DNA from: Candidatus Levyibacteriota bacterium
Lineage (GTDB): Bacteria; Patescibacteriota; Microgenomatia; Levybacterales; UBA12049
NCBI GenBank assembly: GCA_009695045.1
Contig: SIBS01000002.1
Coordinates: 26,774 to 90,773 of the forward strand
Direction of reading: 5' to 3'
Length of the DNA: 64,000 bases
Shown here: positions 1 to 64,000 of the stretch, one piece after another
Layout of the letters: every line of letters begins with the position of its first letter
Position numbering within the stretch: the first letter of the stretch is position 1
The notes under the pieces: generated by a model
Database searches by the model: none
Told to the model about the DNA's origin: nothing
Seen by the model: only the letters and a program-made list of their open reading frames with translations
Made by a program: the position numbers and the translations under genes

Positions 1-789
1 CTAGATTATCATAAAAATTGGGATAATTATTTTATTACAAAAGCAAAACTTATTAAAAATGTAAAAATAGCAATATTAAATCGTGATGAGTTATATTTTG
101 ATAGATTGACTGAGCAAGCAAAAGGTAAAATTATTAGTTTTGGATTTTCATCAAAAGCTGAATATAATCAAAAAAAATTCCCATTAAATTTAAAAATTTT
201 AGGTGATTTTAATTTATTAAATGGTTGGGCAGCAGCAGCAGCGTGTAGTGAGGTCGGAATATCTTCAACTATAATTAAATCTGCTTTAAATAAATTTTCT
301 AGATTAAAAGGGAGAATGGAAGAAATTAAAAATAATAAAGGTCTTATGATTGTGGTAGATTTTGCTGCTACCCCTAATGGCTTAGAGCAGTCATTAAAAA
401 CTTTACGAAAAAAGACAAAGGGGAGACTTATTTCAGTTTTTGGATCAGCTGGGCAAAGAGATATTTCAAAAAGATTTTTAATGGGAAAAATTTCTGCTAA
501 ATTTGCCGATATAACGATAATAACAGCAGAAGATCCACGCGGAGAATTAAATAAGATTAATGAGCAAATTGCTAATGGCGCAAAAGAAGCAGGTGCAGAA
601 ATAAATAAAAACCTTTTTATTATTAATCGTCGTGAAAAAGCAGTAGCTTTTGCGATAAATAATATTTCGAAAATAGGAGATACAATTGGATTCTTTGGTA
701 AAGGTCATGAAGAATCAATGAATTATGATGGTAAAAAAGAAGAACTATATAGCGAATTTAATCAAATTAAAAAATCATTAAAAAAATAA
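1..789 (+). CDS. murE: UDP-N-acetylmuramoyl-L-alanyl-D-glutamate--diamino acid ligase MurE, C-terminal part (5' end lies outside the window)
   Basis: Frame 1 is open from nucleotide 1 with no upstream stop. The Mur-ligase C-terminal domain (VVDFAATPNGLEQSL...GRLISVFGSAGQRDISKRFLMGKISAKFADITIITAEDPRGE) aligns with the MurE pattern (VVDYAHTPDALEKAL...FGCGGDRDKGKR...TDDNPRTE). Confidence 0.7.
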   Translation, partial: LDYHKNWDNYFITKAKLIKNVKIAILNRDELYFDRLTEQAKGKIISFGFSSKAEYNQKKFPLNLKILGDFNLLNGWAAAAACSEVGISSTIIKSALNKFSRLKGRMEEIKNNKGLMIVVDFAATPNGLEQSLKTLRKKTKGRLISVFGSAGQRDISKRFLMGKISAKFADITIITAEDPRGELNKINEQIANGAKEAGAEINKNLFIINRREKAVAFAINNISKIGDTIGFFGKGHEESMNYDGKKEELYSEFNQIKKSLKK

Positions 790-790
790 A

Positions 791-2209
791 ATGAAAAAAA
801 AGAGAATCCATTTTGTAGGAATTAAAGGAGTTGGCATGACCCCATTAGCTATTATTGCAAAAGAAGCAGGCTGCGATGTGACTGGTTGCGATATTGATGA
901 AGAATTTATAACAGACAAATCACTTAAAAAGGCAGGAATAAATCCACTTATTGATTTTTCTATTGACCACGTTTTAGATTGCGATATTGTTGTATCAACT
1001 GGAGCACATGGTGGCATGGAAAATGAAGAAGTTAAACATGCAATAAAATTAGGTAAAAAAGTAATTCTTCAAGGTCAAGCAGTGGGCCTATATATGGATG
1101 GTGATTTATTTGAAAAAAAATATATAAAAGGAATTTCCGTACTAGGGGCGCATGGTAAAACTACAACTACGGCAATGATAGCAACAATATTTATGCATGC
1201 AAAAAAAGATCCATCATATCTCGTAGGAACAAGCGATATATTATCTTTAGGAAATGCAGGTCATTATGGAAAAGGTCAATATTTTATTGCAGAAGCAGAT
1301 GAATATATAAATGATTCAGATTTAGAAAAAAGAGCTAAGTTTTTATGGCAGCATCCAGAAATTGCTATTATTACAAATATTGAATTTGATCATCCAGATG
1401 TATACTCCACCATAGAAGATGTAATAACTTCTTTTACAAGTTTTATCAGCGGAATAAAGGCCGGCGGCTTATTGATAGGGCATGGTGATGATCCAATAGT
1501 AAAAAAATTATTAAAAGAGTTTAATGGACGTTCAATAATCTATGGAATAGGTACTCAAAATGATTTCTTATTAAGTCGTGTAAGCGTGCATGATGGTAGA
1601 ACATATTTTTGGGTAGATAGTTCAGGAGTATCACTAGGTGAATTTATGATACAAGTAATTGGTGAACACAATGCTCTTAATGCGCTTGCCGCAATAATAT
1701 GTTCAATAGAAGCAGGAATATCAGTTGAAACAATAAAAAAAGCACTTAATCAATTTAGTGGTACTAAGAGAAGATTTGAATTTCAAGGTAAATTAAAATC
1801 TGGCGCATTTTTATATGATGATTATGCACATCATCCTACAGAAATAAAAAAAACATTAGAGGCATGTAGGCAAAATTTTCCAAAATTAAAAATTATATGC
1901 ATATTTCAACCACATACATTTTCTCGAACAAAAAAATTATTTAATGATTTTATTCATATATTTCAAATTGTTGATACATTGATACTTACTGATATTTTTT
2001 CTTCAGGAAGAGAAAAAAATGATGGCACTGTTTCTTCGAGAGATATTTATCAAGAAATGACTAGATTTTATTCGAATATAATATATCTTCCTACTCTTTC
2101 TAATGTGATAGAATATTTGGAAAAGAAACAATATGGAAAAGATGTAATTATTATTACTATGGGCGCAGGCGATGTGTACAAAATTCAAAAAAATTTAATG
2201 ATGGAGTAG
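791..2209 (+). CDS. murC: UDP-N-acetylmuramate--L-alanine ligase
   Basis: N-terminus IHFVGIKGVGMTPLA matches the MurC motif HFIGIGGxGMS. P-loop GAHGKTTTTAMI and the DDYAHHP motif are present. Confidence 0.9.
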   Translation: MKKKRIHFVGIKGVGMTPLAIIAKEAGCDVTGCDIDEEFITDKSLKKAGINPLIDFSIDHVLDCDIVVSTGAHGGMENEEVKHAIKLGKKVILQGQAVGLYMDGDLFEKKYIKGISVLGAHGKTTTTAMIATIFMHAKKDPSYLVGTSDILSLGNAGHYGKGQYFIAEADEYINDSDLEKRAKFLWQHPEIAIITNIEFDHPDVYSTIEDVITSFTSFISGIKAGGLLIGHGDDPIVKKLLKEFNGRSIIYGIGTQNDFLLSRVSVHDGRTYFWVDSSGVSLGEFMIQVIGEHNALNALAAIICSIEAGISVETIKKALNQFSGTKRRFEFQGKLKSGAFLYDDYAHHPTEIKKTLEACRQNFPKLKIICIFQPHTFSRTKKLFNDFIHIFQIVDTLILTDIFSSGREKNDGTVSSRDIYQEMTRFYSNIIYLPTLSNVIEYLEKKQYGKDVIIITMGAGDVYKIQKNLMME

Positions 2210-2212
2210 TAT

Positions 2213-3190
2213 ATGGATAAACAATACAATAAGCTAATTAAGGAGTTCGGAGAAACTAATCTGAAAATAAATGAACCAATGAATGAGCATACATCATTCA
2301 AAATCGGAGGATCAGCTCAATATTATCTAACTGTCGATAAGATAGAAGATTTAATAAAAGCAGTTGTTGTTGCTAATGATTTAAGCATCCCCTATTTAAT
2401 AATTGGGGGAGGAACCAACATGATAGTTTCTGATAATGGTATTAAAGGTCTTGTAATTAAAAATAATTGTCGGGCATTTAAAGTTATAGACAAAAAAGAA
2501 ATTATTGAAAATCAAGAAATAGATGAATCCGAAATATTTATTTATACTGAATCAGGCGCAATTATGAATCTATTAGTTCGTTTTGCAATAGATCAGGGAT
2601 TAAGTGGTTTAGAATATCAACTTGGTCTTCCTGGAACCATAGGTGGAGGGATTTATATGAATTCTAATTTTGCTGGTAAACAAGTATTTGTTGGAAATAA
2701 TGTATATAGTGCTACATTGCTTACAAAAAGTGGGAAATTAAAAGAAGTTAATGATTCATATTTTAATTTTTCTTATGATAGGAGTATTTTACAAGATACT
2801 CATGAAACTATCTTGTCACTTGTTTTACGCTTTATTCCTGAAGATAAAAATATTTTACTTGAGAGAGCAATGGGTGCATTAGAGTATCGTAGATTAAGAA
2901 TGCCCAAGGAAATATCTACTGGCTTTACATATAGAAATATTTCTATTAATCAATCACCAAGAGATATGAGCTCAAATGATATTAAGTCAGCTATTAATTA
3001 TATTGAAGAAGCTGGCTTTGTAGGAAAAAGTATTGGGGATGTTGTGATTCATGAGCATCCTAATTTTATACTGAATATTGGTAATGCTAAGTCAAAAGAT
3101 GTAGTAAAATTATTTGCAATAGTAAAGGAAAAAATTTGGAATAAATTTGGCATACAATTACTTATGGAAACACATATTACCGGTATTTAA
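2213..3190 (+). CDS. murB: UDP-N-acetylenolpyruvoylglucosamine reductase
   Basis: FAD-binding N-terminus (EHTSFKIGGSAQYYL...IIGGGTNMIVSD) is typical of MurB. The gene sits between murC and murA. Confidence 0.85.
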   Translation: MDKQYNKLIKEFGETNLKINEPMNEHTSFKIGGSAQYYLTVDKIEDLIKAVVVANDLSIPYLIIGGGTNMIVSDNGIKGLVIKNNCRAFKVIDKKEIIENQEIDESEIFIYTESGAIMNLLVRFAIDQGLSGLEYQLGLPGTIGGGIYMNSNFAGKQVFVGNNVYSATLLTKSGKLKEVNDSYFNFSYDRSILQDTHETILSLVLRFIPEDKNILLERAMGALEYRRLRMPKEISTGFTYRNISINQSPRDMSSNDIKSAINYIEEAGFVGKSIGDVVIHEHPNFILNIGNAKSKDVVKLFAIVKEKIWNKFGIQLLMETHITGI

Positions 3191-3229
3191 TTTAGCACAT
3201 GAAGATAATTATAATATTATAAATTTTTT

Positions 3230-4570
3230 ATGGATACATTTATAGTTCATGGAGGAAAAAAATTAAAAGGAGAAATTAGCGTATCTGGTGCAAAAAATGT
3301 TGCATTAAAAGTACTAGTTGCCTCATGTCTTACCGCTGATACAGTAATTATTCATAATATTCCTCATATTTCCGAAGTATCTATTATTATAAATATTATA
3401 AAATCACTTGGTGGAATAGTTGATATAGATGGTCATACTGTTAGTATTACTGTTGCTAGTGTTAATAATTTTGAAGTTCCCCTTGATAAGGCGGCTAAAA
3501 GTAGAAGTTCATCTCTGTTTATAGCTGCTTTATTAACTAGATTTGGAGAAGCAATTGTGCCAAATCCAGGTGGATGTCGTATAGGTGCTCGTCCGATAGA
3601 TCGTACAGTAGAAGGATTAAAGATATTGGGAGCTGAAATTGCTTATCATAGTGAGGATGGATATTTTCACGCAAAAATAAAAAATGGAGCCACTCGACTT
3701 CGTGGGTCTATATATAGATTTGATAAAAATTCTCATACCGGTACAGAGACATTAATTATAGCTGCTGTTTTAGCAGAGGGTAGGACAATAATTGAAAATG
3801 CTGCAGCTGAGCCTGAGGTAGATGAGCTCATCAGTCTTCTTGTTGCAATGGGCGCAAGGATTAAGCGAACGGAGTTGCGAACTATTATTATTGATGGTGT
3901 CAAGAAGCTAAATGGAGCAAGTTTTACGATTGGTCCTGATAGAAATGAAGTCATAACACTTGCTATAGCGGGTATTATTACTGGTGGAGATGTGATTATA
4001 AAAAATGTAAAAAAACAAGATATACTCGAATTTATTAAAAAAATTGAAATTGCTGGTGGCGGTTGTGAAATTGTGAAAAATGGAATTAGATTTTTTTCAA
4101 AAGGACCACTTTCTCCAACTGATATTACCACTGCTCCTTTTCCTGGTTTTATGACTGATTGGCAAAGTCCATGGGCAGTTCTTATGACGCAGGCGGAAGG
4201 CATATCCATAATACATGAGTCAGTATATGAATCACGTTTTAGTTATGTTGAAGAACTTAGGAAAATGGGTGCTCAAATAGAATTATTTAATCCAGAGGTA
4301 TTAAATCCACAAAAATTTTATAATTTTAATCTTAATGACGACAAGGAAGATAATTTTCATGCTGCAAAAATTTATGGACCTACAATTCTACATAATAGCA
4401 TAGTAACAATTTCTGATTTAAGAGCAGGAGCAACTATTGTTCTTGCGGCTCTAGCAGCAAAGGGAAAAAGCGTTATTTTCGGAGTAGATCAAATAGATAG
4501 GGGATATGAAAATTTAGAGATTCGTCTTAATCAATTAGGAGCAGATATAATTAGAGAGAAAAATGAATAA
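3230..4570 (+). CDS. murA: UDP-N-acetylglucosamine 1-carboxyvinyltransferase
   Basis: N-terminus (GGKKLKGEISVSGAKNVALKVLVAS), length and EPSP-synthase-like fold signature, with the active-site Cys region (GGCRIGARPIDR). Confidence 0.9.
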   Translation: MDTFIVHGGKKLKGEISVSGAKNVALKVLVASCLTADTVIIHNIPHISEVSIIINIIKSLGGIVDIDGHTVSITVASVNNFEVPLDKAAKSRSSSLFIAALLTRFGEAIVPNPGGCRIGARPIDRTVEGLKILGAEIAYHSEDGYFHAKIKNGATRLRGSIYRFDKNSHTGTETLIIAAVLAEGRTIIENAAAEPEVDELISLLVAMGARIKRTELRTIIIDGVKKLNGASFTIGPDRNEVITLAIAGIITGGDVIIKNVKKQDILEFIKKIEIAGGGCEIVKNGIRFFSKGPLSPTDITTAPFPGFMTDWQSPWAVLMTQAEGISIIHESVYESRFSYVEELRKMGAQIELFNPEVLNPQKFYNFNLNDDKEDNFHAAKIYGPTILHNSIVTISDLRAGATIVLAALAAKGKSVIFGVDQIDRGYENLEIRLNQLGADIIREKNE

Positions 4571-5312
4571 TAAAACTGCTGTAATCATATTGGCTGGAGG
4601 TCGTGGAAAGCGAATGCAGTCAAAAAATATAAATAAAGTAGCACTTTCCGTGGGTAATAGGCCAATGATTGTGCATATTGTTGATCTTTTTGTATCCATT
4701 GGCATAAATATAATAATAGTAGTAATTGGCTATGCTAAAAAATCTGTAATAAATGCACTTATTGATTTTCCAGTTATATTTGCAGAACAAAAAAAGCGCC
4801 TAGGCACAGCACATGCAGTTAAATGTGGCTTAAGGGAGCTTCCGGAAAATATCTCTAATGTATTAGTTTTGCAAGGTGATGATTCTGCATTTTATTCAAA
4901 AAAATTATTGCAATCACTTTTAGAAATACATCTTAAAGATAATGCAGATTTGACTTTTCTCACAATAGAAGTTGATAATCCTTATGGATTGGGTAGAATT
5001 ATTAGAGATAAATCAAATAAAATAATAGCAATTGTTGAAGAAAAAGATGCAAATGATGAGCAAAAAAAGATTAAAGAAATAAATCCAGCTTGCTATGTAT
5101 TTCGAGTAGAATTTTTGAAAAAATATATAAATAAAATTAAAAAAAGTCTTGTCACTAAAGAATATTATTTAACAACCCTTATAGATATAGCAAAGCAAAA
5201 AAATAAAATAATATCTAACGTAATGGGTGGTAATCTAATGTGGCGTGGAATTAATACAAAAGAAGAATTAGCTGAAGCAGAAAGATTATTTTTGCAGAAA
5301 AAAATAATATGA
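4563..5312 (+). CDS. glmU: Sugar-1-phosphate nucleotidyltransferase (GlmU N-terminal, uridyltransferase-like domain) as a separate ORF
   Basis: N-terminal motif AVIILAGGRGKRMQS matches the LAAGxGTRM motif of NDP-sugar pyrophosphorylases. A left-handed beta-helix ORF follows directly, with an ATGA overlap. Confidence 0.7.
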   Translation: MNNKTAVIILAGGRGKRMQSKNINKVALSVGNRPMIVHIVDLFVSIGINIIIVVIGYAKKSVINALIDFPVIFAEQKKRLGTAHAVKCGLRELPENISNVLVLQGDDSAFYSKKLLQSLLEIHLKDNADLTFLTIEVDNPYGLGRIIRDKSNKIIAIVEEKDANDEQKKIKEINPACYVFRVEFLKKYINKIKKSLVTKEYYLTTLIDIAKQKNKIISNVMGGNLMWRGINTKEELAEAERLFLQKKII

Positions 5313-5944
5313 AATTTAATACAGAAAATTATTTTTTACTAGATAATTTTTATTATAAAGATATATTTAATAATATTGAAAATATTTGGGAAGTATTGCC
5401 AAAGCTTGAAGAGTATTTATCGTCTCTATTTATTGATGGAAAAGTTATTGGAAATTATAAAGATAAAAAAAATATTTATATAGGGGAAGGCACAGTTATT
5501 CATGAAGATGTTAATATAGAAGGACCAGTTGTCATTGGAAAAAATTGCCTTATTACGCATGGTTCTTATATTCGATCAGGATGCTTGATTGGCGATAATG
5601 TTCGAATTGGCCATGGCGTGGAAATAAAAAGATCTATATTTCTTAATAACTCAATAGTTGCGCATTTAAATTATATTGGTGATAGTATTATTGGAAATAG
5701 TGTAAATATTGCAGGTGGAGCAATGTTGGCTAATCTCCGTTTTGATAAAAAAGATGTAATACTAAGATATGGAGATAAAATAATTAGTACAGGTCTGCAA
5801 AAATTTGGAGCAATATTGGGTGATAATGTTAGCATAGGTGCTAATGCAGTTCTAAATCCAGGAACATTGCTTGGTAAAAGGGTGATTGTTTATCCGTTAC
5901 AATTTGTGAAAGGTGTTTATATAGAAAATGAGATTATTAGATAG
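5309..5944 (+). CDS. Hexapeptide-repeat (left-handed beta-helix) acyltransferase, GlmU C-terminal acetyltransferase-like domain as a separate ORF
   Basis: Repeated [LIV]-G-x-x-x-x hexapeptides (IGKNCLITHGSYIRSGCLIGDNVRIGHGVEIKRS...IGDSIIGNSVNIAGGAMLAN...LGDNVSIGANAVLNPG). Confidence 0.65.
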   Translation: MKFNTENYFLLDNFYYKDIFNNIENIWEVLPKLEEYLSSLFIDGKVIGNYKDKKNIYIGEGTVIHEDVNIEGPVVIGKNCLITHGSYIRSGCLIGDNVRIGHGVEIKRSIFLNNSIVAHLNYIGDSIIGNSVNIAGGAMLANLRFDKKDVILRYGDKIISTGLQKFGAILGDNVSIGANAVLNPGTLLGKRVIVYPLQFVKGVYIENEIIR

Positions 5945-6431
5945 TGCTAAAAAAATAATGATATTGTTCGATATAGACTATACATTATTTGATACAGAAA
6001 ATTTTAAACAATCAAATCTTAAAAGTCATTTAATCTATCCAGAAGTAAAAGATGTACTTTCAAGTTTAGATAAAATTGCTGTGCTAGGAATATTATCAGA
6101 AGGGGATATTGTTTTTCAAATGAAAAAACTTAAGAGGTGTAAGATTGATAATTTTTTCTCTGATAAACATATACATATTATTTTACAAAAAAATAGTACG
6201 ATGTATGAGATTCTTGATATATATAAAAATAATAGAATATTTATAGTAGATGATAAACTTTCTTTTCTTAGAGAAATTAAATTGTATATGCCTTCACTTT
6301 TTACTATCTGGGTAAAACGAGGGCCATATGCAATGAATAGGCAATCTTTTAATGATTTTACACCAGATGCAGCTATAATAAATCTGACATTTATTAATAA
6401 TATTATTAGAGAAAGAATGGGTGTTAATTAA
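5928..6431 (+). CDS. Small HAD-superfamily hydrolase/phosphatase
   Basis: HAD motif I (FDIDYTLFD, i.e. DxDxT) near the N-terminus and a motif IV-like IVDDK. 167 aa. Confidence 0.55.
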   Translation: MRLLDSAKKIMILFDIDYTLFDTENFKQSNLKSHLIYPEVKDVLSSLDKIAVLGILSEGDIVFQMKKLKRCKIDNFFSDKHIHIILQKNSTMYEILDIYKNNRIFIVDDKLSFLREIKLYMPSLFTIWVKRGPYAMNRQSFNDFTPDAAIINLTFINNIIRERMGVN

Positions 6432-6434
6432 ATT

Positions 6435-8198
6435 ATGTGTGGAATATTTGGATATATTGGTAATCAAAATAATGCAGCTGAATCCACATTGGAGGGGTTG
6501 AAATTATTAGAATATAGAGGATATGATTCTTGGGGTATTGCCGTAAAGGATGGTAAAAATATTATCGTGGAGAAACATGTGGGTAAAATTGGTCAAGCAA
6601 AAACATCTCTGCCCAAAAGCTCACTCGGAATTGGTCATACTAGATGGGCAACTCATGGTGGAGTAACTGTGGAAAATTCGCATCCACATCTAGATTGTAG
6701 GAAAGAAATTGCAGTTATTCATAATGGTATTATAGAAAATTTCAAAGATTTAAAAAATGAATTACTGGCAAAAAATCATATATTTCTGTCTGAAACAGAT
6801 ACAGAAATTTTGCCACATCTTATTGAAGAATATCTAAAGACAGAAGAATTTTCATCCGCAGTTAGGGATGCATTTAATAGATTAAAGGGTTTAAATGCTG
6901 TTGTTGTTGCATATTCGCCCTCAGAAGAGATAATTGCTGCTAAAACAGGATCACCATTAGTAGTGGGATTAGGCGTAAATGAATTTTATGTCGCATCAGA
7001 TGTTTCTGGAATAATAAATCATACTCGTAGAATATTATTTGTAGAAGATAATCAAATGGTTATTTTAGGTAAAAAATTAAAATTAATTAGTTTATCAAGC
7101 GGTGATGAGATTCAGCCAGTATTTAATGATATTGACTGGAAATTTGAGCAATCAGATAAAGGCGATTTCAAGCATTTTTTTATGAAAGAAGTAAGTGAGC
7201 AGCCAAAAGTAGTAAAAAATATAGCATTAAATTACAAAGCTGAATCGGAAAAATTGGCAGATCTTATTGATAAGGCATTTGGGACTTTTATGCTGGGATG
7301 TGGAACAGCATCTTACGCGGCATTGGCAGGGACATACCTTTTTTCTAGAATTGCAAAAAAACATATTAATTTTTCAATTGGATCTGAATTTATGTATCTT
7401 GAGGATTATTTAACGCAAAAAAGTCTTATTATTCCAATTTCTCAAAGCGGTGAAACAATTGACGTAGTTGAGCCTGTTGCAAAAGCACTGAAAAAAGGAG
7501 CTAAAATTGCAGCAATAATAAATGTATTGGGCTCTACTCTTTATAGGCAAGCAGATTATAAATTCCTACTCGGAGCAGGTCCAGAGAAAGCAGTTGTAGG
7601 AACAAAAAGTTTTATTGCAATGATTGCAATGCTAATTTTAACCGCTTATACCCTAGCTAAGAAGCAATCAAAAGGTAAAGATCTTCTTATTAAGAGTGCG
7701 GAAAATATTGAAAATATTTTAAAAGTTGATTTTATTGAAAAGATAAAAATTATTGCTGATGATTTGAAAAATAAAGAACACATTTATATTATTGGGAGAG
7801 GATTATCATATGCTACAGCAGTTGAAGCAACATTAAAAATTAAAGAAACAAGCTGTATACATGCAGAAGGTTTTGCTGGGGGAGAATTAAAGCATGGCGT
7901 AATTGCGCTTATTGAAAAAGGTACACCATGCATTGTGTTTGCTCCAAATGATGAGACCTATGATGATATTATTTCCAATGCTGAAGAAATAAATGCTCGC
8001 GGAGGATTTATTATAGGAATTGGTCCTAAAAATAATGATGTATTTGATAGATTTTTACAAACTGATGATATCGGTGAGGCCACAATGATTCCTCAAGTGG
8101 TAATCTCTCAAATTTTAGCATATCAGCTTGCTCTCAAGCGAGGCATAGAAGATCCAGATAAGCCAAGAAATCTTGCTAAAAGTGTTACAGTTAAATGA
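6435..8198 (+). CDS. glmS: Glutamine--fructose-6-phosphate aminotransferase (isomerizing)
   Basis: N-terminal nucleophile MCGIFGY (Cys2), a glutaminase domain, then two SIS domains. 587 aa; C-terminus ends with the typical ...TVK. Confidence 0.92.
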   Translation: MCGIFGYIGNQNNAAESTLEGLKLLEYRGYDSWGIAVKDGKNIIVEKHVGKIGQAKTSLPKSSLGIGHTRWATHGGVTVENSHPHLDCRKEIAVIHNGIIENFKDLKNELLAKNHIFLSETDTEILPHLIEEYLKTEEFSSAVRDAFNRLKGLNAVVVAYSPSEEIIAAKTGSPLVVGLGVNEFYVASDVSGIINHTRRILFVEDNQMVILGKKLKLISLSSGDEIQPVFNDIDWKFEQSDKGDFKHFFMKEVSEQPKVVKNIALNYKAESEKLADLIDKAFGTFMLGCGTASYAALAGTYLFSRIAKKHINFSIGSEFMYLEDYLTQKSLIIPISQSGETIDVVEPVAKALKKGAKIAAIINVLGSTLYRQADYKFLLGAGPEKAVVGTKSFIAMIAMLILTAYTLAKKQSKGKDLLIKSAENIENILKVDFIEKIKIIADDLKNKEHIYIIGRGLSYATAVEATLKIKETSCIHAEGFAGGELKHGVIALIEKGTPCIVFAPNDETYDDIISNAEEINARGGFIIGIGPKNNDVFDRFLQTDDIGEATMIPQVVISQILAYQLALKRGIEDPDKPRNLAKSVTVK

Positions 8199-8920
8199 AT
8201 AAAAATTCTTTAAATAAAAAAATTCTGCCTATTATTATTTTGCACGGATGGGGATTAAGCACTCTGGTTTATAAAAATATTGTAAAAATTCTGAAGAAGA
8301 GAAATCACAGAGTTTATGTATTTGATTTTCCAGGATTTGGAGAAGAACCATTAGGAAATAATAGAGTTCTAAGTGATTATGTCATTTTTTTAAAAAATTA
8401 TTTAGAAAAAAGAAAAATTAAGAAATGTATATTAATAGGTCATTCTTTTGGTGGAAGGATTGCATTAAAATTTTCAATTAAATATCCTATTAATGTTGAT
8501 AAAATTATTCTTACTGGTGTTCCGGTGATTCGTCATAATGGAATGAAGCAAATTATAGCAGGTATCATAGCTTTTTTTGGAAAAAAAATAATATGTATTT
8601 TTCCTAAGTTTTTAGAAATTTTATTTAGGAAATTACTTTATCGTTTGATTGGGGAATCGGATTATATTAGGGCAGGAAAACTTAAAGATTTGTTTACTAA
8701 TATAATTACAGAAGATATATCGGGTTATTTTCGTGATTCTATTGTTCCAATATATTTAATTTGGGGAGAGAGTGACTCAATCACACCAGTATCAGATATA
8801 TCTATTATGAAAAAAATAAGACCAAATATAAAATATATTATTATTCCCAATACTGGACATCGATTACCATATGAAAATTCATTTATTTTTGCAAATGAAT
8901 TAGAGAACTATATTCTATGA
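8195..8920 (+). CDS. Alpha/beta-fold hydrolase (esterase/lipase-like)
   Basis: ILHGWG oxyanion region and nucleophile elbow GHSFGG; a C-terminal GHRLP segment is consistent with the catalytic His. Confidence 0.6.
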   Translation: MNKNSLNKKILPIIILHGWGLSTLVYKNIVKILKKRNHRVYVFDFPGFGEEPLGNNRVLSDYVIFLKNYLEKRKIKKCILIGHSFGGRIALKFSIKYPINVDKIILTGVPVIRHNGMKQIIAGIIAFFGKKIICIFPKFLEILFRKLLYRLIGESDYIRAGKLKDLFTNIITEDISGYFRDSIVPIYLIWGESDSITPVSDISIMKKIRPNIKYIIIPNTGHRLPYENSFIFANELENYIL

Positions 8921-10518
8921 ATAACATAATTTTTATTTTTACGTCTTTATCTTTTTTTATATGGGTAATAAGAAATACATTTTATTGGGTATATCTCTGG
9001 CAATTAAAAGAATATCGTCTAGATAGAGTTCTTATTCATTTTAAGGAAACTTATCAAGGAAAAAGAATTTTACTATCTCCATTTTTATGGATAAAGATCC
9101 TTCTTATTATAGGGTATGGATATATCGTTTTTAATAATGAATATTTATTATTTTATCAAATATTTATTTCATTAATTTTTTATTATGAGGCTTTTTCTGT
9201 TCTGCAAGAAATAATTTTTCATAGATTACGTCGTCCATCGTCAACTATTAAAGGGGTAATCATGTGTAGCTTAACAATATTTTTTATTTCAATTTTATTT
9301 ACTATTCCTTTTGTTGATAAATATTTATGGCTATTATTACTTGAGTGTTTAATACCATTTATTATTTATATTATTGTTTTTGCTTTTTCTTTCCCAACGG
9401 AAATATATCATGATTATAAAATTGAAAAAGCAAGAAAAAAATTAGCTGATCATAAAAAAATACTTGTTATTGCAATAACTGGAAGCTATGGAAAGAGTTC
9501 CACAAAAGAATTTGTATCACAAATTTTAGAAAAAAAATTTCGATTATTAAAAACTCAAGGTAGTAATAATACTCCAATTGGTATTGCTAATACTATTCTT
9601 GATGGGCTTAAAAATAATACAGAAATACTTGTTACAGAAATGGGTGCATATAAAAAGGGTGAAATATTAGAACTTTGTGAAATTGTTAATCCAGAGATTG
9701 GAATTATTACAGGTATTAACGATCAGCATCTTTCTCTTTTTGGTAGCTTGAGCAATACAATGCAAGCAAAATATGAACTTATAGATTCATTGCCAAAAAA
9801 TGGTCTTGCATTGTTTAATGGTAATAATAATAATGCAAAAAAATTATATGAAAAAACAAAAATAAATAAAGTTCTTTATGAGGTTAAATTTTCAGTAAAT
9901 GATGTTAAGAGGAATATCTTCGCTGAGAATATAGTTACTAAAAAAAATTCTGTTTCTTTTGATGTTATTTTAAAAAGAAAAAAAATTCATTTTGAAGCAC
10001 CAGTTATTGGTGCACATAACATAGAAAACATTCTTCCAGGCATCTTTATCGGAAACAGGCTTGGTATTTCAGATTTTGATTTGGTAAAATCTGTTTCATC
10101 TTTACAATCACTTCCTAAAACAATGACTAAGCAAGAATTGGAAAATGGAACTATAGTTATTGATGATACATTTAATACTAGTCAACAAGCTGTAAGAGCT
10201 GCTTTGTCCTATCTTAAGGTGTTTAAGCAGAAAAGAATTCTTGTATTTCAACCCATGATAGAGCTTGGGGTAAGTGCAGGAGATGAGCACTATAGGGTTG
10301 CTGGTGATATGGTTAAAATATGTGATTATATTTTTGTTACAAATGAAAATTTTTTAAATCAAATGAGAAAAGGTGCTTCTTTAATAAATTCTAAATGTGA
10401 AATAAGAAAAGCTTCTATCGTAGAGATAGCGAAATTTATCCAGAATAAGGTTCATAAAGGAGACGTTGTATTATTTGAAGGAAAAGAAGCGGGAATGGTT
10501 TTGAATAAAATTTTATAA
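8917..10518 (+). CDS. murF: UDP-N-acetylmuramoyl-tripeptide--D-alanyl-D-alanine ligase with an N-terminal ~170-aa polytopic membrane extension
   Basis: Mur-ligase P-loop ITGSYGKSSTKE and the MurF-type motif ITGINDQHLSLFGSL (compare ITNIGxAHLExFGS). About five hydrophobic helices precede the catalytic domains (IIFIFTSLSFFIWVI, ILLIIGYGYIVF, LLFYQIFISLIFYY, VIMCSLTIFFISILFTIPFV, LWLLLLECLIPFIIYIIVFAF). Confidence 0.8.
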   Translation: MNNIIFIFTSLSFFIWVIRNTFYWVYLWQLKEYRLDRVLIHFKETYQGKRILLSPFLWIKILLIIGYGYIVFNNEYLLFYQIFISLIFYYEAFSVLQEIIFHRLRRPSSTIKGVIMCSLTIFFISILFTIPFVDKYLWLLLLECLIPFIIYIIVFAFSFPTEIYHDYKIEKARKKLADHKKILVIAITGSYGKSSTKEFVSQILEKKFRLLKTQGSNNTPIGIANTILDGLKNNTEILVTEMGAYKKGEILELCEIVNPEIGIITGINDQHLSLFGSLSNTMQAKYELIDSLPKNGLALFNGNNNNAKKLYEKTKINKVLYEVKFSVNDVKRNIFAENIVTKKNSVSFDVILKRKKIHFEAPVIGAHNIENILPGIFIGNRLGISDFDLVKSVSSLQSLPKTMTKQELENGTIVIDDTFNTSQQAVRAALSYLKVFKQKRILVFQPMIELGVSAGDEHYRVAGDMVKICDYIFVTNENFLNQMRKGASLINSKCEIRKASIVEIAKFIQNKVHKGDVVLFEGKEAGMVLNKIL

Positions 10519-11777
10519 TGAATTTATATATTAAGCGTCCAATTGCAATTGAAATTTCTCCTAATACAGCTTTTGATGATGTTAGGATTGCTTGGGGAAT
10601 ATTTTTCACCCCATGGCGTTATATTAATGGTAATAGCGTAATGCTTCTTGAACAATGGTTTCGTCAATATTTTTCTGTTTCAAGTGCTATATCTTTCGTA
10701 AGTGGTAGAGGTGCATTATTTATTATCTTACAAGCGCTTGGAGTTAATAAGGATGATGAAGTCATTATTCAATCATTTACATGTGCCGTAGTTCCAAATG
10801 CAATTATTGCTCGAGGAGCAAAGCCAATTTATGTTGATATTAATTTATCTCTTACAATGGATCCAGATAAGTTAGAAAAGGAGATTACAAAAAAAACTAA
10901 AGCTATTATTGTGCAGCATACATTTGGAATCCCATCAGATATTGAAAAAATTGTCTCAATTGCAAATAAATATGAAATTCCCATAATTGAAGACTCTGCT
11001 CATGTAATTGGTGGAATATGGAAAAATAAAAAATTAGGATCAATTGGAAAAGTTGGATTTTTTAGCTTTGGAAGAGATAAGGCTTTTTCATCTGTTTTTG
11101 GCGGAATGGTTATAACTAATGATATTATGTTTGGTAAAAAAATAAGATCTCTACATCGTGTACAAAAAAATCCTTCATTTTTATGGATTCTACAGCAATT
11201 ATTTCACCCAATTGCATTTTATATTATTCTTCCACTTTATGATACTCTTTATATTGGAAAAGTAATTTTAATTATTTTACAAAAATTACATTTTCTTTCT
11301 TTTTCTGTAACAAATAAAGAGAAGGATGGTGGTTTCGAAAAAATACTTTTGTCAAAATTACCAAATGCATTAGCAATACTTGCGCTTCATCAGGTAAGAA
11401 AAATAAAAGAATATAATGCAAAACGAAATAGTATTACGGAATTATATATTAAAGAGCTTTCAGACCCAATGTTTTCTTTTCCATGGAGAGTAAGTAGTTC
11501 ACTTCTTAGATTTCCTGTTTTAATAAATGGCAATAGAGATGATCTTATGTTATTTATGAAAAAACATAATATTTATTTAGGAAATTGGTATACTGAATGT
11601 ATAGGTCCATCGGGGACAGATTTCGAAAAAATATATTATCAAAGAAGTAATTTTCCTATATCTTTAATGATATCTCAAAAGATTATTAATTTGCCAACTT
11701 ACCCAACGATGAAAATTGCTGATGCTAAGCGAATAATTCAAGTATTACAAATATATGCTAGAAATAAAAGAAGTTAA
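10518..11777 (+). CDS. DegT/DnrJ/EryC1/StrS-family PLP-dependent aminotransferase
   Basis: Fold-type I sugar-aminotransferase pattern: DEVIIQSFTCAVVPNAI...GAKPIYVDIN...AIIVQHTFGIP...IIEDSAHVIGG...GKVGFFSFGRDKAFSS (PLP-Lys in FSFxxxK). Confidence 0.7.
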   Translation: MNLYIKRPIAIEISPNTAFDDVRIAWGIFFTPWRYINGNSVMLLEQWFRQYFSVSSAISFVSGRGALFIILQALGVNKDDEVIIQSFTCAVVPNAIIARGAKPIYVDINLSLTMDPDKLEKEITKKTKAIIVQHTFGIPSDIEKIVSIANKYEIPIIEDSAHVIGGIWKNKKLGSIGKVGFFSFGRDKAFSSVFGGMVITNDIMFGKKIRSLHRVQKNPSFLWILQQLFHPIAFYIILPLYDTLYIGKVILIILQKLHFLSFSVTNKEKDGGFEKILLSKLPNALAILALHQVRKIKEYNAKRNSITELYIKELSDPMFSFPWRVSSSLLRFPVLINGNRDDLMLFMKKHNIYLGNWYTECIGPSGTDFEKIYYQRSNFPISLMISQKIINLPTYPTMKIADAKRIIQVLQIYARNKRS

Positions 11778-12774
11778 CGATAAAAAACAATGGACTAATT
11801 TTCTTTCAAAAAAAGAAATTATATACTATCCACTTTTTCAATCATGGAATTGGGGCGAGGTTCAAAAAGCACTAGGATTCTCTATAATTAGAATTGGTTT
11901 ATTTGATAATGATAAATTAGTAGCTGTTTGTTTAATCATAGATATCATCGCAAAGCGTGGGCATTATCTACATCTTCGTCATGGGCCAGTTATCTTAGAT
12001 AAAAATATCGTTTATATTAATGCAATAGTTAATTATGTAAAGAAAATTGCTAAGGAAAAGAAAGCAAAATTTATTAGAATGAGTCCATTATGGGAAAAAA
12101 AGATTGTTGATATAAAATATCTAAAAAATAATGGATGCATTGATGCTCCAATTTATAATATGGATGCTGAATATTGTTGGGTACTAGATATATCAAAATC
12201 TGAAAAAGAACTTCTTTCGGACATGCGTAAGTCTCATCGTTATCTTATACGTAAATCACTTAAAATGCATATTGAGATATCAAAAACAAATGATGTTAAA
12301 GCAGTAGATGATTTCCTTTTATTATATAAAGATCTCTCTGATCGAAAACATTTTGTTCCACATAGAGGAATTAGAGAGGAAGTGATGTTTTTTGGACAAG
12401 ATAATGAAGCACTTCTTTTATTAGCTAGCTGGAATAATGAAATAGCAGGTGGAGCTGTTATTGATTTTGTTGGAAAAATGGCAATATATCATCATGGAGC
12501 AACTCTCTCAAGGTATCGAGATATTCCCCTTTCCTATATTATTCAGTGGCAGGCTATTTTGGAAGCAAAAAAGCGAGGTATGAAAATATATAATTTTTGG
12601 GGAATTGCACCGCTAAATCAGCCTAATCATCCATGGCAAGGTCACACACTTTTTAAAATGGGATTTGGTGGAGAAGTTTGTGAATTTGTACATGCCCAAG
12701 ACATACCGTTATCACTTGATTATTGGCGAAGTTGGATTATTGAAAAAATAACAAAGAAGCTGAAGGGATATTAA
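11755..12774 (+). CDS. FemABX-family peptidoglycan peptidyltransferase (aminoacyl-tRNA-dependent)
   Basis: Conserved Fem-family C-terminal motif YIIQWQAILEAKKRGMKIYNFWGI (compare YLLQWEAIKYAKEKGYKxYDFGGI). About 340 aa with two GNAT-like halves. Confidence 0.7.
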   Translation: MLEIKEVNDKKQWTNFLSKKEIIYYPLFQSWNWGEVQKALGFSIIRIGLFDNDKLVAVCLIIDIIAKRGHYLHLRHGPVILDKNIVYINAIVNYVKKIAKEKKAKFIRMSPLWEKKIVDIKYLKNNGCIDAPIYNMDAEYCWVLDISKSEKELLSDMRKSHRYLIRKSLKMHIEISKTNDVKAVDDFLLLYKDLSDRKHFVPHRGIREEVMFFGQDNEALLLLASWNNEIAGGAVIDFVGKMAIYHHGATLSRYRDIPLSYIIQWQAILEAKKRGMKIYNFWGIAPLNQPNHPWQGHTLFKMGFGGEVCEFVHAQDIPLSLDYWRSWIIEKITKKLKGY

Positions 12775-12854
12775 TACATAGTTAATCGGTTCTTATGTGT
12801 TTAATTCTTTATCTGTTTGCTATTAAAATCAATCACATGATATAATTACTTCTT

Positions 12855-13862
12855 ATGGGACAACTTTTAGGACTTCTTATTATGTCTTTTTTTATATCTG
12901 GAATTCTGTTCATTCCTTTTATAGATTTTCTCTATAAAATAAAACTTCAGAGACAAAAACAAATCACAAAAGACATGTTTAATAAGCATACGCCAATTTT
13001 TGATAAATTTAATTCTTGGAAAGTTGGCACACCGTTTGGAGGAGGTATTCTTATAATAATTGTAGTTACATTGCTTACATTTTGGTCATATGGAGTCTTT
13101 GGTGTAAAGGTAAAGCCATGGGAATTATTTGTATTATTATTTTCATTTATAGGATTTGGATTATTAGGATTATATGATGATATTAAAAAATTATTCCCTG
13201 ACAATAAAGCATTTTTTGGTCTTTCTTTTACTGTAAAATTTCTTATTCAATGGATAATTGCTTTTATTTTAGCTTCTGTATTATATATTAATCTTGGCTA
13301 TTCATTTATTTTTATTCATGGATTTGGATTGGCAAATATTGGATTTTTATATATTCCTATTGCTGCATTTATTATTGTATCTTTTGCTAATGCATTCAAT
13401 ATTGCTGATGGTTTAGATGGACTTGCTTCTGGGCTTCTTTTAATTTGTTTAGGATCTTTTTTAGCAATTTCTTCAACAGCATTAGATCAGGGATTGGGCA
13501 TGTTTATATCTATTCTTATGGGAAGCGTTGGTGCTTTTTTATATTTTAATATTTATAAAGCTCGAATATGGCTTGGAGACGTTGGCTCAATGGCGCTTGG
13601 TGCATCACTTGGAATAATAGGTCTTCTAACAGGAAAAATTATCGCTGTTGCATTTATTGGTGGCGTTTTTGTATTAGAGGCAGGTTCATCACTTTTACAA
13701 ATTTTGAGTAAAAAATTCTTCGGAAAAAAAGTATTTCCTGTATCTCCGCTTCATCTTTATTTACAACGACATGGATGGGAGGAGCCAAAAATTGTCATGC
13801 GTGCTTGGTTACTTGGATTTCTCTTTGCTATTATTGGTCTATACTTCGCTTTCATCGGTTAA
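12855..13862 (+). CDS. mraY: Phospho-N-acetylmuramoyl-pentapeptide transferase
   Basis: Polytopic membrane protein with the NAFNIADGLDGLASG motif and GDVGSMALG. Confidence 0.92.
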   Translation: MGQLLGLLIMSFFISGILFIPFIDFLYKIKLQRQKQITKDMFNKHTPIFDKFNSWKVGTPFGGGILIIIVVTLLTFWSYGVFGVKVKPWELFVLLFSFIGFGLLGLYDDIKKLFPDNKAFFGLSFTVKFLIQWIIAFILASVLYINLGYSFIFIHGFGLANIGFLYIPIAAFIIVSFANAFNIADGLDGLASGLLLICLGSFLAISSTALDQGLGMFISILMGSVGAFLYFNIYKARIWLGDVGSMALGASLGIIGLLTGKIIAVAFIGGVFVLEAGSSLLQILSKKFFGKKVFPVSPLHLYLQRHGWEEPKIVMRAWLLGFLFAIIGLYFAFIG

Positions 13863-13935
13863 TAAACGTCTTTATCTATTTAAAATAGTTTAGTAATATA
13901 TCTAAAAATATTTAAATTTATGATACGATAATAAT

Positions 13936-15000
13936 ATGAAAAAAATAGATTTTACGCTTTTTTTTACAGTTATTATATTGTCATTATTTGGTCTTTTTAT
14001 GATTTATAATGCATCTTCATTTATTGCTTTCAGAGATTTTTCTGATAAATACCATTATGTAAAAGATCAATTATTATGGTTAATCCTTGGATTTATAGGA
14101 TTAGTTTTCTTTTCATTATTTGATTATAAAAGATTGTATTATTTATTTTTACCAATATTAATTTGTATATTTTTGTTATTAATCTCAGTTTTTTTACCAA
14201 TAATTGGTGTATACGTATTAGGAGCGCACAGATGGATTAATTTCGGATTTTTTGTACTTCAACCAAGTGAATTAGTAAAACTTGGTTTAGCTATATGCTT
14301 ATCTGCTTGGTTTTCTGACAACGAAAAAGGTAGATTTGGTCCAGCCTGTATTATTATAATAATGATAATTATCTTGGTTATGATTGAGCCAGATATGGGA
14401 ACTGCTGTTGTCCTACTTCTTGAGTCGATAGTTATATATTTTCTATCTGGTGGAAGCATATTTAATCTTTTTATGATTATTCCTTTAATCTTCACAGCTG
14501 GATACATAGCAATTAAAATAGCTCCTTATAGGGCAGAACGCTTACTTGAACATATGGGAGTTTATTATTCCATTGATAAGACTTCTTATCATGTAAAACA
14601 AATTCTTATCGCATTAGGTTCTGGTGGAATTACAGGGATTGGTTTTGGTAATTCGCTTCAGAAATATGCATATTTGCCAGAAAATACAACAGATTCAATC
14701 TTTGCAATTATTGCTGAAGAATACGGTCTAGTTGGGGGTGGATTACTCTTATCAGTTTATATATTCTTAATATGGAGAGGGATACATATTGCTAAAAATA
14801 CAAAAGATTCATTTGGAAAACTACTCAGTGCAGGAATAATTACTTTTTTAGGGATTCAGGCACTGATTAATTTAGGTGCTCAATCAGCATTAATTCCTTT
14901 AACTGGTATTCCATTGCCCTTTATTTCTTATGGTGGTTCAGCAACCGTGGTGAATTTATGCTCTATTGGTATTTTGCTTAATATTTCAAAAAAAATATGA
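13936..15000 (+). CDS. ftsW: SEDS-family peptidoglycan glycosyltransferase/lipid II flippase FtsW
   Basis: SEDS motifs (QPSELVKLGL, PENTTDSIFAIIAEEYGLVGG, PFISYGGSA); dcw position between mraY and murG. Confidence 0.85.
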   Translation: MKKIDFTLFFTVIILSLFGLFMIYNASSFIAFRDFSDKYHYVKDQLLWLILGFIGLVFFSLFDYKRLYYLFLPILICIFLLLISVFLPIIGVYVLGAHRWINFGFFVLQPSELVKLGLAICLSAWFSDNEKGRFGPACIIIIMIIILVMIEPDMGTAVVLLLESIVIYFLSGGSIFNLFMIIPLIFTAGYIAIKIAPYRAERLLEHMGVYYSIDKTSYHVKQILIALGSGGITGIGFGNSLQKYAYLPENTTDSIFAIIAEEYGLVGGGLLLSVYIFLIWRGIHIAKNTKDSFGKLLSAGIITFLGIQALINLGAQSALIPLTGIPLPFISYGGSATVVNLCSIGILLNISKKI

Positions 15001-16118
15001 AGATAATAATTGCATCTGCTGGGGGTGGTCATTTCTCTCCCGTTCTATCTGTTATAAAAAGATTGTCAAAAGCAGAAGTTATTGTTATTGGAAGAAAATA
15101 TGGAATTGAGGGAGATAGAACAGCAGAATCATTGGAATATAAAATTTGTAAAAGTCTTGATCTTCGTTTTATTTCTTTGACAACTGGTAGATTGCAGCGT
15201 AAATTTACAAAATATACTCTTTTATCACTTGCAAAAATTCCATTTGGAATTATTCAATCATTCACATTTTTAATAAAAGAAAAACCTGACATTGTTCTTT
15301 CGTTTGGTGGATATATTGGTATTCCTGTTGTTGTATCTGCATGGTTACTTAATATACCAGTAATTATTCATGAACAAGCTCTTACTATTGGACTTGGAAA
15401 TAAGTTTGCAGCAATTTTTGCTAAAAAGGTTTGTATTTCATGGGAAACATCTTTACCTTTTTTTCCAAATAAAAAAACAGTCCTTACAGGTAATCCTATA
15501 AAAGATGAATTTATAAATCTAGATGTAGATAACATTAATCCCGTTAAGTTTGGATTTAAATCTAAAAATCCATTGTTATATATAACTGGAGGAAGCATTG
15601 GATCTCACAGTATTAATAATTTAGTAGAAAAATCACTTCCTGACTTGCTTCAATCCTGTAATGTATTACATCAAACAGGAGACGCTACTGAGTTTAATGA
15701 TTTTAATAGATTGATTCAGTTACGAAAAAATCTACCTGAGAATTTGAGACAAAATTATATTATTAAAAAATTTTTGACAAGTAAAGAAGCAGTGGAAGCT
15801 ATTACTTCTGCTAATCTTGTTATTTCTCGTGCAGGAATAGGCACAATCACAGAGCTGCTTTATATTGGTGTTCCTAGCATTATATTACCTATTCAAGATA
15901 ATTTAGAACAAGAAGCTAATGCAGTTTTTATTGAAGAAAAAGGATCTGCGGAAATTATAAGATCAATTAATGCAACGTCTCAAAATTTCATAGAAGTAGT
16001 AAATAAAATGATTTTAAATGAAAGTAAATATAGAAATATGGCACAAAAAAATAAAAAACTTATTAAAAAAGATTCTGCAGATAAAATAGTTGCAGTTTTG
16101 CAAGATTATCTAAAATAG
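14997..16118 (+). CDS. murG: Undecaprenyldiphospho-muramoylpentapeptide beta-N-acetylglucosaminyltransferase
   Basis: N-terminus IIIASAGGGHFSPVLSV (compare the MurG motif GGTGGHxxPAL); GT28 architecture; position after ftsW. Confidence 0.88.
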   Translation: MKIIIASAGGGHFSPVLSVIKRLSKAEVIVIGRKYGIEGDRTAESLEYKICKSLDLRFISLTTGRLQRKFTKYTLLSLAKIPFGIIQSFTFLIKEKPDIVLSFGGYIGIPVVVSAWLLNIPVIIHEQALTIGLGNKFAAIFAKKVCISWETSLPFFPNKKTVLTGNPIKDEFINLDVDNINPVKFGFKSKNPLLYITGGSIGSHSINNLVEKSLPDLLQSCNVLHQTGDATEFNDFNRLIQLRKNLPENLRQNYIIKKFLTSKEAVEAITSANLVISRAGIGTITELLYIGVPSIILPIQDNLEQEANAVFIEEKGSAEIIRSINATSQNFIEVVNKMILNESKYRNMAQKNKKLIKKDSADKIVAVLQDYLK

Positions 16119-16120
16119 AT

Positions 16121-16558
16121 ATGATAAAAATACATCGTAGGGAAAAAAAGAACAGATTTATTATCCGTTTATATATGATCGTATTTCTGATCATTGTTTT
16201 TTCCCCAGCCATATGTCTATATATCTTATTTAGAACACAAAAATTATTTATAAGTCCATTGCCCAAATCTGTCCATAGGATAGAAAAAAAAATAGCCATA
16301 TATTCTCAATCCGTTAAGGAGTTAGAGTTGCTTTTAGTTAATAAAAAAATACACTTCTTATCAATTAAAGAAGATAATAATCTATCGGCATTTATTATTT
16401 TATTAAAAAATAAAGGTGAGATAATTTTATCTTTAGAAAAAAACCTAGAAGAGCAAGTAGCCTCTTTACAATTAATACTAACTAGATTTACAATAGAAGG
16501 TAAGGGTGTTCGTAGCCTTGATTTTCGTTTCAATAAACCAGTTATTGTATTTTTATAA
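16121..16558 (+). CDS. Minimal FtsQ/DivIB-like division protein (single N-terminal TM, short periplasmic domain)
   Basis: Bitopic topology (basic N-terminus, TM IVFLIIVFSPAICLYILF). The synteny slot between murG and ftsA is normally occupied by ftsQ. Sequence similarity itself is weak; 145 aa. Confidence 0.4.
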   Translation: MIKIHRREKKNRFIIRLYMIVFLIIVFSPAICLYILFRTQKLFISPLPKSVHRIEKKIAIYSQSVKELELLLVNKKIHFLSIKEDNNLSAFIILLKNKGEIILSLEKNLEEQVASLQLILTRFTIEGKGVRSLDFRFNKPVIVFL

Positions 16559-16564
16559 TAAATT

Positions 16565-17869
16565 ATGAGTGATAGTAAAATATTTATTGGAGTTGATATT
16601 GGTACTTCAAAAATTGTTACCGTTATCGCACAGATTGATGAAAACATTAATATTATCGGTGTTTCAGAAATAAAATCTGTTGGAATTAAAAAAGGTCAAA
16701 TTGTAGATATTGAAAATGCAGTTAATTCTATAATTAAATCTCTTGAAGCTGCAGAACGTATGGCTGGATATGGTGCTAAGAATGTTTTCGTTTCAGTTGG
16801 AGGAAGTCATATTGAAAGTCAAAATTCTAATGGAACCGTTGCTGTTTCCTCAAAGCAAGTAGAAATAACTCAGAATGATATTGATCGTGTTATTGATTCA
16901 GCAAGAGCAGTTACGATGCCTTCTTATCGTCAAATTATTCATGTTCTTCCTCGTAATTTTACCGTTGATGGTCAGGAAGGGATAAAAGATCCAATTAGCA
17001 TGACTGGATATGTCTTAAAAGTTGATGCACATATTATTACTGCTAACATTACAAATATTCGAAATATAGAAAGAGCACTTAATGAGGCAGGTGTAAATAT
17101 AGATAATTTTGTTTCAATTGGCTATGCAAGTAGTTTAGCAGTTCTTACTGATACTGAAAAAGAACTAGGCATTGTTCTTGTTGATATTGGATCTGGAACA
17201 ACTAGTATATGTATTTACATAGATGGATCTGTTTCTTTTTCGTCAGTAATTCCTATAGGTGCACGTCATATAACTAGTGATTTGGCGCTTGGACTTAGAA
17301 TATCTATAGAAAGTGCTGAAAAAATAAAGATTCATCTTTCGGGATGCGTAGTTAGAAAAACTATTCGACCAGATGATTTAGAAGGATTATCAGAAAATAA
17401 AATTATAGATAAATCTGATGAACTAGATATTAGCCTCCTTGATATACCAGAAGAATTGAAAAAAATATCTAAAAAAACTTTGATAGAAGGGATTATTAGG
17501 CCGAGGCTTAATGAAATCTTCACTATGGTTGGTCTTGAGATAAAAAGAAGTGGTTATGGTGGAAAAACACCTGCTGGATTAGTTGTTACTGGTGGGGGAT
17601 CAAAAACAGTAGCTATGACAGAAGCTGCTAAGAGAATGCTTTTAATGCCAGTAAGAATTGGTAACCCAAAAGATTTAAAAGGAATTGTTGATGAGGCTGA
17701 TGATCCTTCATTTTCTGCTGTCATTGGTCTTTGTATATTTGCATCTAAAAAAAATTTAAAATCTGAAAATACATTACCATTTAGTTTTTCACTTTCAAAT
17801 ATTCAATTACAATCATTTTATAAATTTTTTAAAAAAATTACCAATCTAATAAAATCTCTTATGCCTTGA
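16565..17869 (+). CDS. ftsA: Cell division protein FtsA
   Basis: Actin-like ATPase; FIGVDIGTSKIVTVIAQ N-terminus and DIGSGTT phosphate-2 motif. Confidence 0.92.
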   Translation: MSDSKIFIGVDIGTSKIVTVIAQIDENINIIGVSEIKSVGIKKGQIVDIENAVNSIIKSLEAAERMAGYGAKNVFVSVGGSHIESQNSNGTVAVSSKQVEITQNDIDRVIDSARAVTMPSYRQIIHVLPRNFTVDGQEGIKDPISMTGYVLKVDAHIITANITNIRNIERALNEAGVNIDNFVSIGYASSLAVLTDTEKELGIVLVDIGSGTTSICIYIDGSVSFSSVIPIGARHITSDLALGLRISIESAEKIKIHLSGCVVRKTIRPDDLEGLSENKIIDKSDELDISLLDIPEELKKISKKTLIEGIIRPRLNEIFTMVGLEIKRSGYGGKTPAGLVVTGGGSKTVAMTEAAKRMLLMPVRIGNPKDLKGIVDEADDPSFSAVIGLCIFASKKNLKSENTLPFSFSLSNIQLQSFYKFFKKITNLIKSLMP

Positions 17870-17960
17870 TATTTTTTCTAAAATATAAAAAGTTAATTAT
17901 ATTTATTATTCAATTTGCTTATTGCAAAATTTATTCTCTTTTGTTAGGATTTGTTCACAC

Positions 17961-19085
17961 ATGTTGATAAGACCTCAATCTACTAACTTTGCCAAAATAC
18001 GCGTTTTGGGCGTAGGTGGTGGTGGAAGTAATGCTGTTAATTCAATGATATCTCAAAGCAAGATACAAAACGTTGATTTTATCGTAATTAATACTGATGC
18101 CCAGGCACTTCTTAATAGTCAATGTTCTATTAAATTACAAATTGGTGAAGGGATTACTAAGGGGCTTGGGTCTGGAGGAGATCCTGAAATTGGAAAACAA
18201 GCCGCAGAGGAGAGTCGTGAAAAGATTAAAGATATGCTTGAGGGTTCCAATATGGTTTTTATTGCATCAGGCATGGGTGGTGGAACCGGAACTGGTGCAG
18301 CTCCAATTGTTGCTCAAATAGCGAAAGAAATTGGCGCACTGACAATAGCAGTTGTTACTAAGCCATTTATTTTTGAGGGAACTCGTCGCATGGTTTCTGC
18401 TGAAGAGGGCCTGGAAGAACTTAAGGGAAAAGTGGATACACTTATAGTAATTCCAAATCAGCGAATTTTAGATGTCGTTGATAAAAAATTATCTCTTTTA
18501 GAAGCATTTCGTGTTGCTGATTCGGTTTTGTCTCAAGGTGTGCAGGGAATTTCTGATCTTATTACAATGCCCGGTTTAATAAATGTTGATTTTGCAGATG
18601 TTAGATCTATAATGACTGACGCAGGCTCGGCTCTTATGGGTATCGGCACAGGTGTTGGAGAGAATCGTGCTCAAACCGCAGCAAGGAGTGCGGTTGCATC
18701 CCCCTTGTTAGAAATATCTATGGATGGCGCAAGAGGTGTTCTTTTTAACATTATAGGAGGTCCTGATCTTGCGATGAGTGAAGTGGATGAAGCTGCTAAA
18801 ATTATTGCAGCAGCTGCTGATCCTGATGCTAATATAATATTTGGTGCAACAATAGATAATAATATGCATGATCAACTTAAGGTTACATTAATTGCAACTG
18901 GATTCGATAACAATAAACAAAGACTTAAAGAATTTATGCCTAGACAGTCACAAATAGTTCAATCAGTAGATTATGGACAATCTAATCATTCATCGGCACC
19001 AATAAATCAGATAATAGATGAATCAAAACAGCAAAAAGAAGATGATGAATTTGAAATCCCCGCATTCTTAAGAGAGAGGAATTAA
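17961..19085 (+). CDS. ftsZ: Cell division GTPase FtsZ
   Basis: [11 protein letters not shown] and [10 protein letters not shown] tubulin signature; C-terminal FtsA/ZipA-binding peptide [11 protein letters not shown]. The ORF track begins at a TTG at 17922; the in-frame ATG at 17961 (MLIRPQ...) is the more likely start. Confidence 0.92.
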
Positions 19086-19451
19086 TTTTTCTTAGTCCTT
19101 AAATTATTTGTCCCAAAACAACGATATTATTTATTTTCCATTATGTTGGTAAAATTTTAGTAATTAAGGTTTTTAAATTGTAAAAACTAGAAAAAGCATA
19201 TAGAGTTTTTGCATTAAGCATTTTGAATCCAGAAATTTTAAGCTCTACTTTAATCAAGTTAGTCATGTAAGTTCTTGTATGTCCGTTTAGATTTTTTTTA
19301 TTTTTTCTAACCCTTTATTTAAGGGAATAGAAATAATAATGTATCCATTTGGAGTTAACATTTTTCTAATAATTCTTAATATTTTAAAAGTTTATGAAGG
19401 GGATATATACTCCAGCACCTCAACCATTAAAGCTGCATCAAATTATTTTGG

Positions 19452-19676
19452 TTAATACTTCATATTATCAACAGACTTTAATTTAAAAAAATCATCAAAC
19501 TTTTTATTTAAATGTTTTATTGCATTTGGGGAAATATCATTTCCATGTAATTTAATATCTCTTTCTCCATTTTTAATTAATTTTTCAACATATTCATAGC
19601 CTGCGCCTATATCTATTATATTTTTAACGTTTTTAGGAATTAAATTATAGATTATTTTTATTCTATTTTTAGTCAT
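19452..19676 (-). pseudogene. Truncated class I SAM-dependent methyltransferase remnant (N-terminal 74 aa only)
   Basis: Motif I IIDIGAGYEY and motif II acidic residue (LHGNDISPNAI) are present, but the ORF stops after 74 aa. Downstream sequence is full of stops in all frames. Confidence 0.4.
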
Positions 19677-20074
19677 AGGGTCCTCAGGTTAATAATCAGT
19701 ATTGCTATTAATTTTTTTATCCCAAAAAAATTTCAGTATTTAAATCTTTTATTTCAGCACAATATTTATTGTATAAATCTATTAGTTAACTTAATCTATT
19801 TTTTGTGGCGAAAATGTGCCTAAGGCCCTCAACTTTAAATGGATTTTTCTTACATTCAAAACAAATAAAATATTCGTTTTCCTTGAAACATATCAAGCAA
19901 TTCATAAAAATTATATTATCATTAAATGAGTGTGTTGATAAATTTATATTATGAAAATTATTGCATTTCTAAGATAAGTAAATGATTCATTAGGAAAGGA
20001 TCTTAATAAGTTATAAAAAAATGATGGAAATAGGTTATTGACTAATATTTTTATTAGAGATATTCTTATTTATA

Positions 20075-20665
20075 ATGAGTAAATATGTAAAATGGTTTAT
20101 AATAATATTAATTTTTATTTATTTTTTTATATTTTTTGATAAAAATATTTTTCAAAATAATACTGTTATTAGTAGGCCAATAACTGCATCAATTATTCCT
20201 CAATCAAATGATGTTCATTCCCCTGACGGTTCATTTAGCATTGTAATGCAATCAAAGGAAAGCAATAGTGGTTTTTTTACCTACGAATTTTTTATTGAAA
20301 ATATATCTGGAGGTAAAAAAAAATTACTTTTTGCAACCAGTGGAGAGGGTGGAGAATTTTGGATTACTCCAAATGCATGGTCACCAGACAATAATTATAT
20401 ATATATATTGGAAAGAAAAAATAATAAATTAAATGCAATGATTTTTAAATCATCAGGTGAAAGTTTTGCAAATGGTGATGTTTATATTGATACATCGCCA
20501 ATTTTTATTAGTCGTAGAACGGGATATGAAATAGTTGATATAACTGGTTGGGATTCTCCTACGTTATTGCATGTAGTAACAAAAAATCATCAAGATATTG
20601 GTCCTTCTTTTTGGTTTGATGTTCCAAGTAAAACTTTTATGCAATTATATAATCGTTCCCTATAG
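20075..20665 (+). CDS. Hypothetical signal-anchored/exported protein
   Basis: N-terminal hydrophobic anchor (WFIIILIFIYFFIFF), then a beta-rich region with a TolB-like WSPDNNYIY motif. No confident family assignment. Confidence 0.45.
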   Translation: MSKYVKWFIIILIFIYFFIFFDKNIFQNNTVISRPITASIIPQSNDVHSPDGSFSIVMQSKESNSGFFTYEFFIENISGGKKKLLFATSGEGGEFWITPNAWSPDNNYIYILERKNNKLNAMIFKSSGESFANGDVYIDTSPIFISRRTGYEIVDITGWDSPTLLHVVTKNHQDIGPSFWFDVPSKTFMQLYNRSL

Positions 20666-21337
20666 TGTCTTTAGCATTTTTTCAGTAGCTTTTATACTTA
20701 AATCTTCGCCATTATAAATAAATTCAAATATTATTTCATTATTTTTATTATTTTTTATGTAAAGATTTTGTAATTGATTTACCGAACCCTTATCATAGGG
20801 ATTACTATAAATAGATACACTGAATTCGCTTGGAATCTCGGGTATCTTCATAAAATCATGGCGTGTTGGAGCAGTTGCTTCAAGATTAGCATCTTTAGCA
20901 ACCCAATACAGTAGAGATGCTAGATGACAAACTCCATCTCCAGCCAAGTATCCATCAGATTTAAATCCTTCTGATAAATTAAAATGTGAATTGGTCGTTT
21001 TATCTATTTTATTTTGATATTCTGGTAGAACATCATCGTGAAATGCAAAAATTTCATCAGGTTTCAATACCATGCTATACTTAAATGGTTTATTAATTTT
21101 ATCCCAATCAATATTATTTGAATCTATTTTTTTATCAGAAGTATATTTAATTGTAAGGAGAATATTTTCTTTAAAAACATTATTTACAAAAGAATTACCA
21201 TATCTATTATTTAATGAAAAAGTATGAGACGAGATCTCCTTTACTACAAATTGTTTTGGAATAATTTGTTTTACTGGTGATTCAGTAAAAAATGGAATAA
21301 ATAAAAGTGATGCAAATGTCATAATCTTTATAGACAT
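20660..21337 (-). CDS. VanW-like domain exported protein
   Basis: Signal peptide (MSIKIMTFASLLFIPFF); VanW-type motif GYLAGDGVCHLASLLYWVAKDANLE (compare GGGVCQVSTTLYNA). Confidence 0.6.
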   Translation of the reverse strand: MSIKIMTFASLLFIPFFTESPVKQIIPKQFVVKEISSHTFSLNNRYGNSFVNNVFKENILLTIKYTSDKKIDSNNIDWDKINKPFKYSMVLKPDEIFAFHDDVLPEYQNKIDKTTNSHFNLSEGFKSDGYLAGDGVCHLASLLYWVAKDANLEATAPTRHDFMKIPEIPSEFSVSIYSNPYDKGSVNQLQNLYIKNNKNNEIIFEFIYNGEDLSIKATEKMLKTL

Positions 21338-21466
21338 AGTATCCTATAAGATGTAGATTATACTATACTATAAGATTAATGTCAAGTAGTTTTTAAGCTC
21401 ATTTTAATGTTTAGGTACATAAATATCATCATTTACTTTTTAATAATAATGCTATACGCTTGAATC

Positions 21467-22174
21467 ATGCTAAGCATTGGATTAAAATCTGTATCATGGA
21501 CTCGTTCTAGTGTTATTTTATTTTTATTTATAATAGCCTTGATATGGAGAATATTTGTATATGGATTTGATTTTAAAAATAAGTGTGCTAATTCAATCAG
21601 TTGTATAAAAGATATTTCTGGAATATTTCAGATAGGGAAAAAAAATATATTTTTGTCTCGATCTATTACTTCTCTGCCATATGTATCTAATAAAAATAAT
21701 ATACATACTGTGCTTGGCAATACTACTTCAATTGGAGAAAAGCATATATTCATTGATTTAGATACGCAGCAACTTTATGCATATGAGGATAAAATACAGG
21801 TCTATGCTTTTCCTGTATCAACAGGTAAATGGGGCAAGACTCCAACTGGAACTTTTAGGATATGGATTAAAATAAGAAATGCTCATATGGAAGGAGGTTC
21901 TGGGGATGATTATTATAATCTTTATAACGTACCCTATACAATGTTTTTTTCAAATGAAAATGTTGATGCTAGTCTAGGTTTTAGCATTCATGGTGCCTAT
22001 TGGCACAATAATTTTGGTTATCCGATGAGTCATGGATGCATAAATTTACGTCCTGAAGATGCTGAGAAAATTTATGGCTGGGCTGATCCTCCAACACGGG
22101 GAATTTCTACTCATTCAACAACTAAAAATAAAGGAACATTAATTACTATTTATGGTGAGCCTCATATGAATTAA
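21467..22174 (+). CDS. L,D-transpeptidase (YkuD domain), membrane-anchored
   Basis: N-terminal TM; catalytic region HGAYWHNNFGYPMSHGCINL carries the YkuD H...SHGC(I/V)(R/N)L motif. Confidence 0.8.
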   Translation: MLSIGLKSVSWTRSSVILFLFIIALIWRIFVYGFDFKNKCANSISCIKDISGIFQIGKKNIFLSRSITSLPYVSNKNNIHTVLGNTTSIGEKHIFIDLDTQQLYAYEDKIQVYAFPVSTGKWGKTPTGTFRIWIKIRNAHMEGGSGDDYYNLYNVPYTMFFSNENVDASLGFSIHGAYWHNNFGYPMSHGCINLRPEDAEKIYGWADPPTRGISTHSTTKNKGTLITIYGEPHMN

Positions 22175-22307
22175 ATATCTATTAAATTTTCCTATTTGTC
22201 TATGAATTATTTTAATATTAATCCATAGAAACTTATTTAGAATTTATTATTGTTTATTATACTTTTTGCCTATTGTATCTATAATCTAATACTATACAAT
22301 AATTTTT

Positions 22308-22967
22308 ATGCCTATTATGCCAAAAATTATTCGCTCATCACGTCTCTCTATGAGTATAAGAATTAATTTAATGGGAGAAGTTATCGTTCGAGCTCCTAAA
22401 TTTATCCCCACATTTTTAATAAAAAAATTTATCTTATCAAAGCAAAATTGGATTGATGCATCACTTAAAAAAGTAAATATTTATCATAAAAAAGAAAAGC
22501 AATATATTGAAGGTGAGGAATTTATGTATTTAGGAAATAAATACATATTTCAATTTATAGATACTGATAAAATTTTTATAAGTGATAATAAATTATTTTT
22601 TCCAAAAATATTATTATTTAGAGCAGAAAAAGAAATTAAAAATTGGTATATACGACTCGCAAAAGATAAGATTACAGAACGACTAGATCATAAAGCAAAA
22701 GAAATGGGTATGCAATATAAGAGCATTTTATTCTCTGATACTCAATCTAAGTGGGGTACATGTTGGCCAGATAATGCTTTACAATTTAACTGGAGACTTA
22801 TAATGGCGCCATTGATGGTATTGGATTATGTTGTAATTCATGAATTGGCACATACAAAAGAAAAAAATCATAGTAATAAATTTTGGAGCATAGTATCTAT
22901 ATATACTCCAGCATGGAAACAGCATAGGAAATGGCTTAATAATAACTCTTATTTATTAAATTATTAA
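22308..22967 (+). CDS. DUF45/YgjP-family zinc metallohydrolase (WLM/SprT-like)
   Basis: C-terminal FNWRLIMAPLMVLDYVVIHELAHTKEKNHSNKFWSIV matches the YgjP pattern NWRLxxAPxxVIDYVVVHELAHLxExNHSxxFW with an HExxH zinc site. Confidence 0.75.
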   Translation: MPIMPKIIRSSRLSMSIRINLMGEVIVRAPKFIPTFLIKKFILSKQNWIDASLKKVNIYHKKEKQYIEGEEFMYLGNKYIFQFIDTDKIFISDNKLFFPKILLFRAEKEIKNWYIRLAKDKITERLDHKAKEMGMQYKSILFSDTQSKWGTCWPDNALQFNWRLIMAPLMVLDYVVIHELAHTKEKNHSNKFWSIVSIYTPAWKQHRKWLNNNSYLLNY

Positions 22968-23013
22968 TAAATTAATCTGAATATATTATTGATGGTTTTT
23001 TATAGTTTATAAA

Positions 23014-23619
23014 TTATGTAAATGTCATTTTTTTATAAATATTACGAGTGACCTCAACATCTTTTTTGCAATATTCGCATATTTCTTTAATTCGACCATC
23101 TTCATATGCCTTAGCAACATCTTTGCCTTCCATTGCTCCACCTTTTGATGATGGAATATTCAATGCTTTCGCTAAAGAATCTAAGCTAATTTTTGCATAC
23201 TGATCCCATTTTGCCCATTCCTTCATGAGATCATACATGGGATTATTTCGATATCTGGCAAAAGTAAGATCCCTGGTAGGTTTTACTTCATTTATAATAG
23301 ATCTTTGATAAATAAATCTCATATCAAAATCTATAATATTGAAACCAACAAATAACTCAATTGTTTTAGCTATATCCCAAAATTGTTGGAGCATCTCTTT
23401 TTCAGTACCGCAAATTATTTGTATTTGACCATCATTAATAGCATAAGATATGCAAGCTATTCTCCCAAAAGCACCATCAAAACTAGTTTCTGCTATAAAT
23501 AGATCCAATTCTTTTACTTGCTTTCCATCATCAATTTTTTTTTGATGAATCTCAGCAAGCATAACATGCTTATTTTTATCTGCTGGTAGAGTTTCAATAT
23601 CAAAATATAATATATTCAT
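23014..23619 (-). CDS. DEDD-type 3'-5' exonuclease (RNase H-like fold, PolB-exonuclease-related; YprB/RNase_H_2-like)
   Basis: Exo I motif YFDIETLP at the N-terminus, internal FNIIDFDMRF (Exo II-like), and a C-terminal region with further acidic residues. 201 aa, stand-alone. Confidence 0.6.
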   Translation of the reverse strand: MNILYFDIETLPADKNKHVMLAEIHQKKIDDGKQVKELDLFIAETSFDGAFGRIACISYAINDGQIQIICGTEKEMLQQFWDIAKTIELFVGFNIIDFDMRFIYQRSIINEVKPTRDLTFARYRNNPMYDLMKEWAKWDQYAKISLDSLAKALNIPSSKGGAMEGKDVAKAYEDGRIKEICEYCKKDVEVTRNIYKKMTFT

Positions 23620-23730
23620 TATATTAGTATATAAATTTTTATACGAGTAATCAAGTTAATTTTAAAAAATAGTTTACATTGTTAATATAGTTCTTTATAA
23701 ATATTAATAATACCGTATAATATATTTATT

Positions 23731-24735
23731 ATGAATAATAATCGTTTTAATAATATAGATTTTATTCGAGCAATTGCAATTATCTGTGTTATCGCTACCC
23801 ATGTATATTCTCGTCATTTATTTGGTGAATTTAATATCTTAATTTGGAATTATTTACATTTTACTATTTTTATGTTTATTTTTTGTTCTGGCTACGTATT
23901 ATCATTGCGATATGAATTTGAATTTAATTCATGGAAACAAATACTCTCTTGGTATTTTAAAAGATCTCAAAGATTAATTATTCCATTTTATTGTTACCTT
24001 TTTGTACATTATTTATTATGGTATTTATTTCCACAATTTTTTGATGGCTTAGAATTAAATAATTCATTTAATTTTATAGTTCAATCAATTTTTCTAACAG
24101 GAGGAGTAAATGCTAATTGGTTGGTTCTGCTTTTTATACAGCTTACAGTCTTATTACCTTTACTTACAAAAATATATATTAAAAAAATTATAATAATATT
24201 TTATATTTTATTTTCTACATTTTTTACAATATATATTACTTTTATTCCATTTTCATATAATTTATCTCGTTATGTAATGTGGATACCGTGGTCATTAGCA
24301 TTATTGTTTTCCATTTACGCATCTAGGAATAAGATAAGTAATAAGAAATACATATCTCTGGCGATATTGTCAGGCATATTATTTTATTTATTTAATTTTT
24401 TACATCCATTTAATAAGTCTCTTTCTCTTTATGACCATAAATATCCATCAGATTTATATTATTTATCATATGAATTTTTTATTACATTTATTTTATTATC
24501 AATTAGCCAATCTTCATATTTGAAAAATTCATTTTTACAAAAATCATATGAATATATCAGTCATAAATCTTATTCTTTATATTTTATTCATTATATTGTT
24601 TTAGATTTTATATTTAAAGTAACAAATAATTATTATTTATTTTCAAATATTTTTATCCAATTTTTATTAATTTTATCTATAAGTCTTTTTACATGTTGGT
24701 TATTAGATAAATTATCTCGAATATTATTAATTTAA
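23731..24735 (+). CDS. Acyltransferase family 3 (OafA/OatA-like) integral membrane O-acyltransferase
   Basis: N-terminus FIRAIAIICVIATHV is the acyltransferase-3 signature with catalytic His; about 10 TM helices; extremely AT-rich. Confidence 0.7.
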   Translation: MNNNRFNNIDFIRAIAIICVIATHVYSRHLFGEFNILIWNYLHFTIFMFIFCSGYVLSLRYEFEFNSWKQILSWYFKRSQRLIIPFYCYLFVHYLLWYLFPQFFDGLELNNSFNFIVQSIFLTGGVNANWLVLLFIQLTVLLPLLTKIYIKKIIIIFYILFSTFFTIYITFIPFSYNLSRYVMWIPWSLALLFSIYASRNKISNKKYISLAILSGILFYLFNFLHPFNKSLSLYDHKYPSDLYYLSYEFFITFILLSISQSSYLKNSFLQKSYEYISHKSYSLYFIHYIVLDFIFKVTNNYYLFSNIFIQFLLILSISLFTCWLLDKLSRILLI

Positions 24736-24789
24736 TTATAATAATATTATCTAATATATTTTTATTTTTTTTTATATTATAATAGTCTA

Positions 24790-25683
24790 ATGAATAAAAA
24801 AGCAAAATTAAAAAAAAATAAAAATAATTATCTTCGTAATTTAAATTATAATCAAGCAATATTTTTTATATTATTTTTAATTATTATTTATATCTTTAAT
24901 ATAGTTAAAAGTAATATTAATTATTTTAAATCAAAAATTAAGCCTCATATTGCTAAGGGAACAATTGCCTCAGTTAATCAACCCTTATCTAGTATTAGAT
25001 TACCAATTTTTTTATATCATTATGTTGAGTATGTAGCTGATCAAAACGATACTATTCGTAAATCACTTAATATTCAACCATGGGTATTGGAAAAGCAAAT
25101 ACAGACACTTAAAGATGCTGGATATAATTTTATTACTCCTTCTGAGGCAATACAAATGCTTAATGGAAATATCCCACTCGTTATTAAACCAATTATTCTC
25201 TCATTTGATGATGGATATAGGGATTTTTATACTGATGTTTTCCCAATTATTAAAAAAGAAAAAGTAAGAGCAATTGTATACATTGTGCCTGGATTTATCG
25301 ATAAAATAAATTTTATGTTCAGGAATCAGTTAGAGGAAGTTGCTGATAGTTCATTAATAGAAATCGGCGCACATACAGTAAATCATGTTTGGCTTAAGGG
25401 GCTTGAGGCACATCATATTAAGAAAGAGATTGTAGAAAGTAAATTATTGCTAGAGGACTCTATTCATAGAAAAGTTGTATCATTTGCATATCCATATGGG
25501 GCTTTTGATGATCAAATATCAAAAATAGTAAAAGAAGCTGGTTTTACATCTTCAGTATCAACCATCTCTGGAATTGAAGCTACTCACTTAAATAAATTTT
25601 ATCTTTTTAGATTGCGACCCGGTAATCGTATTGGAAAGTCATTAATTGATTGGTTAGATCAATCTGTATTTTATTCATGGTAA
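24790..25683 (+). CDS. Polysaccharide deacetylase (NodB homology / CE4), membrane-anchored
   Basis: N-terminal TM; NodB motifs LSFDDGYRDFYTDVFP (TFDDG-like) and GAHTVNHVWL (H-x-x-x-H). Confidence 0.75.
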   Translation: MNKKAKLKKNKNNYLRNLNYNQAIFFILFLIIIYIFNIVKSNINYFKSKIKPHIAKGTIASVNQPLSSIRLPIFLYHYVEYVADQNDTIRKSLNIQPWVLEKQIQTLKDAGYNFITPSEAIQMLNGNIPLVIKPIILSFDDGYRDFYTDVFPIIKKEKVRAIVYIVPGFIDKINFMFRNQLEEVADSSLIEIGAHTVNHVWLKGLEAHHIKKEIVESKLLLEDSIHRKVVSFAYPYGAFDDQISKIVKEAGFTSSVSTISGIEATHLNKFYLFRLRPGNRIGKSLIDWLDQSVFYSW

Positions 25684-25762
25684 ATTATTTTATAATTTGA
25701 CGATATTTTCCCAAGTAAATTAAATTCTTCCAAAATGGCCATATGAAGCAGTTGATAAATAA

Positions 25763-26667
25763 ATAGGTCTACGTAGATTAAGACCTTTAATAATTCCCTC
25801 CAACGATGTGTCTAAAATTTTACTTACGAAATTATTTATCATATTAGGAGATGATCTTGATGTATTAAAAGTTTCTACTTCTTACATAAGTGTTTTTATG
25901 CTTGCTAAAAAAATACTCCAATAACCCCTGATTTAACAAAAAAATTACATCATTTACTCATGAATAAGATAGAATTTAAATATTTAGGTTAATTTCGCGA
26001 TAACCCCGTCTTCGTTGGGCATCGTACAAAAGAGGAAATTGTTGTAAAACATAATCCTCCATTTCATACTAGGCAAGAGATTGAGACTGCATTAATTGAA
26101 TTATTTGATTAGCTTATGAGTCAAGATGATTTGCATCCATTGATAAAGGCAGGGGTTTTTCATCATCAGTTTGTATCCATGCACCCTTTTTTAGATTGTA
26201 ACGGACGCCTTACTAGGATTCTTACTGAATATTATTTATTATTAAAAAATTATGAAGTTGCTAAATACTTTATACTAGATGATTATTATGATATGGATAG
26301 GCATCTGTATTCCGATAAGTTACATACTGCAGATCAGGGAGATAAAACAACTTGGCTTTAATATTTTTTAGAAGGTATTGGTCACTCCCTAAAGCCTGCA
26401 ATTGCTATAATAAATGAATTGAAAAGATTTAATATGGAAGATATAACTGGAGAGAAAAGAGTGCTTGTAACCAATAGGGAAGAAGAGGTATTGGAGATTG
26501 TAATAAATAAAAAAGCTGTAAAAACTACAGATATACAAGAGAATCTTTCAGTAACCCGTCAACAGGCTCATTCCTTGCTAGCTTCATTAGTTAGGAAAGG
26601 GTTACTTTGTAAGTTTGGAAAGACAAAAAAAAGTTATTATAAATTAGTAACTAAATTAAATAACTAA
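25763..26667 (+). pseudogene. Decayed Fic/Doc-family (AMPylator-like) gene with a C-terminal winged-helix domain, interrupted by several stops and one frameshift
   Basis: From ~25909 to 26667, frame 1 reads ...ITPDLTKKLHHLLMNKIEFKYLG*FRDNPVFVGHRTKEEIVVKHNPPFHTRQEIETALIELFD*LMSQDDLHPLIKAGVFHHQFVSMHPFLDCNGRLTRILTEYYLL...DKTTWL*YFLEGIGHSLKPAIAIINEL...wHTH. The core motif is HPFLDCNGRLTR (canonical HPFx[D/E]GNGRxxR, with G mutated to C). A TAA at 25906, TAA at 25987, TAG at 26107 and TAA at 26359 interrupt one continuous frame. The segment upstream of 25906 is in a different frame. Confidence 0.65.
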
Positions 26668-26750
26668 TAATTCATTCAAAATAAATATCTGATTAATCTA
26701 TCCGTATAGCATACTTGAAGAAAAATTAGGTTTAAGATACAATTGAAGCT

Positions 26751-29555
26751 ATGTTTAAGTCTGTAAATCCGCAAGTAGATTTTCCAAAACAAGAAGAAGA
26801 AATACTTGAATTTTGGAAAAAAAATAAAATATTTGAAAAATCATTAGATAAAGATGCGCCGAATGGAAAATGGACATTTCTTGATGGCCCACCTTTTATT
26901 ACAGGTCTTCCGCATTATGGAACATTACTTGTAAGTATTCCTAAAGATGTTTTTCCTCGATTTTGGACAATGCGTGGATATATGGTAAGACGTGTTTGGG
27001 GATGGGATGTTCACGGATTGCCTGCTGAAAATAAAGTAGAAGTTAAGCTGGGCATTGAACGCAAAAAAGATATAGAAGAAAAGATTGGAATTAAGCAATT
27101 TATAGATGAATGTCGTAATTACGTAAGTGAATCTTCAAGGGAATGGGAATGGTATATTGATCATATCGCAAGATGGGTTGATTTTAAAAATGCTTATAAA
27201 ACAATGGATATTTCCTATATGGAATCTGTGATGTGGGTTTTTAAGCAAATGTATGAAAAAGGATATATATATAAGGGACTTCGTGTCTCTCTATATTGTC
27301 CACATTGCTCAACTCCAATCTCTAATTTTGAAGTTGCAATGGATCCTGACAATTATAAAGAGATTACAGAGGCATCAAATACTTATAAATATCAACTTGT
27401 TGAGAGTAGTGATACCTATTTACTTGCATGGTCAACTACGCCGTGGAATAAATTAGTTACATCAGCTCTTGCTGTAAATTCAAAGTTGGATTATGTTAAG
27501 GTCGAACAAGGTAAAGAAAAATATATCTTGGCAAAATCAAAAATAAAAATTTTAGTAGGTGAATATAAAATTATTCAAGAAATAAGTGGTATTGATCTTA
27601 TTGGTCTCTCCTTTGTGCCACATTATGATTTTTATACCATTGATAGTGATAAAAAAGCATTTATAATTGTTGATGGTGATTTCGTTACTGCGGAAGAAGG
27701 AACTGGAATAGTCACTATAGCGGCTTATGGTGAAGAAGATTTAGTTGTTATGCAAAAAGAAAATATTCAAATAATGCTACATGTTGATGATGAAGGAATG
27801 ATTAAAAAAGAAATTCCAAAATGGAACGGAATGTATTACCTAAAGGTAAATAAATTAGTAAATGAAGATTTAGTAAATAGAGGACTAATGTATAAGGAAG
27901 AAGACTATATTCATAAAATTCCTACGTGCTGGCGATGCCATACTAGGCTTATATACGCTCCTCAAAATGCTTGGTATGTTAATGTTCAAATTCTTAAGGA
28001 TAGGATGAGAAAAAATAACGAAGAAGTAAATTGGTTTCCTAAGCACTTTAAAATGGGTCGTTATTTAAAAAGTTTGGAGTCAGCACCAGATTGGTGTATT
28101 TCAAGAAGTAGGTATTGGGGTTCCCCTGTTCCAGTATGGGAGTGTGAATGCGGAGAGCGAATTGTTCCTGGATCAATTGCTGAGCTAGAAGAATTTTCTG
28201 GTAAAAAAATTACTGATTTACATAAGCCTGAAATTGATCAGATAACAATACTTTGTAATAAATGCAAATCTATTACAAAGAGAGTTCCTGAAGTTTTGGA
28301 TAGTTGGATAGAGGCTGGTTCAGCGTCGTTTGCAGAACGTCATTATCCATTTAATGAAAAGGTTAAATTTGCTGATTTCTTCCCTCCAGATTTTATCACT
28401 GAGTATACGGGACAAATTAGAGCTTGGTTTTATGTTTTACATGTTATATCAACTGCCCTATATGATTCAATGGCATTTAAGAACGTTGTTGTAACTGGTG
28501 TAATACTGGGTACCGATGGTAGAAAGATGAGTAAAAATCTAGGAAATTATCCTGATCCAAAAGAGTTATTACAAAAATATGGTGGCGATGCATTACGCCT
28601 TTACCTTATGGGGAGTCCAGTAATGCATGGGGAAGACATGGTTATTTCTGAAGATCAGTATCGAAATCAGATAAAGAATTTTTTATTAGTTTTATGGAAT
28701 ATATATAATTTTTTTGTTTCATATGCATTAATTGATAAGTGGGAGCCAAGTAATTTTAGCAAAGATAATTTAAATATATTGGATAAATGGATATTATCAA
28801 AGCAACAGGATCTTATTATGGAATTAACAGCTTCCTTAGAGGAATATGATACAATGACGGCAATTAATAAAGCTAAGTTATTTATTGATGATTTTTCAAT
28901 GTGGTATATTCGACGAAGTAGAGAGCGAATAGGTCCAAGTGCAAAATTTATATTAGAAAAAAAATCTTTTTATAATACTTGCTACAAAGTATTAACCACA
29001 TTATGTAAACTATTGGCTCCAATCGCTCCTTTTGTTACTGAGGCGATGTATAAAAATCTTACAAATGAGGAATCCGTGCACTTATCTAATTGGCCTCAGT
29101 ACGAATCTTTATTAAGAGATAAGGGGTTAGAGGAGGAAATGGAACGAGCTCGTAAAATAGTAGAAAGAGCGCATGCTCTTCGTAAAGAGCACTCTATAAA
29201 AGTAAGAATTCCATTAAGGAATCTTAATTATTCTGGTCCATTTAAATTAAGTGAAGAAATTAAATTAATAGTGCTTGATGAAATAAATGTTCTAATTCTA
29301 AATTATTTAGGCAAGACAAATGATTATATTGTATCCGGTGAAATGAATGAAGAAAATCAAGATATTATTGCAGGAAAAGCTAGGGATATTATTCGAAGCA
29401 TTCAAGAGGAGAGAAAAAAATTAGGAACTAGAATTGATGAGGAAGTTGATGTTGTTTTACCAAATTGGCCAATTGAATTAGAAAGTGAGATAAAAAGAAA
29501 AGCATTAATTAAATCACTTTCTAAGGGTGATACACTGACTGTAATTAGATTATGA
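26751..29555 (+). CDS. ileS: Isoleucine--tRNA ligase
   Basis: Class I aaRS; HYGTLL (HIGH-like), KMSKN(LG) KMSKS motif, CP1 editing-domain size, and the WCISRSRYWGSPVP motif typical of IleRS. 934 aa. Confidence 0.9.
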   Translation: MFKSVNPQVDFPKQEEEILEFWKKNKIFEKSLDKDAPNGKWTFLDGPPFITGLPHYGTLLVSIPKDVFPRFWTMRGYMVRRVWGWDVHGLPAENKVEVKLGIERKKDIEEKIGIKQFIDECRNYVSESSREWEWYIDHIARWVDFKNAYKTMDISYMESVMWVFKQMYEKGYIYKGLRVSLYCPHCSTPISNFEVAMDPDNYKEITEASNTYKYQLVESSDTYLLAWSTTPWNKLVTSALAVNSKLDYVKVEQGKEKYILAKSKIKILVGEYKIIQEISGIDLIGLSFVPHYDFYTIDSDKKAFIIVDGDFVTAEEGTGIVTIAAYGEEDLVVMQKENIQIMLHVDDEGMIKKEIPKWNGMYYLKVNKLVNEDLVNRGLMYKEEDYIHKIPTCWRCHTRLIYAPQNAWYVNVQILKDRMRKNNEEVNWFPKHFKMGRYLKSLESAPDWCISRSRYWGSPVPVWECECGERIVPGSIAELEEFSGKKITDLHKPEIDQITILCNKCKSITKRVPEVLDSWIEAGSASFAERHYPFNEKVKFADFFPPDFITEYTGQIRAWFYVLHVISTALYDSMAFKNVVVTGVILGTDGRKMSKNLGNYPDPKELLQKYGGDALRLYLMGSPVMHGEDMVISEDQYRNQIKNFLLVLWNIYNFFVSYALIDKWEPSNFSKDNLNILDKWILSKQQDLIMELTASLEEYDTMTAINKAKLFIDDFSMWYIRRSRERIGPSAKFILEKKSFYNTCYKVLTTLCKLLAPIAPFVTEAMYKNLTNEESVHLSNWPQYESLLRDKGLEEEMERARKIVERAHALRKEHSIKVRIPLRNLNYSGPFKLSEEIKLIVLDEINVLILNYLGKTNDYIVSGEMNEENQDIIAGKARDIIRSIQEERKKLGTRIDEEVDVVLPNWPIELESEIKRKALIKSLSKGDTLTVIRL

Positions 29556-30631
29556 ATAAAGGATCTATATTTAAAATAGATTTAGGTTTATTTCTTCCCA
29601 TATTAATTCTTATTACAATAAGCTTAACAGCGCTTTTTTCCTTACAAATTAATTATTTTAATTCTCAGCTTATTTATGTTTTTATTTCTGTCATTGCTTA
29701 TTTTATTTTTTCTCATATAAATGTTCGTATTATGCAGATTTATTCTTGGCAAATTTATATTATATGTTTGATCTCGCTAGTTTTTTTATATTTTTTTGGA
29801 ATAGAAAGTAGAGGAGCAGCTCGTTGGGTTGATATATTTGGTTTTCGTATTCAATTTTCTGAGATTTTTAAACCATTTCTTGCTTTTATTTTAGCTACTT
29901 ATTTATCAAGCCGATCACTTTCATCAAACACTTTTTTTGTAAGTATTTTTTTTACTTTTTTAATATTTATTTTTATTTTAATCCAACCAGACTTAGGAAG
30001 TTCGCTTATTTATGCTACTTCATTACTTATGATATTGCTGGTTGTTGGATTTCCTCTTTTATGGTTTGGTTATGGAATTATTAGTTTTATAGTGGCATCT
30101 CCTTTTATTTGGCAATTAATGCATGATTATCAACGACAAAGAATATTTACTTTTATTAATCCGGCTTCGGATCCACTTGGTAATTCATATAATTCAATAC
30201 AGGCTATAATTGCTATAGGATCAGGAATGCTTTTCGGAAAGGGACTAGGGGAGACTACGCAATCAGGGCTTCGTTTTTTACCAGAACGTCATACTGATTT
30301 TATTTTTGCAACAATATCTGAGGGGCTTGGATTTTTTGGTGCATTAATAATTATTTTATCGATGAGCTTTTTATTGTATAAAATTTATAATATATTTTTG
30401 GATTCTGATGATAAGCTTTGCAAGCTGTACGCGGTACTTGTTTTTTCTATTTTATTCATTCAGTTCGTTTTTAATGTTGGCATGAATATTGGTATTTTAC
30501 CTGTAGTAGGAATTACATTGCCATTTGTATCATATGGAGGAAGCTCATTATTGTCTAATTTTATTTTATTAGGTATCCTTACATCTATTCGCAATATTTC
30601 TCAAGATAAAAAAGTATTGGAAATTAAGTAG
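29552..30631 (+). CDS. rodA: SEDS-family protein (RodA/FtsW paralogue)
   Basis: SEDS motifs QPDLGSSLIY, PERHTDFIFATISEGLGFFG, PFVSYGGSS; second SEDS gene in the window, outside the dcw cluster. Confidence 0.8.
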   Translation: MNKGSIFKIDLGLFLPILILITISLTALFSLQINYFNSQLIYVFISVIAYFIFSHINVRIMQIYSWQIYIICLISLVFLYFFGIESRGAARWVDIFGFRIQFSEIFKPFLAFILATYLSSRSLSSNTFFVSIFFTFLIFIFILIQPDLGSSLIYATSLLMILLVVGFPLLWFGYGIISFIVASPFIWQLMHDYQRQRIFTFINPASDPLGNSYNSIQAIIAIGSGMLFGKGLGETTQSGLRFLPERHTDFIFATISEGLGFFGALIIILSMSFLLYKIYNIFLDSDDKLCKLYAVLVFSILFIQFVFNVGMNIGILPVVGITLPFVSYGGSSLLSNFILLGILTSIRNISQDKKVLEIK

Positions 30632-30654
30632 AAAATTTGCTATAATAAATAACT

Positions 30655-31062
30655 ATGCAATACGCAATTATCAGAACAGGTGGAAAACAATATAAGGTTA
30701 AAGTAGATGATGTTATAGAAATTGATAGACTCAATTCACTATCTGATATCATAATATTTAATGAAGTGCTTTTGGTATCTATGGATGGTAAGGTAATTAT
30801 TGGTAAACCTTTTATTTCAGACATGAAAGTTTCAGCAAAAGTATTAGCTGATTTCAAGGGGGAAAAAATTCGTGTGGCAAAATTTAAAGCAAAAGCAAGA
30901 TATAGAAGGGTTATTGGTTTTAGACCATCTCTTACAAGGATTCAGATTAATTCTATTGGTGATTCAAATTTATATCTAGATAAAAAAGAAGAAATAAATG
31001 TAGATACAATTATTAAAAAGACTTCGATTAAAAAGTCTATTTTAAAAAAAGCTATAAAATAA
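30655..31062 (+). CDS. rplU: 50S ribosomal protein L21 (with ~30-aa Lys-rich C-terminal extension)
   Basis: MQYAIIRTGGKQYKVKVDDVIEIDRL is the canonical L21 N-terminus. Confidence 0.88.
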   Translation: MQYAIIRTGGKQYKVKVDDVIEIDRLNSLSDIIIFNEVLLVSMDGKVIIGKPFISDMKVSAKVLADFKGEKIRVAKFKAKARYRRVIGFRPSLTRIQINSIGDSNLYLDKKEEINVDTIIKKTSIKKSILKKAIK

Positions 31063-31083
31063 TAAGTGACATATTTTGATCTG

Positions 31084-31112
31084 TTGACTTCTATAAAAAA
31101 ATAATTTATTAT
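31084..31112 (+). promoter_or_regulatory. Sigma70-like promoter TTGACT-N17-TATTAT in the rplU-rpmA spacer
   Basis: TTGACT at 31084-31089, a 17-nt spacer, TATTAT at 31107-31112, about 20 nt upstream of the rpmA ATG. Confidence 0.35.
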
Positions 31113-31132
31113 TCTATTGTTTTCATAAATAT

Positions 31133-31384
31133 ATGGCGCATACAAAATCGCAAGGAGCAGTTAGAGGAAATAGAGATTCAATAGCTAAGCGTTTAGGCGT
31201 AAAGCTATACGGTGGTCAATATGCAATAAACGGCAATATTATTGTTAGGCAAAAAGGAACACGTATTTATCCGGGATCGGGAGTTTCTATGGGAAAAGAT
31301 TTTACAATTTATGCTACTTCTGATGGAATTGTTAAATTTAAACAACTTAGAGGAAAAAAATTAGTAGAGGTTTTAAATGGATAA
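31133..31384 (+). CDS. rpmA: 50S ribosomal protein L27
   Basis: MAHTKSQGAVRGNRDSIAKRLGVKLYGGQ is the canonical L27 N-terminus. Confidence 0.92.
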   Translation: MAHTKSQGAVRGNRDSIAKRLGVKLYGGQYAINGNIIVRQKGTRIYPGSGVSMGKDFTIYATSDGIVKFKQLRGKKLVEVLNG

Positions 31385-32219
31385 TTCTGATCATAGAATA
31401 TACGAGCTAGAAACTAATTTATTGCAGGCAAATCCTCTTCAGCCACGTGGAATTATTACTTCTGATTCCTTGAATGATTTAGTTGACTCAATAAGAGAGC
31501 AGGGAATATTGGAGCCTATTGTTGTTGCAAGAACTCCAGCTGGTTTTCAAATTATTGCTGGTGAGCGTAGATGGCGTGCCGCAAGAGTTCTCGGGCTCGT
31601 CAATGTACCGGTTGTTGTAAGAGAAACTACTCCACAAGGAATGCTTGAAATGTCTATAGTGGAAAACGTTCAAAGAGAAGATCTCAATCCAATTGAGCGT
31701 GCACTTGCATATAAAAGATTAATTGATGAATTTGGTATTGGGACTAATGAGGTAGCAAAAAGGGTTGGAAAAAGTGCCCCTACTGTTTCTAATACAATTA
31801 GATTATTATCTCTTCCCGATGCTATTAAGGATGCCTTAGTTGCTGGTGTTATCACTGAGGGACATGTTCGTCCTCTTATTTCACTTGGTGATCCAAAATT
31901 AATGTTAGAACTTTTTAAAAAAATTCTTAGAGATAATAGTACAGTTCGTCAGACTGAAGACTTAGCAAGGCAAATTAAATCAGAGGTTCAAAGAAAAGAT
32001 CCTAGAGCATCAAAGGGGGACAGATTATGGGTTCCAGAATTAGATGAAATGGGAAAAGATTTGGAAAAAAAGTATCAATTAAGTAAAGTTCAAATATTTC
32101 AATCTAGAAGTCTTGCACGTATAACTTTAGTAATTAAGGGAGATATAGATTTTACCACACCTAAATTAAAAGCAATACAACAAATTCTTTCTGAGGGTGC
32201 TCCAAAAGAAATAGATTAA
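31377..32219 (+). CDS. parB: ParB/Spo0J-family chromosome partitioning protein
   Basis: ParB box II region GFQIIAGERRWRAARVLGL and HTH (GTNEVAKRVGKSAPTVSNTIRLL). Confidence 0.85.
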   Translation: MDNSDHRIYELETNLLQANPLQPRGIITSDSLNDLVDSIREQGILEPIVVARTPAGFQIIAGERRWRAARVLGLVNVPVVVRETTPQGMLEMSIVENVQREDLNPIERALAYKRLIDEFGIGTNEVAKRVGKSAPTVSNTIRLLSLPDAIKDALVAGVITEGHVRPLISLGDPKLMLELFKKILRDNSTVRQTEDLARQIKSEVQRKDPRASKGDRLWVPELDEMGKDLEKKYQLSKVQIFQSRSLARITLVIKGDIDFTTPKLKAIQQILSEGAPKEID

Positions 32220-32224
32220 TAGAT

Positions 32225-32803
32225 TTATTCCTTAAAAGGATTATTAATAATTCTTAATCTATCTTGAGGCCAATAAACAAAAATAGATTTTCCAATTATA
32301 GCCTCTTTTGTTACAAATCCCCACTCCCTGGAATCCGAGCTATATTCACGATTATCTCCACATACAAAATAATTTTCTGATGGCACGGTAATAGATGATC
32401 CTTCTTTGAGGAAAATTCCCTCACTTGTTTTTATGTCAATGCCTAGATATGCGCTTTCATTAATCTTCTTATCATTTATGTATATTTCATTTTCAAGTAA
32501 TTTTATTTTATCTCCTGGTAAGCCTATTATGCGCTTGATAAAATCTTTATCTTTATCTTTTGGTGCTTTAAATACAATTACATCCCCTCTATTTAGATTA
32601 TTAAATTTTAAACCTATAAGATTTGTTATTACATATTCTCCATCATGAAATGTTGGATGCATAGATTTTCCACTTACTTCAAAGGGGCGAAAAAGCCAAG
32701 CATATACAATTAGAAATATAGAGAAAGCAAGTACAATGGTCTGAATAATATCAATAAAAAAATTGTAAATTTTTTGTATCATAATATTTATATATTGTGT
32801 CAA
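32225..32803 (-). CDS. lepB: Signal peptidase I
   Basis: N-terminal TM, catalytic-Ser box SGKSMHPTF, Lys box, and the C-terminal GDNREYSSDSREWGFV box E. Confidence 0.88.
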   Translation of the reverse strand: MTQYINIMIQKIYNFFIDIIQTIVLAFSIFLIVYAWLFRPFEVSGKSMHPTFHDGEYVITNLIGLKFNNLNRGDVIVFKAPKDKDKDFIKRIIGLPGDKIKLLENEIYINDKKINESAYLGIDIKTSEGIFLKEGSSITVPSENYFVCGDNREYSSDSREWGFVTKEAIIGKSIFVYWPQDRLRIINNPFKE

Positions 32804-32873
32804 ATAGCATATGATTTTGTCAATGTTAATAAATTATGGTAATATATCTCAGAAATTAGCCAGTATAGTTAAT

Positions 32874-32946
32874 GGACCCTTAGCTCAGTTGGTAGAGCAC
32901 TGCATTCACATTGCAAAGGTCAGAAGTTCGAGACTTCTAGGGTCCA
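32874..32946 (+). tRNA. tRNA-Val (anticodon CAC)
   Basis: Manual cloverleaf: acceptor GGACCCT/AGGGTCC (7 bp), D-stem GCTC/GAGC, anticodon stem CTGCA/TGCAA (4 bp plus a C27-A43 mismatch), loop TTCACAT (U33, CAC, A37), T-stem AGAAG/CTTCT, T-loop TTCGAGA. No encoded CCA. Confidence 0.7.
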
Positions 32947-33064
32947 CAAGATTATATATAAAATTTGTAGTCTTAAGATTATTTTTTAAAGTTATCATTT
33001 TTAATTTATTAAGATATAAAAAATTATTTGGTGAATCAAATATTTTTGTTATAAATCAAAAACT

Positions 33065-34111
33065 ATGACCATTGTCTTTTTTTGTCGATTGTTTTATCCC
33101 CATATTGGTGGTGTGGAAAAACATGTAATGGAAATTGCTAAACGATTAGTTTCACTTGGTAATAAGCTAATAATTATAACAGAATCATCTCTCGAAGTTT
33201 ATTCAGAAGGAAATAAGCCAATTTTATTTGAAATAATTGATAATATTGAAGTATATCGTATTCCAGTTGAAAAGAATGAATCAAGTAAAAAATGGATTAT
33301 CTGGCGATGGATGTGGAAGAATAAGCAAATTTGGCATAATGCTGATATTTTGCACTTTCATGATGTTTTTTTCTGGTATTTGCCGTTTCGATTATTAAAT
33401 TTATCTAAAAATGCATACATAACTTTTCATGGTTATGAGGGTTATCCTCTTAAAAAAAAAGCGGTTTTAATAAGAAAACTTGCTGAAATATTAACAAATG
33501 GAAATATTTGCATAGGAGATTTTATAAAAAAGTGGTATGGAACAAAATCTACATATGTTTCATATGGAGCGGTGAACATTTCTAAAGAGAAAAAAGTTCA
33601 CCAACCTTCTCCATTCTCAGCGCTTTTTTATGGCAGATTGGATAATCAGACTGGGATAACGATATATGATGCTGCAATGATTATAATAAATAAAAAATAT
33701 CCACAATTTTCTCTAACAATTATTGGTGACGGACCCTTGAGAGATAAAATTGATGATAAAATAAGGCGTTTTGGATATCAAATCAATATTTCAGAATATC
33801 TTAAAAATAATAGATTTGTTTTTATTTCTAGCTATCTTTCTATTCTTGAAGCACTTGCTGCCAAAAGACTTGTTTTTGCGGTTTACGATAATCCTATAAA
33901 AAAAGATTATTTAGAGATGGCCCCATTTGCGTCATTTATTATTATCGAAAATAGCCATCAAAAATTAGCTGAAAAAGTTGCCTTTTTTATAAAAAATCCA
34001 ACCTTAGAAGCTTACAAGATTGAAGAAGGATACAAATGGGTCAAAAATCAGACATGGGATAGTGTTGTCAAATTATATTTAAAATTATGGAATAAGCATA
34101 ATATAATATGA
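33065..34111 (+). CDS. GT-B fold glycosyltransferase (GT4-like)
   Basis: N-terminal GT4 start YPHIGGVEKHVMEIAKRL; C-terminal Rossmann half with an EALAAKRLVFAV-type donor-binding region. Confidence 0.6.
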   Translation: MTIVFFCRLFYPHIGGVEKHVMEIAKRLVSLGNKLIIITESSLEVYSEGNKPILFEIIDNIEVYRIPVEKNESSKKWIIWRWMWKNKQIWHNADILHFHDVFFWYLPFRLLNLSKNAYITFHGYEGYPLKKKAVLIRKLAEILTNGNICIGDFIKKWYGTKSTYVSYGAVNISKEKKVHQPSPFSALFYGRLDNQTGITIYDAAMIIINKKYPQFSLTIIGDGPLRDKIDDKIRRFGYQINISEYLKNNRFVFISSYLSILEALAAKRLVFAVYDNPIKKDYLEMAPFASFIIIENSHQKLAEKVAFFIKNPTLEAYKIEEGYKWVKNQTWDSVVKLYLKLWNKHNII

Positions 34112-35043
34112 AAATATCACTTTGTATTACTGTTTTTAATGAAGAAAAATCCATAAAAAGACTCCTTACTAGTATTGAACGTCAAACAAAACTTCCTGAT
34201 GAGATAGTAATTGTTGATGGAGGAAGCATTGATAAGACAATAGATTTTTTAAATAAGCATAAATCATATATTAAACAGGTAAAAATAATTGTAAAAAAAG
34301 GAAATAGAGCAATAGGAAGAAATGAAGCAATACGCCTCGCAACAGGTAATATTATAGCAATAACTGATGCAGGATGTGAGTTAGATAGTCATTGGTTAGA
34401 AGAAATTACTAATCCTTTTGATAGTAAAAAAATACAGGTTGTTAGTGGATATTATAAAGGTAAATCAAAAAATTCATTAGAAGCATCATTAGTTCCATAC
34501 GTGCTGGTAATGCGAGATAAAGTTAATTCTAAAAACTTTCTTCCTTCAACAAGATCTATGGCAATGCGTAAGAATTTGTGGAAACAGCTTGGTGGATTCC
34601 CTATTCAATATACATGGAATGAAGACTTTGTTTTCAGCAAGCAAATAGAAAAAGTCGGTATAATTCCAATTTTTGCAGAAAATGCGATAGTTTTTTGGTT
34701 TCCTCGTGAAACAATCTGGCAAGGGTGGAACATGTTTTATGCATTTGCAAAAGGAGATGCGCAAGCTGATATTTGGCGTCCTAAAGTAATTATTTTATTA
34801 CTTCGTATGATATTTGTCAGCTTCTTTTTCATATATGCAGTTCTTATGCAAAATATACTTGTGTGGCAAATACTTGGAGGGGGAGCAATTTTTTATGGAT
34901 TGTGGGCAATATCCAAGAATTATTGTTATGTAAAAACCCCTATGGCTTTTATTTATTTACCTCTTTGGCAAGTTATTTCAGATAACGCTGTTTTTGTTGG
35001 TACATTTGTGGGTTTTTTTTGGAAAAAAATCAAACAGAAATAA
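34108..35043 (+). CDS. GT2 glycosyltransferase with two C-terminal TM helices (polyprenyl-phosphate sugar synthase-like: DPM1/GtrB/ArnC type)
   Basis: ISLCITVFNEEKSIKRLLTSI...EIVIVDGGSIDKT (GT-A DxD region) plus C-terminal hydrophobic helices (VIILLLRMIFVSFFFIYAVLM, ILGGGAIFYGLWAI). Confidence 0.6.
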   Translation: MKISLCITVFNEEKSIKRLLTSIERQTKLPDEIVIVDGGSIDKTIDFLNKHKSYIKQVKIIVKKGNRAIGRNEAIRLATGNIIAITDAGCELDSHWLEEITNPFDSKKIQVVSGYYKGKSKNSLEASLVPYVLVMRDKVNSKNFLPSTRSMAMRKNLWKQLGGFPIQYTWNEDFVFSKQIEKVGIIPIFAENAIVFWFPRETIWQGWNMFYAFAKGDAQADIWRPKVIILLLRMIFVSFFFIYAVLMQNILVWQILGGGAIFYGLWAISKNYCYVKTPMAFIYLPLWQVISDNAVFVGTFVGFFWKKIKQK

Positions 35044-35241
35044 TAAGATAAAAAATATATAAATATTTTTTTTATTTTGTTATTTTTTACATCATCAATA
35101 TTTATTAAAAAAATCTAATAGCTTCTATTGATCTTATAATTAACAATAAAATGTACAAGTACTATCAAAAATAGCGTTATATTTATATGAATACAGAAGA
35201 AATAGCTTTGAGTGAATTAATTAAGTATAATAAGAATAGTT

Positions 35242-36459
35242 ATGGGATATATGACTCATGTAATAAAAGGAATTTCTTGGGTGGGATTATTCCGATTTGG
35301 CACAAGAGGCATATCTTTTTTTAGAATTGCCATAATTGCTCGCATTCTTTCTCCATTACAGTTTGGTTTATTTGGTATTGCATCATTAATGTTATCTATG
35401 ATAGAAGTCATAACAGAGATAGGTATAAATGTAATTTTATTACAAATTAAAGAAAAAATTGATGAATATATAAATACTGCATGGATAATATCTATTATTA
35501 GGGGTATTTTAATTTTTTTTATTATTTTTATATCATCATTTATTATGGTGAAATTTTTCAACGCAGCAGATGCAATATATCTTATTATGTTGATTAGTCT
35601 TGTTCCATTAATTCGAGGATTTATTAATCCTGCGATTATTAAATTTCAAAAGGATCTTCTTTTTGAAAAAGAATTTTATTATAGAACTGCGATTTTTTTT
35701 GTTGAATCTATTGTTACAATAACTCTGGTTATGTTATTGCAATCACCTAGCGCATTGATTTGGGGATTAATTGCAGGCGCTTTTTTTGAGGTTATTATTT
35801 CCTTTTATTTCATACGACCGATTCCTAAAATTATCTTTAATTATGTTATTGCAAGACATATAATTTCTCGCGGAAAATGGATGAATATGACTAGTATTTT
35901 TTCTTATTTTTTTCAAAACGGTGATAAAATTGCTGTTGGACGAATTATTGGAATTAGTGCCTTAGGTATTTATGAAATGGCATATAAAATAGCTATGCTT
36001 CCAATTACAGAGATTTCAAATGTAATCGTTAGGGTTACATTTCCTGTATATCTAAGGATAGCAGATGATAAAGCAAGAATGCGTAAGGCGTATTTCCAAA
36101 GTCTTTTGTTGGTTGCAGTTGTCAGTGTCCCGATTGGATTAATTTTTATTATTTTTCCTCAAGATATAGTAAAAATTATTTTAGGGCAAAAATGGTTAGT
36201 TGCTGCGCCCGTGTTTCAGGTATTGGCTATTGTTGGAGTTATTCAAGCAATCATGGGGGATTCTGGTGCCATATTTTTAGCAAATAAAAAACAAGAATAT
36301 ACGACAATTAATACAGGGATTAGTTTTTTGATTATGGCAATCATGATAGTTCCATTAACGCATGCATACGGATTAATTGGCGCAGGACTTGCAGTAATTG
36401 TTGGTGCTGTTGCAACGCTTCCCGTTACTATTTATTTTTTAGTAAAACTTTTAAAATAA
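35242..36459 (+). CDS. MOP-superfamily polysaccharide/oligosaccharide flippase (Wzx-like)
   Basis: About 12 predicted TM helices, 405 aa, with the typical Wzx arrangement inside a glycosyltransferase cluster. Confidence 0.55.
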   Translation: MGYMTHVIKGISWVGLFRFGTRGISFFRIAIIARILSPLQFGLFGIASLMLSMIEVITEIGINVILLQIKEKIDEYINTAWIISIIRGILIFFIIFISSFIMVKFFNAADAIYLIMLISLVPLIRGFINPAIIKFQKDLLFEKEFYYRTAIFFVESIVTITLVMLLQSPSALIWGLIAGAFFEVIISFYFIRPIPKIIFNYVIARHIISRGKWMNMTSIFSYFFQNGDKIAVGRIIGISALGIYEMAYKIAMLPITEISNVIVRVTFPVYLRIADDKARMRKAYFQSLLLVAVVSVPIGLIFIIFPQDIVKIILGQKWLVAAPVFQVLAIVGVIQAIMGDSGAIFLANKKQEYTTINTGISFLIMAIMIVPLTHAYGLIGAGLAVIVGAVATLPVTIYFLVKLLK

Positions 36460-36631
36460 TATTTTATAAAGCATGTTGATTTCAATATTTATTCAATGTG
36501 CTATTATATATAATTGTCACAGATTAAGAATTTAAAAAATGAAGAAATTTTATACAAAATATTGAATAGTCTCTTTATTATGTGTATGTATATTAAAAAT
36601 GAAAGTAGACAAAAGTAGATAAAAAGAAAAT

Positions 36632-37735
36632 ATGAAAATTGCATTATTTCATGAAGTAGTTATTGGAGGAGCTAGAAGCTGCGCAAATGAATTTGCTAAA
36701 TCACTTCGAGAAAAAAAGCACATAGTAGATTTATATATTGTTGATAAAGAATATCCGATAGGAGAAAAAAAATATTATAATGAAATATATTATTACCCTT
36801 TTATTTCAAAAGATTGGAGAGGAAATAGTTGGAAAAATAAGCTATATAAGGATACAGTAGAGATCTATAAATTATACACACTTCATAAAAAAATCGCAAA
36901 TGATATTGAAAAAAAATCATATGATTTTGCTTTTATCCATCCATCTCAATATACACAAGCACCATTTTTGCTTCGTTTTTTGAAAATCTCAAAGCTATAT
37001 TATTGTCAAGAATCACTGAGGATGATTTATGAAAAAAGTTTTGATGAAACAGAAAATTTAGATATATTTAAAAAACGATATGAAAGAATTACTCGAAAAA
37101 TACGAAAAATATTGGATAGAAAAAATATTTCATCAGCAGATATAATTTTTACTAATTCTACTTTTACACAGAATAATATATGGAAAGCATATCATTTAAA
37201 AAGTATCATATGTCATATGGGGGTTGATACGAAAATATTTTTTGAAACAACAAAGAATAAAGATATAGATATTCTATATATTGGATCCGAAGATCCTATT
37301 GATGGATATGAATTATTCAATGAATCACGAAAATATATTAAAACAAAACTAAGTATAGATTATTTATTGCGTGGAAAAAAATGGTTAAGCGGAAAAAAGC
37401 TTATCGATTACTATAGTAGAGCAAAAATAGTTATTTGTTTTGGACAACGTGAACCGTTTGGGTTAGTGCCCATTGAGGCAATGAGCTGTGGAGCAATAGT
37501 AATTGCCTTAAATGAGGGTGGATATAAGGATTCAGTACAAGATAAAATAACAGGATTTTTAGTGTCTAAGAATCCTGTAACTATAGCAAAAGTTATTAAT
37601 AATGCTTTAAAACATCCAATTCTTTTGAATAGTATGTCAGAAAAATCAAAAGAAGAAATAAAAAAAAATTGGTTATGGAAAAATAGTATGGAAATAATTT
37701 TATTTAATTATGCAATATGGAAAAAAAACCAGTAG
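36632..37735 (+). CDS. GT4-family glycosyltransferase
   Basis: C-terminal FGQREPFGLVPIEAMSCGAIVIALNEGGYKDSV carries the GT4 E-x7-E donor motif. Confidence 0.7.
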   Translation: MKIALFHEVVIGGARSCANEFAKSLREKKHIVDLYIVDKEYPIGEKKYYNEIYYYPFISKDWRGNSWKNKLYKDTVEIYKLYTLHKKIANDIEKKSYDFAFIHPSQYTQAPFLLRFLKISKLYYCQESLRMIYEKSFDETENLDIFKKRYERITRKIRKILDRKNISSADIIFTNSTFTQNNIWKAYHLKSIICHMGVDTKIFFETTKNKDIDILYIGSEDPIDGYELFNESRKYIKTKLSIDYLLRGKKWLSGKKLIDYYSRAKIVICFGQREPFGLVPIEAMSCGAIVIALNEGGYKDSVQDKITGFLVSKNPVTIAKVINNALKHPILLNSMSEKSKEEIKKNWLWKNSMEIILFNYAIWKKNQ

Positions 37736-39924
37736 TTAGCATCATTATAGTTCATTATCAAGTAAAAAAACAATTATTTAATTGTCTTCAATCTATTTAT
37801 GAAAAAAAGTCTAAATATCATTTTGAAATTATTGTTATTGATAATGATGAAAATCCATATATAGAAAAATATCTCGTAAAGAAATTTCCTAGAGTTAAAT
37901 ATATAAAAAATGAGATTAATAATGGGTATAGTGGGGGAAATAATCTCGGTGCATTATCTTCAAAGGGAGAATTTATTTTTTTCCTCAATCCTGATACTCT
38001 TTTTAAAAATAATGTCTTAGATCAATTGTTAATAAAAATGATGACATATAAATATATTGGCATAGTAGCTCCTTTGCTTTTTAAGGAAAACGGAAAACCA
38101 TTCATACTGCAAGGATCGAAAGAACTTACACCTTTACGAGCAATTTTTTCTTTATCATTTATATATAAATTATTTCCCAATAATAATATTGCAAATGAAT
38201 TTTGGTTAAAAAAATGGAATAAAAAAGAACATAAAGAAGTAGAAGTAGTTCCTGGAACTGCTTTTATGATACGAAAAAATATTTTTAAAAAAATAGGTGG
38301 ATTTGATGAAAATTATTTCCTTTATTTCGAGGAAAATGATATTTGTAAAAGAGTCATAGACTTAGGTAGTAAAATATATATGATATCAGATGCTCATGTT
38401 ATACATTTTTGGGGAGAAAGTACAAAAAAGAGTACAAAAAATATTAAAGCAATTTTTGAAAAAAGTAGATTTTATTATTTTAATAAATTTTATGGACTAC
38501 CTAAGGCATTCTTGGTAGAATTTATGCTTATTTTTTCAAAAGAAATATTATTTTTAATCGCCATTTTATTTTTAGCGGGATGGCTTCGCTTGCATGAGAT
38601 TGAAAGATACTTTCCATTTTTAGGAGATTTTGCATGGTTTTATATTTCAGCTCGAGATTTGTTAATTGATGGTATTTTTCCTTTCGTAGGTATTGCTTCA
38701 AGTCATCCATGGATTCATCAAGGTGCATTTTGGACATATCTTTTGGCTCCAGCACTTGCTATGGGTAATTTTAATCCAATTGCAGGAGGATATCTGTCTG
38801 GTAGTATTGGAATTTTAACAGTTTTAATTTTATATATTTGTACAAAAAATATGTTTGATAGAAGAATAGCAATTTTTACTAGTGCTTTTTTTGCAACATC
38901 ACCTTTGGTTGTTTTTCACTCAAGACTTCCATATCATACAGTACCTATTCCATTATTTGTTATATTATATTTTTATAGTTTGAATAAATGGGTCAAGGGA
39001 AATATTTATTATTTTCCTTTATCGTTGTTTTTTTTAGTAGTATTATATAATTTTGAATTGGCGACTTCAGTTTTTTCTCTACTTATTATCTGTCTTTTGG
39101 GATACGGTATTTATATAAAAGCAATATGGATAAAAAAATTATGGACTAAGAAAATAATATCGTTTTCAATTATTGCAGTATTAATTCCTTTATTGCCAAT
39201 GCTTTTTTATGATTTTTATCATGGATTTTCTCAGACATTACTATTTTTAATATGGATTGGATATAGATTTCTTTTAGTTTTAGGATATCCATCATTACAT
39301 CCTGAAATAAAAACAATTACATTTTCTAGCATGATCTATTTTATTAAAAATAATATACAAAATTACTATTATGTTTCATCATGGATATTTGCATTTTTTT
39401 TAGGAATAATAAGTATTTCTATTTGTGGCATATTATTTATTAAAAATAAAACATTAACTTATGCAATACTTTTTTTAGGAATATTAATTCCTGGTATTAT
39501 AATTTTTTTCAGTAGAGTTCCATCTGAAGCATATTTACCAATGTTTTTTCCACAATTAGCAATATGCATTGGTATAGCATTCTCTTATTTGTATAAATAT
39601 TCACCAAATTATTCATGGATAATAGTAGTTTTTTTTATATTTTTAATTATTTCAAATTCCGTCAATATCATTTCTAAAAATTTCTTGACTAAAAATGAAA
39701 ATAAATTCTATAAAAAAATTGTAGCCGCTCAAGAAATTATCTCACTTGCAGAAGGAAAAGAATACATTATACTAGGAGGAGGAATAAATGGTAAATTTGA
39801 AAGCTTTATTATGCCATATAAATATTTGACCTGGTTTTTGGGTTATTCTGAAAATAAGAAAGCTAAAATAAAGATAGAAGTGTCAGAAGATGAAATGGGT
39901 ATATATTTAAAAAAATATGATTAG
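37717..39924 (+). CDS. Fusion protein: N-terminal GT2 (GT-A) glycosyltransferase plus a C-terminal ~450-aa polytopic membrane domain (GT-C / PMT-ArnT-like)
   Basis: N-terminal VSIIIVHYQ...IIVIDNDENPY...NNGYSGGNNLG...FLNPDT...FDENYFLYFEENDICKR (GT2 DxD and ED motifs). At least 10 hydrophobic helices follow from ~aa 270, with aromatic/acidic-rich loops (FLGDFAWFYISARDL). Confidence 0.65.
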   Translation: MEKKPVVSIIIVHYQVKKQLFNCLQSIYEKKSKYHFEIIVIDNDENPYIEKYLVKKFPRVKYIKNEINNGYSGGNNLGALSSKGEFIFFLNPDTLFKNNVLDQLLIKMMTYKYIGIVAPLLFKENGKPFILQGSKELTPLRAIFSLSFIYKLFPNNNIANEFWLKKWNKKEHKEVEVVPGTAFMIRKNIFKKIGGFDENYFLYFEENDICKRVIDLGSKIYMISDAHVIHFWGESTKKSTKNIKAIFEKSRFYYFNKFYGLPKAFLVEFMLIFSKEILFLIAILFLAGWLRLHEIERYFPFLGDFAWFYISARDLLIDGIFPFVGIASSHPWIHQGAFWTYLLAPALAMGNFNPIAGGYLSGSIGILTVLILYICTKNMFDRRIAIFTSAFFATSPLVVFHSRLPYHTVPIPLFVILYFYSLNKWVKGNIYYFPLSLFFLVVLYNFELATSVFSLLIICLLGYGIYIKAIWIKKLWTKKIISFSIIAVLIPLLPMLFYDFYHGFSQTLLFLIWIGYRFLLVLGYPSLHPEIKTITFSSMIYFIKNNIQNYYYVSSWIFAFFLGIISISICGILFIKNKTLTYAILFLGILIPGIIIFFSRVPSEAYLPMFFPQLAICIGIAFSYLYKYSPNYSWIIVVFFIFLIISNSVNIISKNFLTKNENKFYKKIVAAQEIISLAEGKEYIILGGGINGKFESFIMPYKYLTWFLGYSENKKAKIKIEVSEDEMGIYLKKYD

Positions 39925-40654
39925 TGCAGTTATACTTACTCGAAATGAAGAAAAAAATATCATTGACTGTATGGAAAGTCTTTATTTTTGTAATGAAATA
40001 GTTATTATTGATGATGTTTCCACAGATAGAACAGTTGAAATTGCAAAAAAAGCAGGAGCTATAGTTTATGAGCATGAATTAAATAATAATTTCTCAAAAC
40101 AAAGAAACTTTGGATTGGAAAAAGCTAAAAATGAATGGATACTATTTATAGATGCAGATGAGAGAATATCAGTAGACTTAAAAAATGAAATAAAATATAA
40201 AATTTTAAAAAAAGGAATAAATGGTTACTCTATTAAAAGAAGTGATTTTTTTTATGGTAAAAAATTATTCCATGGTGAAACATCAAGTATATCGTTAGTT
40301 AGATTAGGAAAAAAAAATCATGGCCTGTGGGATGGTGCAGTGCATGAAGAATGGAAAATTAATGGAAAAATATCTATACTTGATACTCCTTTATTGCATT
40401 ATCCTCATCCTACAATAAATGAATTTTTATTGGAGATAAATTTCTATACTGATTTAAATGCAATGGAATTATTTAATAAAGGAATAAGAGCTACATGGTA
40501 TGATGTTATCATATATCCTGTCGCAAAATTTATACATAATTTTATAATAAGAGCTGGTTTCCAAGATGGAGTTGCTGGAATGATTATTGCAATCATGATG
40601 AGTTTTCATTCATTCTTGGTTAGAGCTAAATTACTAAAATATAATGAAAATTAG
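39917..40654 (+). CDS. GT2 glycosyltransferase (soluble, WaaE/KdtX-like)
   Basis: ISAVILTRNEEKNIIDCMESL...IVIIDDVSTDRT...ILFIDADERI GT-A motifs. Confidence 0.7.
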   Translation: MISAVILTRNEEKNIIDCMESLYFCNEIVIIDDVSTDRTVEIAKKAGAIVYEHELNNNFSKQRNFGLEKAKNEWILFIDADERISVDLKNEIKYKILKKGINGYSIKRSDFFYGKKLFHGETSSISLVRLGKKNHGLWDGAVHEEWKINGKISILDTPLLHYPHPTINEFLLEINFYTDLNAMELFNKGIRATWYDVIIYPVAKFIHNFIIRAGFQDGVAGMIIAIMMSFHSFLVRAKLLKYNEN

Positions 40655-40756
40655 AAAAAATAATATTTCTTATATATCACCTTTTTATATATATATATTT
40701 TTTGTAGTTTATATATTATTCGATTATATACAATATCTTCTTTGCAGGGTTAAAAT

Positions 40757-42343
40757 ATGTTTTCCTTTGCATTTTTAATAACATTATATTCATATACAAT
40801 ATTTTTTATTGGAATTATTGGATTATTATATAAAAATGTAATAGTCTCTATCTCATTATTTTATTCATTTATTGCTATCTACTTATTTTTAAAGAAAAAA
40901 TTATATATTTTATCTCTAAAAATAAATTCAAAAATAGAAGTATTATTTATTAGCATTATCAGTTTACAAGCATTGATAAATATAATAGGCGCATTGGGTC
41001 CGGAATTATCATTTGATTCACTTTGGTATCATCTTACCTTGCCTAAATTGTATTTATTAAATAATAGGATTATGTTTATTCCGGGGGGACTTCTTTATTA
41101 CTCTGCTATGCCAAAACTCTCAGAGATGATATATTTAGGAATTCTAGCGATAAAAAGTGAAGTCTTTGTAAAGATATGTCACTATTTTTTTGGAATCTTT
41201 TCAATTATTGCATTATTTAATTTTTCAAAAAAAATATATTCCAGAACTATATCTTTAATAATCGTAACTATTTTTTACTCAAATTTAGTTGTTGCATGGG
41301 AATCTATAACCTCATATATCGACTTAATTAGAACATTTTATGAAATATTAGCTTTTATATCATTTTACAATTGGATTGAATATAAAAATAAACGATGGCT
41401 AGTATATTCTGCTATTTTATTAGGATCAGCAATATCTGTAAAAATTATTTCTTTTTTTTCACTTATTATTTATTTTATATTAATTATTGTAAACTTTATT
41501 AATCATAAATCATCAATTTATAATTTATTTATTAATTTATTTATATATATATTTATAGCTTTAATTATTCCACTCCCATGGTTTATTTTTTCATATATTA
41601 ATACAGGAAATTTAATTTATCCATTTTTTAATTTATTAAATCATGCAATATTGATAGATCTTCCAAGCTCTTTTGTAAATTTTATATATAAGATCATATT
41701 ATTATTTCTTCGTTCCCCAGATCCTATTTCACCATTATATTTTATATTTATTCCTCTCATATTTATTTATAAATCAAAAAATAAAAATATTATATATTTT
41801 TATATTTATGCATTCATAGCTTTACTTGCATGTATTTTAACTTCAAGTACTGGGGGAAGTAGATTTTTAATGCCATATCTACCAATATGGACACTAATTA
41901 TTGGTGATGTTATTCAAAATATTTATAATATTAAATTCAAAAAATTTATTATTATAATAATAATTATTTTTTCTTTTATCTCGGTACCTTATCGTTTTAT
42001 TGCAAATATACGCTTTATCCCTGTTATACTAGGACTAGAGAGTAAAAATAATTTTCTTAAAAATAATTTAAATTTTAATTTTGGAGATTTTTATGATATT
42101 GATGGATATTTGGATAAAAAAATTAATTATAATGATTCGGTTTTAATATATGATATTCATAATCTTTATTATATAGATTTTCCATATATTCATGAAAGTT
42201 GGTTAAAAAAAAATGATAAGTATAATTTTATAATTTCCAGATCAGTTATTTTTCCATTGAATTTAGATAAAAATAAATGGAAATTAATTTATAGAAATTT
42301 TAAATCAAACGTAATCTTATACGGTAAAATATATGATAATTAA
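40757..42343 (+). CDS. Polytopic membrane protein, putative GT-C glycosyltransferase (PMT/ArnT/GT39-83-like)
   Basis: 528 aa, 11 or more TM helices, with the first large loop carrying acidic/aromatic residues (GPELSFDSLWYHLTLPKLY). Assignment is by architecture and context, not by a strong motif. Confidence 0.45.
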   Translation: MFSFAFLITLYSYTIFFIGIIGLLYKNVIVSISLFYSFIAIYLFLKKKLYILSLKINSKIEVLFISIISLQALINIIGALGPELSFDSLWYHLTLPKLYLLNNRIMFIPGGLLYYSAMPKLSEMIYLGILAIKSEVFVKICHYFFGIFSIIALFNFSKKIYSRTISLIIVTIFYSNLVVAWESITSYIDLIRTFYEILAFISFYNWIEYKNKRWLVYSAILLGSAISVKIISFFSLIIYFILIIVNFINHKSSIYNLFINLFIYIFIALIIPLPWFIFSYINTGNLIYPFFNLLNHAILIDLPSSFVNFIYKIILLFLRSPDPISPLYFIFIPLIFIYKSKNKNIIYFYIYAFIALLACILTSSTGGSRFLMPYLPIWTLIIGDVIQNIYNIKFKKFIIIIIIIFSFISVPYRFIANIRFIPVILGLESKNNFLKNNLNFNFGDFYDIDGYLDKKINYNDSVLIYDIHNLYYIDFPYIHESWLKKNDKYNFIISRSVIFPLNLDKNKWKLIYRNFKSNVILYGKIYDN

Positions 42344-43535
42344 AATTTTTATTTTTATACTTTTTTTGATTTATCCATCTGGCGAAGTTCTTCGTTTTAA
42401 TGTCTATCCAAACGTTTCCCTAACAGTTAATGATATTTGTGTTGGACTTTTTGTCTTTGTATTAATTATATTTAATAATCTAAAAAATTTACCATTTAAA
42501 AATAATATATATATATTTATTGGAGTATGTATCTTATCTTTGTTATATAATTTCGAAAGATTTACTTTTACTCAAATATTTATTTCATCTTTATATATTT
42601 TTAGATGGATTATATATTTTAACCTTTTTTTTATATTTTTTAATCTTAAAGACTATAAATTTACAGAAAAACTTATGATTTTTTCTGGATTTATTTTTAC
42701 TATTTTTGGATATATTCAATATTTTTTTTATAATAATTTAAAAAATCTATATTATTTGGGATGGGATGATCATTTATACCGTTTATTTTCAACATTTCTT
42801 GATCCTAATTTTTCTGGAGCCTTTTTAGTACTTTATTTATTTTTTTTAGTTGGAATCTATTATTCACAAAAGTTAATTTCTTACAAGAAATTAACTTTAT
42901 ATTTAATTCTATTTACTATTCCAGCAATATTTTTAACTTATTCTCGTTCTTCTCTTATAATGCTTATTACAGGTGGATTTTTTCTATTATGGTTTTTAAA
43001 TAAAAAAAAACAAATTATTTATTTTATTTTAATTATTATTCTATTTGTTGTAACTTCTTTTAAATATTCTACAATTGAAAATATGAATCTTTTGAGAACA
43101 GCATCTATTAATGCAAGAATATCAAGTGCTAAAGAAGCAATTACTATAATAATAGATAATCCATTAATAGGTATTGGTTTTAATACATATAGATATACTC
43201 AATTAAAATATAAATTTAGAACTGATAACATACCATATATTAGTCATTCAGATGCTGGAACTGATAATAGCTTCCTTTTTATCTTAGCAACAACAGGGAT
43301 AATTGGATTAATATCTTTTAGTTTATTAATTTACCAAATAATAAATAAAACTTACATATCAATGATAAAATATAATAATATTTATGCTCCTATATTTATA
43401 TCATCTTTTATTGGAATACTAGTAAACTCTCAATTTATAAATAGTTTATTTTATCCATTTATAATGGAATGGTTATGGATTCTTTTGGCGTTATCAGTAA
43501 GACAAAAAAATATTAAGGAGAGTAATTTAATTTAA
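42333..43535 (+). CDS. Wzy_C-domain protein (O-antigen ligase/polymerase or PglL-like O-oligosaccharyltransferase family)
   Basis: Polytopic. The conserved Wzy_C loop region (PAIFLTYSRSSLIMLITGGFFLLWF) resembles the (T/S)xSRGAxLG motif; a periplasmic loop lies near ~aa 250-330. Confidence 0.55.
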   Translation: MIIKIFIFILFLIYPSGEVLRFNVYPNVSLTVNDICVGLFVFVLIIFNNLKNLPFKNNIYIFIGVCILSLLYNFERFTFTQIFISSLYIFRWIIYFNLFFIFFNLKDYKFTEKLMIFSGFIFTIFGYIQYFFYNNLKNLYYLGWDDHLYRLFSTFLDPNFSGAFLVLYLFFLVGIYYSQKLISYKKLTLYLILFTIPAIFLTYSRSSLIMLITGGFFLLWFLNKKKQIIYFILIIILFVVTSFKYSTIENMNLLRTASINARISSAKEAITIIIDNPLIGIGFNTYRYTQLKYKFRTDNIPYISHSDAGTDNSFLFILATTGIIGLISFSLLIYQIINKTYISMIKYNNIYAPIFISSFIGILVNSQFINSLFYPFIMEWLWILLALSVRQKNIKESNLI

Positions 43536-44220
43536 TTTCCCTTTTTGTCTTATTTGTTGCGATATCTTCTGCAATTACTATAATTTTATTCTCACCGTTT
43601 TGAAGATTTATTTCATACTCAAAAAATCCATTATCATTAACAATTGCCCATATTCCATTTATTGTTATTTTAACATCTGAATCAGTTTTTCCTTTTATTT
43701 TAATTTTATTATCTTTAGAAAAAGATTCTCCCTCTCGTGGAGAATCTATGGCTAGCGAAGGTGGTTCTTTTTTATACTCAATAATTATTTTATTTGAAAA
43801 ATCTGTTATTTTTTTATCAATAATTGCCTTCGTAAGAATAGTATTTTTACCTTTTTTTAAATATATATTCGAAAAAACAAATGATCCATTATCATTTGTT
43901 TTAGTTTTTTCAATTTCAATTTCATTTATAAAAAGGATTATTATTTGTTTTGATCCAGATGATCCACTTATTTCCAATATCGCACTACTTGTTGCAATTT
44001 GCTGCGTATTAAGTGTTGGTGGTTGAATAAAATTATTCTTATTTTCTGAAATTTCTACTATATTTTTTGTTCCAGATAAAAATGTACTTACCCATATAAT
44101 TATAGGTATTAGAAATTTCATTAATAAAAAAATCAGAATTATTATCCCAATAATATTGATAAAGAGTTTTTTTTTAGTTCTATTTTCTAATCTTCTTGAA
44201 AGTCTACTATTATTGATCAT
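43513..44220 (-). CDS. Signal-anchored surface protein with two Ig-like/beta-sandwich repeats
   Basis: N-terminal basic plus TM (KKLFINIIGIIILIFLLMKFLIPIIIW). Internal repeat NDNGSFVFSNIYLKKGKNTILTKAIID // NDNGFFEYEINLQNGENKIIVIAEDIATN is characteristic of bacterial Ig-like domains. Confidence 0.5.
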   Translation of the reverse strand: MINNSRLSRRLENRTKKKLFINIIGIIILIFLLMKFLIPIIIWVSTFLSGTKNIVEISENKNNFIQPPTLNTQQIATSSAILEISGSSGSKQIIILFINEIEIEKTKTNDNGSFVFSNIYLKKGKNTILTKAIIDKKITDFSNKIIIEYKKEPPSLAIDSPREGESFSKDNKIKIKGKTDSDVKITINGIWAIVNDNGFFEYEINLQNGENKIIVIAEDIATNKTKREIKLNYSP

Positions 44221-44234
44221 GGTTTATATTTATG

Positions 44235-44307
44235 AGCCGATGGTGAGATTTGAACTCACGACTTGCTCTTTACGAAAGAGCTACTCTACCAACTGAGTTA
44301 CATCGGC
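44235..44307 (-). tRNA. tRNA-Thr (anticodon CGT)
   Basis: Reverse complement folds as acceptor GCCGATG/CATCGGC, D-stem ACTC/GAGT, anticodon stem GCTCT/AGAGC, loop TTCGTAA (CGT), T-stem GTGAG/CTCAC, T-loop TTCAAAT, discriminator T. Confidence 0.8.
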
Positions 44308-44351
44308 ATCATGCAGTAACATTGTATGAAATTTTTTAAAAACTATCAATC

Positions 44352-44984
44352 TTAATGTGGATTATTATTCTCTAGATATTTTTTTCCATGACCAATATTA
44401 ATATTTATAGGGACTCCTTTTTTACAAAGTGGACAATCTGTCTTATCATAATCAATAATGGATATTTCACCTAGTGATTGAAAAGGATATCCAATAGTTT
44501 TCTCATTAACTAATACTGGGTTTCTATTTATCATGACTCCTATTGATATTATTTTTCCACCATTATTTAATACGCTTTCTATTACTTTTCTTACTGAACC
44601 TCCGGTTGTCGTTAGATCTTCTACTATTAATACGTTTTTTTTATTTATTAGCTTGTCATATCCACGTGTAAATACCTGATTTTTTTCAGAAGTTTTTTCT
44701 GTATAGATTCCAAGTATATTTCTATTTTCTAATTTAGTTAAATGATGCGCTGTCCATTGAGATAAAATAATTCCCCCAATTGCTGGACCTGCCACGATAT
44801 CAATATTCATATTTTTAAATTTTTCTGCAAAAAGTTGACCAATTGTTGAAGATTCATCAGTATGTGGATATATTGCATCTTTATTTATATAAACAGAGCC
44901 ATGTTTTCCCGATGTATACACGAAGTGATCATCAGTGACAATTGCGTTAGTTCTTTTTAATATTGAAATAATATTATTTATCAT
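44352..44984 (-). CDS. pyrE: Orotate phosphoribosyltransferase
   Basis: PRPP-binding motif VLIVEDLTTTGGS; PyrE-like N-terminus; short C-terminal Cys-containing extension (CPLCKKG). Confidence 0.8.
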   Translation of the reverse strand: MINNIISILKRTNAIVTDDHFVYTSGKHGSVYINKDAIYPHTDESSTIGQLFAEKFKNMNIDIVAGPAIGGIILSQWTAHHLTKLENRNILGIYTEKTSEKNQVFTRGYDKLINKKNVLIVEDLTTTGGSVRKVIESVLNNGGKIISIGVMINRNPVLVNEKTIGYPFQSLGEISIIDYDKTDCPLCKKGVPININIGHGKKYLENNNPH

Positions 44985-45790
44985 CTAAATTGATTGATTA
45001 TGCTTCTGGCTTCTATAGCTTTTTCTCTTGCTATTTCTGCAAAATTATTATTATTTGATCCATAAATAATATTTCTGCTTGAATTATATATAATTCCACC
45101 CTTGTTCATGTCAATTCCTGCTTTTACTGCTTTTTCGATATCTGCTGATTGAGTACCAATTCCTGCTGAAAGAAAAATACGATTAGGAAATATCTTTCTA
45201 ATATTATTTAATTGATTGGGATAAGTTGCTCCAACAAAAATACCAAAATTATCATAATTCCATTTTGAAATTATTTTTGATATTACAATATGATATGGTT
45301 CACCATTCACAGATATATCCTGAAACATTCCGGAATCCGGATTAGAAGTTTTGATAAGAAAAATTGTTAATCTATCTTTATATTCAAGATATGGGAGAAT
45401 AGAATCCAGTCCTAAGTTAGGGGAAATCGTAACAGAGTCTATGTCCCAATACTCATAAGCTGTTTTCGCATAAAGTCTTGCGGTATTGGGTACATCGCCT
45501 CGTTTTGCATCAAGTATAATTATTGTTTTAGGGTACAGTTTTTTTAGATAATCTATCGTTTTTTTTAGTTCTAATAAGCCATCTATCCCAAGCGCTTCAT
45601 AAAAAGCTATATTTGGTTTATATGCACAAACTAAATCATTTGTTGCATCAATTATTTCCTTATTGAAGTAAAATATATCATTTATATTGTTTAAATTCTT
45701 TGGTAATTTTGATAATTCAGGGTCAAGCCCAATGCACAAAAGGGAATTATTCTCTTTAACTATTAAGTCTAATTTATTTATAAATTTCAT
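44981..45790 (-). CDS. pyrF: Orotidine 5'-phosphate decarboxylase
   Basis: IILDAKRGDVPNT contains the D-x-K-x-x-D catalytic motif. 269 aa; overlaps pyrE (ATGA). Confidence 0.85.
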   Translation of the reverse strand: MKFINKLDLIVKENNSLLCIGLDPELSKLPKNLNNINDIFYFNKEIIDATNDLVCAYKPNIAFYEALGIDGLLELKKTIDYLKKLYPKTIIILDAKRGDVPNTARLYAKTAYEYWDIDSVTISPNLGLDSILPYLEYKDRLTIFLIKTSNPDSGMFQDISVNGEPYHIVISKIISKWNYDNFGIFVGATYPNQLNNIRKIFPNRIFLSAGIGTQSADIEKAVKAGIDMNKGGIIYNSSRNIIYGSNNNNFAEIAREKAIEARSIINQFR

Positions 45791-45882
45791 GAATTTCTTC
45801 TAACTTATTAAAAGCTATATTTATTTTATAAATTTATTATAAATAATATTTATAATTTATGCTATATATTTTAATATATACA

Positions 45883-45920
45883 TATATAATAAAAAATAAA
45901 CCTCACTTTTTGTGAGGTTT
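45883..45920 (-). terminator. Rho-independent terminator downstream of cspA
   Basis: Perfect 9-bp stem AAACCTCAC/GTGAGGTTT with a 5-nt loop at 45898-45920. On the minus strand it is followed immediately by ATTTTTTATTATATA. Confidence 0.6.
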
Positions 45921-45975
45921 ATTAATTAATACTACTTAACATCGATAAGTAATCTTTTGTTAAGAATTAAAAGTA

Positions 45976-46173
45976 TTATGCTCGTTTTACATTTTTAGCA
46001 CTTGGTCCTTTTGGACCATCTACTACGTCAAAGCTAACGATTTCGCCAACTCCAACTTCGTCAAAGGTAACGCCATTTAAATCTTTTGAATGAAAAAAAA
46101 GATCTTTTGCTTCACCTTCTCGGCTAATAAATCCAAATCCTCTATCTGTTTTTGTTTTAATAGTACCAGTCAT
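45976..46173 (-). CDS. cspA: Cold-shock protein (CspA family)
   Basis: RNP1/RNP2 motifs (KGFGFI-like: RGFGFISRE; VFFHSKDL-like: LFFHSKDL). 65 aa. Confidence 0.92.
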   Translation of the reverse strand: MTGTIKTKTDRGFGFISREGEAKDLFFHSKDLNGVTFDEVGVGEIVSFDVVDGPKGPSAKNVKRA

Positions 46174-46232
46174 AGTTTTTTTATAAATTTAATAAATAAA
46201 TCTAATTGTCTCCTTTCTTTAGAAGAATTATA

Positions 46233-47318
46233 TCATAAATATATTTTTTCTTCAATTTGATACGCAAGAAGAGGATTCCACATTGCTCCAGTTGCTGATT
46301 GCACAGCATTTGCACCTGCCTTTATATAATCTGTGAAATCTACTGGAGACATCATTCCTCCAACACCAATAATCTCATAAGAATAATTAAATCTCTCTTT
46401 TAATAAATTGAGTCTTCTTACCATATCTATTCCTGCCCATTTTATACTAGCCCCGCATACGCCACTGATGAGTCTATTGGGTCCAGGAAGTGCCTGTAGT
46501 CCATTATTATCAACAATAGGTGCTGGTATGGTATTGATGGCTACAATTCCATGAACAAAGGGAGATATCTTTTTAACAACATCTTCTAATAAATCTTGTT
46601 GATCTTTGGTGAAATATCCTAACTTTGCCAATATTGGAATATTTCCAACTTTTTCTTTTGTTTTTTTGCAAATTGATTCTACAGCACTAGGTGTATAGCA
46701 AATTACGCCTTCATTAGCTACGTTTGGGCAAGAAAGATTAATTTCTATTACTTTTACTCCTGTTTCTTTTGCAAGCATTGCTGTATGGGCAAAATCATTA
46801 TAGTAATCTTCTTCCGTATAGCCATTTTTTATTGTTCCAACAACACTTGCAATTAGAAGTTGTCCAGATTTTTGATATGATAATGCTTTTTTCATATCCT
46901 CCTGCCATATTTCTGGGCCCATTGATGGGATACCAAAAGAATTAGTTATGCTAAACTGTATTTTTGATTTTTTTGTTGACTTTTTTCCTATAAGTGGTTT
47001 TTTTGTTTTTTTAATCGTTAAATTTCCGTCAATATCTACATATAATACATTTGGAAATGAGTTACATGGAAAAATAATGCTTCTTTGTGTTTTATAGTGA
47101 TTTACATCGAAACCAAAATTAAATGCTTCCTTCATAAATTGTGAATTAAGTAGTGGTCCTGCTGGAATTCCAAAAGGCAGATTAACATCAAAACCGAATA
47201 ATTTATAAGTTGTATACTTTTTCCTTTTGAGAGGTTTTATATTTGCGTTAAATAATGGAGGTCCATTTTTATAGTTTTCTTCATAGCTAATTTTTGGATC
47301 ATAAAATACAGGATTCAT
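46233..47318 (-). CDS. pyrD: Dihydroorotate dehydrogenase
   Basis: FGFDVNLPFGIPAGPL (compare GLKFKNPxGLAAG), FMN-binding GVKVIEINLSCPN. The track start at 47363 overlaps atpC by 40 nt. The internal ATG at 47318 (MNPVFYD...) lies 2 nt after the atpC stop and is the more likely start. Confidence 0.8.
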   Translation of the reverse strand: MNPVFYDPKISYEENYKNGPPLFNANIKPLKRKKYTTYKLFGFDVNLPFGIPAGPLLNSQFMKEAFNFGFDVNHYKTQRSIIFPCNSFPNVLYVDIDGNLTIKKTKKPLIGKKSTKKSKIQFSITNSFGIPSMGPEIWQEDMKKALSYQKSGQLLIASVVGTIKNGYTEEDYYNDFAHTAMLAKETGVKVIEINLSCPNVANEGVICYTPSAVESICKKTKEKVGNIPILAKLGYFTKDQQDLLEDVVKKISPFVHGIVAINTIPAPIVDNNGLQALPGPNRLISGVCGASIKWAGIDMVRRLNLLKERFNYSYEIIGVGGMMSPVDFTDYIKAGANAVQSATGAMWNPLLAYQIEEKIYL

Positions 47319-47322
47319 ATGA

Positions 47323-49984
<2,662 letters not shown>

Positions 49985-49985
<1 letters not shown>

Positions 49986-51526
49986 TATTTCTTAATCTCC
50001 TTTGATATTTTATTAAATGAATTTTTAAATGCTTCTAATGCTTTTTTCATTTCATTTAATGTTGTCTCTTTTATTTTTTCTCCACTTGCAAGTAAATCTA
50101 TTACATTTTTATAATTTGCATTGACAAAGGAGTGCATTTCTAATTCGAATCTCTGTACATCTTCAATCTTTATATTATCAAGGCATCCATTTCCAACACA
50201 CCAAATACTTAGTATTTGAAATGCTTCTGAAAGGGGATTATATTGTGATTGTTTAAGAATCTCAACTGTTCTCTTGCCTCGTTCTAGTTGTGAAATTGTT
50301 GCTACATCTAGTTCGCTTCCAAATTGTGCAAATGCTTCAAGTGCTCTAAATTGTGCAAGCTCTAATCTTGTTTTTCCTGCAATTGATTTCATTGCTTTGG
50401 TCTGGGCTGATCCACCAATCCTTGATACAGAATTACCAGCGTTAATTGCTGGCCTTATACCGCTATTGAATAAGTCAGATTGTAGGAAAATTTGTCCATC
50501 CGTAATTGAAATTACATTTGTCGCAATATATGCAGATATATCTCCTGCCTGTGTTTCGATAATTGGAAACGAAGTTATGGATCCACCGCCAAGATCTTTA
50601 TTAAGCTTCACGGATCTTTCTAGTAGTCGACTATGAAGATAGAAAATATCTCCAGGATATGCTTCTCTCCCAGCTGGTCGCCTAAGAACGAGAGATAGTT
50701 GCCTATATGCCCATGCATGCTTTGTTAGATCGTCATAAACTATCAATACATCTTCACCTTTCTCCATGAAATATTCCGCAATAGATGTCCCCGCATAAGG
50801 TGCAAGATATTGTTGCGCTGCGGAATCAGAAGCGCCAGCAACTACAACAACCGTATAATGAAATGAACCTTCGTCTTTTAATCTTTGTATTATTTGCGCT
50901 ACGGTACTTTGCTTTTGTCCGATGGCTACATATATACATATTACTTGTTTTTGAGTTTTTAGAATATTTTTTTGATTTATAATTGCATCTATTGCCACTG
51001 CTGTTTTACCCAAGCCTCTATCACCAATAATAAGTTCCCTTTGACCTCTGCCTACGGGAATCATTGTATCTATTGCTTTTATGCCTGTTTTAAGTGGAGT
51101 ATCGACTGGTTCACGATCAATTACACCAGCTGCAATTCTTTCAAGTGGAATACTTTTTCCTTTTTCAATTTTAATTTTACCATCTAAAGAGTCTCCCATG
51201 GGATTTACAACTCTACCAAGAATTTCATCAGATACATTAATGCTAAGAAGATTTCCTGTACTTTTTACAGTGTCTCCCTCGCGAAGTGATCCTCCTCCGC
51301 TTAAAACTATAATAGATACGAATTCTTCATCGAGATTAAATACGACACCAGTGCTATCGTCTGAAAAAATAACAATTTCCCCCATACCAACCCTTGATAA
51401 TCCAGAAGCGGTAATAACACCATCAGTATTTTTAATAACTTTTCCTACGTTATCTGTTTTAGGATCGTTAGAAAATGTCATAAGACGTTTTTCCAATTTT
51501 TCAATTATTTCATTACTATTAATCAT
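49985..51526 (-). CDS. atpA: F1 ATP synthase subunit alpha
   Basis: Walker A GDRGLGKTA; 513 aa. Confidence 0.95.
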
Positions 51527-51878
51527 AATTTTCGGTAATATGTGCGATAAGATTATCTAGTGTGTTCTTTAGATTATACTCCGAAATGATGTCTTTGTTA
51601 ACCACTCTCATCCCAGTAATAATGGATGGATCCACATCGAAAACAATTTTCTTATTTGGGAAAACTTCTTTCAGTTTTTTTTCCTCATCTATGCTTGGCA
51701 AAGTTGCTAATTTTACTAAGACGCTTTTATCCTCTTCATATTTTTTTAATGCAATTATATACTGTTTTAATTGGGTACGAGAAAGTAAATCAGTTAACTT
51801 TTCTACGGTTGCTTCATCTAATTCATCATCACTTTTATAACTAGTAATAACTAAATCTTTAATTTGTTTTTTTGTCAT
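51519..51878 (-). CDS. atpH: F1 ATP synthase subunit delta (OSCP), N-terminally truncated form (119 aa)
   Basis: C-terminal region VFDVDPSIITGMRVVNKDIISEYNLKNTLDNL matches the delta C-terminal pattern (VDPSLIGGLVVRVGDRVIDGS). It sits between atpF and atpA. The start overlaps the atpF stop, so it cannot be longer. Confidence 0.7.
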   Translation of the reverse strand: MTKKQIKDLVITSYKSDDELDEATVEKLTDLLSRTQLKQYIIALKKYEEDKSVLVKLATLPSIDEEKKLKEVFPNKKIVFDVDPSIITGMRVVNKDIISEYNLKNTLDNLIAHITENYD

Positions 51879-52384
51879 TAATTTGCCTTTCCTTGAATTT
51901 GTTTAGTTAATTTATCTATTATTTCTTTATGTGTTTTTTCTGAAAGTGAATTTTTTAGACTTTTTTCTAATATTTTTAATGCAAGCTTAGATACATCAGC
52001 AATAAGTGTATATTCTGCTTGTTTTATTTCTTGTATAATTTGATTTCTTGCTTCTTTAATAATTCTTTCTCCTTGTTTTTGTCCAGATTCCTCACTCAGC
52101 TTAATAATATTTATTGACTGATTTTTTGCTTCTTCAATAATTTTTACAGCTTCACCTTGTGCCTTTCTTAATATTTGTTTTTCTTCATCTATAGCTCTTT
52201 TCATTCGAATGCTATATTCATCAGCTTGATTAAGTCCTTCATCAATAAATTGTTGTCTTTTTCTTAACATATCTAATAGAGGTTTGTATAGAAATTTTTT
52301 TAAAATAAATAAAATAATAATAAAATTAATAATTTGTGCTGAAAAAAGTTTTATATCAAATCCAAACTGATGCATTATTTCCAT
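51878..52384 (-). CDS. atpF: Fo ATP synthase subunit b
   Basis: N-terminal TM (IINFIIILFILKKFLYKPL) followed by a long charged helix. 168 aa. Confidence 0.85.
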   Translation of the reverse strand: MEIMHQFGFDIKLFSAQIINFIIILFILKKFLYKPLLDMLRKRQQFIDEGLNQADEYSIRMKRAIDEEKQILRKAQGEAVKIIEEAKNQSINIIKLSEESGQKQGERIIKEARNQIIQEIKQAEYTLIADVSKLALKILEKSLKNSLSEKTHKEIIDKLTKQIQGKAN

Positions 52385-52487
52385 AAAATTATAAAATTCA
52401 AATATATATTTAAACGAAGGATCTTAATTTATATTAAGATACCTCGTCCGAATATATCGGACTTAAGATTTTTCAATTATTTAAAAC

Positions 52488-53434
<947 letters not shown>

Positions 53435-53449
53435 AAATTAATTTAACTA

Positions 53450-53478
53450 ATTTTAATGGTATTATAATAACAAGTCAA
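53450..53478 (-). promoter_or_regulatory. Candidate sigma70-like promoter for the atp operon (TTGACT-N17-TAAAAT on the minus strand)
   Basis: -35 is the reverse complement of AGTCAA at 53473-53478; -10 is the reverse complement of ATTTTA at 53450-53455; 17-nt spacer. There are only ~15 nt to the atpB ATG and no Shine-Dalgarno is visible. Confidence 0.3.
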
Positions 53479-53521
53479 GACATATAGATATAATCTATCC
53501 CATATAAGCAAGTAACTATAG

Positions 53522-56500
53522 TTAATTTGAGTATAAGCTAGTTGGAAACACCTTATTTACTATAATTGTTGATTTGTCATTTTTTGCATCAATTTGACCA
53601 TCGATAATCACGGTAGTATCTACAATAAGAAGATTTTTATATTTTTCAAATATTTTTGGGAATACAATGCATTCAACAGACACTCCTTTTTCATTAGTAA
53701 GAAGAATAAAAGCCATTTCGTTATTAGTTTTTTTTGTAAATATTTTTTTTGATGATTCTATTATTCCGCCAATTTTTACTTTTGCGCCTTCTTTTTCTTC
53801 TGAAAGAATTTCTAATTCATGGGTTATGTAAGATCGAATTGCGATAAGATTTTGTTGTTGGGGATGAGCTGTTAAATAGAATCCTAAAAATTCTTTTTCG
53901 AATACAAGTTTTTCATTTTCTGAAAATTCTTCAACTACATTATGTATATTTATAGATTCTTTATTTTCAAATAAATCTTCTTCAAAAAGTGAAAATTGAC
54001 CCTCCAAAGATTGTTTTTTATTTTTCTGTACGCGTTCTGAAATGATGGGAAGATTGATTAATAAGCTTGCTCTGTTTCCAAATTTATCCATGGATCCTAC
54101 TTTAATGAGACTTTCTAAAGTTTTTTTAGTAACTTTTGATAAATCAACTCTAGAACAAAAATCTTCTATGCTTGAAAATTGCTTTTTATTTCTTGCTTCA
54201 AGAATTGTTTCAATTGCTGCTTGTCCAACATTTTTTATTGAAAATAAACCAAATCGTATCTTTGTTTTATCTTCAATACTAAATTCATGATTTGAAAGAT
54301 TTATTTCTGGAGAAAGAATAGTTAATTTTAATCGCTTACATTCAGATATTACTTGTGCAATTTTTTCATTTTTCGTAGGGCCAGTTGATCCACGAGATTC
54401 AGCAGTAAGAAGTGCAGTCATAAATTCTACTGGATAGTGAGACTTGAGATAGCCTGTTCTGAAGGCGATTGTTGCATAGCATGCCGCATGTGCCTTATTA
54501 AATCCATATCCAGCAAATGGAGATATGAGTTCATATATTTCTTCTGCTTTTTTTTGCGTTAATCCTTTTATAACGGCCCCCTTAAGAAATTGTTCACGTT
54601 GTTTTTTCATTTCTCCAGGAATCTTTTTACCCATTGCCTTGCGAAATTTATCTGCATCAAGCCAATTATATCCAGCGATAATCATTGTTGTAAGTAATAC
54701 ATCGTCTTGATAGGTAAGAATTCCATAAGATTGAGAAAGTATGTCTTTTAATCGTGGATCTGGATATGATATGAGGGCTGAATCATGCTTTCTGGCAATA
54801 AAGTCAGGGATATTTTGCATGGGTCCAGGTCGATATAGTGCAACCATTGCCATAAGATCAAAAATAGTTGTTGGTTTAAGTTCTTTTATGTATCTTCTCA
54901 TTCCAGATGATTCAAGTTGAAAAATTCCAGTTGTTTCTGCGCTTGCAAGCATTGCAAATGTTTGTGGATCATCAATTGGAACTTTGGATAAATCAACGTC
55001 AATATCTTGATTTTGTTTTATAAATTTTAAACATTCTTCAATTGTTGTTAGATTTCTTAGACCAAGGATGTCCATTTTTAATAATCCTACACCATCTTCT
55101 CCAACGGTATACATATCATATTGTGTAACAATTTTATCGCCATTACTCTCTCTTTGAAGTGGAGTATAATCAGTAAGAGGTCTATCTGCAATTACGATAC
55201 CAGCTGCATGAACTGAGGCATGACGCGCAACTCCTTCTAATTTCTTCGCGACATCTATTAATCGTTTTGTATCATTCTCTGTTATATATGCTTTTTTTAA
55301 ATCTGGGCTTTCTTGTAATGCTTTATCAATTGTCATTGCATGACCTTGCCAACCAGGAGGAATCATTTTTGAGATTCTATCTGGTCCTGAATATGGCATT
55401 CCAAGTGCACGACCTGCATCGCGTATTGCTCCCTTTGCCTCCATTGTTCCAAAAGTAATAATTTGCGCAACCTTATCTTCGCCATATTTTTTTGTAACAT
55501 AACGAATAACATCATCTCTCCTTGTATCTGCAAAATCTAAATCAATATCAGGGGCTGATGGACGATAAGGATTTAGAAAACGCTCAAATGGCAATTTAAA
55601 ATAAAAAGGATCTACATCTGTAATATTTAACGCATATGATATGACTGATCCAGCAGCTGACCCCCTACCTGGTCCAACTGAGATATTTTGATTTTTTGCC
55701 CAATTTACAAAATCAGCAACAACTAAAAAATATGTTTCATAACCTTTTTTCAAGATTATGGATAATTCGTATTCTACGCGTGTTTTTATTTCTTCTGTAA
55801 TTTCTTCATATCTTTTTGAAAGTCCTTCATATGTTATATCTCTAAGATATTCTCCAGTTTTTTTTCCTTGTGGCACTTCAAATACTGGCATAATCCATTT
55901 ACCAAGTGTGATTTCTAGATTGCACATGTCTGCAATTTTTACTGAGTTTTCTAATGCCTCTGGTAAATCCATGAATAAAACTGTCATCTCCTCTTTAGAT
56001 TTTATGTAAAAATCTGGAGAATTAAGCATCGAGAGCTTTCTATTTGGGGTATCAATTGTTGTTTGCGTTTGAATACAAAGAAGAATTTCCTGTGCTTCTG
56101 CATCATTGCTTCTTGTATAGTGATTGTCATTCGTTGCAACCAATGGTATTCCAAATTTCCTAGATAATTCAATGAGCTTTTCATTAAGAATTTCTTGTGA
56201 TGGAATATTATCATGTTTTTGTATTTCAAGATAAAAATGGTCTTTTCCGAAAATACTTGATATTTTTTTTAATCTTTCAATGGCTGTTTCTTCTTGATTA
56301 TGTAATAATGGATTTGCTATATATCCGTTTAAGCAAGCGCTTAAGCAAATAAGTCCTTCATGATATTTTTCTAATAATTCTATATCAACACGTGGTTTGT
56401 AATAAAATCCTTCTAAGTGAGAAAGAGAAACTAACTTCATTAGATTTTTATAACCCGTATGATTTTCAACTAATAAAATAAGATGATTATAGTTTTTGTC

Positions 56501-56746
56501 TAAGGTAGAATCTTTATCGTGACGTGATCTTTTTGAAATATAAATCTCACATCCAATAATTGGCTTTATTCCTTGCTCAAGGCATTCTTGATAAAATTTT
56601 ATAGTGCCATACATATTTCCATGATCTGTTATGGCGAGAGCTTTCATGTCTAACTCTTTTGCTCTGGAAATCATATTTTTTACTTTTGATAAACCATCAA
56701 GAAGTGAATATTCGCTATGATTATGAAGATGTACAAAGTCAGCCAT
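53522..56746 (-). CDS. dnaE: DNA polymerase III subunit alpha (DnaE-type)
   Basis: N-terminal PHP domain MADFVHLHNHSEYSLLDG; polymerase core motifs (GVGPGRGSAAGS). 1074 aa. Confidence 0.92.
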   Translation of the reverse strand: MADFVHLHNHSEYSLLDGLSKVKNMISRAKELDMKALAITDHGNMYGTIKFYQECLEQGIKPIIGCEIYISKRSRHDKDSTLDKNYNHLILLVENHTGYKNLMKLVSLSHLEGFYYKPRVDIELLEKYHEGLICLSACLNGYIANPLLHNQEETAIERLKKISSIFGKDHFYLEIQKHDNIPSQEILNEKLIELSRKFGIPLVATNDNHYTRSNDAEAQEILLCIQTQTTIDTPNRKLSMLNSPDFYIKSKEEMTVLFMDLPEALENSVKIADMCNLEITLGKWIMPVFEVPQGKKTGEYLRDITYEGLSKRYEEITEEIKTRVEYELSIILKKGYETYFLVVADFVNWAKNQNISVGPGRGSAAGSVISYALNITDVDPFYFKLPFERFLNPYRPSAPDIDLDFADTRRDDVIRYVTKKYGEDKVAQIITFGTMEAKGAIRDAGRALGMPYSGPDRISKMIPPGWQGHAMTIDKALQESPDLKKAYITENDTKRLIDVAKKLEGVARHASVHAAGIVIADRPLTDYTPLQRESNGDKIVTQYDMYTVGEDGVGLLKMDILGLRNLTTIEECLKFIKQNQDIDVDLSKVPIDDPQTFAMLASAETTGIFQLESSGMRRYIKELKPTTIFDLMAMVALYRPGPMQNIPDFIARKHDSALISYPDPRLKDILSQSYGILTYQDDVLLTTMIIAGYNWLDADKFRKAMGKKIPGEMKKQREQFLKGAVIKGLTQKKAEEIYELISPFAGYGFNKAHAACYATIAFRTGYLKSHYPVEFMTALLTAESRGSTGPTKNEKIAQVISECKRLKLTILSPEINLSNHEFSIEDKTKIRFGLFSIKNVGQAAIETILEARNKKQFSSIEDFCSRVDLSKVTKKTLESLIKVGSMDKFGNRASLLINLPIISERVQKNKKQSLEGQFSLFEEDLFENKESINIHNVVEEFSENEKLVFEKEFLGFYLTAHPQQQNLIAIRSYITHELEILSEEKEGAKVKIGGIIESSKKIFTKKTNNEMAFILLTNEKGVSVECIVFPKIFEKYKNLLIVDTTVIIDGQIDAKNDKSTIIVNKVFPTSLYSN

Positions 56747-56775
56747 ATAAATTTTGATGATCCAAATTTATTTGA

Positions 56776-58098
56776 TTATTTTTTATTAAGTTTATTTTTT
56801 AAGATATTTTTAATTATTTCTATATCAATCTTTTTGTTTATAGATTTCATTACTTGTCCAATTAAAAACATTATGACGACTTCTTTTCCATTTCTAAATT
56901 CATCAACGGCTTTTTGATTATTTTTTAATACATCATCAGTTATTTTAGAAAGCTCTATTTCATCAATACCTTCCTTCTTAGAAGAATGAATAATATCCTT
57001 AATGAGATCTTTTACTGAAATGGATAGGATGTTTATTTTTTTATTAATTAATGTATTTGCAATTTGTTTTTGTGATAAGACTCCTTTACTTTGGAATACA
57101 GCTTTTTCAAAATAAGCAGCAAGTGATGCATCACGTATTAAAATCTCTGCATTATAGGAAGAAAGTTGATATTCTTTTTCAAAACGAATTAATTTGTCAT
57201 TAGGCAACTCGGGCATTTGAGATGTAATTTTATCAATTTGTAACTTATCCCATTCTATTGGTGGAATATCAGGTTCTGGAAAATATCGATAATCATTTGC
57301 TTTTTCTTTTATTCTCTGAGATATTGTTATTTGTTTTAACTCTTCCCATCCACGTGTTTCCTGTAGTGGTATTTCGTTTTTATCTAGTAATTCTCTCTGT
57401 CTTTTAATTTCAAATTGTATAGACTTGTCTACGAATCTGAAAGAATTAATATTCTTTATTTCAACTTTATATTTTGGTAATTCAATTTCTCCAATAATTC
57501 GAAGTGATATATTGGGTTCAAGTCGCATATCTCCTTTTTCCATATCTGCATTAGATACATTTAAGTAACGGACAATTTGTTGTAATTTTTGTAGATATTG
57601 ATTTACTTCAAATGAGCTACGAAAATCTGGTTCAGTTACAATTTCTACTAGTGGTACGCCAGATCTATTAAAATCTATGAGACTAACATTTCCCTTATGA
57701 GATAGTTTGCCTGTGTCCTCTTCCATATGTACTCGTGTTATGCCAATACGTTTTATTTTGTTATCTTCAGTAAGCACTTCTATCCATCCATTTTGGCAAA
57801 ATGGTTGATCATATTGGCTAATTTGATATCCTTTTGCAAGGTCAGGGTAAAAATAATTTTTTCTATCAAATTTTGAAGTTAATGGAATTTCACAATTAAG
57901 TGCAATTCCAATTTTAATGCACCATTCGATCGCTGTTTTATTTGGTACAGGTAATGCGCCCGGTAAGCCAAGACATGTCGGACAAGTATGAGTATTTGGT
58001 TTGTTGCCAAAATAATCAGCCGAGCATCCACAAAACATTTTTGATTTTGTTTTTAATTCTACATGCACCTCTAATCCTATTATTGGTTCGTAATTCAT
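56776..58098 (-). CDS. gatB: Asp-tRNA(Asn)/Glu-tRNA(Gln) amidotransferase subunit B
   Basis: MNYEPIIGLEVHVELKTKSKMFCGCS is the canonical GatB N-terminus. Confidence 0.92.
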   Translation of the reverse strand: MNYEPIIGLEVHVELKTKSKMFCGCSADYFGNKPNTHTCPTCLGLPGALPVPNKTAIEWCIKIGIALNCEIPLTSKFDRKNYFYPDLAKGYQISQYDQPFCQNGWIEVLTEDNKIKRIGITRVHMEEDTGKLSHKGNVSLIDFNRSGVPLVEIVTEPDFRSSFEVNQYLQKLQQIVRYLNVSNADMEKGDMRLEPNISLRIIGEIELPKYKVEIKNINSFRFVDKSIQFEIKRQRELLDKNEIPLQETRGWEELKQITISQRIKEKANDYRYFPEPDIPPIEWDKLQIDKITSQMPELPNDKLIRFEKEYQLSSYNAEILIRDASLAAYFEKAVFQSKGVLSQKQIANTLINKKINILSISVKDLIKDIIHSSKKEGIDEIELSKITDDVLKNNQKAVDEFRNGKEVVIMFLIGQVMKSINKKIDIEIIKNILKNKLNKK

Positions 58099-59504
58099 AT
58101 ATTTGGTTTTACTTTATGCCATTCTGTTGATTGTTCAAATAAATAAGCAGCTCTGACTATAAGCGCTTCGGAAAACTGTGGACCAATTAACTGCATTCCT
58201 ATAGGAAGTCCTATCGAAGAAAATCCACATGGAATACTTATTCCAGGTAATCCCGCAATAGATGATGGCTCCACCAGCATATCTGCTATTTCTCCAAACA
58301 TTGGATGATTTTTAGTTGATCCAAGTGGCAATGCTGTTGATGGAGAAGTGGGGGATAGAATAATATCTACTTCCTTAAATGCTTCATTAAAATTCTCAAT
58401 TATTACTGTTCTTACCTTTAATGCTTTATTATAATATTGATCATAGTATCCCGCCGAAAGTGTATATGTTCCTAGAATAATTCTTCTCCTTGCTTCTTCT
58501 TCAAAAAATGAACGATCATTACCATAGCGAATACCATCATATCTGGCAAGGTTGGATGACACTTCTGAGCGTTGTAATATTGTATATACAGCTATGGCAT
58601 ATTTTGGAGCAAATAAAGAAATTTTTTTAATTTTAGCACCGAGTTTTTCAAATTGAAAAATAGCATTTTCAACAATTTTTTTAACTTCATCATCAACTCC
58701 GTCAAAATAATCATCACTTATTCCAATAGTAATTGGATCAATAGATTTTTTTATATCATTAGCAATACTAATAGGAGGGATAGGGGATGATGTTGCATCA
58801 TGGACATCGTGTCCAGAAATAACATCAAAAAGCAAAGCGCTATCTTCAACAGTTTTTGTAATTGGACCAGGGCTGTCAAGTGATGACGCCATTGCTATGA
58901 CGCCATATCGACTTACGCGTCCATAGGTTGGCTTTAATCCTACAACTCCACACCATGATGCAGGTTGACGAATAGATCCTGCTGTTTCAGATCCAATTGC
59001 GCCAATAGCTTCATCTGCTGCAATGCAAGCAGCTGATCCTCCAGAAGATCCACCCGGAAGATAATCAATATTCCATGGATTTTTTGAAGAGCCATAATCA
59101 GATGTTTCCGTAGATGAACCATGAGCCCATGCATCAAGATTAGTTTTTCCTAAAAGTACCATTCCTGATTCTTTTAATCTTTTAACAACGGTCGCATCGT
59201 ATTGAGGTATGAAATTATCAAGTAACTTGCTAGATGCCGTAGTGCGAACTCCAATTGTACAAAAATTATCTTTAATTGCAATTGGAATTCCAAGAAGAGG
59301 AAGATCATCATTTTTAGCCAATCTTATATCTGCTTCTTTTGCATTTATTAAAGCTTCTTCTTTTGTAATTGTTACAAATGCATTTATTTTATTTTCCACA
59401 TTATCTATTTGATTAAAAACTGCCTCAGTTATTTCTAGTGAGGAGAATTTTTTTGCCCTCAATCCCTCTCCTGCCTCTTTAATAGTTAATTGATTAAGTT
59501 TCAT
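58095..59504 (-). CDS. gatA: Glu-tRNA(Gln)/Asp-tRNA(Asn) amidotransferase subunit A (amidase signature)
   Basis: Amidase signature GGSSGGSAA with Ser-cisSer-Lys triad context. 469 aa, between gatC and gatB. Confidence 0.92.
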   Translation of the reverse strand: MKLNQLTIKEAGEGLRAKKFSSLEITEAVFNQIDNVENKINAFVTITKEEALINAKEADIRLAKNDDLPLLGIPIAIKDNFCTIGVRTTASSKLLDNFIPQYDATVVKRLKESGMVLLGKTNLDAWAHGSSTETSDYGSSKNPWNIDYLPGGSSGGSAACIAADEAIGAIGSETAGSIRQPASWCGVVGLKPTYGRVSRYGVIAMASSLDSPGPITKTVEDSALLFDVISGHDVHDATSSPIPPISIANDIKKSIDPITIGISDDYFDGVDDEVKKIVENAIFQFEKLGAKIKKISLFAPKYAIAVYTILQRSEVSSNLARYDGIRYGNDRSFFEEEARRRIILGTYTLSAGYYDQYYNKALKVRTVIIENFNEAFKEVDIILSPTSPSTALPLGSTKNHPMFGEIADMLVEPSSIAGLPGISIPCGFSSIGLPIGMQLIGPQFSEALIVRAAYLFEQSTEWHKVKPNI

Positions 59505-59523
59505 TGTTTATTATTATTTTATT

Positions 59524-59811
59524 TTAATCTGATGATAAAATTGCCTTTACTTTAAACATTCCTTTTTCTGTGCAGCTTGAATTTCTTAATGCTTCTTCTT
59601 GAGAAAATGATTTAGATATTATATCTTCACGAAAAATATTTTTTAGTCCTGTCACCTGATTTGTTGGTTCTTTTCCATCAGTATTGATCTCCTGAAGGCT
59701 TTCAATATAATAAATAGTTTCCAATAATTGCTCTTCTAATTTATTTTTATTTTCATCATCTAGTGGAATATTTGCCAATTTTGCAATACGAGAAATATCA
59801 ATTTTACTCAT
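59524..59811 (-). CDS. gatC: Amidotransferase subunit C
   Basis: 95 aa; DISRIAKLANIPLDDENKNKLEEQL matches GatC (xVxHxAxLARLxLxxEE). Confidence 0.85.
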   Translation of the reverse strand: MSKIDISRIAKLANIPLDDENKNKLEEQLLETIYYIESLQEINTDGKEPTNQVTGLKNIFREDIISKSFSQEEALRNSSCTEKGMFKVKAILSSD

Positions 59812-59887
59812 AAAACCATTATAATAATTTATGAACCTGAAGGCAAGGACATCAAGGTATTTAAAAAATAAATATTATTATCATTTT

Positions 59888-60655
59888 TTAATGATTAAGT
59901 TTATTTAAAATATAATTATGTGCTTCAAATTCAAGAGAATCATCAAGGGGAATTAATTTAATTATTTTATGATACTTAATCTCTAAGGCTTTTTTTATTA
60001 TCAAATCTGCTAGATGTGGATTTTTTGGTAAAATAGGGCCATGAAAATAGGTACCAAAACTATTTTTATATATTGCCCCTTCTGTTTTATCTATGCCATT
60101 ATTACCAAAACCAAAAGTAACTATACCTAATGGAGAAATATTATTACCCAAATATGTTCTGCCCCCATGATTTTCAAAACCAACAAGCGTATTTGATTTT
60201 AAATCATCAATAGTAGGATTAATTATAATATCGCCAACTAAACGTTTTGCATTTATCTCTAGATTTTCAGTATAAATATCAAATATTTTAAGACCTTGAA
60301 TTATATCTCCATCTGCTTTTTTATAATATTTACCTAATAACTGATATGCACCGCAAATATATAGTCCTGGAATATTATTTTCAATCATCTTTGAGATACT
60401 ATTTATTTTATCTTTTGTTAAATCAGTTGATACAATTTCTTGTTGTTTATCTTGTGCGCCACCCATAAATAATATGTTACATTCAATTAAATCTTTTATT
60501 TTAAATCCTATTTCAAGTTTTCTTATTTCAATATCAATGTCTCGCCATTCACATCGTTTGGAAAGCGAAATAATATTACCCCTATCACCATATGTACTCA
60601 TAAGCTCAGGGTAAAGCCATCCTATTATTAATGAGTATTTTATTTTCTTTTTCAT
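59888..60655 (-). CDS. gatD: Lipid II isoglutaminyl synthase glutaminase subunit GatD (CobB/CobQ-like class I glutamine amidotransferase)
   Basis: Catalytic Cys in LYICGAYQLLG and His in GTYFHGPILPKNPHLADLII. About 250 aa, immediately downstream of murT. Confidence 0.75.
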   Translation of the reverse strand: MKKKIKYSLIIGWLYPELMSTYGDRGNIISLSKRCEWRDIDIEIRKLEIGFKIKDLIECNILFMGGAQDKQQEIVSTDLTKDKINSISKMIENNIPGLYICGAYQLLGKYYKKADGDIIQGLKIFDIYTENLEINAKRLVGDIIINPTIDDLKSNTLVGFENHGGRTYLGNNISPLGIVTFGFGNNGIDKTEGAIYKNSFGTYFHGPILPKNPHLADLIIKKALEIKYHKIIKLIPLDDSLEFEAHNYILNKLNH

Positions 60656-60669
60656 AAATTTTATATTAA

Positions 60670-61998
60670 TTATAATATTTTTTTTCCTGTTAATATTTTT
60701 CTAACTTCTAACATCGCAGAATAAGTTGGAAGAATATAAATAATCTCATTATCTGGTATTTTATTTAATAGAATTTTTATAGTATTTTTAATATTTTTAT
60801 TAGTTATAATATTACCAATGTTTGGTTGTAGATATTTTAAGCGAAGTGACATATCATAACATCTGTCTCCTGAAGTATATATATTCATAGAATCATTTAA
60901 ATAAATTTCAAAATCAACATCCCAAATCCATGAAATATCTCTACCATCTGGGATTTGATTATTAAGCACAAAAAGGATATGCTTTCCACCTAAATCTCTT
61001 ATAGTAGAAAGCGATTGATTCATACTAGTTGGATTTTTAGATAAAAATAATTGTATTTTTTTCCCTTCAATTATAATTACCTCTTGCCTACCAAAGGCTG
61101 GTTTAAATTTTTTAAGTGTAGAATTTATTTTTTTAGATTCAATTCCAAGTATTTTTGCTGATAGGACAGCCGCATTGGTATTATATTGGTTATAAATTCC
61201 ATTAAGTGGATATATTAATGAGGTTGATGTGTCAAGATCAGGTCTTTTGAGATTACATTTGCTACAGTTCCAATTTCCGATATGGGAATAATAAATAGTT
61301 TTATAGTTTAATTTTGTTTCGCAGCGTGGACAATAGGTTGAATCAGATGCATGTTGAAGTAAATCAATAGAAAGTTTTGGATTATCTAATCCAAAATAAA
61401 ATATTTTTTTCTCTGATTTATCATTAATAGCATGATTTTTAATAAAGATAGACATTCCAAGCCATGCAATTCTTGGATCATCCGCATTTAAAATAATTTT
61501 TGTATTTGATGATATATTCTCTAGGGTTGTGCTCCATTTTTTTGCTATACTATTTACTTCTCCATATCGATCTAATTGATCTCGAAACAGATTTAGAAAT
61601 ATCAATTGATGTGGAATTATAAACTGAAGAATAATTGATAAAGAATTTTCATCTATTTCAAATATTGCAAATTTTGCTGAGATTTCTCCATTGATATTTG
61701 AATTAAGCAAAAGAGTGGAAGCAATACCATTTAGAAGATTAGCTCCAGACATATTTTGTAAAACTTTTGATCCATTATCGCTTATTATATTTGCAATAAG
61801 AGATGACGTAGTAGTTTTACCATTAGTACCCGCTATGATAATTACTTTTAATTGTCTATTACTATCAATCAATTCTTTTATAAAATTTTTATTTATTTTT
61901 AGAGCAATATGGCCTGGCCAAGTTGAGCCATTGCCTAGATTTAAATTTTTGCTTATGATTGAAATTAATTTACAAATGAGAATAATACATGAATTCAT
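60670..61998 (-). CDS. murT: Lipid II isoglutaminyl synthase ligase subunit MurT (Mur-ligase family with Cys4 zinc ribbon and DUF1727)
   Basis: Mur-ligase P-loop IIAGTNGKTTTSS; MurT-specific zinc ribbon CPRCETKLNYKTIYYSHIGNWNCSKC; N-terminus GNGSTWPGHIALKI. Confidence 0.8.
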   Translation of the reverse strand: MNSCIILICKLISIISKNLNLGNGSTWPGHIALKINKNFIKELIDSNRQLKVIIIAGTNGKTTTSSLIANIISDNGSKVLQNMSGANLLNGIASTLLLNSNINGEISAKFAIFEIDENSLSIILQFIIPHQLIFLNLFRDQLDRYGEVNSIAKKWSTTLENISSNTKIILNADDPRIAWLGMSIFIKNHAINDKSEKKIFYFGLDNPKLSIDLLQHASDSTYCPRCETKLNYKTIYYSHIGNWNCSKCNLKRPDLDTSTSLIYPLNGIYNQYNTNAAVLSAKILGIESKKINSTLKKFKPAFGRQEVIIIEGKKIQLFLSKNPTSMNQSLSTIRDLGGKHILFVLNNQIPDGRDISWIWDVDFEIYLNDSMNIYTSGDRCYDMSLRLKYLQPNIGNIITNKNIKNTIKILLNKIPDNEIIYILPTYSAMLEVRKILTGKKIL

Positions 61999-62023
61999 TT
62001 TTAATTAGAATTTATTAATTAAA

Positions 62024-62941
62024 CTACATTGATCGAAGTAATTTAATTCTTTCTTCAATTGGTGGATGAGTATTAAAAAGTCCTGAAACCCAAGTACTTA
62101 CCCCTTTCCCCTTAAATGGATTAGCAATAAATAAATGAGCTGTTGCATTATTTGCAACTTCAAGTGGTTCTCTATCTTTTCCAATTTTTTCCAAAGCAGA
62201 GGCTAGGCCTTCGGGATATCGTGTAAGTAAGGCAGCGGATGCATCTGCAAGTAATTCTCTTTTTCGTGAAACAGCAAGTTGTATTAGTGTTGCAATAATT
62301 GGTGAAATAATTGCTAATGCAATTCCTATCACTATAAAAATAGTACTGGAATTTTTATTATCATCACTATTTCTGTACCATAAGCTACGCATAAAAAAAT
62401 CTGTGAGTAAAGTAATTAATCCTACTAATACTACTACGATAGACATTACTCGAATATCATAATTTTTTATATGAGATAATTCATGAGCAATTACCCCTTC
62501 AAGCTCAGATTTATTGAGTTTTTCTAATAAACCTGATGTTATGCACATAACTGCATGTTGAGGATCTCTTCCTGTTGCGAATGCATTTGGTGCCGTATCA
62601 TTGATAATATATAATTTTGGCATAAGAGTCCCACTGCCGATGCAAAGATTCTCTACAATACGATAAAGTTGAGGATATTGAGATTTAGAAATTGTTTTAG
62701 CATGTGACATTGAGAGAATTAACTTATCGGAATAGAAATAGCTAGAAAAACTCATAATCCCAGAAAAAATAAAAGCTACTCCTACCATAGATAATCCGTA
62801 GCCAGATGCTTTTCCAAATATATAGGATAGGATGGTTATAAAAAATATAAAAAGTATAATTATTAACCATGTTTTATTTTTATTAACACTTATATTTGAA
62901 TAAATAGACATAATTATATTATTTGCTTTAAACAGATACAC
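62024..62941 (-). CDS. htpX: M48-family membrane zinc metalloprotease HtpX
   Basis: HELSH zinc motif (VIAHELSHIKNYD), four TM segments, and a downstream ELLADA Glu ligand. Confidence 0.88.
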   Translation of the reverse strand: MYLFKANNIIMSIYSNISVNKNKTWLIIILFIFFITILSYIFGKASGYGLSMVGVAFIFSGIMSFSSYFYSDKLILSMSHAKTISKSQYPQLYRIVENLCIGSGTLMPKLYIINDTAPNAFATGRDPQHAVMCITSGLLEKLNKSELEGVIAHELSHIKNYDIRVMSIVVVLVGLITLLTDFFMRSLWYRNSDDNKNSSTIFIVIGIALAIISPIIATLIQLAVSRKRELLADASAALLTRYPEGLASALEKIGKDREPLEVANNATAHLFIANPFKGKGVSTWVSGLFNTHPPIEERIKLLRSM

Positions 62942-62991
62942 TATAAAAAGATTTTTAAATCTTATCTATAGTGTATCACCGAAAAAATTAC

Positions 62992-63543
62992 TTAAAATTT
63001 TATCTTAATTGGTTCTCTTTCTGTTTCATTTGTAGCGAAAAATTCTCTTTCTTTAAAACCAAAAAATTGGCTAAGAAAATTAGTTGGAAATGAAACAAGA
63101 GCGGTATTGTAATCTCTAACATTTGAATTACAGAATTGTCTCGCATAAGCAATCTTATTTTCCGTATCAGAAAGTTCATCTTGTAGATGCAGAAAATTTT
63201 CATTTGCTTTAAGATTTGGATAATTCTCAGAAACTGCAAAAAGAGTTTTTAGTGCATTACTAACGGTATCATTTGATGCAGCTTTTTCTTGAACTGTATC
63301 TGCTTTCATAAGTGAGGTGCGAGCCTTAGTGAGATTTTCAAGAAGTTCCTTTTCGTGCTTTGCATATCCTTTTACTGTTTCTATAAGATTTGGAATAAGA
63401 TCAACCCGTCTTTTTAGTTGCACATCAATTCCACTAAGTGCTTCATTAATTCTAACCCCTCCCGTTACGAGTGAATTATACATAGACCAAATATAAAATG
63501 AAATAATAACTCCTATAATTAGAATAATAATTTGTATTGGCAT
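62992..63543 (-). CDS. lemA: LemA-family protein
   Basis: N-terminal TM plus YNSLVTGGVRINEALSGIDVQLKRRVDLIPNLIETVKGYAKHE matches the LemA signature (YNxLVxxxxxVxxAWSxIDVQLKRRxDLIPNLVxTVKGYAxHE). Confidence 0.88.
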   Translation of the reverse strand: MPIQIIILIIGVIISFYIWSMYNSLVTGGVRINEALSGIDVQLKRRVDLIPNLIETVKGYAKHEKELLENLTKARTSLMKADTVQEKAASNDTVSNALKTLFAVSENYPNLKANENFLHLQDELSDTENKIAYARQFCNSNVRDYNTALVSFPTNFLSQFFGFKEREFFATNETEREPIKIKF

Positions 63544-63559
63544 ATTCTTACCTCCTTCC

Positions 63560-64000
63560 TTATTTATTTTTTATCCATTTAATAAAATTATCATAATTTA
63601 ATGTGTTTAGAATATCTTTACTTTCTGCCCATCCTCTTCTAGCAACTGAGACTCCATATCTCATCTGATTCATTTGTGATACATCATGACTATCTGTGTT
63701 TATTATCATTTTAACGCCATGCGATATTGCCTCTTTTATAATTATATCAGGTAAGTCAAGTCTTTTTATTGATCCGTTTATTTCAAGAGCTTTATTATTA
63801 TCTTTAGAAAATAAAAAAAGTTTTTCAAAATTTACATCATATCCATTTCTTTCATTAAGTAATCTTCCTGTTGGGTGAGAAAATATTTTTGCTTTTGGGT
63901 GAGAAAAACCATTTAATATTCTTTTTGTCATTATATCTTTTTGCATGCCAAAGGAGCTATGTATTGATATAAGGACTGCATCAACTAATTCTAAACTTTT
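63560..64000 (-). CDS. PHP-domain phosphoesterase (histidinol-phosphatase-like), N-terminus beyond the window
   Basis: The reading frame stays open to the window edge (…KSLELVDAVLISIHSSFGMQKD…). PHP motifs ISIHSSF and NTDSHDV are present. Confidence 0.6.
   Translation of the reverse strand, partial: KSLELVDAVLISIHSSFGMQKDIMTKRILNGFSHPKAKIFSHPTGRLLNERNGYDVNFEKLFLFSKDNNKALEINGSIKRLDLPDIIIKEAISHGVKMIINTDSHDVSQMNQMRYGVSVARRGWAESKDILNTLNYDNFIKWIKNK

Follow-up and report, generated by a model that had tools for sequence, protein, structure and literature searches.

A recently inactivated Fic pseudogene abutting a metK remnant in a Levybacteria genome

The defining feature of class II Fic proteins is an inhibitory helix motif that precedes the Fic core within a single polypeptide (PMC3667792, PMC10628234). 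SoFic, CbFic2, and CccR share a common Fic architecture (PMC3667792, PMC10628234). The metK gene is a pseudogene in most Rickettsia species, in which S-adenosylmethionine (SAM) is imported through EamA (PMC5615194). Pseudogenes constitute ~5-10% of the genes in metagenome-assembled genomes (MAGs) of Parcubacteria (CPR), which has been read as ongoing genome streamlining (PMC11188291).

In the present study, we analyzed a stretch of 64,000 nucleotides from Candidatus Levyibacteriota (hereafter, the window), which has a G+C content of ~29% and is 92% coding. The finding is set in a gap of 1,067 nt that is bounded by a polysaccharide deacetylase gene (24790-25683, plus strand; Pfam PF01522) and the IleRS gene (26751-29555, plus strand), which adjoins the 3' side of a Fic remnant. 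The region 25690-26667 very probably consists of two abutting pseudogene remnants, Fic on the plus strand and metK on the minus strand, that have drifted neutrally after a deletion in the chromosome of an uncultured Levybacteria member (CPR/Patescibacteria). The Fic remnant is a true pseudogene of a Fic protein AMP-transferase and was inactivated recently. The case is one of ordinary reductive gene loss and does not represent a new system.

The Fic pseudogene remnant occupies 25892-26667 on the plus strand and corresponds to residues ~88-349 of intact homologues of 345-350 aa. It comprises the last ~260 codons and has neither a start codon region nor an N-terminal domain. The frame of 25684 on the plus strand is open from ~25909 to 26667 apart from its stops, and reads ...KNTPITPDLTKKLHHLLMNKIEFKYLG*FRDNPVFVGHRT...ELFD*LMSQDDLHPLIKAGVFHHQFVSMHPFLDCNGRLTR...TTWL*YFLEG...KSYYKLVTKLNN*, in which asterisks denote stops. 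A preliminary description of this DNA had proposed that this single frame encodes a Fic domain, and the Pfam search bore this out. When the translation was searched with stops masked as X, PF02661 (Fic) matched at 57.4 bits (gathering cut-off, 24) along the entire profile (positions 1-93 of 93). When 5.8 billion proteins were searched with the conceptual translation, 568 matches were returned. The best 120 of the 568 showed 66-75% identity over 92-100% of the query, all carried the Fic Pfam domain, and most were 345-350 aa in length; named sources among these 120 were mostly CPR bacteria (Roizmanbacteria, Levybacteria). Since the conceptual translation matched intact homologues with E values of ~1e-114, its identity as Fic is beyond chance. 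The closest homologue shows 75% amino-acid identity, a distance at which synonymous sites are saturated.

The native 3' end of the Fic gene has been retained, with the stop codon at 26665-26667, 83 nt before the IleRS start. The C-terminal segment (26473-26643, plus strand) is stop-free and winged-helix-like. With respect to the C-terminal winged helix that had been proposed, residues 187-245 of the 252-aa translation gave sub-threshold matches to winged-helix families, namely, FaeA (19.3 bits), TrmB (19.1 bits), and SoFic-like_C (13.1 bits, i.e., 13 bits against a threshold of 27), as well as to Penicillinase_R and MarR_2, but none of these matches exceeded its Pfam threshold.

The largest lesion, which the preliminary description missed, is the loss of the first ~88 codons, including the start codon, the upstream region, and the autoinhibitory helix. 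In a tblastn search with an intact homologue (P0002), residues 86-343 aligned with 25873-26646 (E 5e-120), and no match was found upstream of residue 86. A profile of the Fic N terminus (99 columns) scored 1.0 bit or less in the six frames of 25500-26000. The inhibitory helix motif that defines class II is absent from the window by this profile, and the relic itself does not qualify as a class II protein.

The remaining lesions, viewed against an alignment with 115 intact homologues, are three nonsense codons, one frameshift, and one Gly-to-Cys replacement. The first nonsense codon is TAA at 25990-25992, in G*FR, at a position occupied by Glu, Lys, or Ala in the family alignment. The second is TAG at 26110-26112 (TGG to TAG), which replaces a Trp that is invariant (115/115 intact homologues). 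The third is TAA at 26359-26361 (GAA to TAA), which replaces a Glu conserved in at least 90% of the family within W(L/I)EYFLEG. Four in-frame stops had been claimed; three are nonsense codons, whereas the fourth ("TAA at 25906") is a by-product of a frameshift. Of the positions given for these stops, 26359 was right, but 25987 and 26107 were each one codon off (25990 and 26110). The frameshift lies in an A7 homopolymer at 25907-25913 (plus strand), at which one nucleotide was lost (A8 to A7) as judged from the switch of frame relative to the family. The frame of 25685 gives VFMLAKK (25892-25912), after which the sequence proceeds as NTPITPDL in the frame of 25684, while intact homologues read ...IFxLAKKxxPIxxDL... 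across this site. The TAA seen at 25906 thus results from this loss in the A-run and not from a nonsense substitution.

The Fic signature motif, HPFLDCNGRLTR, is located at 26182-26217 (plus strand). As had been noted, the first Gly of GNGR is Cys in this motif: the codon is TGT at 26197-26199 (GGT to TGT), and Gly is invariant in all 115 intact homologues. The motif therefore departs from the intact signature HxFx(D/E)GNGRxxR, which is the mark of a catalytically competent AMP-transferase. With three stops, a 1-nt loss, and residues 1-~88 absent, the remnant cannot be regarded as a functional gene and would yield no functional product. The 81-aa and 77-aa "genes" annotated here in public assemblies are pseudogene fragments and are not to be counted as proteins.

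The exact IleRS protein is encoded by 17 contigs that represent at least five samples. Four of these loci (L001-L004), each from a different sequencing run, were compared with the window in an alignment spanning 25600-26800, and the five assemblies proved identical at the A7 run, at each of the three Fic stops, and at the TGT codon. L002 is the same as the window over 22.8 kb, with no differences, whereas L001, L003, and L004 differ from it at 67, 18, and 9 positions, respectively (over 15-23 kb). Based on these differences, L001, L003, and L004 represent separate strains. Since homopolymers such as the one with the frameshift are classic sites of error, a sequencing or assembly artefact in an organism that carries an intact gene would be conceivable. 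However, the same A7 run, three stops, and TGT are present in four further assemblies representing three distinct strains, and the N-terminal ~88 codons are not only absent, but the remnant of another gene is in their place. Since the lesions are identical in four further assemblies from different runs, they are not artefacts, and we give this alternative almost no weight. The preliminary description had named sense codons in other reads as grounds for rejecting decay; none were found at these positions in the four other assemblies.

Programmed recoding or read-through, by which the stops would be decoded as amino acids, is similarly next to impossible. Nothing speaks in its favor beyond the readability of the rest of the frame. 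The residues lost at the three stops are not the same (Trp, Glu, and Glu/Lys/Ala), the only tRNAs in the window are those for Val and Thr, and the Fic remnant has no start codon or N-terminal domain. Moreover, the stops of the 58 long ORFs in the window are TAA (36), TGA (12), and TAG (10). The genetic code of the window is standard because all three codons terminate long ORFs. The earlier opinion that read-through is unlikely, because other genes end normally at these codons, is consistent with these results.

We then considered how the region has evolved among the strains. The pooled strains showed seven SNPs in the 1,067 nt of 25684-26750 (6.6/kb). For comparison, the rest of the intergenic DNA in the 22.8-kb overlap had a density of 6.7/kb, and the coding DNA one of 2.6/kb. 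Relative to the coding rate, the number of SNPs in the remnant region has a Poisson P of ~0.03, with the modest power that seven SNPs allow. Four SNPs fall within the Fic remnant; each is non-synonymous, and three affect columns conserved in at least 90% of the family. When these three were polarised, the window showed one derived replacement (Gln to Lys) and L001 showed two (Ala to Thr, Ser to Ile). The ratio of synonymous to non-synonymous SNPs was 0:4 in the remnant and 22:31 in the flanking genes, a difference that is not significant with so few sites. These results lend modest support to the neutral evolution of the Fic region, in which the SNP density is at the intergenic level.

The SNPs also bear on the proposal that the decay is AT-biased, with which they agree: each strain polymorphism that could be polarised is a GC-to-AT change. 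Furthermore, every point lesion with an inferable ancestral codon is G:C to A:T or T:A. Regarding recency, only 2 of the 74 invariant family columns have been altered (Trp to stop and Gly to Cys), in line with the earlier view of a recently inactivated Fic or AMPylator-type gene. Among the columns conserved in at least 90% of the family, 8 of 128 have been altered in the remnant versus 2.5 +/- 1.8 in intact members. Differences from the family consensus number 63 in the remnant versus 53 +/- 7 in intact members. Since the divergence of the remnant hardly exceeds that of intact members, inactivation was recent relative to the divergence of the family.

The C-terminal segment raises another possibility, namely, partial retention, in which a winged-helix ORF at 26419-26667 (82 aa, TTG start) persists as a small DNA-binding protein. 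Similarity to winged helices has been kept, and 102 codons after 26361 are free of stops. However, a stop-free run of this length is unremarkable at the observed frequency of ~1 stop per 86 codons, and the 82-aa ORF has no recognisable ribosome-binding site and no promoter excess. In addition, the Ser-to-Ile change in L001 falls on a Ser conserved in at least 90% of the family in this segment, and the window has replacements at conserved columns as well (Thr to Lys, Arg to Ile). We consider the retention of a small protein to be very unlikely.

The second remnant, at 25693-25890 on the minus strand, comprises the final ~65 codons of metK, which encodes S-adenosylmethionine synthetase. This remnant still ends at the native metK stop codon (25690-25692), at a distance of 7 nt from the stop of the deacetylase gene. 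The minus-strand translation reads ...LM*EVETFNTSRSSPNMINNFVSKILDTSLEGIIKGLNLRRPIYLSTASYGHFGRI*FTWENIVKL*. Two in-frame TAA codons interrupt it, one replacing Glu (25720-25722, minus strand) and the other Gln (25882-25884, minus strand). Pfam PF02773 (S-AdoMet_synt_C) matched at 52.2 bits (cut-off, 25) over profile positions 77-137 of 138. Residues 299-368 of a Levybacteria MetK (369 aa, from locus L057) matched the remnant in a tblastn search with 47% identity (E 6e-16). Of the three domains of a full MetK (N-terminal, central, and C-terminal), no more than the final 61 positions of the third were found here, with two stops. Public gene calls on identical contigs include a minus-strand ORF of 40-55 aa labelled S-AdoMet_synt_C, which is likewise a pseudogene fragment rather than a protein for annotation counts. 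Codon 25882-25884 is TAA in the window and CAA in strain L001, which encodes Gln, the same residue as in the L057 MetK. This nonsense mutation arose after the strains split because L001 has CAA, and, thus, decay is still ongoing.

The metK remnant accounts for the sequence upstream of the Fic remnant. The preliminary description had assigned this sequence to an N-terminal Fic segment in another frame; this assignment does not hold because 25763-25890 encodes the MetK C terminus on the minus strand (PF02773, 52.2 bits). We also evaluated 25799-25906 on the plus strand as a decayed Fic N terminus. An ungapped comparison with the Fic N terminus gave 10/36 identities, and "DVSKILL" resembles "DVTNIIL". 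This candidate was rejected; the profile score was 1.0 bit, and the opposite strand matches MetK with an E value of 6e-16. The plus-strand likeness in "SKIL" arises because the palindrome TAAAATTTTA reads SKIL on both strands.

We regard the junction between the two remnants (25884-25897) as a putative deletion scar, with homology to metK reaching ~25890 and homology to Fic beginning at ~25892. Because both remnants keep their 3' ends, have lost their 5' ends, and meet near 25891, we infer, from the abutting remnants only, a single-deletion origin and an original adjacency of metK and Fic. According to this model, one deletion of at least ~1.2 kb would have removed the 5' parts of divergent metK (minus) and Fic (plus) genes. 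It would have taken ~305 metK codons, ~88 Fic codons, and whatever lay in between. Both genes would have lost their starts, and Fic would also have lost its inhibitory helix. The leftovers would then have drifted neutrally under GC-to-AT mutation pressure. During this drift, Fic would have gained three nonsense codons, the 1-nt homopolymer loss, and the Gly-to-Cys replacement in the catalytic loop; the metK tail would have gained two nonsense codons, one of which is still polymorphic in the population. This order of events is likewise inferred, and the ancestral activity discussed below is deduced from homology.

The removal of the helix raises the question of whether selection took part in the decay. 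The deletion may have unmasked a toxic AMP-transferase, expressed by read-through from the deacetylase gene and translated from an in-frame ATG at 25898-25900, and the frameshift, stops, and Gly-to-Cys replacement may then have been fixed as detoxifying changes. This remaining ATG shares its strand with the deacetylase gene upstream, the frameshift lies just after it, and no terminator-like site was found between the deacetylase gene and the Fic remnant. Fic proteins of every class are strongly activated when their inhibitory helix is removed or mutated (PMC3667792). The number of stops also points in this direction: three were observed versus ~0.6-1.0 expected from the missense load at conserved columns (P ~0.02-0.08), based on an expected ratio of nonsense to conserved missense changes of 0.15-0.17 and an observed three nonsense versus ~3.5-6 missense changes. 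The frameshift and the change at an invariant catalytic Gly come on top of this mild excess. The excess of nonsense codons relative to that expected from the missense load might hint at selection instead of pure drift. However, it rests on a noisy baseline subtraction, and the metK tail and a methyltransferase pseudogene in the window have an equal or higher stop density with no argument from toxicity. We consider selection-driven silencing to be improbable. If true, it would provide a naturally occurring example, in a CPR bacterium, of a toxin that was unmasked and then detoxified.

Neutral drift after a deletion is our preferred reading, and we searched for its starting point in related genomes. 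The adjacent IleRS gene was used for a synteny scan of GTDB species genomes and JGI metagenomes, which yielded 164 Levybacteria-like loci. The IleRS of the window showed 60-69% identity to those of many Candidatus Levybacteria/Levyibacteriota MAGs. No close relative with an intact arrangement was found; IleRS was at most 69% identical across the 164 loci. The Fic family of the remnant was upstream of IleRS in 0/164 loci. Locus L030 has a Fic gene upstream of IleRS on the opposite strand, which is only 45% identical to P0002. Locus L057, alone among the 164, has metK (minus) nearby, ~3.7 kb upstream of IleRS (plus). This metK lies in a metK/adenosine-kinase-like/SAH-hydrolase cluster, and its orientation relative to IleRS is the same as in the window; the arrangement is a partial echo of the metK-IleRS order of the window. 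The comparison with intact relatives that had been recommended thus succeeded at the level of the family, with 115 intact homologues aligned, but a syntenic intact orthologue was not found among the 164 IleRS loci.

The neighbourhoods of the three closest intact Fic genes were variable, with neither metK nor a conserved partner near any of the three. At one of the loci examined (L085), a deacetylase homologue (55% identity) lies ~1 kb from an intact Fic gene in a different order. A promoter and terminator scan, a repeat search, and an Rfam search of the region revealed nothing above chance; no mobile-element ends were found by the repeat search and no RNA family by Rfam. No second copy of Fic or metK was detected within the 64-kb window (metK matches at E<=1).

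The window contains at least three pseudogenes among ~60 genes. The third is a class I SAM-dependent methyltransferase pseudogene at ~19176-19676 on the minus strand (Pfam Methyltransf_23, 42.7 bits), which has at least four in-frame stops and is located in a 989-nt gap (19086-20074). These results indicate that a Levybacteria population is losing genes, namely, those for a conserved class II Fic protein, for MetK, and for a SAM-dependent methyltransferase, with the losses fixed in the four available strains. If metK was the sole copy in the genome, the lineage must take S-adenosylmethionine from its host or environment, as most Rickettsia do. Such a need, if true, would be a concrete, testable dependency of a CPR episymbiont.

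The intact homologues allow us to envision the ancestor of the Fic remnant. They have the canonical HPFxDGNGRxxR motif with an invariant GNGR and a C-terminal winged-helix-like domain. N-terminal to the Fic core, they carry STSIEGN, which corresponds to (S/T)xxxE(G/N) and is conserved in at least 90% of them. The ancestor belonged to a highly conserved CPR family of class II Fic proteins, as the intact homologues fit the published definition. Its activity was likely autoinhibited protein AMPylation, possibly with deAMPylation, as judged from homology to SoFic, CbFic2, CccR, and FICD. P0002 matched PDB chains of SoFic, FICD, and 8CIL with E values of 1e-11 to 1e-15, and the SoFic chain aligned with residues 145-334. 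The best match among solved structures was PDB 4RGL, a structural-genomics entry named "Filamentation induced by cAMP protein Fic". It aligned with residues 2-263 of P0002 (E 6.8e-24), covering the N-terminal inhibitory region and the motif; however, the similarity is low (87.7 bits), and the alignment ends before the C-terminal domain.

Among the described systems, SoFic (3EQX/3ZCN), CbFic2 (8CIL), and CccR are alike to the intact homologues in the N-terminal inhibitory helix, the canonical motif, and, as a candidate shared feature, the C-terminal winged-helix-like domain. The metazoan FICD resembles these proteins in the core and the inhibitory helix. The copy in the window differs from SoFic, CbFic2, and CccR in that it lacks the N-terminal domain and helix, has Cys in the motif, and carries three stops and a frameshift. 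The class I toxin-antitoxin Fic systems (FicT/FicA and VbhT/VbhA) are distinct because the intact CPR homologues carry the helix in cis; in addition, no small gene that may encode an antitoxin was conserved beside the intact Fic gene across the three loci examined. Similar to the Rickettsia metK pseudogenes, the metK remnant is a case of metK decaying in a reduced, host-dependent bacterium, but metK in the window is down to its last ~65 codons. The pseudogene counts in Parcubacteria MAGs (PMC11188291) are automated Pseudofinder calls, whereas the lesions in the window were resolved by hand and confirmed across strains.

The intact CPR Fic family showed a mean pairwise identity of 72% among 115 members, a value that may be inflated by selection because these members were drawn from the best 120 of 568 matches to the translated Fic remnant. 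In the alignment, 74 of approximately 260 columns were invariant. For comparison, the IleRS of related Levybacteria shared just 60–69% identity with that of the window. The neighborhoods examined around the intact Fic genes varied, and no conserved partner gene was found in them. Since high sequence conservation is combined with variable neighborhoods that lack a conserved partner, these comparisons suggest that the unusually conserved CPR Fic family has a conserved cellular role and is not a mobile toxin. A plus-strand likeness to the Fic N-terminus (DVTNIIL) was rejected: the palindrome TAAAATTTTA at 25808–25825 encodes 'SKIL' on both strands, and the likeness is, therefore, spurious.

The third pseudogene of the window lies on the minus strand at ~19176–19676 within a 989-nt gap (19086–20074). 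It encodes a class I SAM-dependent methyltransferase (Pfam Methyltransf_23, 42.7 bits; NIIDIGAG...FDAALMVEVLEYISP...) that is interrupted by at least four in-frame stops. Its strain SNP density (~6/kb) resembled that of intergenic DNA. A local polymorphism hotspot was detected at 20338–21789, in which 19 of the 67 differences from L001, the aligned locus of a distinguishable strain of the same population, fell within 1.45 kb, many of them non-synonymous. The hotspot genes are an unannotated 196-aa ORF (20075–20665), a VanW-domain ORF (20660–21337), and a YkuD-domain ORF (21467–22174), which may be fast-evolving cell-envelope genes.

The metK (S-adenosylmethionine synthetase) remnant at 25693–25890 on the minus strand retains ~65 C-terminal codons with two in-frame stops. 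At the minus-strand codon 25882–25884, the window has a TAA stop, whereas L001 has CAA (Gln), the residue of an intact Levybacteria MetK at this position; this nonsense mutation is still segregating within the population. At L057, a locus from OY970292.1 (a chromosome of Levybacteria), metK, a ribokinase/adenosine-kinase-like gene, and SAH hydrolase form an intact methyl-cycle cluster on the minus strand (2867–6239 in locus coordinates), located 3.7 kb upstream of IleRS. With respect to IleRS, this metK is oriented like the remnant in the window. No second metK was found in the 64-kb window. If the remnant is the sole metK copy, the organism would be unable to synthesize SAM, similar to most Rickettsia.

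Follow-up and report, generated by a model that had tools for sequence, protein, structure and literature searches.

A ten-kb glycan-assembly locus with extracytoplasmic steps in a Levybacteria (CPR) genome

Similarity to described glycan systems

The lactococcal PSP (cwps) and streptococcal GacI/J-GacK-GacL systems need no phosphoglycosyl-transferase (PGT) (PMC10821137). The ten-kb gene cluster described here, from a Levybacteria genome, would be alike in this respect. It also displays a membrane-associated GT2 as a possible undecaprenyl phosphate (Und-P) primer, several cytoplasmic glycosyltransferases that would extend the glycan, a Wzx-type flippase, GT-C-fold enzymes that may act in polymerisation and ligation on the outside, and conserved transfer components combined with a variable set of glycosyltransferases. 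However no WpsA/GacI-type (DPMS-like) GT2 and no small WpsB/GacJ partner are detected in the locus, which has an extra Wzy_C protein and one GT-C that is fused to a GT-A domain. Its host is a CPR bacterium and not a Firmicute, and there is no rhamnan backbone cluster.

The tuaABCDEFGH genes for teichuronic acid of B. subtilis form a Wzx/Wzy-dependent heteropolysaccharide locus. The present locus shares with tua a TuaB-like MOP flippase, GT2 and GT4 enzymes and a Wzy_C membrane protein (a TuaE-like role), but it is without a TuaA-type PGT, a TuaF-type co-polymerase or a UDP-sugar dehydrogenase, and its conserved core consists of two GT-C enzymes.

Two further comparisons concern individual proteins. 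The GT-C proteins, g5 and g7, resemble ArnT/PMT/PMT_2 enzymes (GT39/GT83-like) in the acidic first outside loop, in the presence of PF13231 in orthologues and in a profile match to ArnT (5EZM), but at just 8-13% sequence identity; g7 itself falls under every Pfam threshold, and g5 bears an N-terminal GT-A domain. The Wzy_C protein, g8, has in common with ligases of the WaaL/PglL/TacL type the Wzy_C domain, approximately 10-12 TM helices, both WaaL-type arginines, a C-terminal “N-x9-G-xx-G” motif and a slow, core-like evolution, as expected with a conserved acceptor. Unlike in these ligases, the “HN” dyad is “DN”, preceded by a His at a distance of six residues, the PglL accessory domain is missing, there is no detectable sequence match to the solved WaaL, and the host is a monoderm CPR bacterium without LPS. 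All components of the locus are from known superfamilies, and current concepts are not overturned.

Genes of the locus

The window analysed is a stretch of 64,000 nt. Eight co-directional open reading frames, g1 to g8, are found on its plus strand at 33065-43535, with positions that match exactly those given in an earlier note on this DNA. Genes g1 and g2 overlap by 4 nt, g4 and g5 by 19 nt, and the 3′ ends of g8 and the convergent g9 by 23 nt. Pfam and NCBIfam searches uphold the family assignments of that note, i.e., two GT4 enzymes, three GT2 domains, a MOP/Wzx flippase and a Wzy_C protein. The cluster is a genuine glycan-assembly locus with extracytoplasmic steps, as had been proposed, and displays a flippase, two GT-C-fold enzymes and a Wzy_C protein. 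The acceptor is not readable from the sequence, in agreement with the earlier note. Counts of orthologues given below refer to 36 species-level relatives with full flanks. Gene content was scanned with Pfam in 20 loci, and the search for a primer used a wider set of 85 related loci (1.41 Mb).

The g1 gene (33065..34111, plus strand) is an accessory GT4 (GT-B) glycosyltransferase with Pfam Glyco_transf_4 and Glycos_transf_1 domains and no TM helices; the 10 kb upstream of g7 contain an orthologue in just four of the 36 related genomes. A second GT4, g4 (36632..37735, plus strand; Glycos_transf_1, E 2e-19), is more widespread (20/36). The g2 gene (34108..35043, plus strand) encodes a membrane-anchored GT2 that matches Pfam GT2, Glyco_tranf_2_3 and Glyco_transf_21. 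It has 2242 relatives in Patescibacteria, with orthologues in 6 of the 36 loci, and is a candidate lipid-directed or priming transferase. A GT-A domain (GT2 at residues 4-190) is followed by about three C-terminal TM helices at 222-300. This layout agrees with the description of g2 in the earlier note as DPM1/GtrB-like with C-terminal TMs, but the specific family match does not: the g2 family profile aligns weakly, and at the N-terminus only, with GtrB (E 8e-5), ArnC (E 3e-4) and DPMS (E 4e-8), and is outscored by TarS, PcManGT, MftF and GT21-type families. Assignment of g2 as a GtrB/DPM1/ArnC-like synthase was therefore rejected in favor of a GT21/MftF-like protein.

The small GT2 encoded by g6 (39917..40654, plus strand; Pfam GT2, E 8e-20) is present in 35 of the 36 loci at 46-56% identity and belongs to the conserved backbone. 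It is of the GmaR/SunS clade. A profile search of the PDB places GmaR (E 2e-25) and SunS (E 3e-15) as its nearest solved relatives, with DPMS at 7e-6 and GtrB at 6e-4, and a DADE motif is invariant. It had been called soluble, but a hydrophobic C-terminal helix is found at residues 217-240. Thus g2 and g6 both show a GT-A domain followed by juxtamembrane or TM helices, as in polyprenyl-phosphate sugar synthases. Similarity specific to GtrB, DPMS or ArnC across the whole catalytic domain is not seen, however, and comparison of the three GT2 domains (g2, the N-terminal domain of g5, and g6) with GtrB, DPMS, ArnC and GacI revealed no specific relation in sequence or fold. A GtrB-like synthase within the locus that supplies polyprenyl-P-monosaccharide donors, as the earlier note had it, finds no support in these domains.

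The flippase gene g3 (35242..36459, plus strand) encodes a protein of the 12-TM type, hydrophobic over its whole length, and of the MOP family. The match to Pfam Polysacc_synt_3 (E 6e-63) is full-length, covering positions 1-293 of the 293 of PF13440, and NCBIfam hits include the MOP flippase PRK10459 (E 3e-50) and TuaB (E 1e-40, 140 bits). Orthologues are found in 22/36 loci, and Polysacc_synt_3 proteins in 11 of the 20 Pfam-scanned loci.

The g5 gene (37717..39924, plus strand) encodes a GT-A (GT2) domain (residues 1 to about 260), GalNAc-T/GlfT2-like, fused to a GT-C membrane domain (approximately 275-735; g5C). The GT-A domain is located before TM1 and would therefore be cytoplasmic. To our knowledge no characterised GT-C has a GT-A domain at its N-terminus, and a literature search for such a fusion found no case. 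The second GT-C enzyme, g7 (40757..42343, plus strand), is PMT_2/ArnT-like and belongs to the conserved backbone. On the sequences themselves the two GT-C calls of the earlier note find no Pfam match above threshold: g7 has none even at E 10, and PMT_2 scores 17.4 bits (E 0.005) on the g5 C-terminus, under the cut-off of 26.1. The calls are borne out by PF13231 in g7 and g5 orthologues at 42-61% identity and by the fold, since the multi-helix membrane cores of both are superposable on solved GT-C enzymes. The fold matches (ALG12 21.1, ArnT 19.4, AftA 16.6) fit lipid- and glycan-directed GT-Cs equally well. Both proteins have conserved acidic residues in a first loop that hydropathy and the positive-inside rule place on the outside. 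These are E83 and D87 in g7, invariant in 48 sequences and situated after a Lys-rich inside loop, and in g5 D304, invariant in 43 sequences and located in the loop following TM1, and D314, conserved in at least 90%. The donor of g5C and g7 may be a polyprenyl-phosphate-linked sugar.

The Wzy_C membrane protein of the ligase/polymerase/O-OTase superfamily, g8 (42333..43535, plus strand), is found in all 36 loci at 36-47% identity, immediately 3′ of g7 in 33 of these, and is also part of the backbone. It matches PF04932 with E 7e-21 and 75 bits (cut-off 31.7). As Pfam at E <=0.01 detects this generic domain alone, and no PglL-specific accessory domain, the earlier label “PglL-like” is not retained. 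R205 and R262, invariant in 42 orthologues, fall opposite R215 and R288 of WaaL from E. coli and would be a pair for binding lipid-linked (pyro)phosphate; because the hhalign probability is low, this equivalence rests on motif and spacing. The two arginines of WaaL bind pyrophosphate, and the donors known for Wzy_C enzymes to date are Und-PP-linked (PMC12800693). Thus an Und-PP pathway would fit g8 better than Und-P. A search for the catalytic-His motif “H[NSQ]-x9-G-xx-[GTY]” leads to D311-N312-x9-G322-xx-G325, with “DN” in 40/40 orthologues. H305, six residues upstream of “DN”, is present in 38/40, and in the hhalign alignment, again of low probability, H305 is opposite H336 of WaaL and D307 opposite H338, with a 4-residue insertion.

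Window ORFs of at least 100 aa were scanned with Pfam, excluding a few ORFs inside or overlapping larger genes and the one at 51519-51878. Of WecA- or WbaP-type enzymes only MraY was detected (12855-13862, in the dcw cluster), and no Wzz/PCP chain-length regulator, LCP or GtrA protein was found among the scanned ORFs. A tblastn search of the 85 related loci with E. coli WcaJ, E. coli WecA and the window MraY detected no PGT in 84, and a single Bac_transf gene in the remaining one (L077). With the MraY of the dcw cluster set aside, neither the locus and its surroundings in the window nor 84 of the 85 loci show an initiating PGT of the WbaP/PglC or WecA type, and the first sugar is most likely put on Und-P by a membrane-associated GT2. 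Priming on Und-P is proposed by analogy, because no GT2 here is specifically related to GtrB, DPMS, ArnC or GacI.

Conserved backbone and variable 5′ part

The order g7, g8, convergent g9 and ATP synthase is found in 36/36, 36/36, 36/36 and 35/36 relatives, respectively, and is extended by g6 (35/36), the g5 fusion (30/36) and tRNA-Thr(cgt) (34/36). The g9 gene (43513..44220, minus strand; Pfam Glucodextran_B, E 5e-16) encodes a membrane-anchored protein with a conserved N-terminal basic motif, one TM helix and two Ig-like beta domains. Backbone proteins show 36-56% identity and PyrE, PyrF and AtpC 34-64%, i.e., they diverge about equally slowly. This slow divergence speaks against a polymerase specific to serotypes, and in favor of a substrate or acceptor that is itself conserved. 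The backbone stays beside the ATP-synthase operon across species with only about 45% protein identity. Since the last five genes keep the same place across related genomes, the locus appears to be an inherited core envelope system of the lineage and not an inserted variable island.

Species vary in the 5′ part (g1-g4) and, between g6 and g7, at a hot spot; accessory content in relatives includes methyltransferases, extra PMT_2/YfhO GT-Cs, GT4 and GT2 enzymes and sugar-nucleotide genes. The variability that the earlier note expected between the two tRNA genes is seen in these two regions, but g5-g9 is a syntenic core. That note would have given up its reading for GT-C proteins that are not glycosyltransferases in an invariant locus; the GT-C folds are real, and invariance holds for the core but not for the 5′ part or the hot spot.

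Proposed pathway, alternatives and flanking tRNA genes

From the gene families, the folds, the conserved acidic and basic residues, the synteny and the lack of a PGT in the locus, we infer a carrier lipid, an order of steps, a priming enzyme, roles for g5C, g7 and g8, and an acceptor as follows. On the cytoplasmic face, g1, g2, g4, the GT-A domain of g5 and g6 would build an oligosaccharide on Und-P. The first sugar may be added by g2, or by g6 or the g5 GT-A domain, after the scheme of lactococcal PSP or streptococcal GacI/WpsA, or by a priming enzyme from another part of the genome. The lipid-linked glycan would then be flipped to the outer face by g3. There the putatively polyprenyl-dependent g5C, g7 and g8 may act in its polymerisation, its en bloc transfer or its decoration. 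The acceptor would be conserved across the lineage, possibly a glycopolymer anchored in the wall or membrane, or a protein of the envelope. The invariant g5-g6-g7-g8, with g9 alongside, would represent fixed transfer machinery, and the variable 5′ genes (GT4s, GT2s, methyltransferases, with extra GT-Cs elsewhere) would set the species-specific glycan structure. A vertically inherited envelope-glycan assembly line of Levybacteria, with this mechanism in its entirety, could as well be right as wrong.

CPR bacteria (Patescibacteria) are ultra-small and mostly episymbiotic, and their surface chemistry is essentially unknown; a literature search found no experimental data on any CPR glycan. The genomes are small (related contigs are 0.5-1.6 Mb), and approximately 10-13 kb is devoted to the locus. 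This expense, together with a fixed five-gene backbone, points to an indispensable envelope glycoconjugate. The species-specific variable part might decide how the cells attach to hosts or are recognised by phages. The natural GT-A-GT-C fusion and a subfamily of Wzy_C proteins whose catalytic motif appears altered are also of enzymological interest.

A classical Wzx/Wzy-dependent pathway should also be considered, although it is rather unlikely. Here a PGT encoded elsewhere would prime an Und-PP-sugar, GT4 and GT2 enzymes would finish the repeat unit, g3 would flip it and g8 would be the Wzy polymerase. The two GT-Cs would add no more than monosaccharide side branches, taken from polyprenyl-P-sugars that a GtrB-like enzyme elsewhere supplies (three-component decoration). 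The gene set is like that of tua, including the TuaB match of g3 and TuaG matches of g2, g5 and g6, and g8 keeps the WaaL-type Arg pair. GT-C decoration systems are moreover widespread (PMC10821137). Against it are the lack of a PGT in the window and in nearly all related loci, the lack of a chain-length regulator among the scanned ORFs, and an invariant part that consists of GT-Cs and not of flippase and GT4s. In addition g8 is conserved like housekeeping genes though the upstream glycosyltransferase sets differ, and such conservation is atypical of repeat-unit-specific Wzy polymerases. General protein O-glycosylation is unlikely. In this reading g8 would be an O-oligosaccharyltransferase of the PglL/WsaB type, g7 a protein O-glycosyltransferase of the PMT/PgtC type, or both, with envelope proteins such as pilins, an S-layer protein or g9 as targets. 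It draws on the Wzy_C domain being the catalytic domain of O-OTases (PMC12800693), on GT-C protein O-glycosylation in monoderm bacteria (PMC12041528), on the closeness of g6 to the protein/peptide glycosyltransferases GmaR and SunS, and on the constant adjacency of g9; a conserved acceptor would also account for g7 and g8 evolving slowly. However g8 has just Wzy_C, the g9 ectodomain is two folded Ig-like domains with no Ser/Thr-rich disordered stretch, the GT-C fold matches do not single out protein-directed enzymes, and no glycoprotein is directly evidenced. More speculative still, and improbable, is a lineage-wide PGT-free glycoconjugate pathway in which g5 couples cytoplasmic sugar addition and extracytoplasmic transfer on one polypeptide, and the divergent “DN” Wzy_C protein ligates the glycan to a conserved acceptor, possibly g9 or a host-derived membrane lipid. 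If true, the product would be a core surface structure that episymbionts present to hosts and phages.

A glycan island acquired horizontally, variable between strains and inserted between two tRNA genes, as the insertion landmarks of the earlier note would imply, is very improbable. Both tRNAs do bound the cluster, as found by ARAGORN and Rfam: tRNA-Val(cac) at its conserved head (32874..32947, plus strand; Rfam 64.8 bits) and tRNA-Thr(cgt) as a conserved syntenic neighbor (44234..44307, minus strand; 70.1 bits). Gene content between them differs from species to species, and GC drops to 0.19-0.23 over 41-44 kb, compared with about 0.29 elsewhere. The two are not insertion landmarks, however. 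The tRNA-Thr gene has the same position and strand in 5/5 loci and then in 34/36, and all 36 relatives keep the low-GC genes g7-g9 in synteny. Pfam detects no integrase among the locus genes, and a search for att-like direct repeats of the tRNA 3′ ends yielded AT-rich chance repeats only. Four contigs of the same species from different samples are 99.75-99.995% identical and collinear, with evenly spread SNPs and no structural variation. The low GC would be in keeping with strongly hydrophobic membrane proteins encoded by a genome rich in AT. An inserted variable island is thus contradicted, and the inherited envelope system is preferred. The tRNA-Val(cac) gene precedes the g1 orthologue in three other genomes (L009, L018 and L062). 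In the window an 85-aa ORF at 32811-33068, probably spurious, overlaps this tRNA gene.

Gene content and protein families of the locus

Eight co-directional open reading frames are found at 33065-43535, with coordinates exactly as given in the earlier note. All lie on the plus strand and are termed here g1 (33065-34111), g2 (34108-35043), g3 (35242-36459), g4 (36632-37735), g5 (37717-39924), g6 (39917-40654), g7 (40757-42343) and g8 (42333-43535). Starts and stops overlap in four pairs (g1/g2 by 4 nt, g4/g5 by 19 nt, g5/g6 by 8 nt and g7/g8 by 11 nt), and the three intergenic gaps measure 198, 172 and 102 nt. No credible small gene, such as a GacJ/WpsB-like activator or GtrA, was detected in the 198- and 172-nt gaps. 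A promoter and terminator scan was uninformative, with 95 sites vs 98 expected in AT-rich DNA. Both ARAGORN and Rfam detect the reported flanking tRNAs, tRNA-Val(cac) at 32874-32947 and tRNA-Thr(cgt) at 44234-44307. An 85-aa ORF at 32811-33068 (+) covers tRNA-Val almost entirely and is called as a gene in public assemblies (in L001, 2053-2310); it is probably a spurious call.

Pfam and NCBIfam searches agree with the assignment of g1 and g4 to GT4, of g2, the g5 N-terminus and g6 to GT2, and of g3 to the flippases (Polysacc_synt_3/MOP over the full length, E 6e-63). The Wzy_C assignment of g8 also holds (E 7e-21). The g2 protein had been described as GtrB/DPM1-like. Its architecture, a GT-A domain and approximately three C-terminal TM helices, fits this description, but its family does not: in a PDB search TarS (3e-14) and PcManGT (2e-10) rank above DPMS (4e-8), GtrB (8e-5) and ArnC (3e-4), and matches to the last three are limited to the N-terminus. 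The best NCBIfam matches are MftF, an arsenosugar GT, PgaC, EpsD and HpnI, and the family is large in Patescibacteria (2242 matches with Pfam GT2 and Glyco_transf_21). The g6 protein is not simply the soluble GT2 previously proposed, as a hydrophobic C-terminal helix is present. It matches GmaR over the whole GT domain (E 2e-25) and SunS (3e-15), and more weakly DPMS (7e-6) and GtrB (6e-4); g6 clearly groups with GmaR and SunS rather than with DPMS or GtrB. Since g2 and g6 are not GtrB/DPM1-like, it is not established that a polyprenyl-P-monosaccharide synthase is encoded within the locus itself.

The g7 protein has no match in NCBIfam, nor in Pfam up to E 10, and the g5 C-terminus scores 17.4 bits against PMT_2, which is under the cut-off. 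The assignment of g7 to GT-C was made via orthologue annotation, profile search and structure prediction. Fold matches for the GT-C proteins are ALG12 (21.1), Pmt4 (21.0), AglB (20.3) and ArnT (19.4; 414 residues aligned), with STT3B, AftA, PglB and PimE also found. In g7, the loop that follows helix 3 has the invariant residues E83, D87, W90 and H92; as a Lys-rich loop precedes it, it should face outward. The GT-C cores of g7 and g5 are distantly homologous (hhalign probability 95.6%, 19% identity). Fold matches, conserved residues and core homology thus bear out the two GT-C transferases of the earlier note, together with the GT2-GT-C fusion. No described GT2-GT-C fusion was found in the literature searched, and a natural GT-A-GT-C fusion that is common in Microgenomates is unusual.

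Residues R91, D145, H147, R150, D157, R205, R255 and R262 of g8 are invariant in 42 orthologues, and H305, D311 and N312 are nearly so. In an hhalign alignment of low probability, R205 (in ‘LTYSRS’) and R262 fall opposite R215 and R288 of E. coli WaaL, an equivalence that is based on motif and spacing. For WaaL and PglS, arginines of this kind have been proposed to coordinate pyrophosphate, with a His as the catalytic residue (PMC12800693). Instead of the canonical ‘H-N-x9-G-xx-G’ motif, 40/40 captured g8 orthologues have ‘D-N-x9-G-xx-G’, and a His is found six residues upstream of ‘DN’ in 38 of the 40. A low-probability but motif-consistent hhalign alignment sets this His against the ‘HLH’ segment of WaaL and includes a 4-residue insertion; the catalytic His may be either displaced or replaced. 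No homologue, WaaL included, was detected in PDB sequence searches that used g8 by itself or 6- and 42-sequence profiles. The altered Wzy_C motif is unusual.

Convergent with g8, and overlapping it by 23 nt (43513-43535), is g9 (43513-44220, minus strand), just downstream of tRNA-Thr. It is a conserved type-II-anchored protein in which a basic N-terminal motif and a single TM helix are followed by two Ig-like domains, of which the second is Glucodextran_B. A convergent overlap of the called g8 and g9 genes is also seen in four of the five annotated relatives, e.g., between 11605-12801 and 12785-13504 of locus L005. As an obvious Ser/Thr-rich glycosylation substrate g9 was rejected, there being no Ser/Thr-rich tract; it is linked to the pathway by position only.

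Synteny across related genomes

Five annotated related loci, from Levybacteria, Roizmanbacteria-labelled and ‘Microgenomates’ genomes, share the order GT2-GT-C fusion (missing from one of the five), ~250-aa GT2, GT-C, Wzy_C, convergent Glucodextran_B/Ig protein, tRNA-Thr(cgt), (pyr genes), ATP synthase and DnaE. A scan with one genome per species gave 295 g7 relatives, from which 80 loci were kept. Among the 36 loci whose 10-kb flanks are complete, g7, g8 and a convergent g9 are always present, with g8 next to g7 in 33. ATP synthase is found in 35, tRNA-Thr(cgt) in 34 and g5 in 30. The g6 gene occurs in 35, at 0.8-6.3 kb upstream, so that the g6-g7 interval is a hot spot for insertions. Presence then falls to 22 for g3, 20 for g4, 6 for g2 and 4 for g1. 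A tRNA-Val(cac) stands at the head of the locus in L009, L018 and L062. Protein identities of the backbone are 36-56%, comparable to those of PyrE, PyrF and AtpC (34-64%) and well under AtpD (75-84%).

Among 119 accessory ORFs taken from 20 loci, Pfam detected 14 further GT2, 13 GT4, 11 flippases, 14 methyltransferases (7 of the sugar C-methyltransferase type), 11 extra PMT_2 GT-Cs, 3 YfhO and sugar-nucleotide enzymes. In three loci (L005 6307-9994, L006 8441-9997 and L008 1099-4699), extra membrane transferases are inserted between the orthologues of g6 and g7 or farther upstream, among them GT87 (PimE-like), additional PMT/PMT_2 GT-Cs, PTPS_related and DUF8201 proteins. These inserts indicate a lineage-specific expansion of polyprenyl-dependent transferases.

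The locus had been read as a variable island bounded by tRNAs. Comparison across relatives confirms the variability for the 5′ part, whereas the 3′ module is conserved and syntenic. The species, one of the Lake Biwa/Baikal Levybacteria, is present in assemblies from several other samples (99.75-99.995% nucleotide identity), and g7 matches ‘hypothetical protein LBMAG33_2240 [Candidatus Levyibacteriota bacterium]’ with 100% identity. Within the species no structural variation was found, and SNPs are evenly spread. There is no integrase among the locus genes and no att-like repeat, and tRNA-Thr and the backbone are syntenic across relatives. Because of this, the locus is regarded as a core locus that is ancestral and syntenic but variable in its 5′ part, and horizontal acquisition of a tRNA-inserted glycan island is essentially refuted. 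A GC dip over g7-g9 was rejected as a sign of horizontal transfer, since it sits on the most conserved genes; it probably reflects the codon content of hydrophobic proteins.

Possible pathway and alternatives

Among the scanned ORFs of the window there is no Bac_transf/WecA-type initiating transferase except MraY of the dcw cluster, and Wzz/PCP, LCP and GtrA families were not seen either. A tblastn search of 85 related loci (1.41 Mb) with E. coli WcaJ, E. coli WecA and the window MraY detected one Bac_transf gene. This sole WcaJ-like phosphoglycosyl-transferase (PGT) within 10 kb of a g7 orthologue is at 5306-5890 (-) of L077. A layout devoid of a PGT is unusual.

There is perhaps an even chance that the following scheme is correct as a whole. 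The cytoplasmic transferases g1, g2, g4, g6 and the g5 N-terminal domain would build an oligosaccharide on undecaprenyl phosphate, which g3 would then flip. Outside, the g5 C-terminal domain, g7 and g8 would polymerise, transfer or decorate the glycan on a lineage-conserved acceptor. The invariant 3′ module would thus be transfer machinery, and the variable 5′ genes would define the glycan. With no PGT in the locus and GT-C enzymes dominant, the closest precedent is the lactococcal PSP/GacIJKL logic. In that system a GT2 primes on C55-P, a Wzx-type flippase follows, and GT-C enzymes polymerise and ligate (PMC10821137).

The main rival is an ordinary undecaprenyl-pyrophosphate Wzx/Wzy pathway in which the primer gene lies elsewhere and the GT-Cs decorate side chains; it is favoured by the conserved Arg pair of g8, and we consider it rather unlikely. 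Protein O-glycosylation is slightly less probable again. Wzy_C O-OTases exist, g6 is GmaR/SunS-like, and GT-C protein O-glycosylation is known from monoderms (PMC12041528). Literature searches revealed nothing specific on CPR/Patescibacteria glycosylation, GT-C or O-antigen ligase, and nothing on the Levybacteria locus or CPR glycoconjugates.

Glycan loci are commonplace, and all components here belong to known superfamilies. It is unusual that a GT-C/Wzy_C/Ig-protein module is kept lineage-wide beside the ATP synthase operon in reduced genomes.

Genomic setting

The window is AT-rich (GC ~0.29), and the locus is surrounded by housekeeping and cell-envelope genes. A mur/dcw peptidoglycan cluster in the left half has MurA-F-type ligases, GlmU, GlmS, MraY, FtsW, MurG, FtsA and FtsZ. 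Directly upstream of the locus are a class I aminoacyl-tRNA synthetase (Ile/Leu/Val/Met-type), RodA/FtsW, L21, L27, ParB and a signal peptidase; downstream are pyrE, pyrF, pyrD, the F-type ATP synthase operon, DnaE, GatA/B and MurT/GatD. MurT (Mur_ligase_M and MurT_C) and GatD (GATase_3), paired at 59888-61998 (-), form the lipid II isoglutamine amidation system typical of Gram-positive-type walls.

GlmU is seemingly split into two overlapping ORFs (NTP_transferase, 4563-5312; hexapeptide acetyltransferase, 5309-5944). Between a Mur ligase and MraY of the dcw cluster are a DegT/DnrJ/EryC1 sugar aminotransferase (10518-11777) and a FemAB-family peptidyltransferase (11755-12774), a pair that may point to modification of the peptidoglycan precursor or interpeptide bridge. 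A VanW-like protein (20660-21337, -) adjoins a YkuD L,D-transpeptidase (21467-22174, +). At 23731-25683 (+), where GC falls to 0.18 (24-25 kb), an Acyl_transf_3 membrane acyltransferase adjoins a polysaccharide deacetylase; these are possible genes for O-acetylation and de-N-acetylation of glycan or peptidoglycan. Short ORFs resembling gene remnants are found in otherwise empty 1-kb gaps at 25720-25842 (-), 26116-26361 (+) and 19452-19676 (-). By eye, one is similar to a C-terminal MetK fragment (‘RRPIYLSTASYGHFGR’), one is a Fic-domain fragment (motif ‘HPFLDCNGRLTR’) and one a SAM-methyltransferase fragment (‘IIDIGAG’).

Follow-up and report, generated by a model that had tools for sequence, protein, structure and literature searches.

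A murT-gatD pair beside gatCAB in a groundwater Levybacteria genome: two amidation systems in a probably inherited gene order, with a predicted leaderless start of gatC

The analysed stretch of 64,000 nucleotides (the window) comes from a groundwater Candidatus Levybacteria MAG (Patescibacteria/CPR); one of its proteins recurs unchanged in the NCBI MAG GCA_026396595.1, and the closest relatives carry the name Levybacteria. According to the ORF list, positions 56776 to 61998 are filled exactly by five minus-strand ORFs that form one co-directional run. Their identities, assigned with Pfam and NCBIfam, agree with the original prediction, which had placed murT-gatD directly upstream of gatCAB and in the same orientation. 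The genes of the run and the neighbours considered below are:

60670-61998, minus strand: murT, ATP-dependent Mur-ligase-like subunit of lipid II isoglutaminyl synthase (442 aa)
59888-60655, minus strand: gatD, class I glutaminase subunit of lipid II isoglutaminyl synthase (255 aa)
59524-59811, minus strand: gatC, subunit C of the tRNA-dependent amidotransferase (95 aa; Pfam and NCBIfam)
58095-59504, minus strand: gatA, amidase-signature glutaminase subunit (469 aa; Pfam and NCBIfam)
56776-58098, minus strand: gatB, ATP-dependent kinase/transamidase subunit (440 aa; Pfam and NCBIfam)
62992-63543, minus strand: lemA, conserved neighbour upstream of murT-gatD (Pfam LemA, 200 bits)
62024-62911, or to 62941 with a GTG start, minus strand: htpX, conserved neighbour upstream (Pfam Peptidase_M48, 107 bits)
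53522-56746, minus strand: dnaE, closing the conserved block downstream (1074-aa ORF)

The gatD start lies 14 nt downstream of murT; the following spacers measure 76 nt (gatD-gatC) and 19 nt (gatC-gatA), and gatA and gatB overlap by 4 nt. For dnaE, the PHP, DNA_pol3_alpha and related domains are recorded in an identical copy at one of the comparison loci (L001).

The murT product matched MurT_C/DUF1727 (PF08353) at 102.3 bits against a cut-off of 25, over profile positions 1-110 of 110, and Mur_ligase_M at 52.5 bits against a cut-off of 24, with the P-loop GTNGKTT at residue 57. The NCBIfam MurT models scored 261 and 216 bits, the 261-bit alignment spanning positions 21-441 of 447, whereas the next non-MurT model, pMurC, reached 89 bits and MurE about 60. 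The solved MurT structures were the top four PDB matches (214 bits versus 54 for the next), with E-values of 2e-62 for S. pneumoniae 6fqb_A and 2e-53 for S. aureus 6gs2_B. A textbook MurT zinc ribbon (CPRC...CSKC) and the GatD Cys/His pair had been announced, and the residues of both were found. CPRC at residue 223 and CSKC at residue 245 make up the tetrad Cys223/226/245/248 in an insertion of the central domain, which aligns with the conserved cysteines 205, 208, 227 and 230 of S. pneumoniae MurT (PMC6085368) and with other aligned MurT sequences; the fourth cysteine is missing in a few actinobacterial, Bacillota, Dormibacteria and Acidiferrales loci. The catalytic Asp is residue 354, within the motif DISWIWD; its counterpart in S. 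pneumoniae is D355, and 21 of 21 aligned MurT sequences, the window's included, keep it. The partner protein carries a CobB/CobQ-type class I glutaminase domain (Pfam GATase_3, 112 bits) and scored 206 and 200 bits with the NCBIfam GatD models compared to 39 bits with the cobQ models. Its PDB matches are only MurT-partner GatD structures (7e-51 for S. aureus GatD, 5n9m/6gs2_A), and in the alignment S. aureus Cys94 and His189 are the counterparts of its Cys101 and His205. The gap between murT and gatD does not exceed 97 nt in any of 12 Microgenomates relatives.

That the larger ORF is some other Mur-family enzyme (a MurE paralogue, CapB, a cyanophycin-synthetase-like or an archaeal MurT-like protein) with a CobQ-type partner is hardly credible. 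Such an assignment could appeal to the public name 'UDP-N-acetylmuramyl peptide synthase' and to scores below the NCBIfam equivalog cut-offs, namely 261 bits versus 800 for MurT (NF045635; full-length alignment, the cut-off being set for close relatives of the seed clades) and 206 bits versus 400 for GatD (best model, over full length). It is contradicted by the end-to-end match to DUF1727, whose absence, together with a grouping with MurE or CapB, would have been expected of another ligase, by the model and structure scores given above, by the conserved Cys tetrad and catalytic Asp, by the exclusive match of GatD to MurT-partner structures, and by the presence in the window of its own MurE, MurC and MurF. 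A phylogeny of MurT among Mur ligases had also been proposed as a check, and a quick NJ tree placed the ORF inside MurT, at a large distance from the MurC and MurF of the same window.

All three GatCAB subunits passed the NCBIfam equivalog cut-offs: GatC with 63.4 bits versus 47.1 (TIGR00135; Pfam GatC 55 bits), GatA with 511.6 bits versus 481.1 (TIGR00132; Pfam Amidase 453 bits, GGSSGGS motif at 151) and GatB with 476.7 bits versus 314.8 (TIGR00133; Pfam GatB_N 379 bits and GatB_Yqey 47 bits). As far as sequence comparison can tell, the MurT, GatD and GatCAB identities are thus genuine. The gatC-gatA-gatB order with tight or overlapping junctions is that of other bacterial GatCAB loci. GatB is somewhat short (440 aa), and the first third of its YqeY-type domain is without a Pfam match.

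Both MurT/GatD and GatCAB amidate a carboxylate using glutamine and ATP, and in both a glutaminase subunit supplies ammonia to an ATP-dependent, carboxylate-activating subunit. Despite this resemblance in chemistry the two are not homologous, since the amidase-signature GatA differs from the class I GATase GatD, and GatB from the Mur ligase; two unrelated glutamine-dependent amidation systems do therefore stand side by side, as had been noted. GatD is predicted to hydrolyse glutamine, MurT Asp354 completing the Cys101-His205 triad, and the ammonia would be passed from GatD to MurT to give D-iso-glutamine; GatCAB would convert Glu-tRNA(Gln) and/or Asp-tRNA(Asn) to the amidated forms. The shared name 'gatD' is a realistic source of confusion. 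The archaeal GatD, likewise the glutaminase partner in an amidotransferase, is the asparaginase-type subunit of the tRNA-dependent GatDE, unlike the window's CobQ-type GATase_3 protein. No GatDE-type mislabelling was found in the public names of these genes, nor any of the mix-ups with GatCAB that the arrangement had been expected to ease. Public records merely under-annotate the pair, MurT appearing as 'UDP-N-acetylmuramyl peptide synthase' or 'MurT ligase domain-containing protein' and GatD as 'glutamine amidotransferase' or 'hypothetical protein'.

As in the MurT/GatD systems of S. pneumoniae (6fqb) and S. aureus (6gs2, 5n9m), murT comes first and gatD follows after a short spacer, which measures 14 nt here and 4 bp in S. 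aureus (PMC3267633). Also common to the pair and these systems are the Mur ligase central domain with its Cys-rich insertion, DUF1727 and the CobQ-type class I glutaminase, as well as the P-loop, the Cys tetrad, the MurT Asp (D355 in S. pneumoniae, D354 here) and the GatD Cys/His, although the window MurT is only about 35% identical to that of S. pneumoniae. Unlike a stand-alone two-gene operon, murT-gatD is here probably embedded behind lemA-htpX. The view that the system is known mainly from Staphylococcus, Streptococcus and Mycobacterium is right for experiments but too narrow for distribution, as the murT-gatD operon is reported from Actinobacteria, Chloroflexi, many Firmicutes and some Cyanobacteria (Morlot et al. 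2018, PMC6085368). CPR/Patescibacteria are not listed in that published distribution (PMC6085368), and literature searches gave no match. The present genes would extend MurT/GatD wall amidation to Levybacteria and related Microgenomates (CPR), a lineage missing from the published distribution surveys consulted.

Gene order was compared in 21-kb stretches around MurT. The nine-gene block PolX-LemA-HtpX-MurT-GatD-GatC-GatA-GatB-DnaE, and with it the succession of murT-gatD and gatCAB, is kept in 11 of the 12 informative Microgenomates loci at a MurT identity of only 45-53%, and the arrangement is common to Levybacteria, Gottesmanbacteria and other Microgenomates. One locus (L016) has murT-gatD-dnaE without gatCAB. 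In all but one of 13 relatives, HtpX and MurT are separated by only about 3-100 nt. In contrast, neither gatCAB within 10 kb of MurT nor the PolX-to-DnaE block was found in any of 67 cyanobacterial, Chloroflexi, actinobacterial, Bacillota and Dormibacteria MurT loci. The adjacency of the two systems recurs because the larger block is of shared ancestry, and it therefore counts as roughly one evolutionary event.

The junction between gatD and gatC is loose. In 6 of 11 relatives the two genes stand 550 nt or more apart, and unrelated genes are inserted in 4 of the 11 (a NUDIX gene, a HAD gene, a ThDP enzyme gene and an unknown ORF); a fifth relative has an opposite-strand ORF without family match in the gap. 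Three loci (L010-L012) have a gap of only 16-30 nt. In the window, the spacer contains the following predicted element:

59818-59846, minus strand: sigma-70-like promoter match TTGCCT-17-TATAAT (consensus scan, 10/12)

The predicted -10 box stops 6 nt short of the gatC ATG, a distance that would fit a leaderless transcript. A generic promoter scan of positions 56500-63700 gave 39 matches, fewer than the 46 ± 7 in shuffled sequence, so that a single match means little alone. Of 12 Microgenomates loci, 9 carry a perfect TATAAT in the 45 nt that precede gatC, whereas it precedes murT in 1/13, gatD in 1/13, gatA in 0/12 and gatB in 0/12; the 12 loci being related, each cannot be taken as a separate event. 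In seven loci the distance from the end of the box to the gatC start codon is 6-8 nt, and the three loci without it carry a Shine-Dalgarno sequence instead. The looser pattern TTGNNN-16..18-TANNAT was found upstream of gatC in 8 of the 12, compared to 4.9% of equally long random windows. Across the whole window, TATAAT ends 4-10 nt before the start of 7 of 57 genes, about tenfold more than the approximately 0.7 expected, and all seven follow larger gaps, so that the box looks like the usual operon-head signal of this genome. In one relative (L006), a terminator-like hairpin lies directly before the TATAAT box of gatC. No such hairpin was found in positions 56500-63700 of the window, and read-through from murT-gatD into gatCAB is therefore possible. 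Where the gatD-gatC gap shrinks to 16-30 nt the -35 element would fall inside gatD, which is compatible with an internal promoter as well as with co-transcription.

The comparison of promoter boxes suggests a separate leaderless gatCAB unit: with the loose junction and the TATAAT before gatC, gatCAB is most likely a transcription unit of its own, probably leaderless, which would be a local feature relative to other bacterial GatCAB. Because the HtpX-MurT gaps are short and murT is essentially without a TATAAT of its own, lemA and htpX are the likely transcription partners of murT-gatD. We thus regard it as probable, on sequence grounds, that the locus holds two genuine and separate amidation machines whose adjacency is inherited gene order. 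The likeliest units would be lemA-htpX-murT-gatD and a separate gatCAB, the latter starting at the promoter whose -10 box ends just before the gatC ATG and giving a leaderless mRNA. The contact between the two systems would be one junction in a nine-gene Microgenomates housekeeping block, with no functional coupling.

It is rather unlikely that murT-gatD-gatCAB is instead one selected operon in which wall and tRNA amidation are co-regulated, for example by glutamine supply. Five co-directional genes separated by 14, 76, 19 and -4 nt, with a terminator-like hairpin at none of the junctions, are what such an operon would look like, as are the order kept in 11 of 12 loci despite the low MurT identity, the use of glutamine and ATP by both systems and the narrow gatD-gatC gap of L010-L012. 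However, PolX, LemA, HtpX and DnaE are equally conserved neighbours, and the conservation is therefore not specific to this pair of systems; none of the 67 MurT loci from other phyla shows the linkage, and gatCAB is missing at L016. The gatD-gatC junction is moreover among those most often broken by insertions, TATAAT is strongly enriched just before gatC, and the L006 hairpin lies there. The acceptance of unrelated genes at the junction, the box and the hairpin also speak against the 'notable co-regulation arrangement' of the original prediction. In compact co-directional genomes, tight and conserved adjacency alone does not amount to an operon or to shared regulation.

Quite improbable, too, are a selected regulatory module of lemA-htpX-murT-gatD and gatCAB and, separately, an ancient transfer of wall amidation between Microgenomates and cyanobacteria, to which the affinity of their MurT might go back. 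In such a module, read-through from the envelope genes would add to a constitutive leaderless gatC promoter; if true, wall and tRNA amidation would be tied to the same glutamine supply in metabolite scavengers. A recent horizontal transfer of murT-gatD that landed by chance beside gatCAB in this genome is very improbable. Microgenomates MurT does group with cyanobacterial MurT in the quick NJ tree (42-46% identity, compared to 35-39% for Chloroflexi and Actinobacteria), which could hint at an old transfer, but the arrangement is shared across Microgenomates at about 45-53% MurT identity and is therefore old. The GC content of the locus (0.27-0.32) equals that of the rest of the window, and Pfam annotation of the flanks revealed no mobile-element genes.

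Separate machines in inherited order thus remain the preferred reading, and the murT-gatD part of the locus bears on wall chemistry together with three further genes. FemX, Ldt and VanW genes had been named earlier, and Pfam found matches to the corresponding families in the window:

11755-12774, plus strand: FemAB-family gene, in the dcw cluster (FemAB, 103 bits)
20660-21337, minus strand: VanW-like gene (VanW, 35.8 bits)
21467-22174, plus strand: YkuD L,D-transpeptidase gene (YkuD, 82.7 bits)

Since these genes occur in the window and L,D- and D,D-transpeptidases depend on amidated stems (PMC10484409), it is reasonable to predict an amidated, branched and 3-3 cross-linked wall. Together, murT-gatD and the FemAB, YkuD and VanW genes provide a concrete and testable wall prediction for uncultured ultra-small bacteria.

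The region from 56776 to 61998 consists of exactly five minus-strand ORFs with no remainder, as defined by ORF calling.

Genes of the lipid II isoglutaminyl synthase (murT-gatD) and tRNA-dependent amidotransferase (gatCAB)
60670-61998, minus strand, murT, 442 aa
59888-60655, minus strand, gatD, 255 aa
59524-59811, minus strand, gatC, 95 aa
58095-59504, minus strand, gatA, 469 aa
56776-58098, minus strand, gatB, 440 aa

The spacers from murT through gatD and gatC to gatA measure 14, 76 and 19 nt, and gatA and gatB overlap by 4 nt. The same-strand neighbours upstream of murT are htpX (25 nt away), lemA and a PolX gene; gatB is followed by dnaE (29 nt away) and, further downstream, by the ATP synthase operon. 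GC is about 30% across the window, and the locus has no compositional break. An identical MurT protein was found in the NCBI MAG GCA_026396595.1 (615-kb contig) and in several groundwater assemblies, and its nearest named relatives belong to Candidatus Levybacteria/Levyibacteriota, in the Microgenomates branch of the Patescibacteria (CPR).

The murT product matches MurT_C (DUF1727) end to end with 102 bits, together with the Mur ligase central domain in Pfam. Two NCBIfam MurT models were its top matches, at full length, with 261 and 216 bits (pMurC, 89; MurE, ~60), scores that lie below the equivalog cut-offs of 800 bits, which are tuned to near relatives of the seed sequences. The four top PDB matches were MurT (S. 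pneumoniae 6fqb_A, 2e-62; S. aureus; two more MurT entries), and the next protein scored 54 bits. The protein carries the P-loop GTNGKTT at residue 57, a Cys tetrad at 223, 226, 245 and 248, and Asp354 in the motif DISWIWD. Asp354 aligns with D355 of S. pneumoniae MurT; this residue completes the triad of GatD, and a D355A allele is not tolerated in vivo (PMC6085368). All 20 other aligned MurT sequences retain the P-loop core and Asp354, and 4 of them have a substitution at the fourth Cys. A quick NJ tree placed the protein within MurT and well apart from MurC and MurF of the window (19-21% identity); on this tree and on the Pfam, NCBIfam and PDB matches, a Mur ligase other than MurT is rejected. 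The PDB matches of GatD are solely MurT-partner GatD structures (7e-51), its Cys101 and His205 aligning with S. aureus Cys94 and His189, and GatA, GatB and GatC each score above their own NCBIfam equivalog cut-off. The original prediction had named a missing DUF1727 domain, or a grouping with MurE/CapB, as grounds against MurT; as the domain is present and the protein is MurT-like in the tree, the identification holds.

In GatCAB, ammonia released by a glutaminase subunit goes to an ATP-dependent subunit, which activates a carboxylate. MurT/GatD is analogous to this enzyme, not homologous: its glutaminase GatD is a class I amidotransferase, whereas GatA is an amidase-signature enzyme (Pfam families), and its ATP-dependent subunit MurT is a Mur ligase, of which GatB is the functional counterpart. 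The structures of MurT/GatD likewise have the glutaminase subunit pass ammonia to the ATP-dependent, carboxylate-activating subunit (PMC6085368, PMC6113224). We infer the activities of the enzymes described here from homology, at ~35% identity and with every catalytic residue kept. GatB, at 440 aa, compares with NCBIfam GatB models of 475-501 positions and relatives of ~437 to 471 aa, and it matched the GatB_Yqey profile from position 52 onward only.

The neighbourhood was compared with ~21-kb loci around murT in other genomes, for which one genome per species was scanned with the MurT alignment, yielding at least 80 loci; the scan patterns, FRDQLDRY and [IV][AV]GTNGKTT, miss most Firmicutes. 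The nine block proteins of the window were placed in the loci by tblastn. Of the 12 informative loci from Microgenomates (among them Levybacteria and Gottesmanbacteria; MurT identity 45-53%), 11 have the order PolX-LemA-HtpX-MurT-GatD-GatC-GatA-GatB-DnaE, so that the co-directional adjacency of murT-gatD and gatCAB is not confined to this contig. None of the 67 other listed loci, from Cyanobacteria, Chloroflexi, Actinobacteria, Bacillota and Dormibacteria, has gatCAB within 10 kb of murT. The linkage is thus real and old, yet lineage-specific, and it is one junction inside a larger block of unrelated housekeeping genes. A recent horizontal insertion of murT-gatD is rejected, given the conserved synteny and the uniform GC. 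In S. aureus, gatCAB presumably lies roughly ten genes from murT-gatD; murT of this species appears in the literature as SACOL1951 and SAOUHSC_02107.

Five loci bearing the Levybacteria-type nine-gene block (L006, L011, L012, L015 and L031) come from MAG records titled 'uncultured Gammaproteobacteria bacterium'; with identities to the window of 44-52% for MurT and 51-70% for DnaE, these taxonomic labels look wrong. Outside the CPR, the MurT closest to that of Microgenomates is cyanobacterial (L017-L041, L058, L067), with 42-46% identity, compared to 35-39% for MurT of Chloroflexi, Actinobacteria, Bacillota and S. pneumoniae; the two also cluster in an NJ tree, which carries no support values. 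Many of the cyanobacterial loci have gatD 0.1-2 kb from murT, or have none within 10 kb.

The original prediction had also presented the run as a notable co-regulation arrangement. No more than 97 nt separate murT from gatD in any of 12 loci; the gap between gatD and gatC is 550 nt or longer in 6 of 11. Four of these six wide gaps hold a clear inserted ORF: a NUDIX gene in L009, a NUDIX gene and a ThDP enzyme gene in L015, a HAD hydrolase gene in L013 and a 270-aa ORF of unknown family in L008. The other two contain ORFs lacking a family match, one on the opposite strand in L031 and two short ones in L006. Two histidine-phosphatase genes additionally separate gatC from gatA in L009. In a Microgenomates MAG (L016:10001-15242), dnaE directly follows murT-gatD and gatCAB was not found anywhere in the 21-kb locus, having been either relocated or lost. 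The 0.8-kb insert of L006 (5826-6562) has, at 6165-6192, a promoter that matches the consensus perfectly (TTGACA-16-TATAAT) and, at 6540-6557, a 7-bp, GC-rich terminator-like hairpin with a T-run, immediately 5' of the TATAAT box that precedes gatC; the insert is like a small self-contained cassette.

The window scan of 56500-63700 detected no terminator-like hairpin, and generic promoter matches were no commoner there than in shuffled sequence. A single promoter match therefore carries no weight by itself. One match, TTGCCT-17-TATAAT, lies in the one sizeable spacer, between gatD and gatC, and its -10 box ends 6 nt before the gatC ATG. The scan was uninformative alone; this match gains meaning from the comparison of the loci.

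Loci with a perfect TATAAT at most 45 nt upstream of the gene start (counts not independent, because the loci share ancestry)
lemA, 4 of 12
htpX, 1 of 13; the offsets there look like an artefact
murT, 1 of 13
gatD, 1 of 13
gatC, 9 of 12
gatA, 0 of 12
gatB, 0 of 12
dnaE, 4 of 13

At seven of the loci, 6-8 nt separate the end of the TATAAT from the start codon of gatC, the geometry expected of a leaderless mRNA, and the three loci without the box have a Shine-Dalgarno sequence instead. Upstream of gatC, 8 of 12 loci contain the looser pattern TTGNNN-16..18-TANNAT, compared to 4.9% of equal-size random windows; in L010-L012 the -35 element is inside the 3' end of gatD. Within the window, 7 of 57 genes carry a perfect TATAAT whose end lies 4-10 nt ahead of the start codon, about tenfold the ~0.7 expected (starts at 12855, 16565, 23731, 24790, 30655, 35242 and 59811). 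All seven, which include mraY, ftsA, rplU and gatC, come after larger gaps, and a Shine-Dalgarno-like motif precedes only 9 of the 57. Leaderless transcripts thus seem to be common at operon heads in the source Levybacteria genome. The TATAAT pattern across loci points to gatC as the probable head of its own unit, with murT-gatD predicted to go with lemA-htpX. Read-through from gatD into gatCAB is possible. The loose gatD-gatC junction and the TATAAT box before gatC argue against the proposed co-regulation, and the conserved neighbourhood, which is lineage-specific, most likely lacks regulatory meaning.

The murT-gatD genes are widespread in Terrabacteria, being documented in Actinobacteria, Chloroflexi, Lactobacillales, Clostridiales, Staphylococcaceae and some Cyanobacteria; these surveys do not list CPR (PMC6085368, PMC3267633, PMC11915815). 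A literature search for MurT or GatD in Patescibacteria, CPR or Microgenomates returned only papers on unrelated subjects, with 1-3 mentions of 'MurT' each. The family is abundant in Levybacteria sequence data (at least 7997 matches at E ≤ 1e-20), and identical proteins are already deposited in NCBI under generic names. The system is thus a known one, in a lineage for which MurT/GatD was previously undiscussed and in a lineage-specific neighbourhood.

The window also carries a dcw-type cluster (MurE C-terminus, MurC, MurB, MurA, MurF, MraY, FtsW, MurG, FtsA, FtsZ), a FemAB-family gene, a VanW-like gene, a YkuD L,D-transpeptidase gene, an acyltransferase-3 gene and a polysaccharide deacetylase gene. 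The original prediction of an amidated, branched and partly 3-3 cross-linked wall is reasonable, because amidated stems are needed by the L,D-transpeptidases of E. faecium and M. tuberculosis and by pneumococcal PBPs (PMC10484409). MurE (1-789, truncated by the window start) gives no decisive indication of the residue at stem position 3, since its C-terminal motif reads EDPR, which matches neither the DAP-type DNPR nor the Lys-type variants. A DegT/DnrJ/EryC1-type sugar aminotransferase gene (10518-11777), for which a dcw cluster is an unusual site, lies with the FemAB-family gene (11755-12774) between murF and mraY. The GlmU functions appear to be split between overlapping nucleotidyltransferase (4563-5312) and hexapeptide acetyltransferase (5309-5944) ORFs, followed by a small ORF without Pfam match and then by glmS. 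A polysaccharide cluster of glycosyltransferase, flippase and Wzy-type genes, with a 528-aa ORF (40757-42343) that has no Pfam match, occupies 33065-43535, and GC falls to 0.21-0.25 between 38 and 44 kb in the window.
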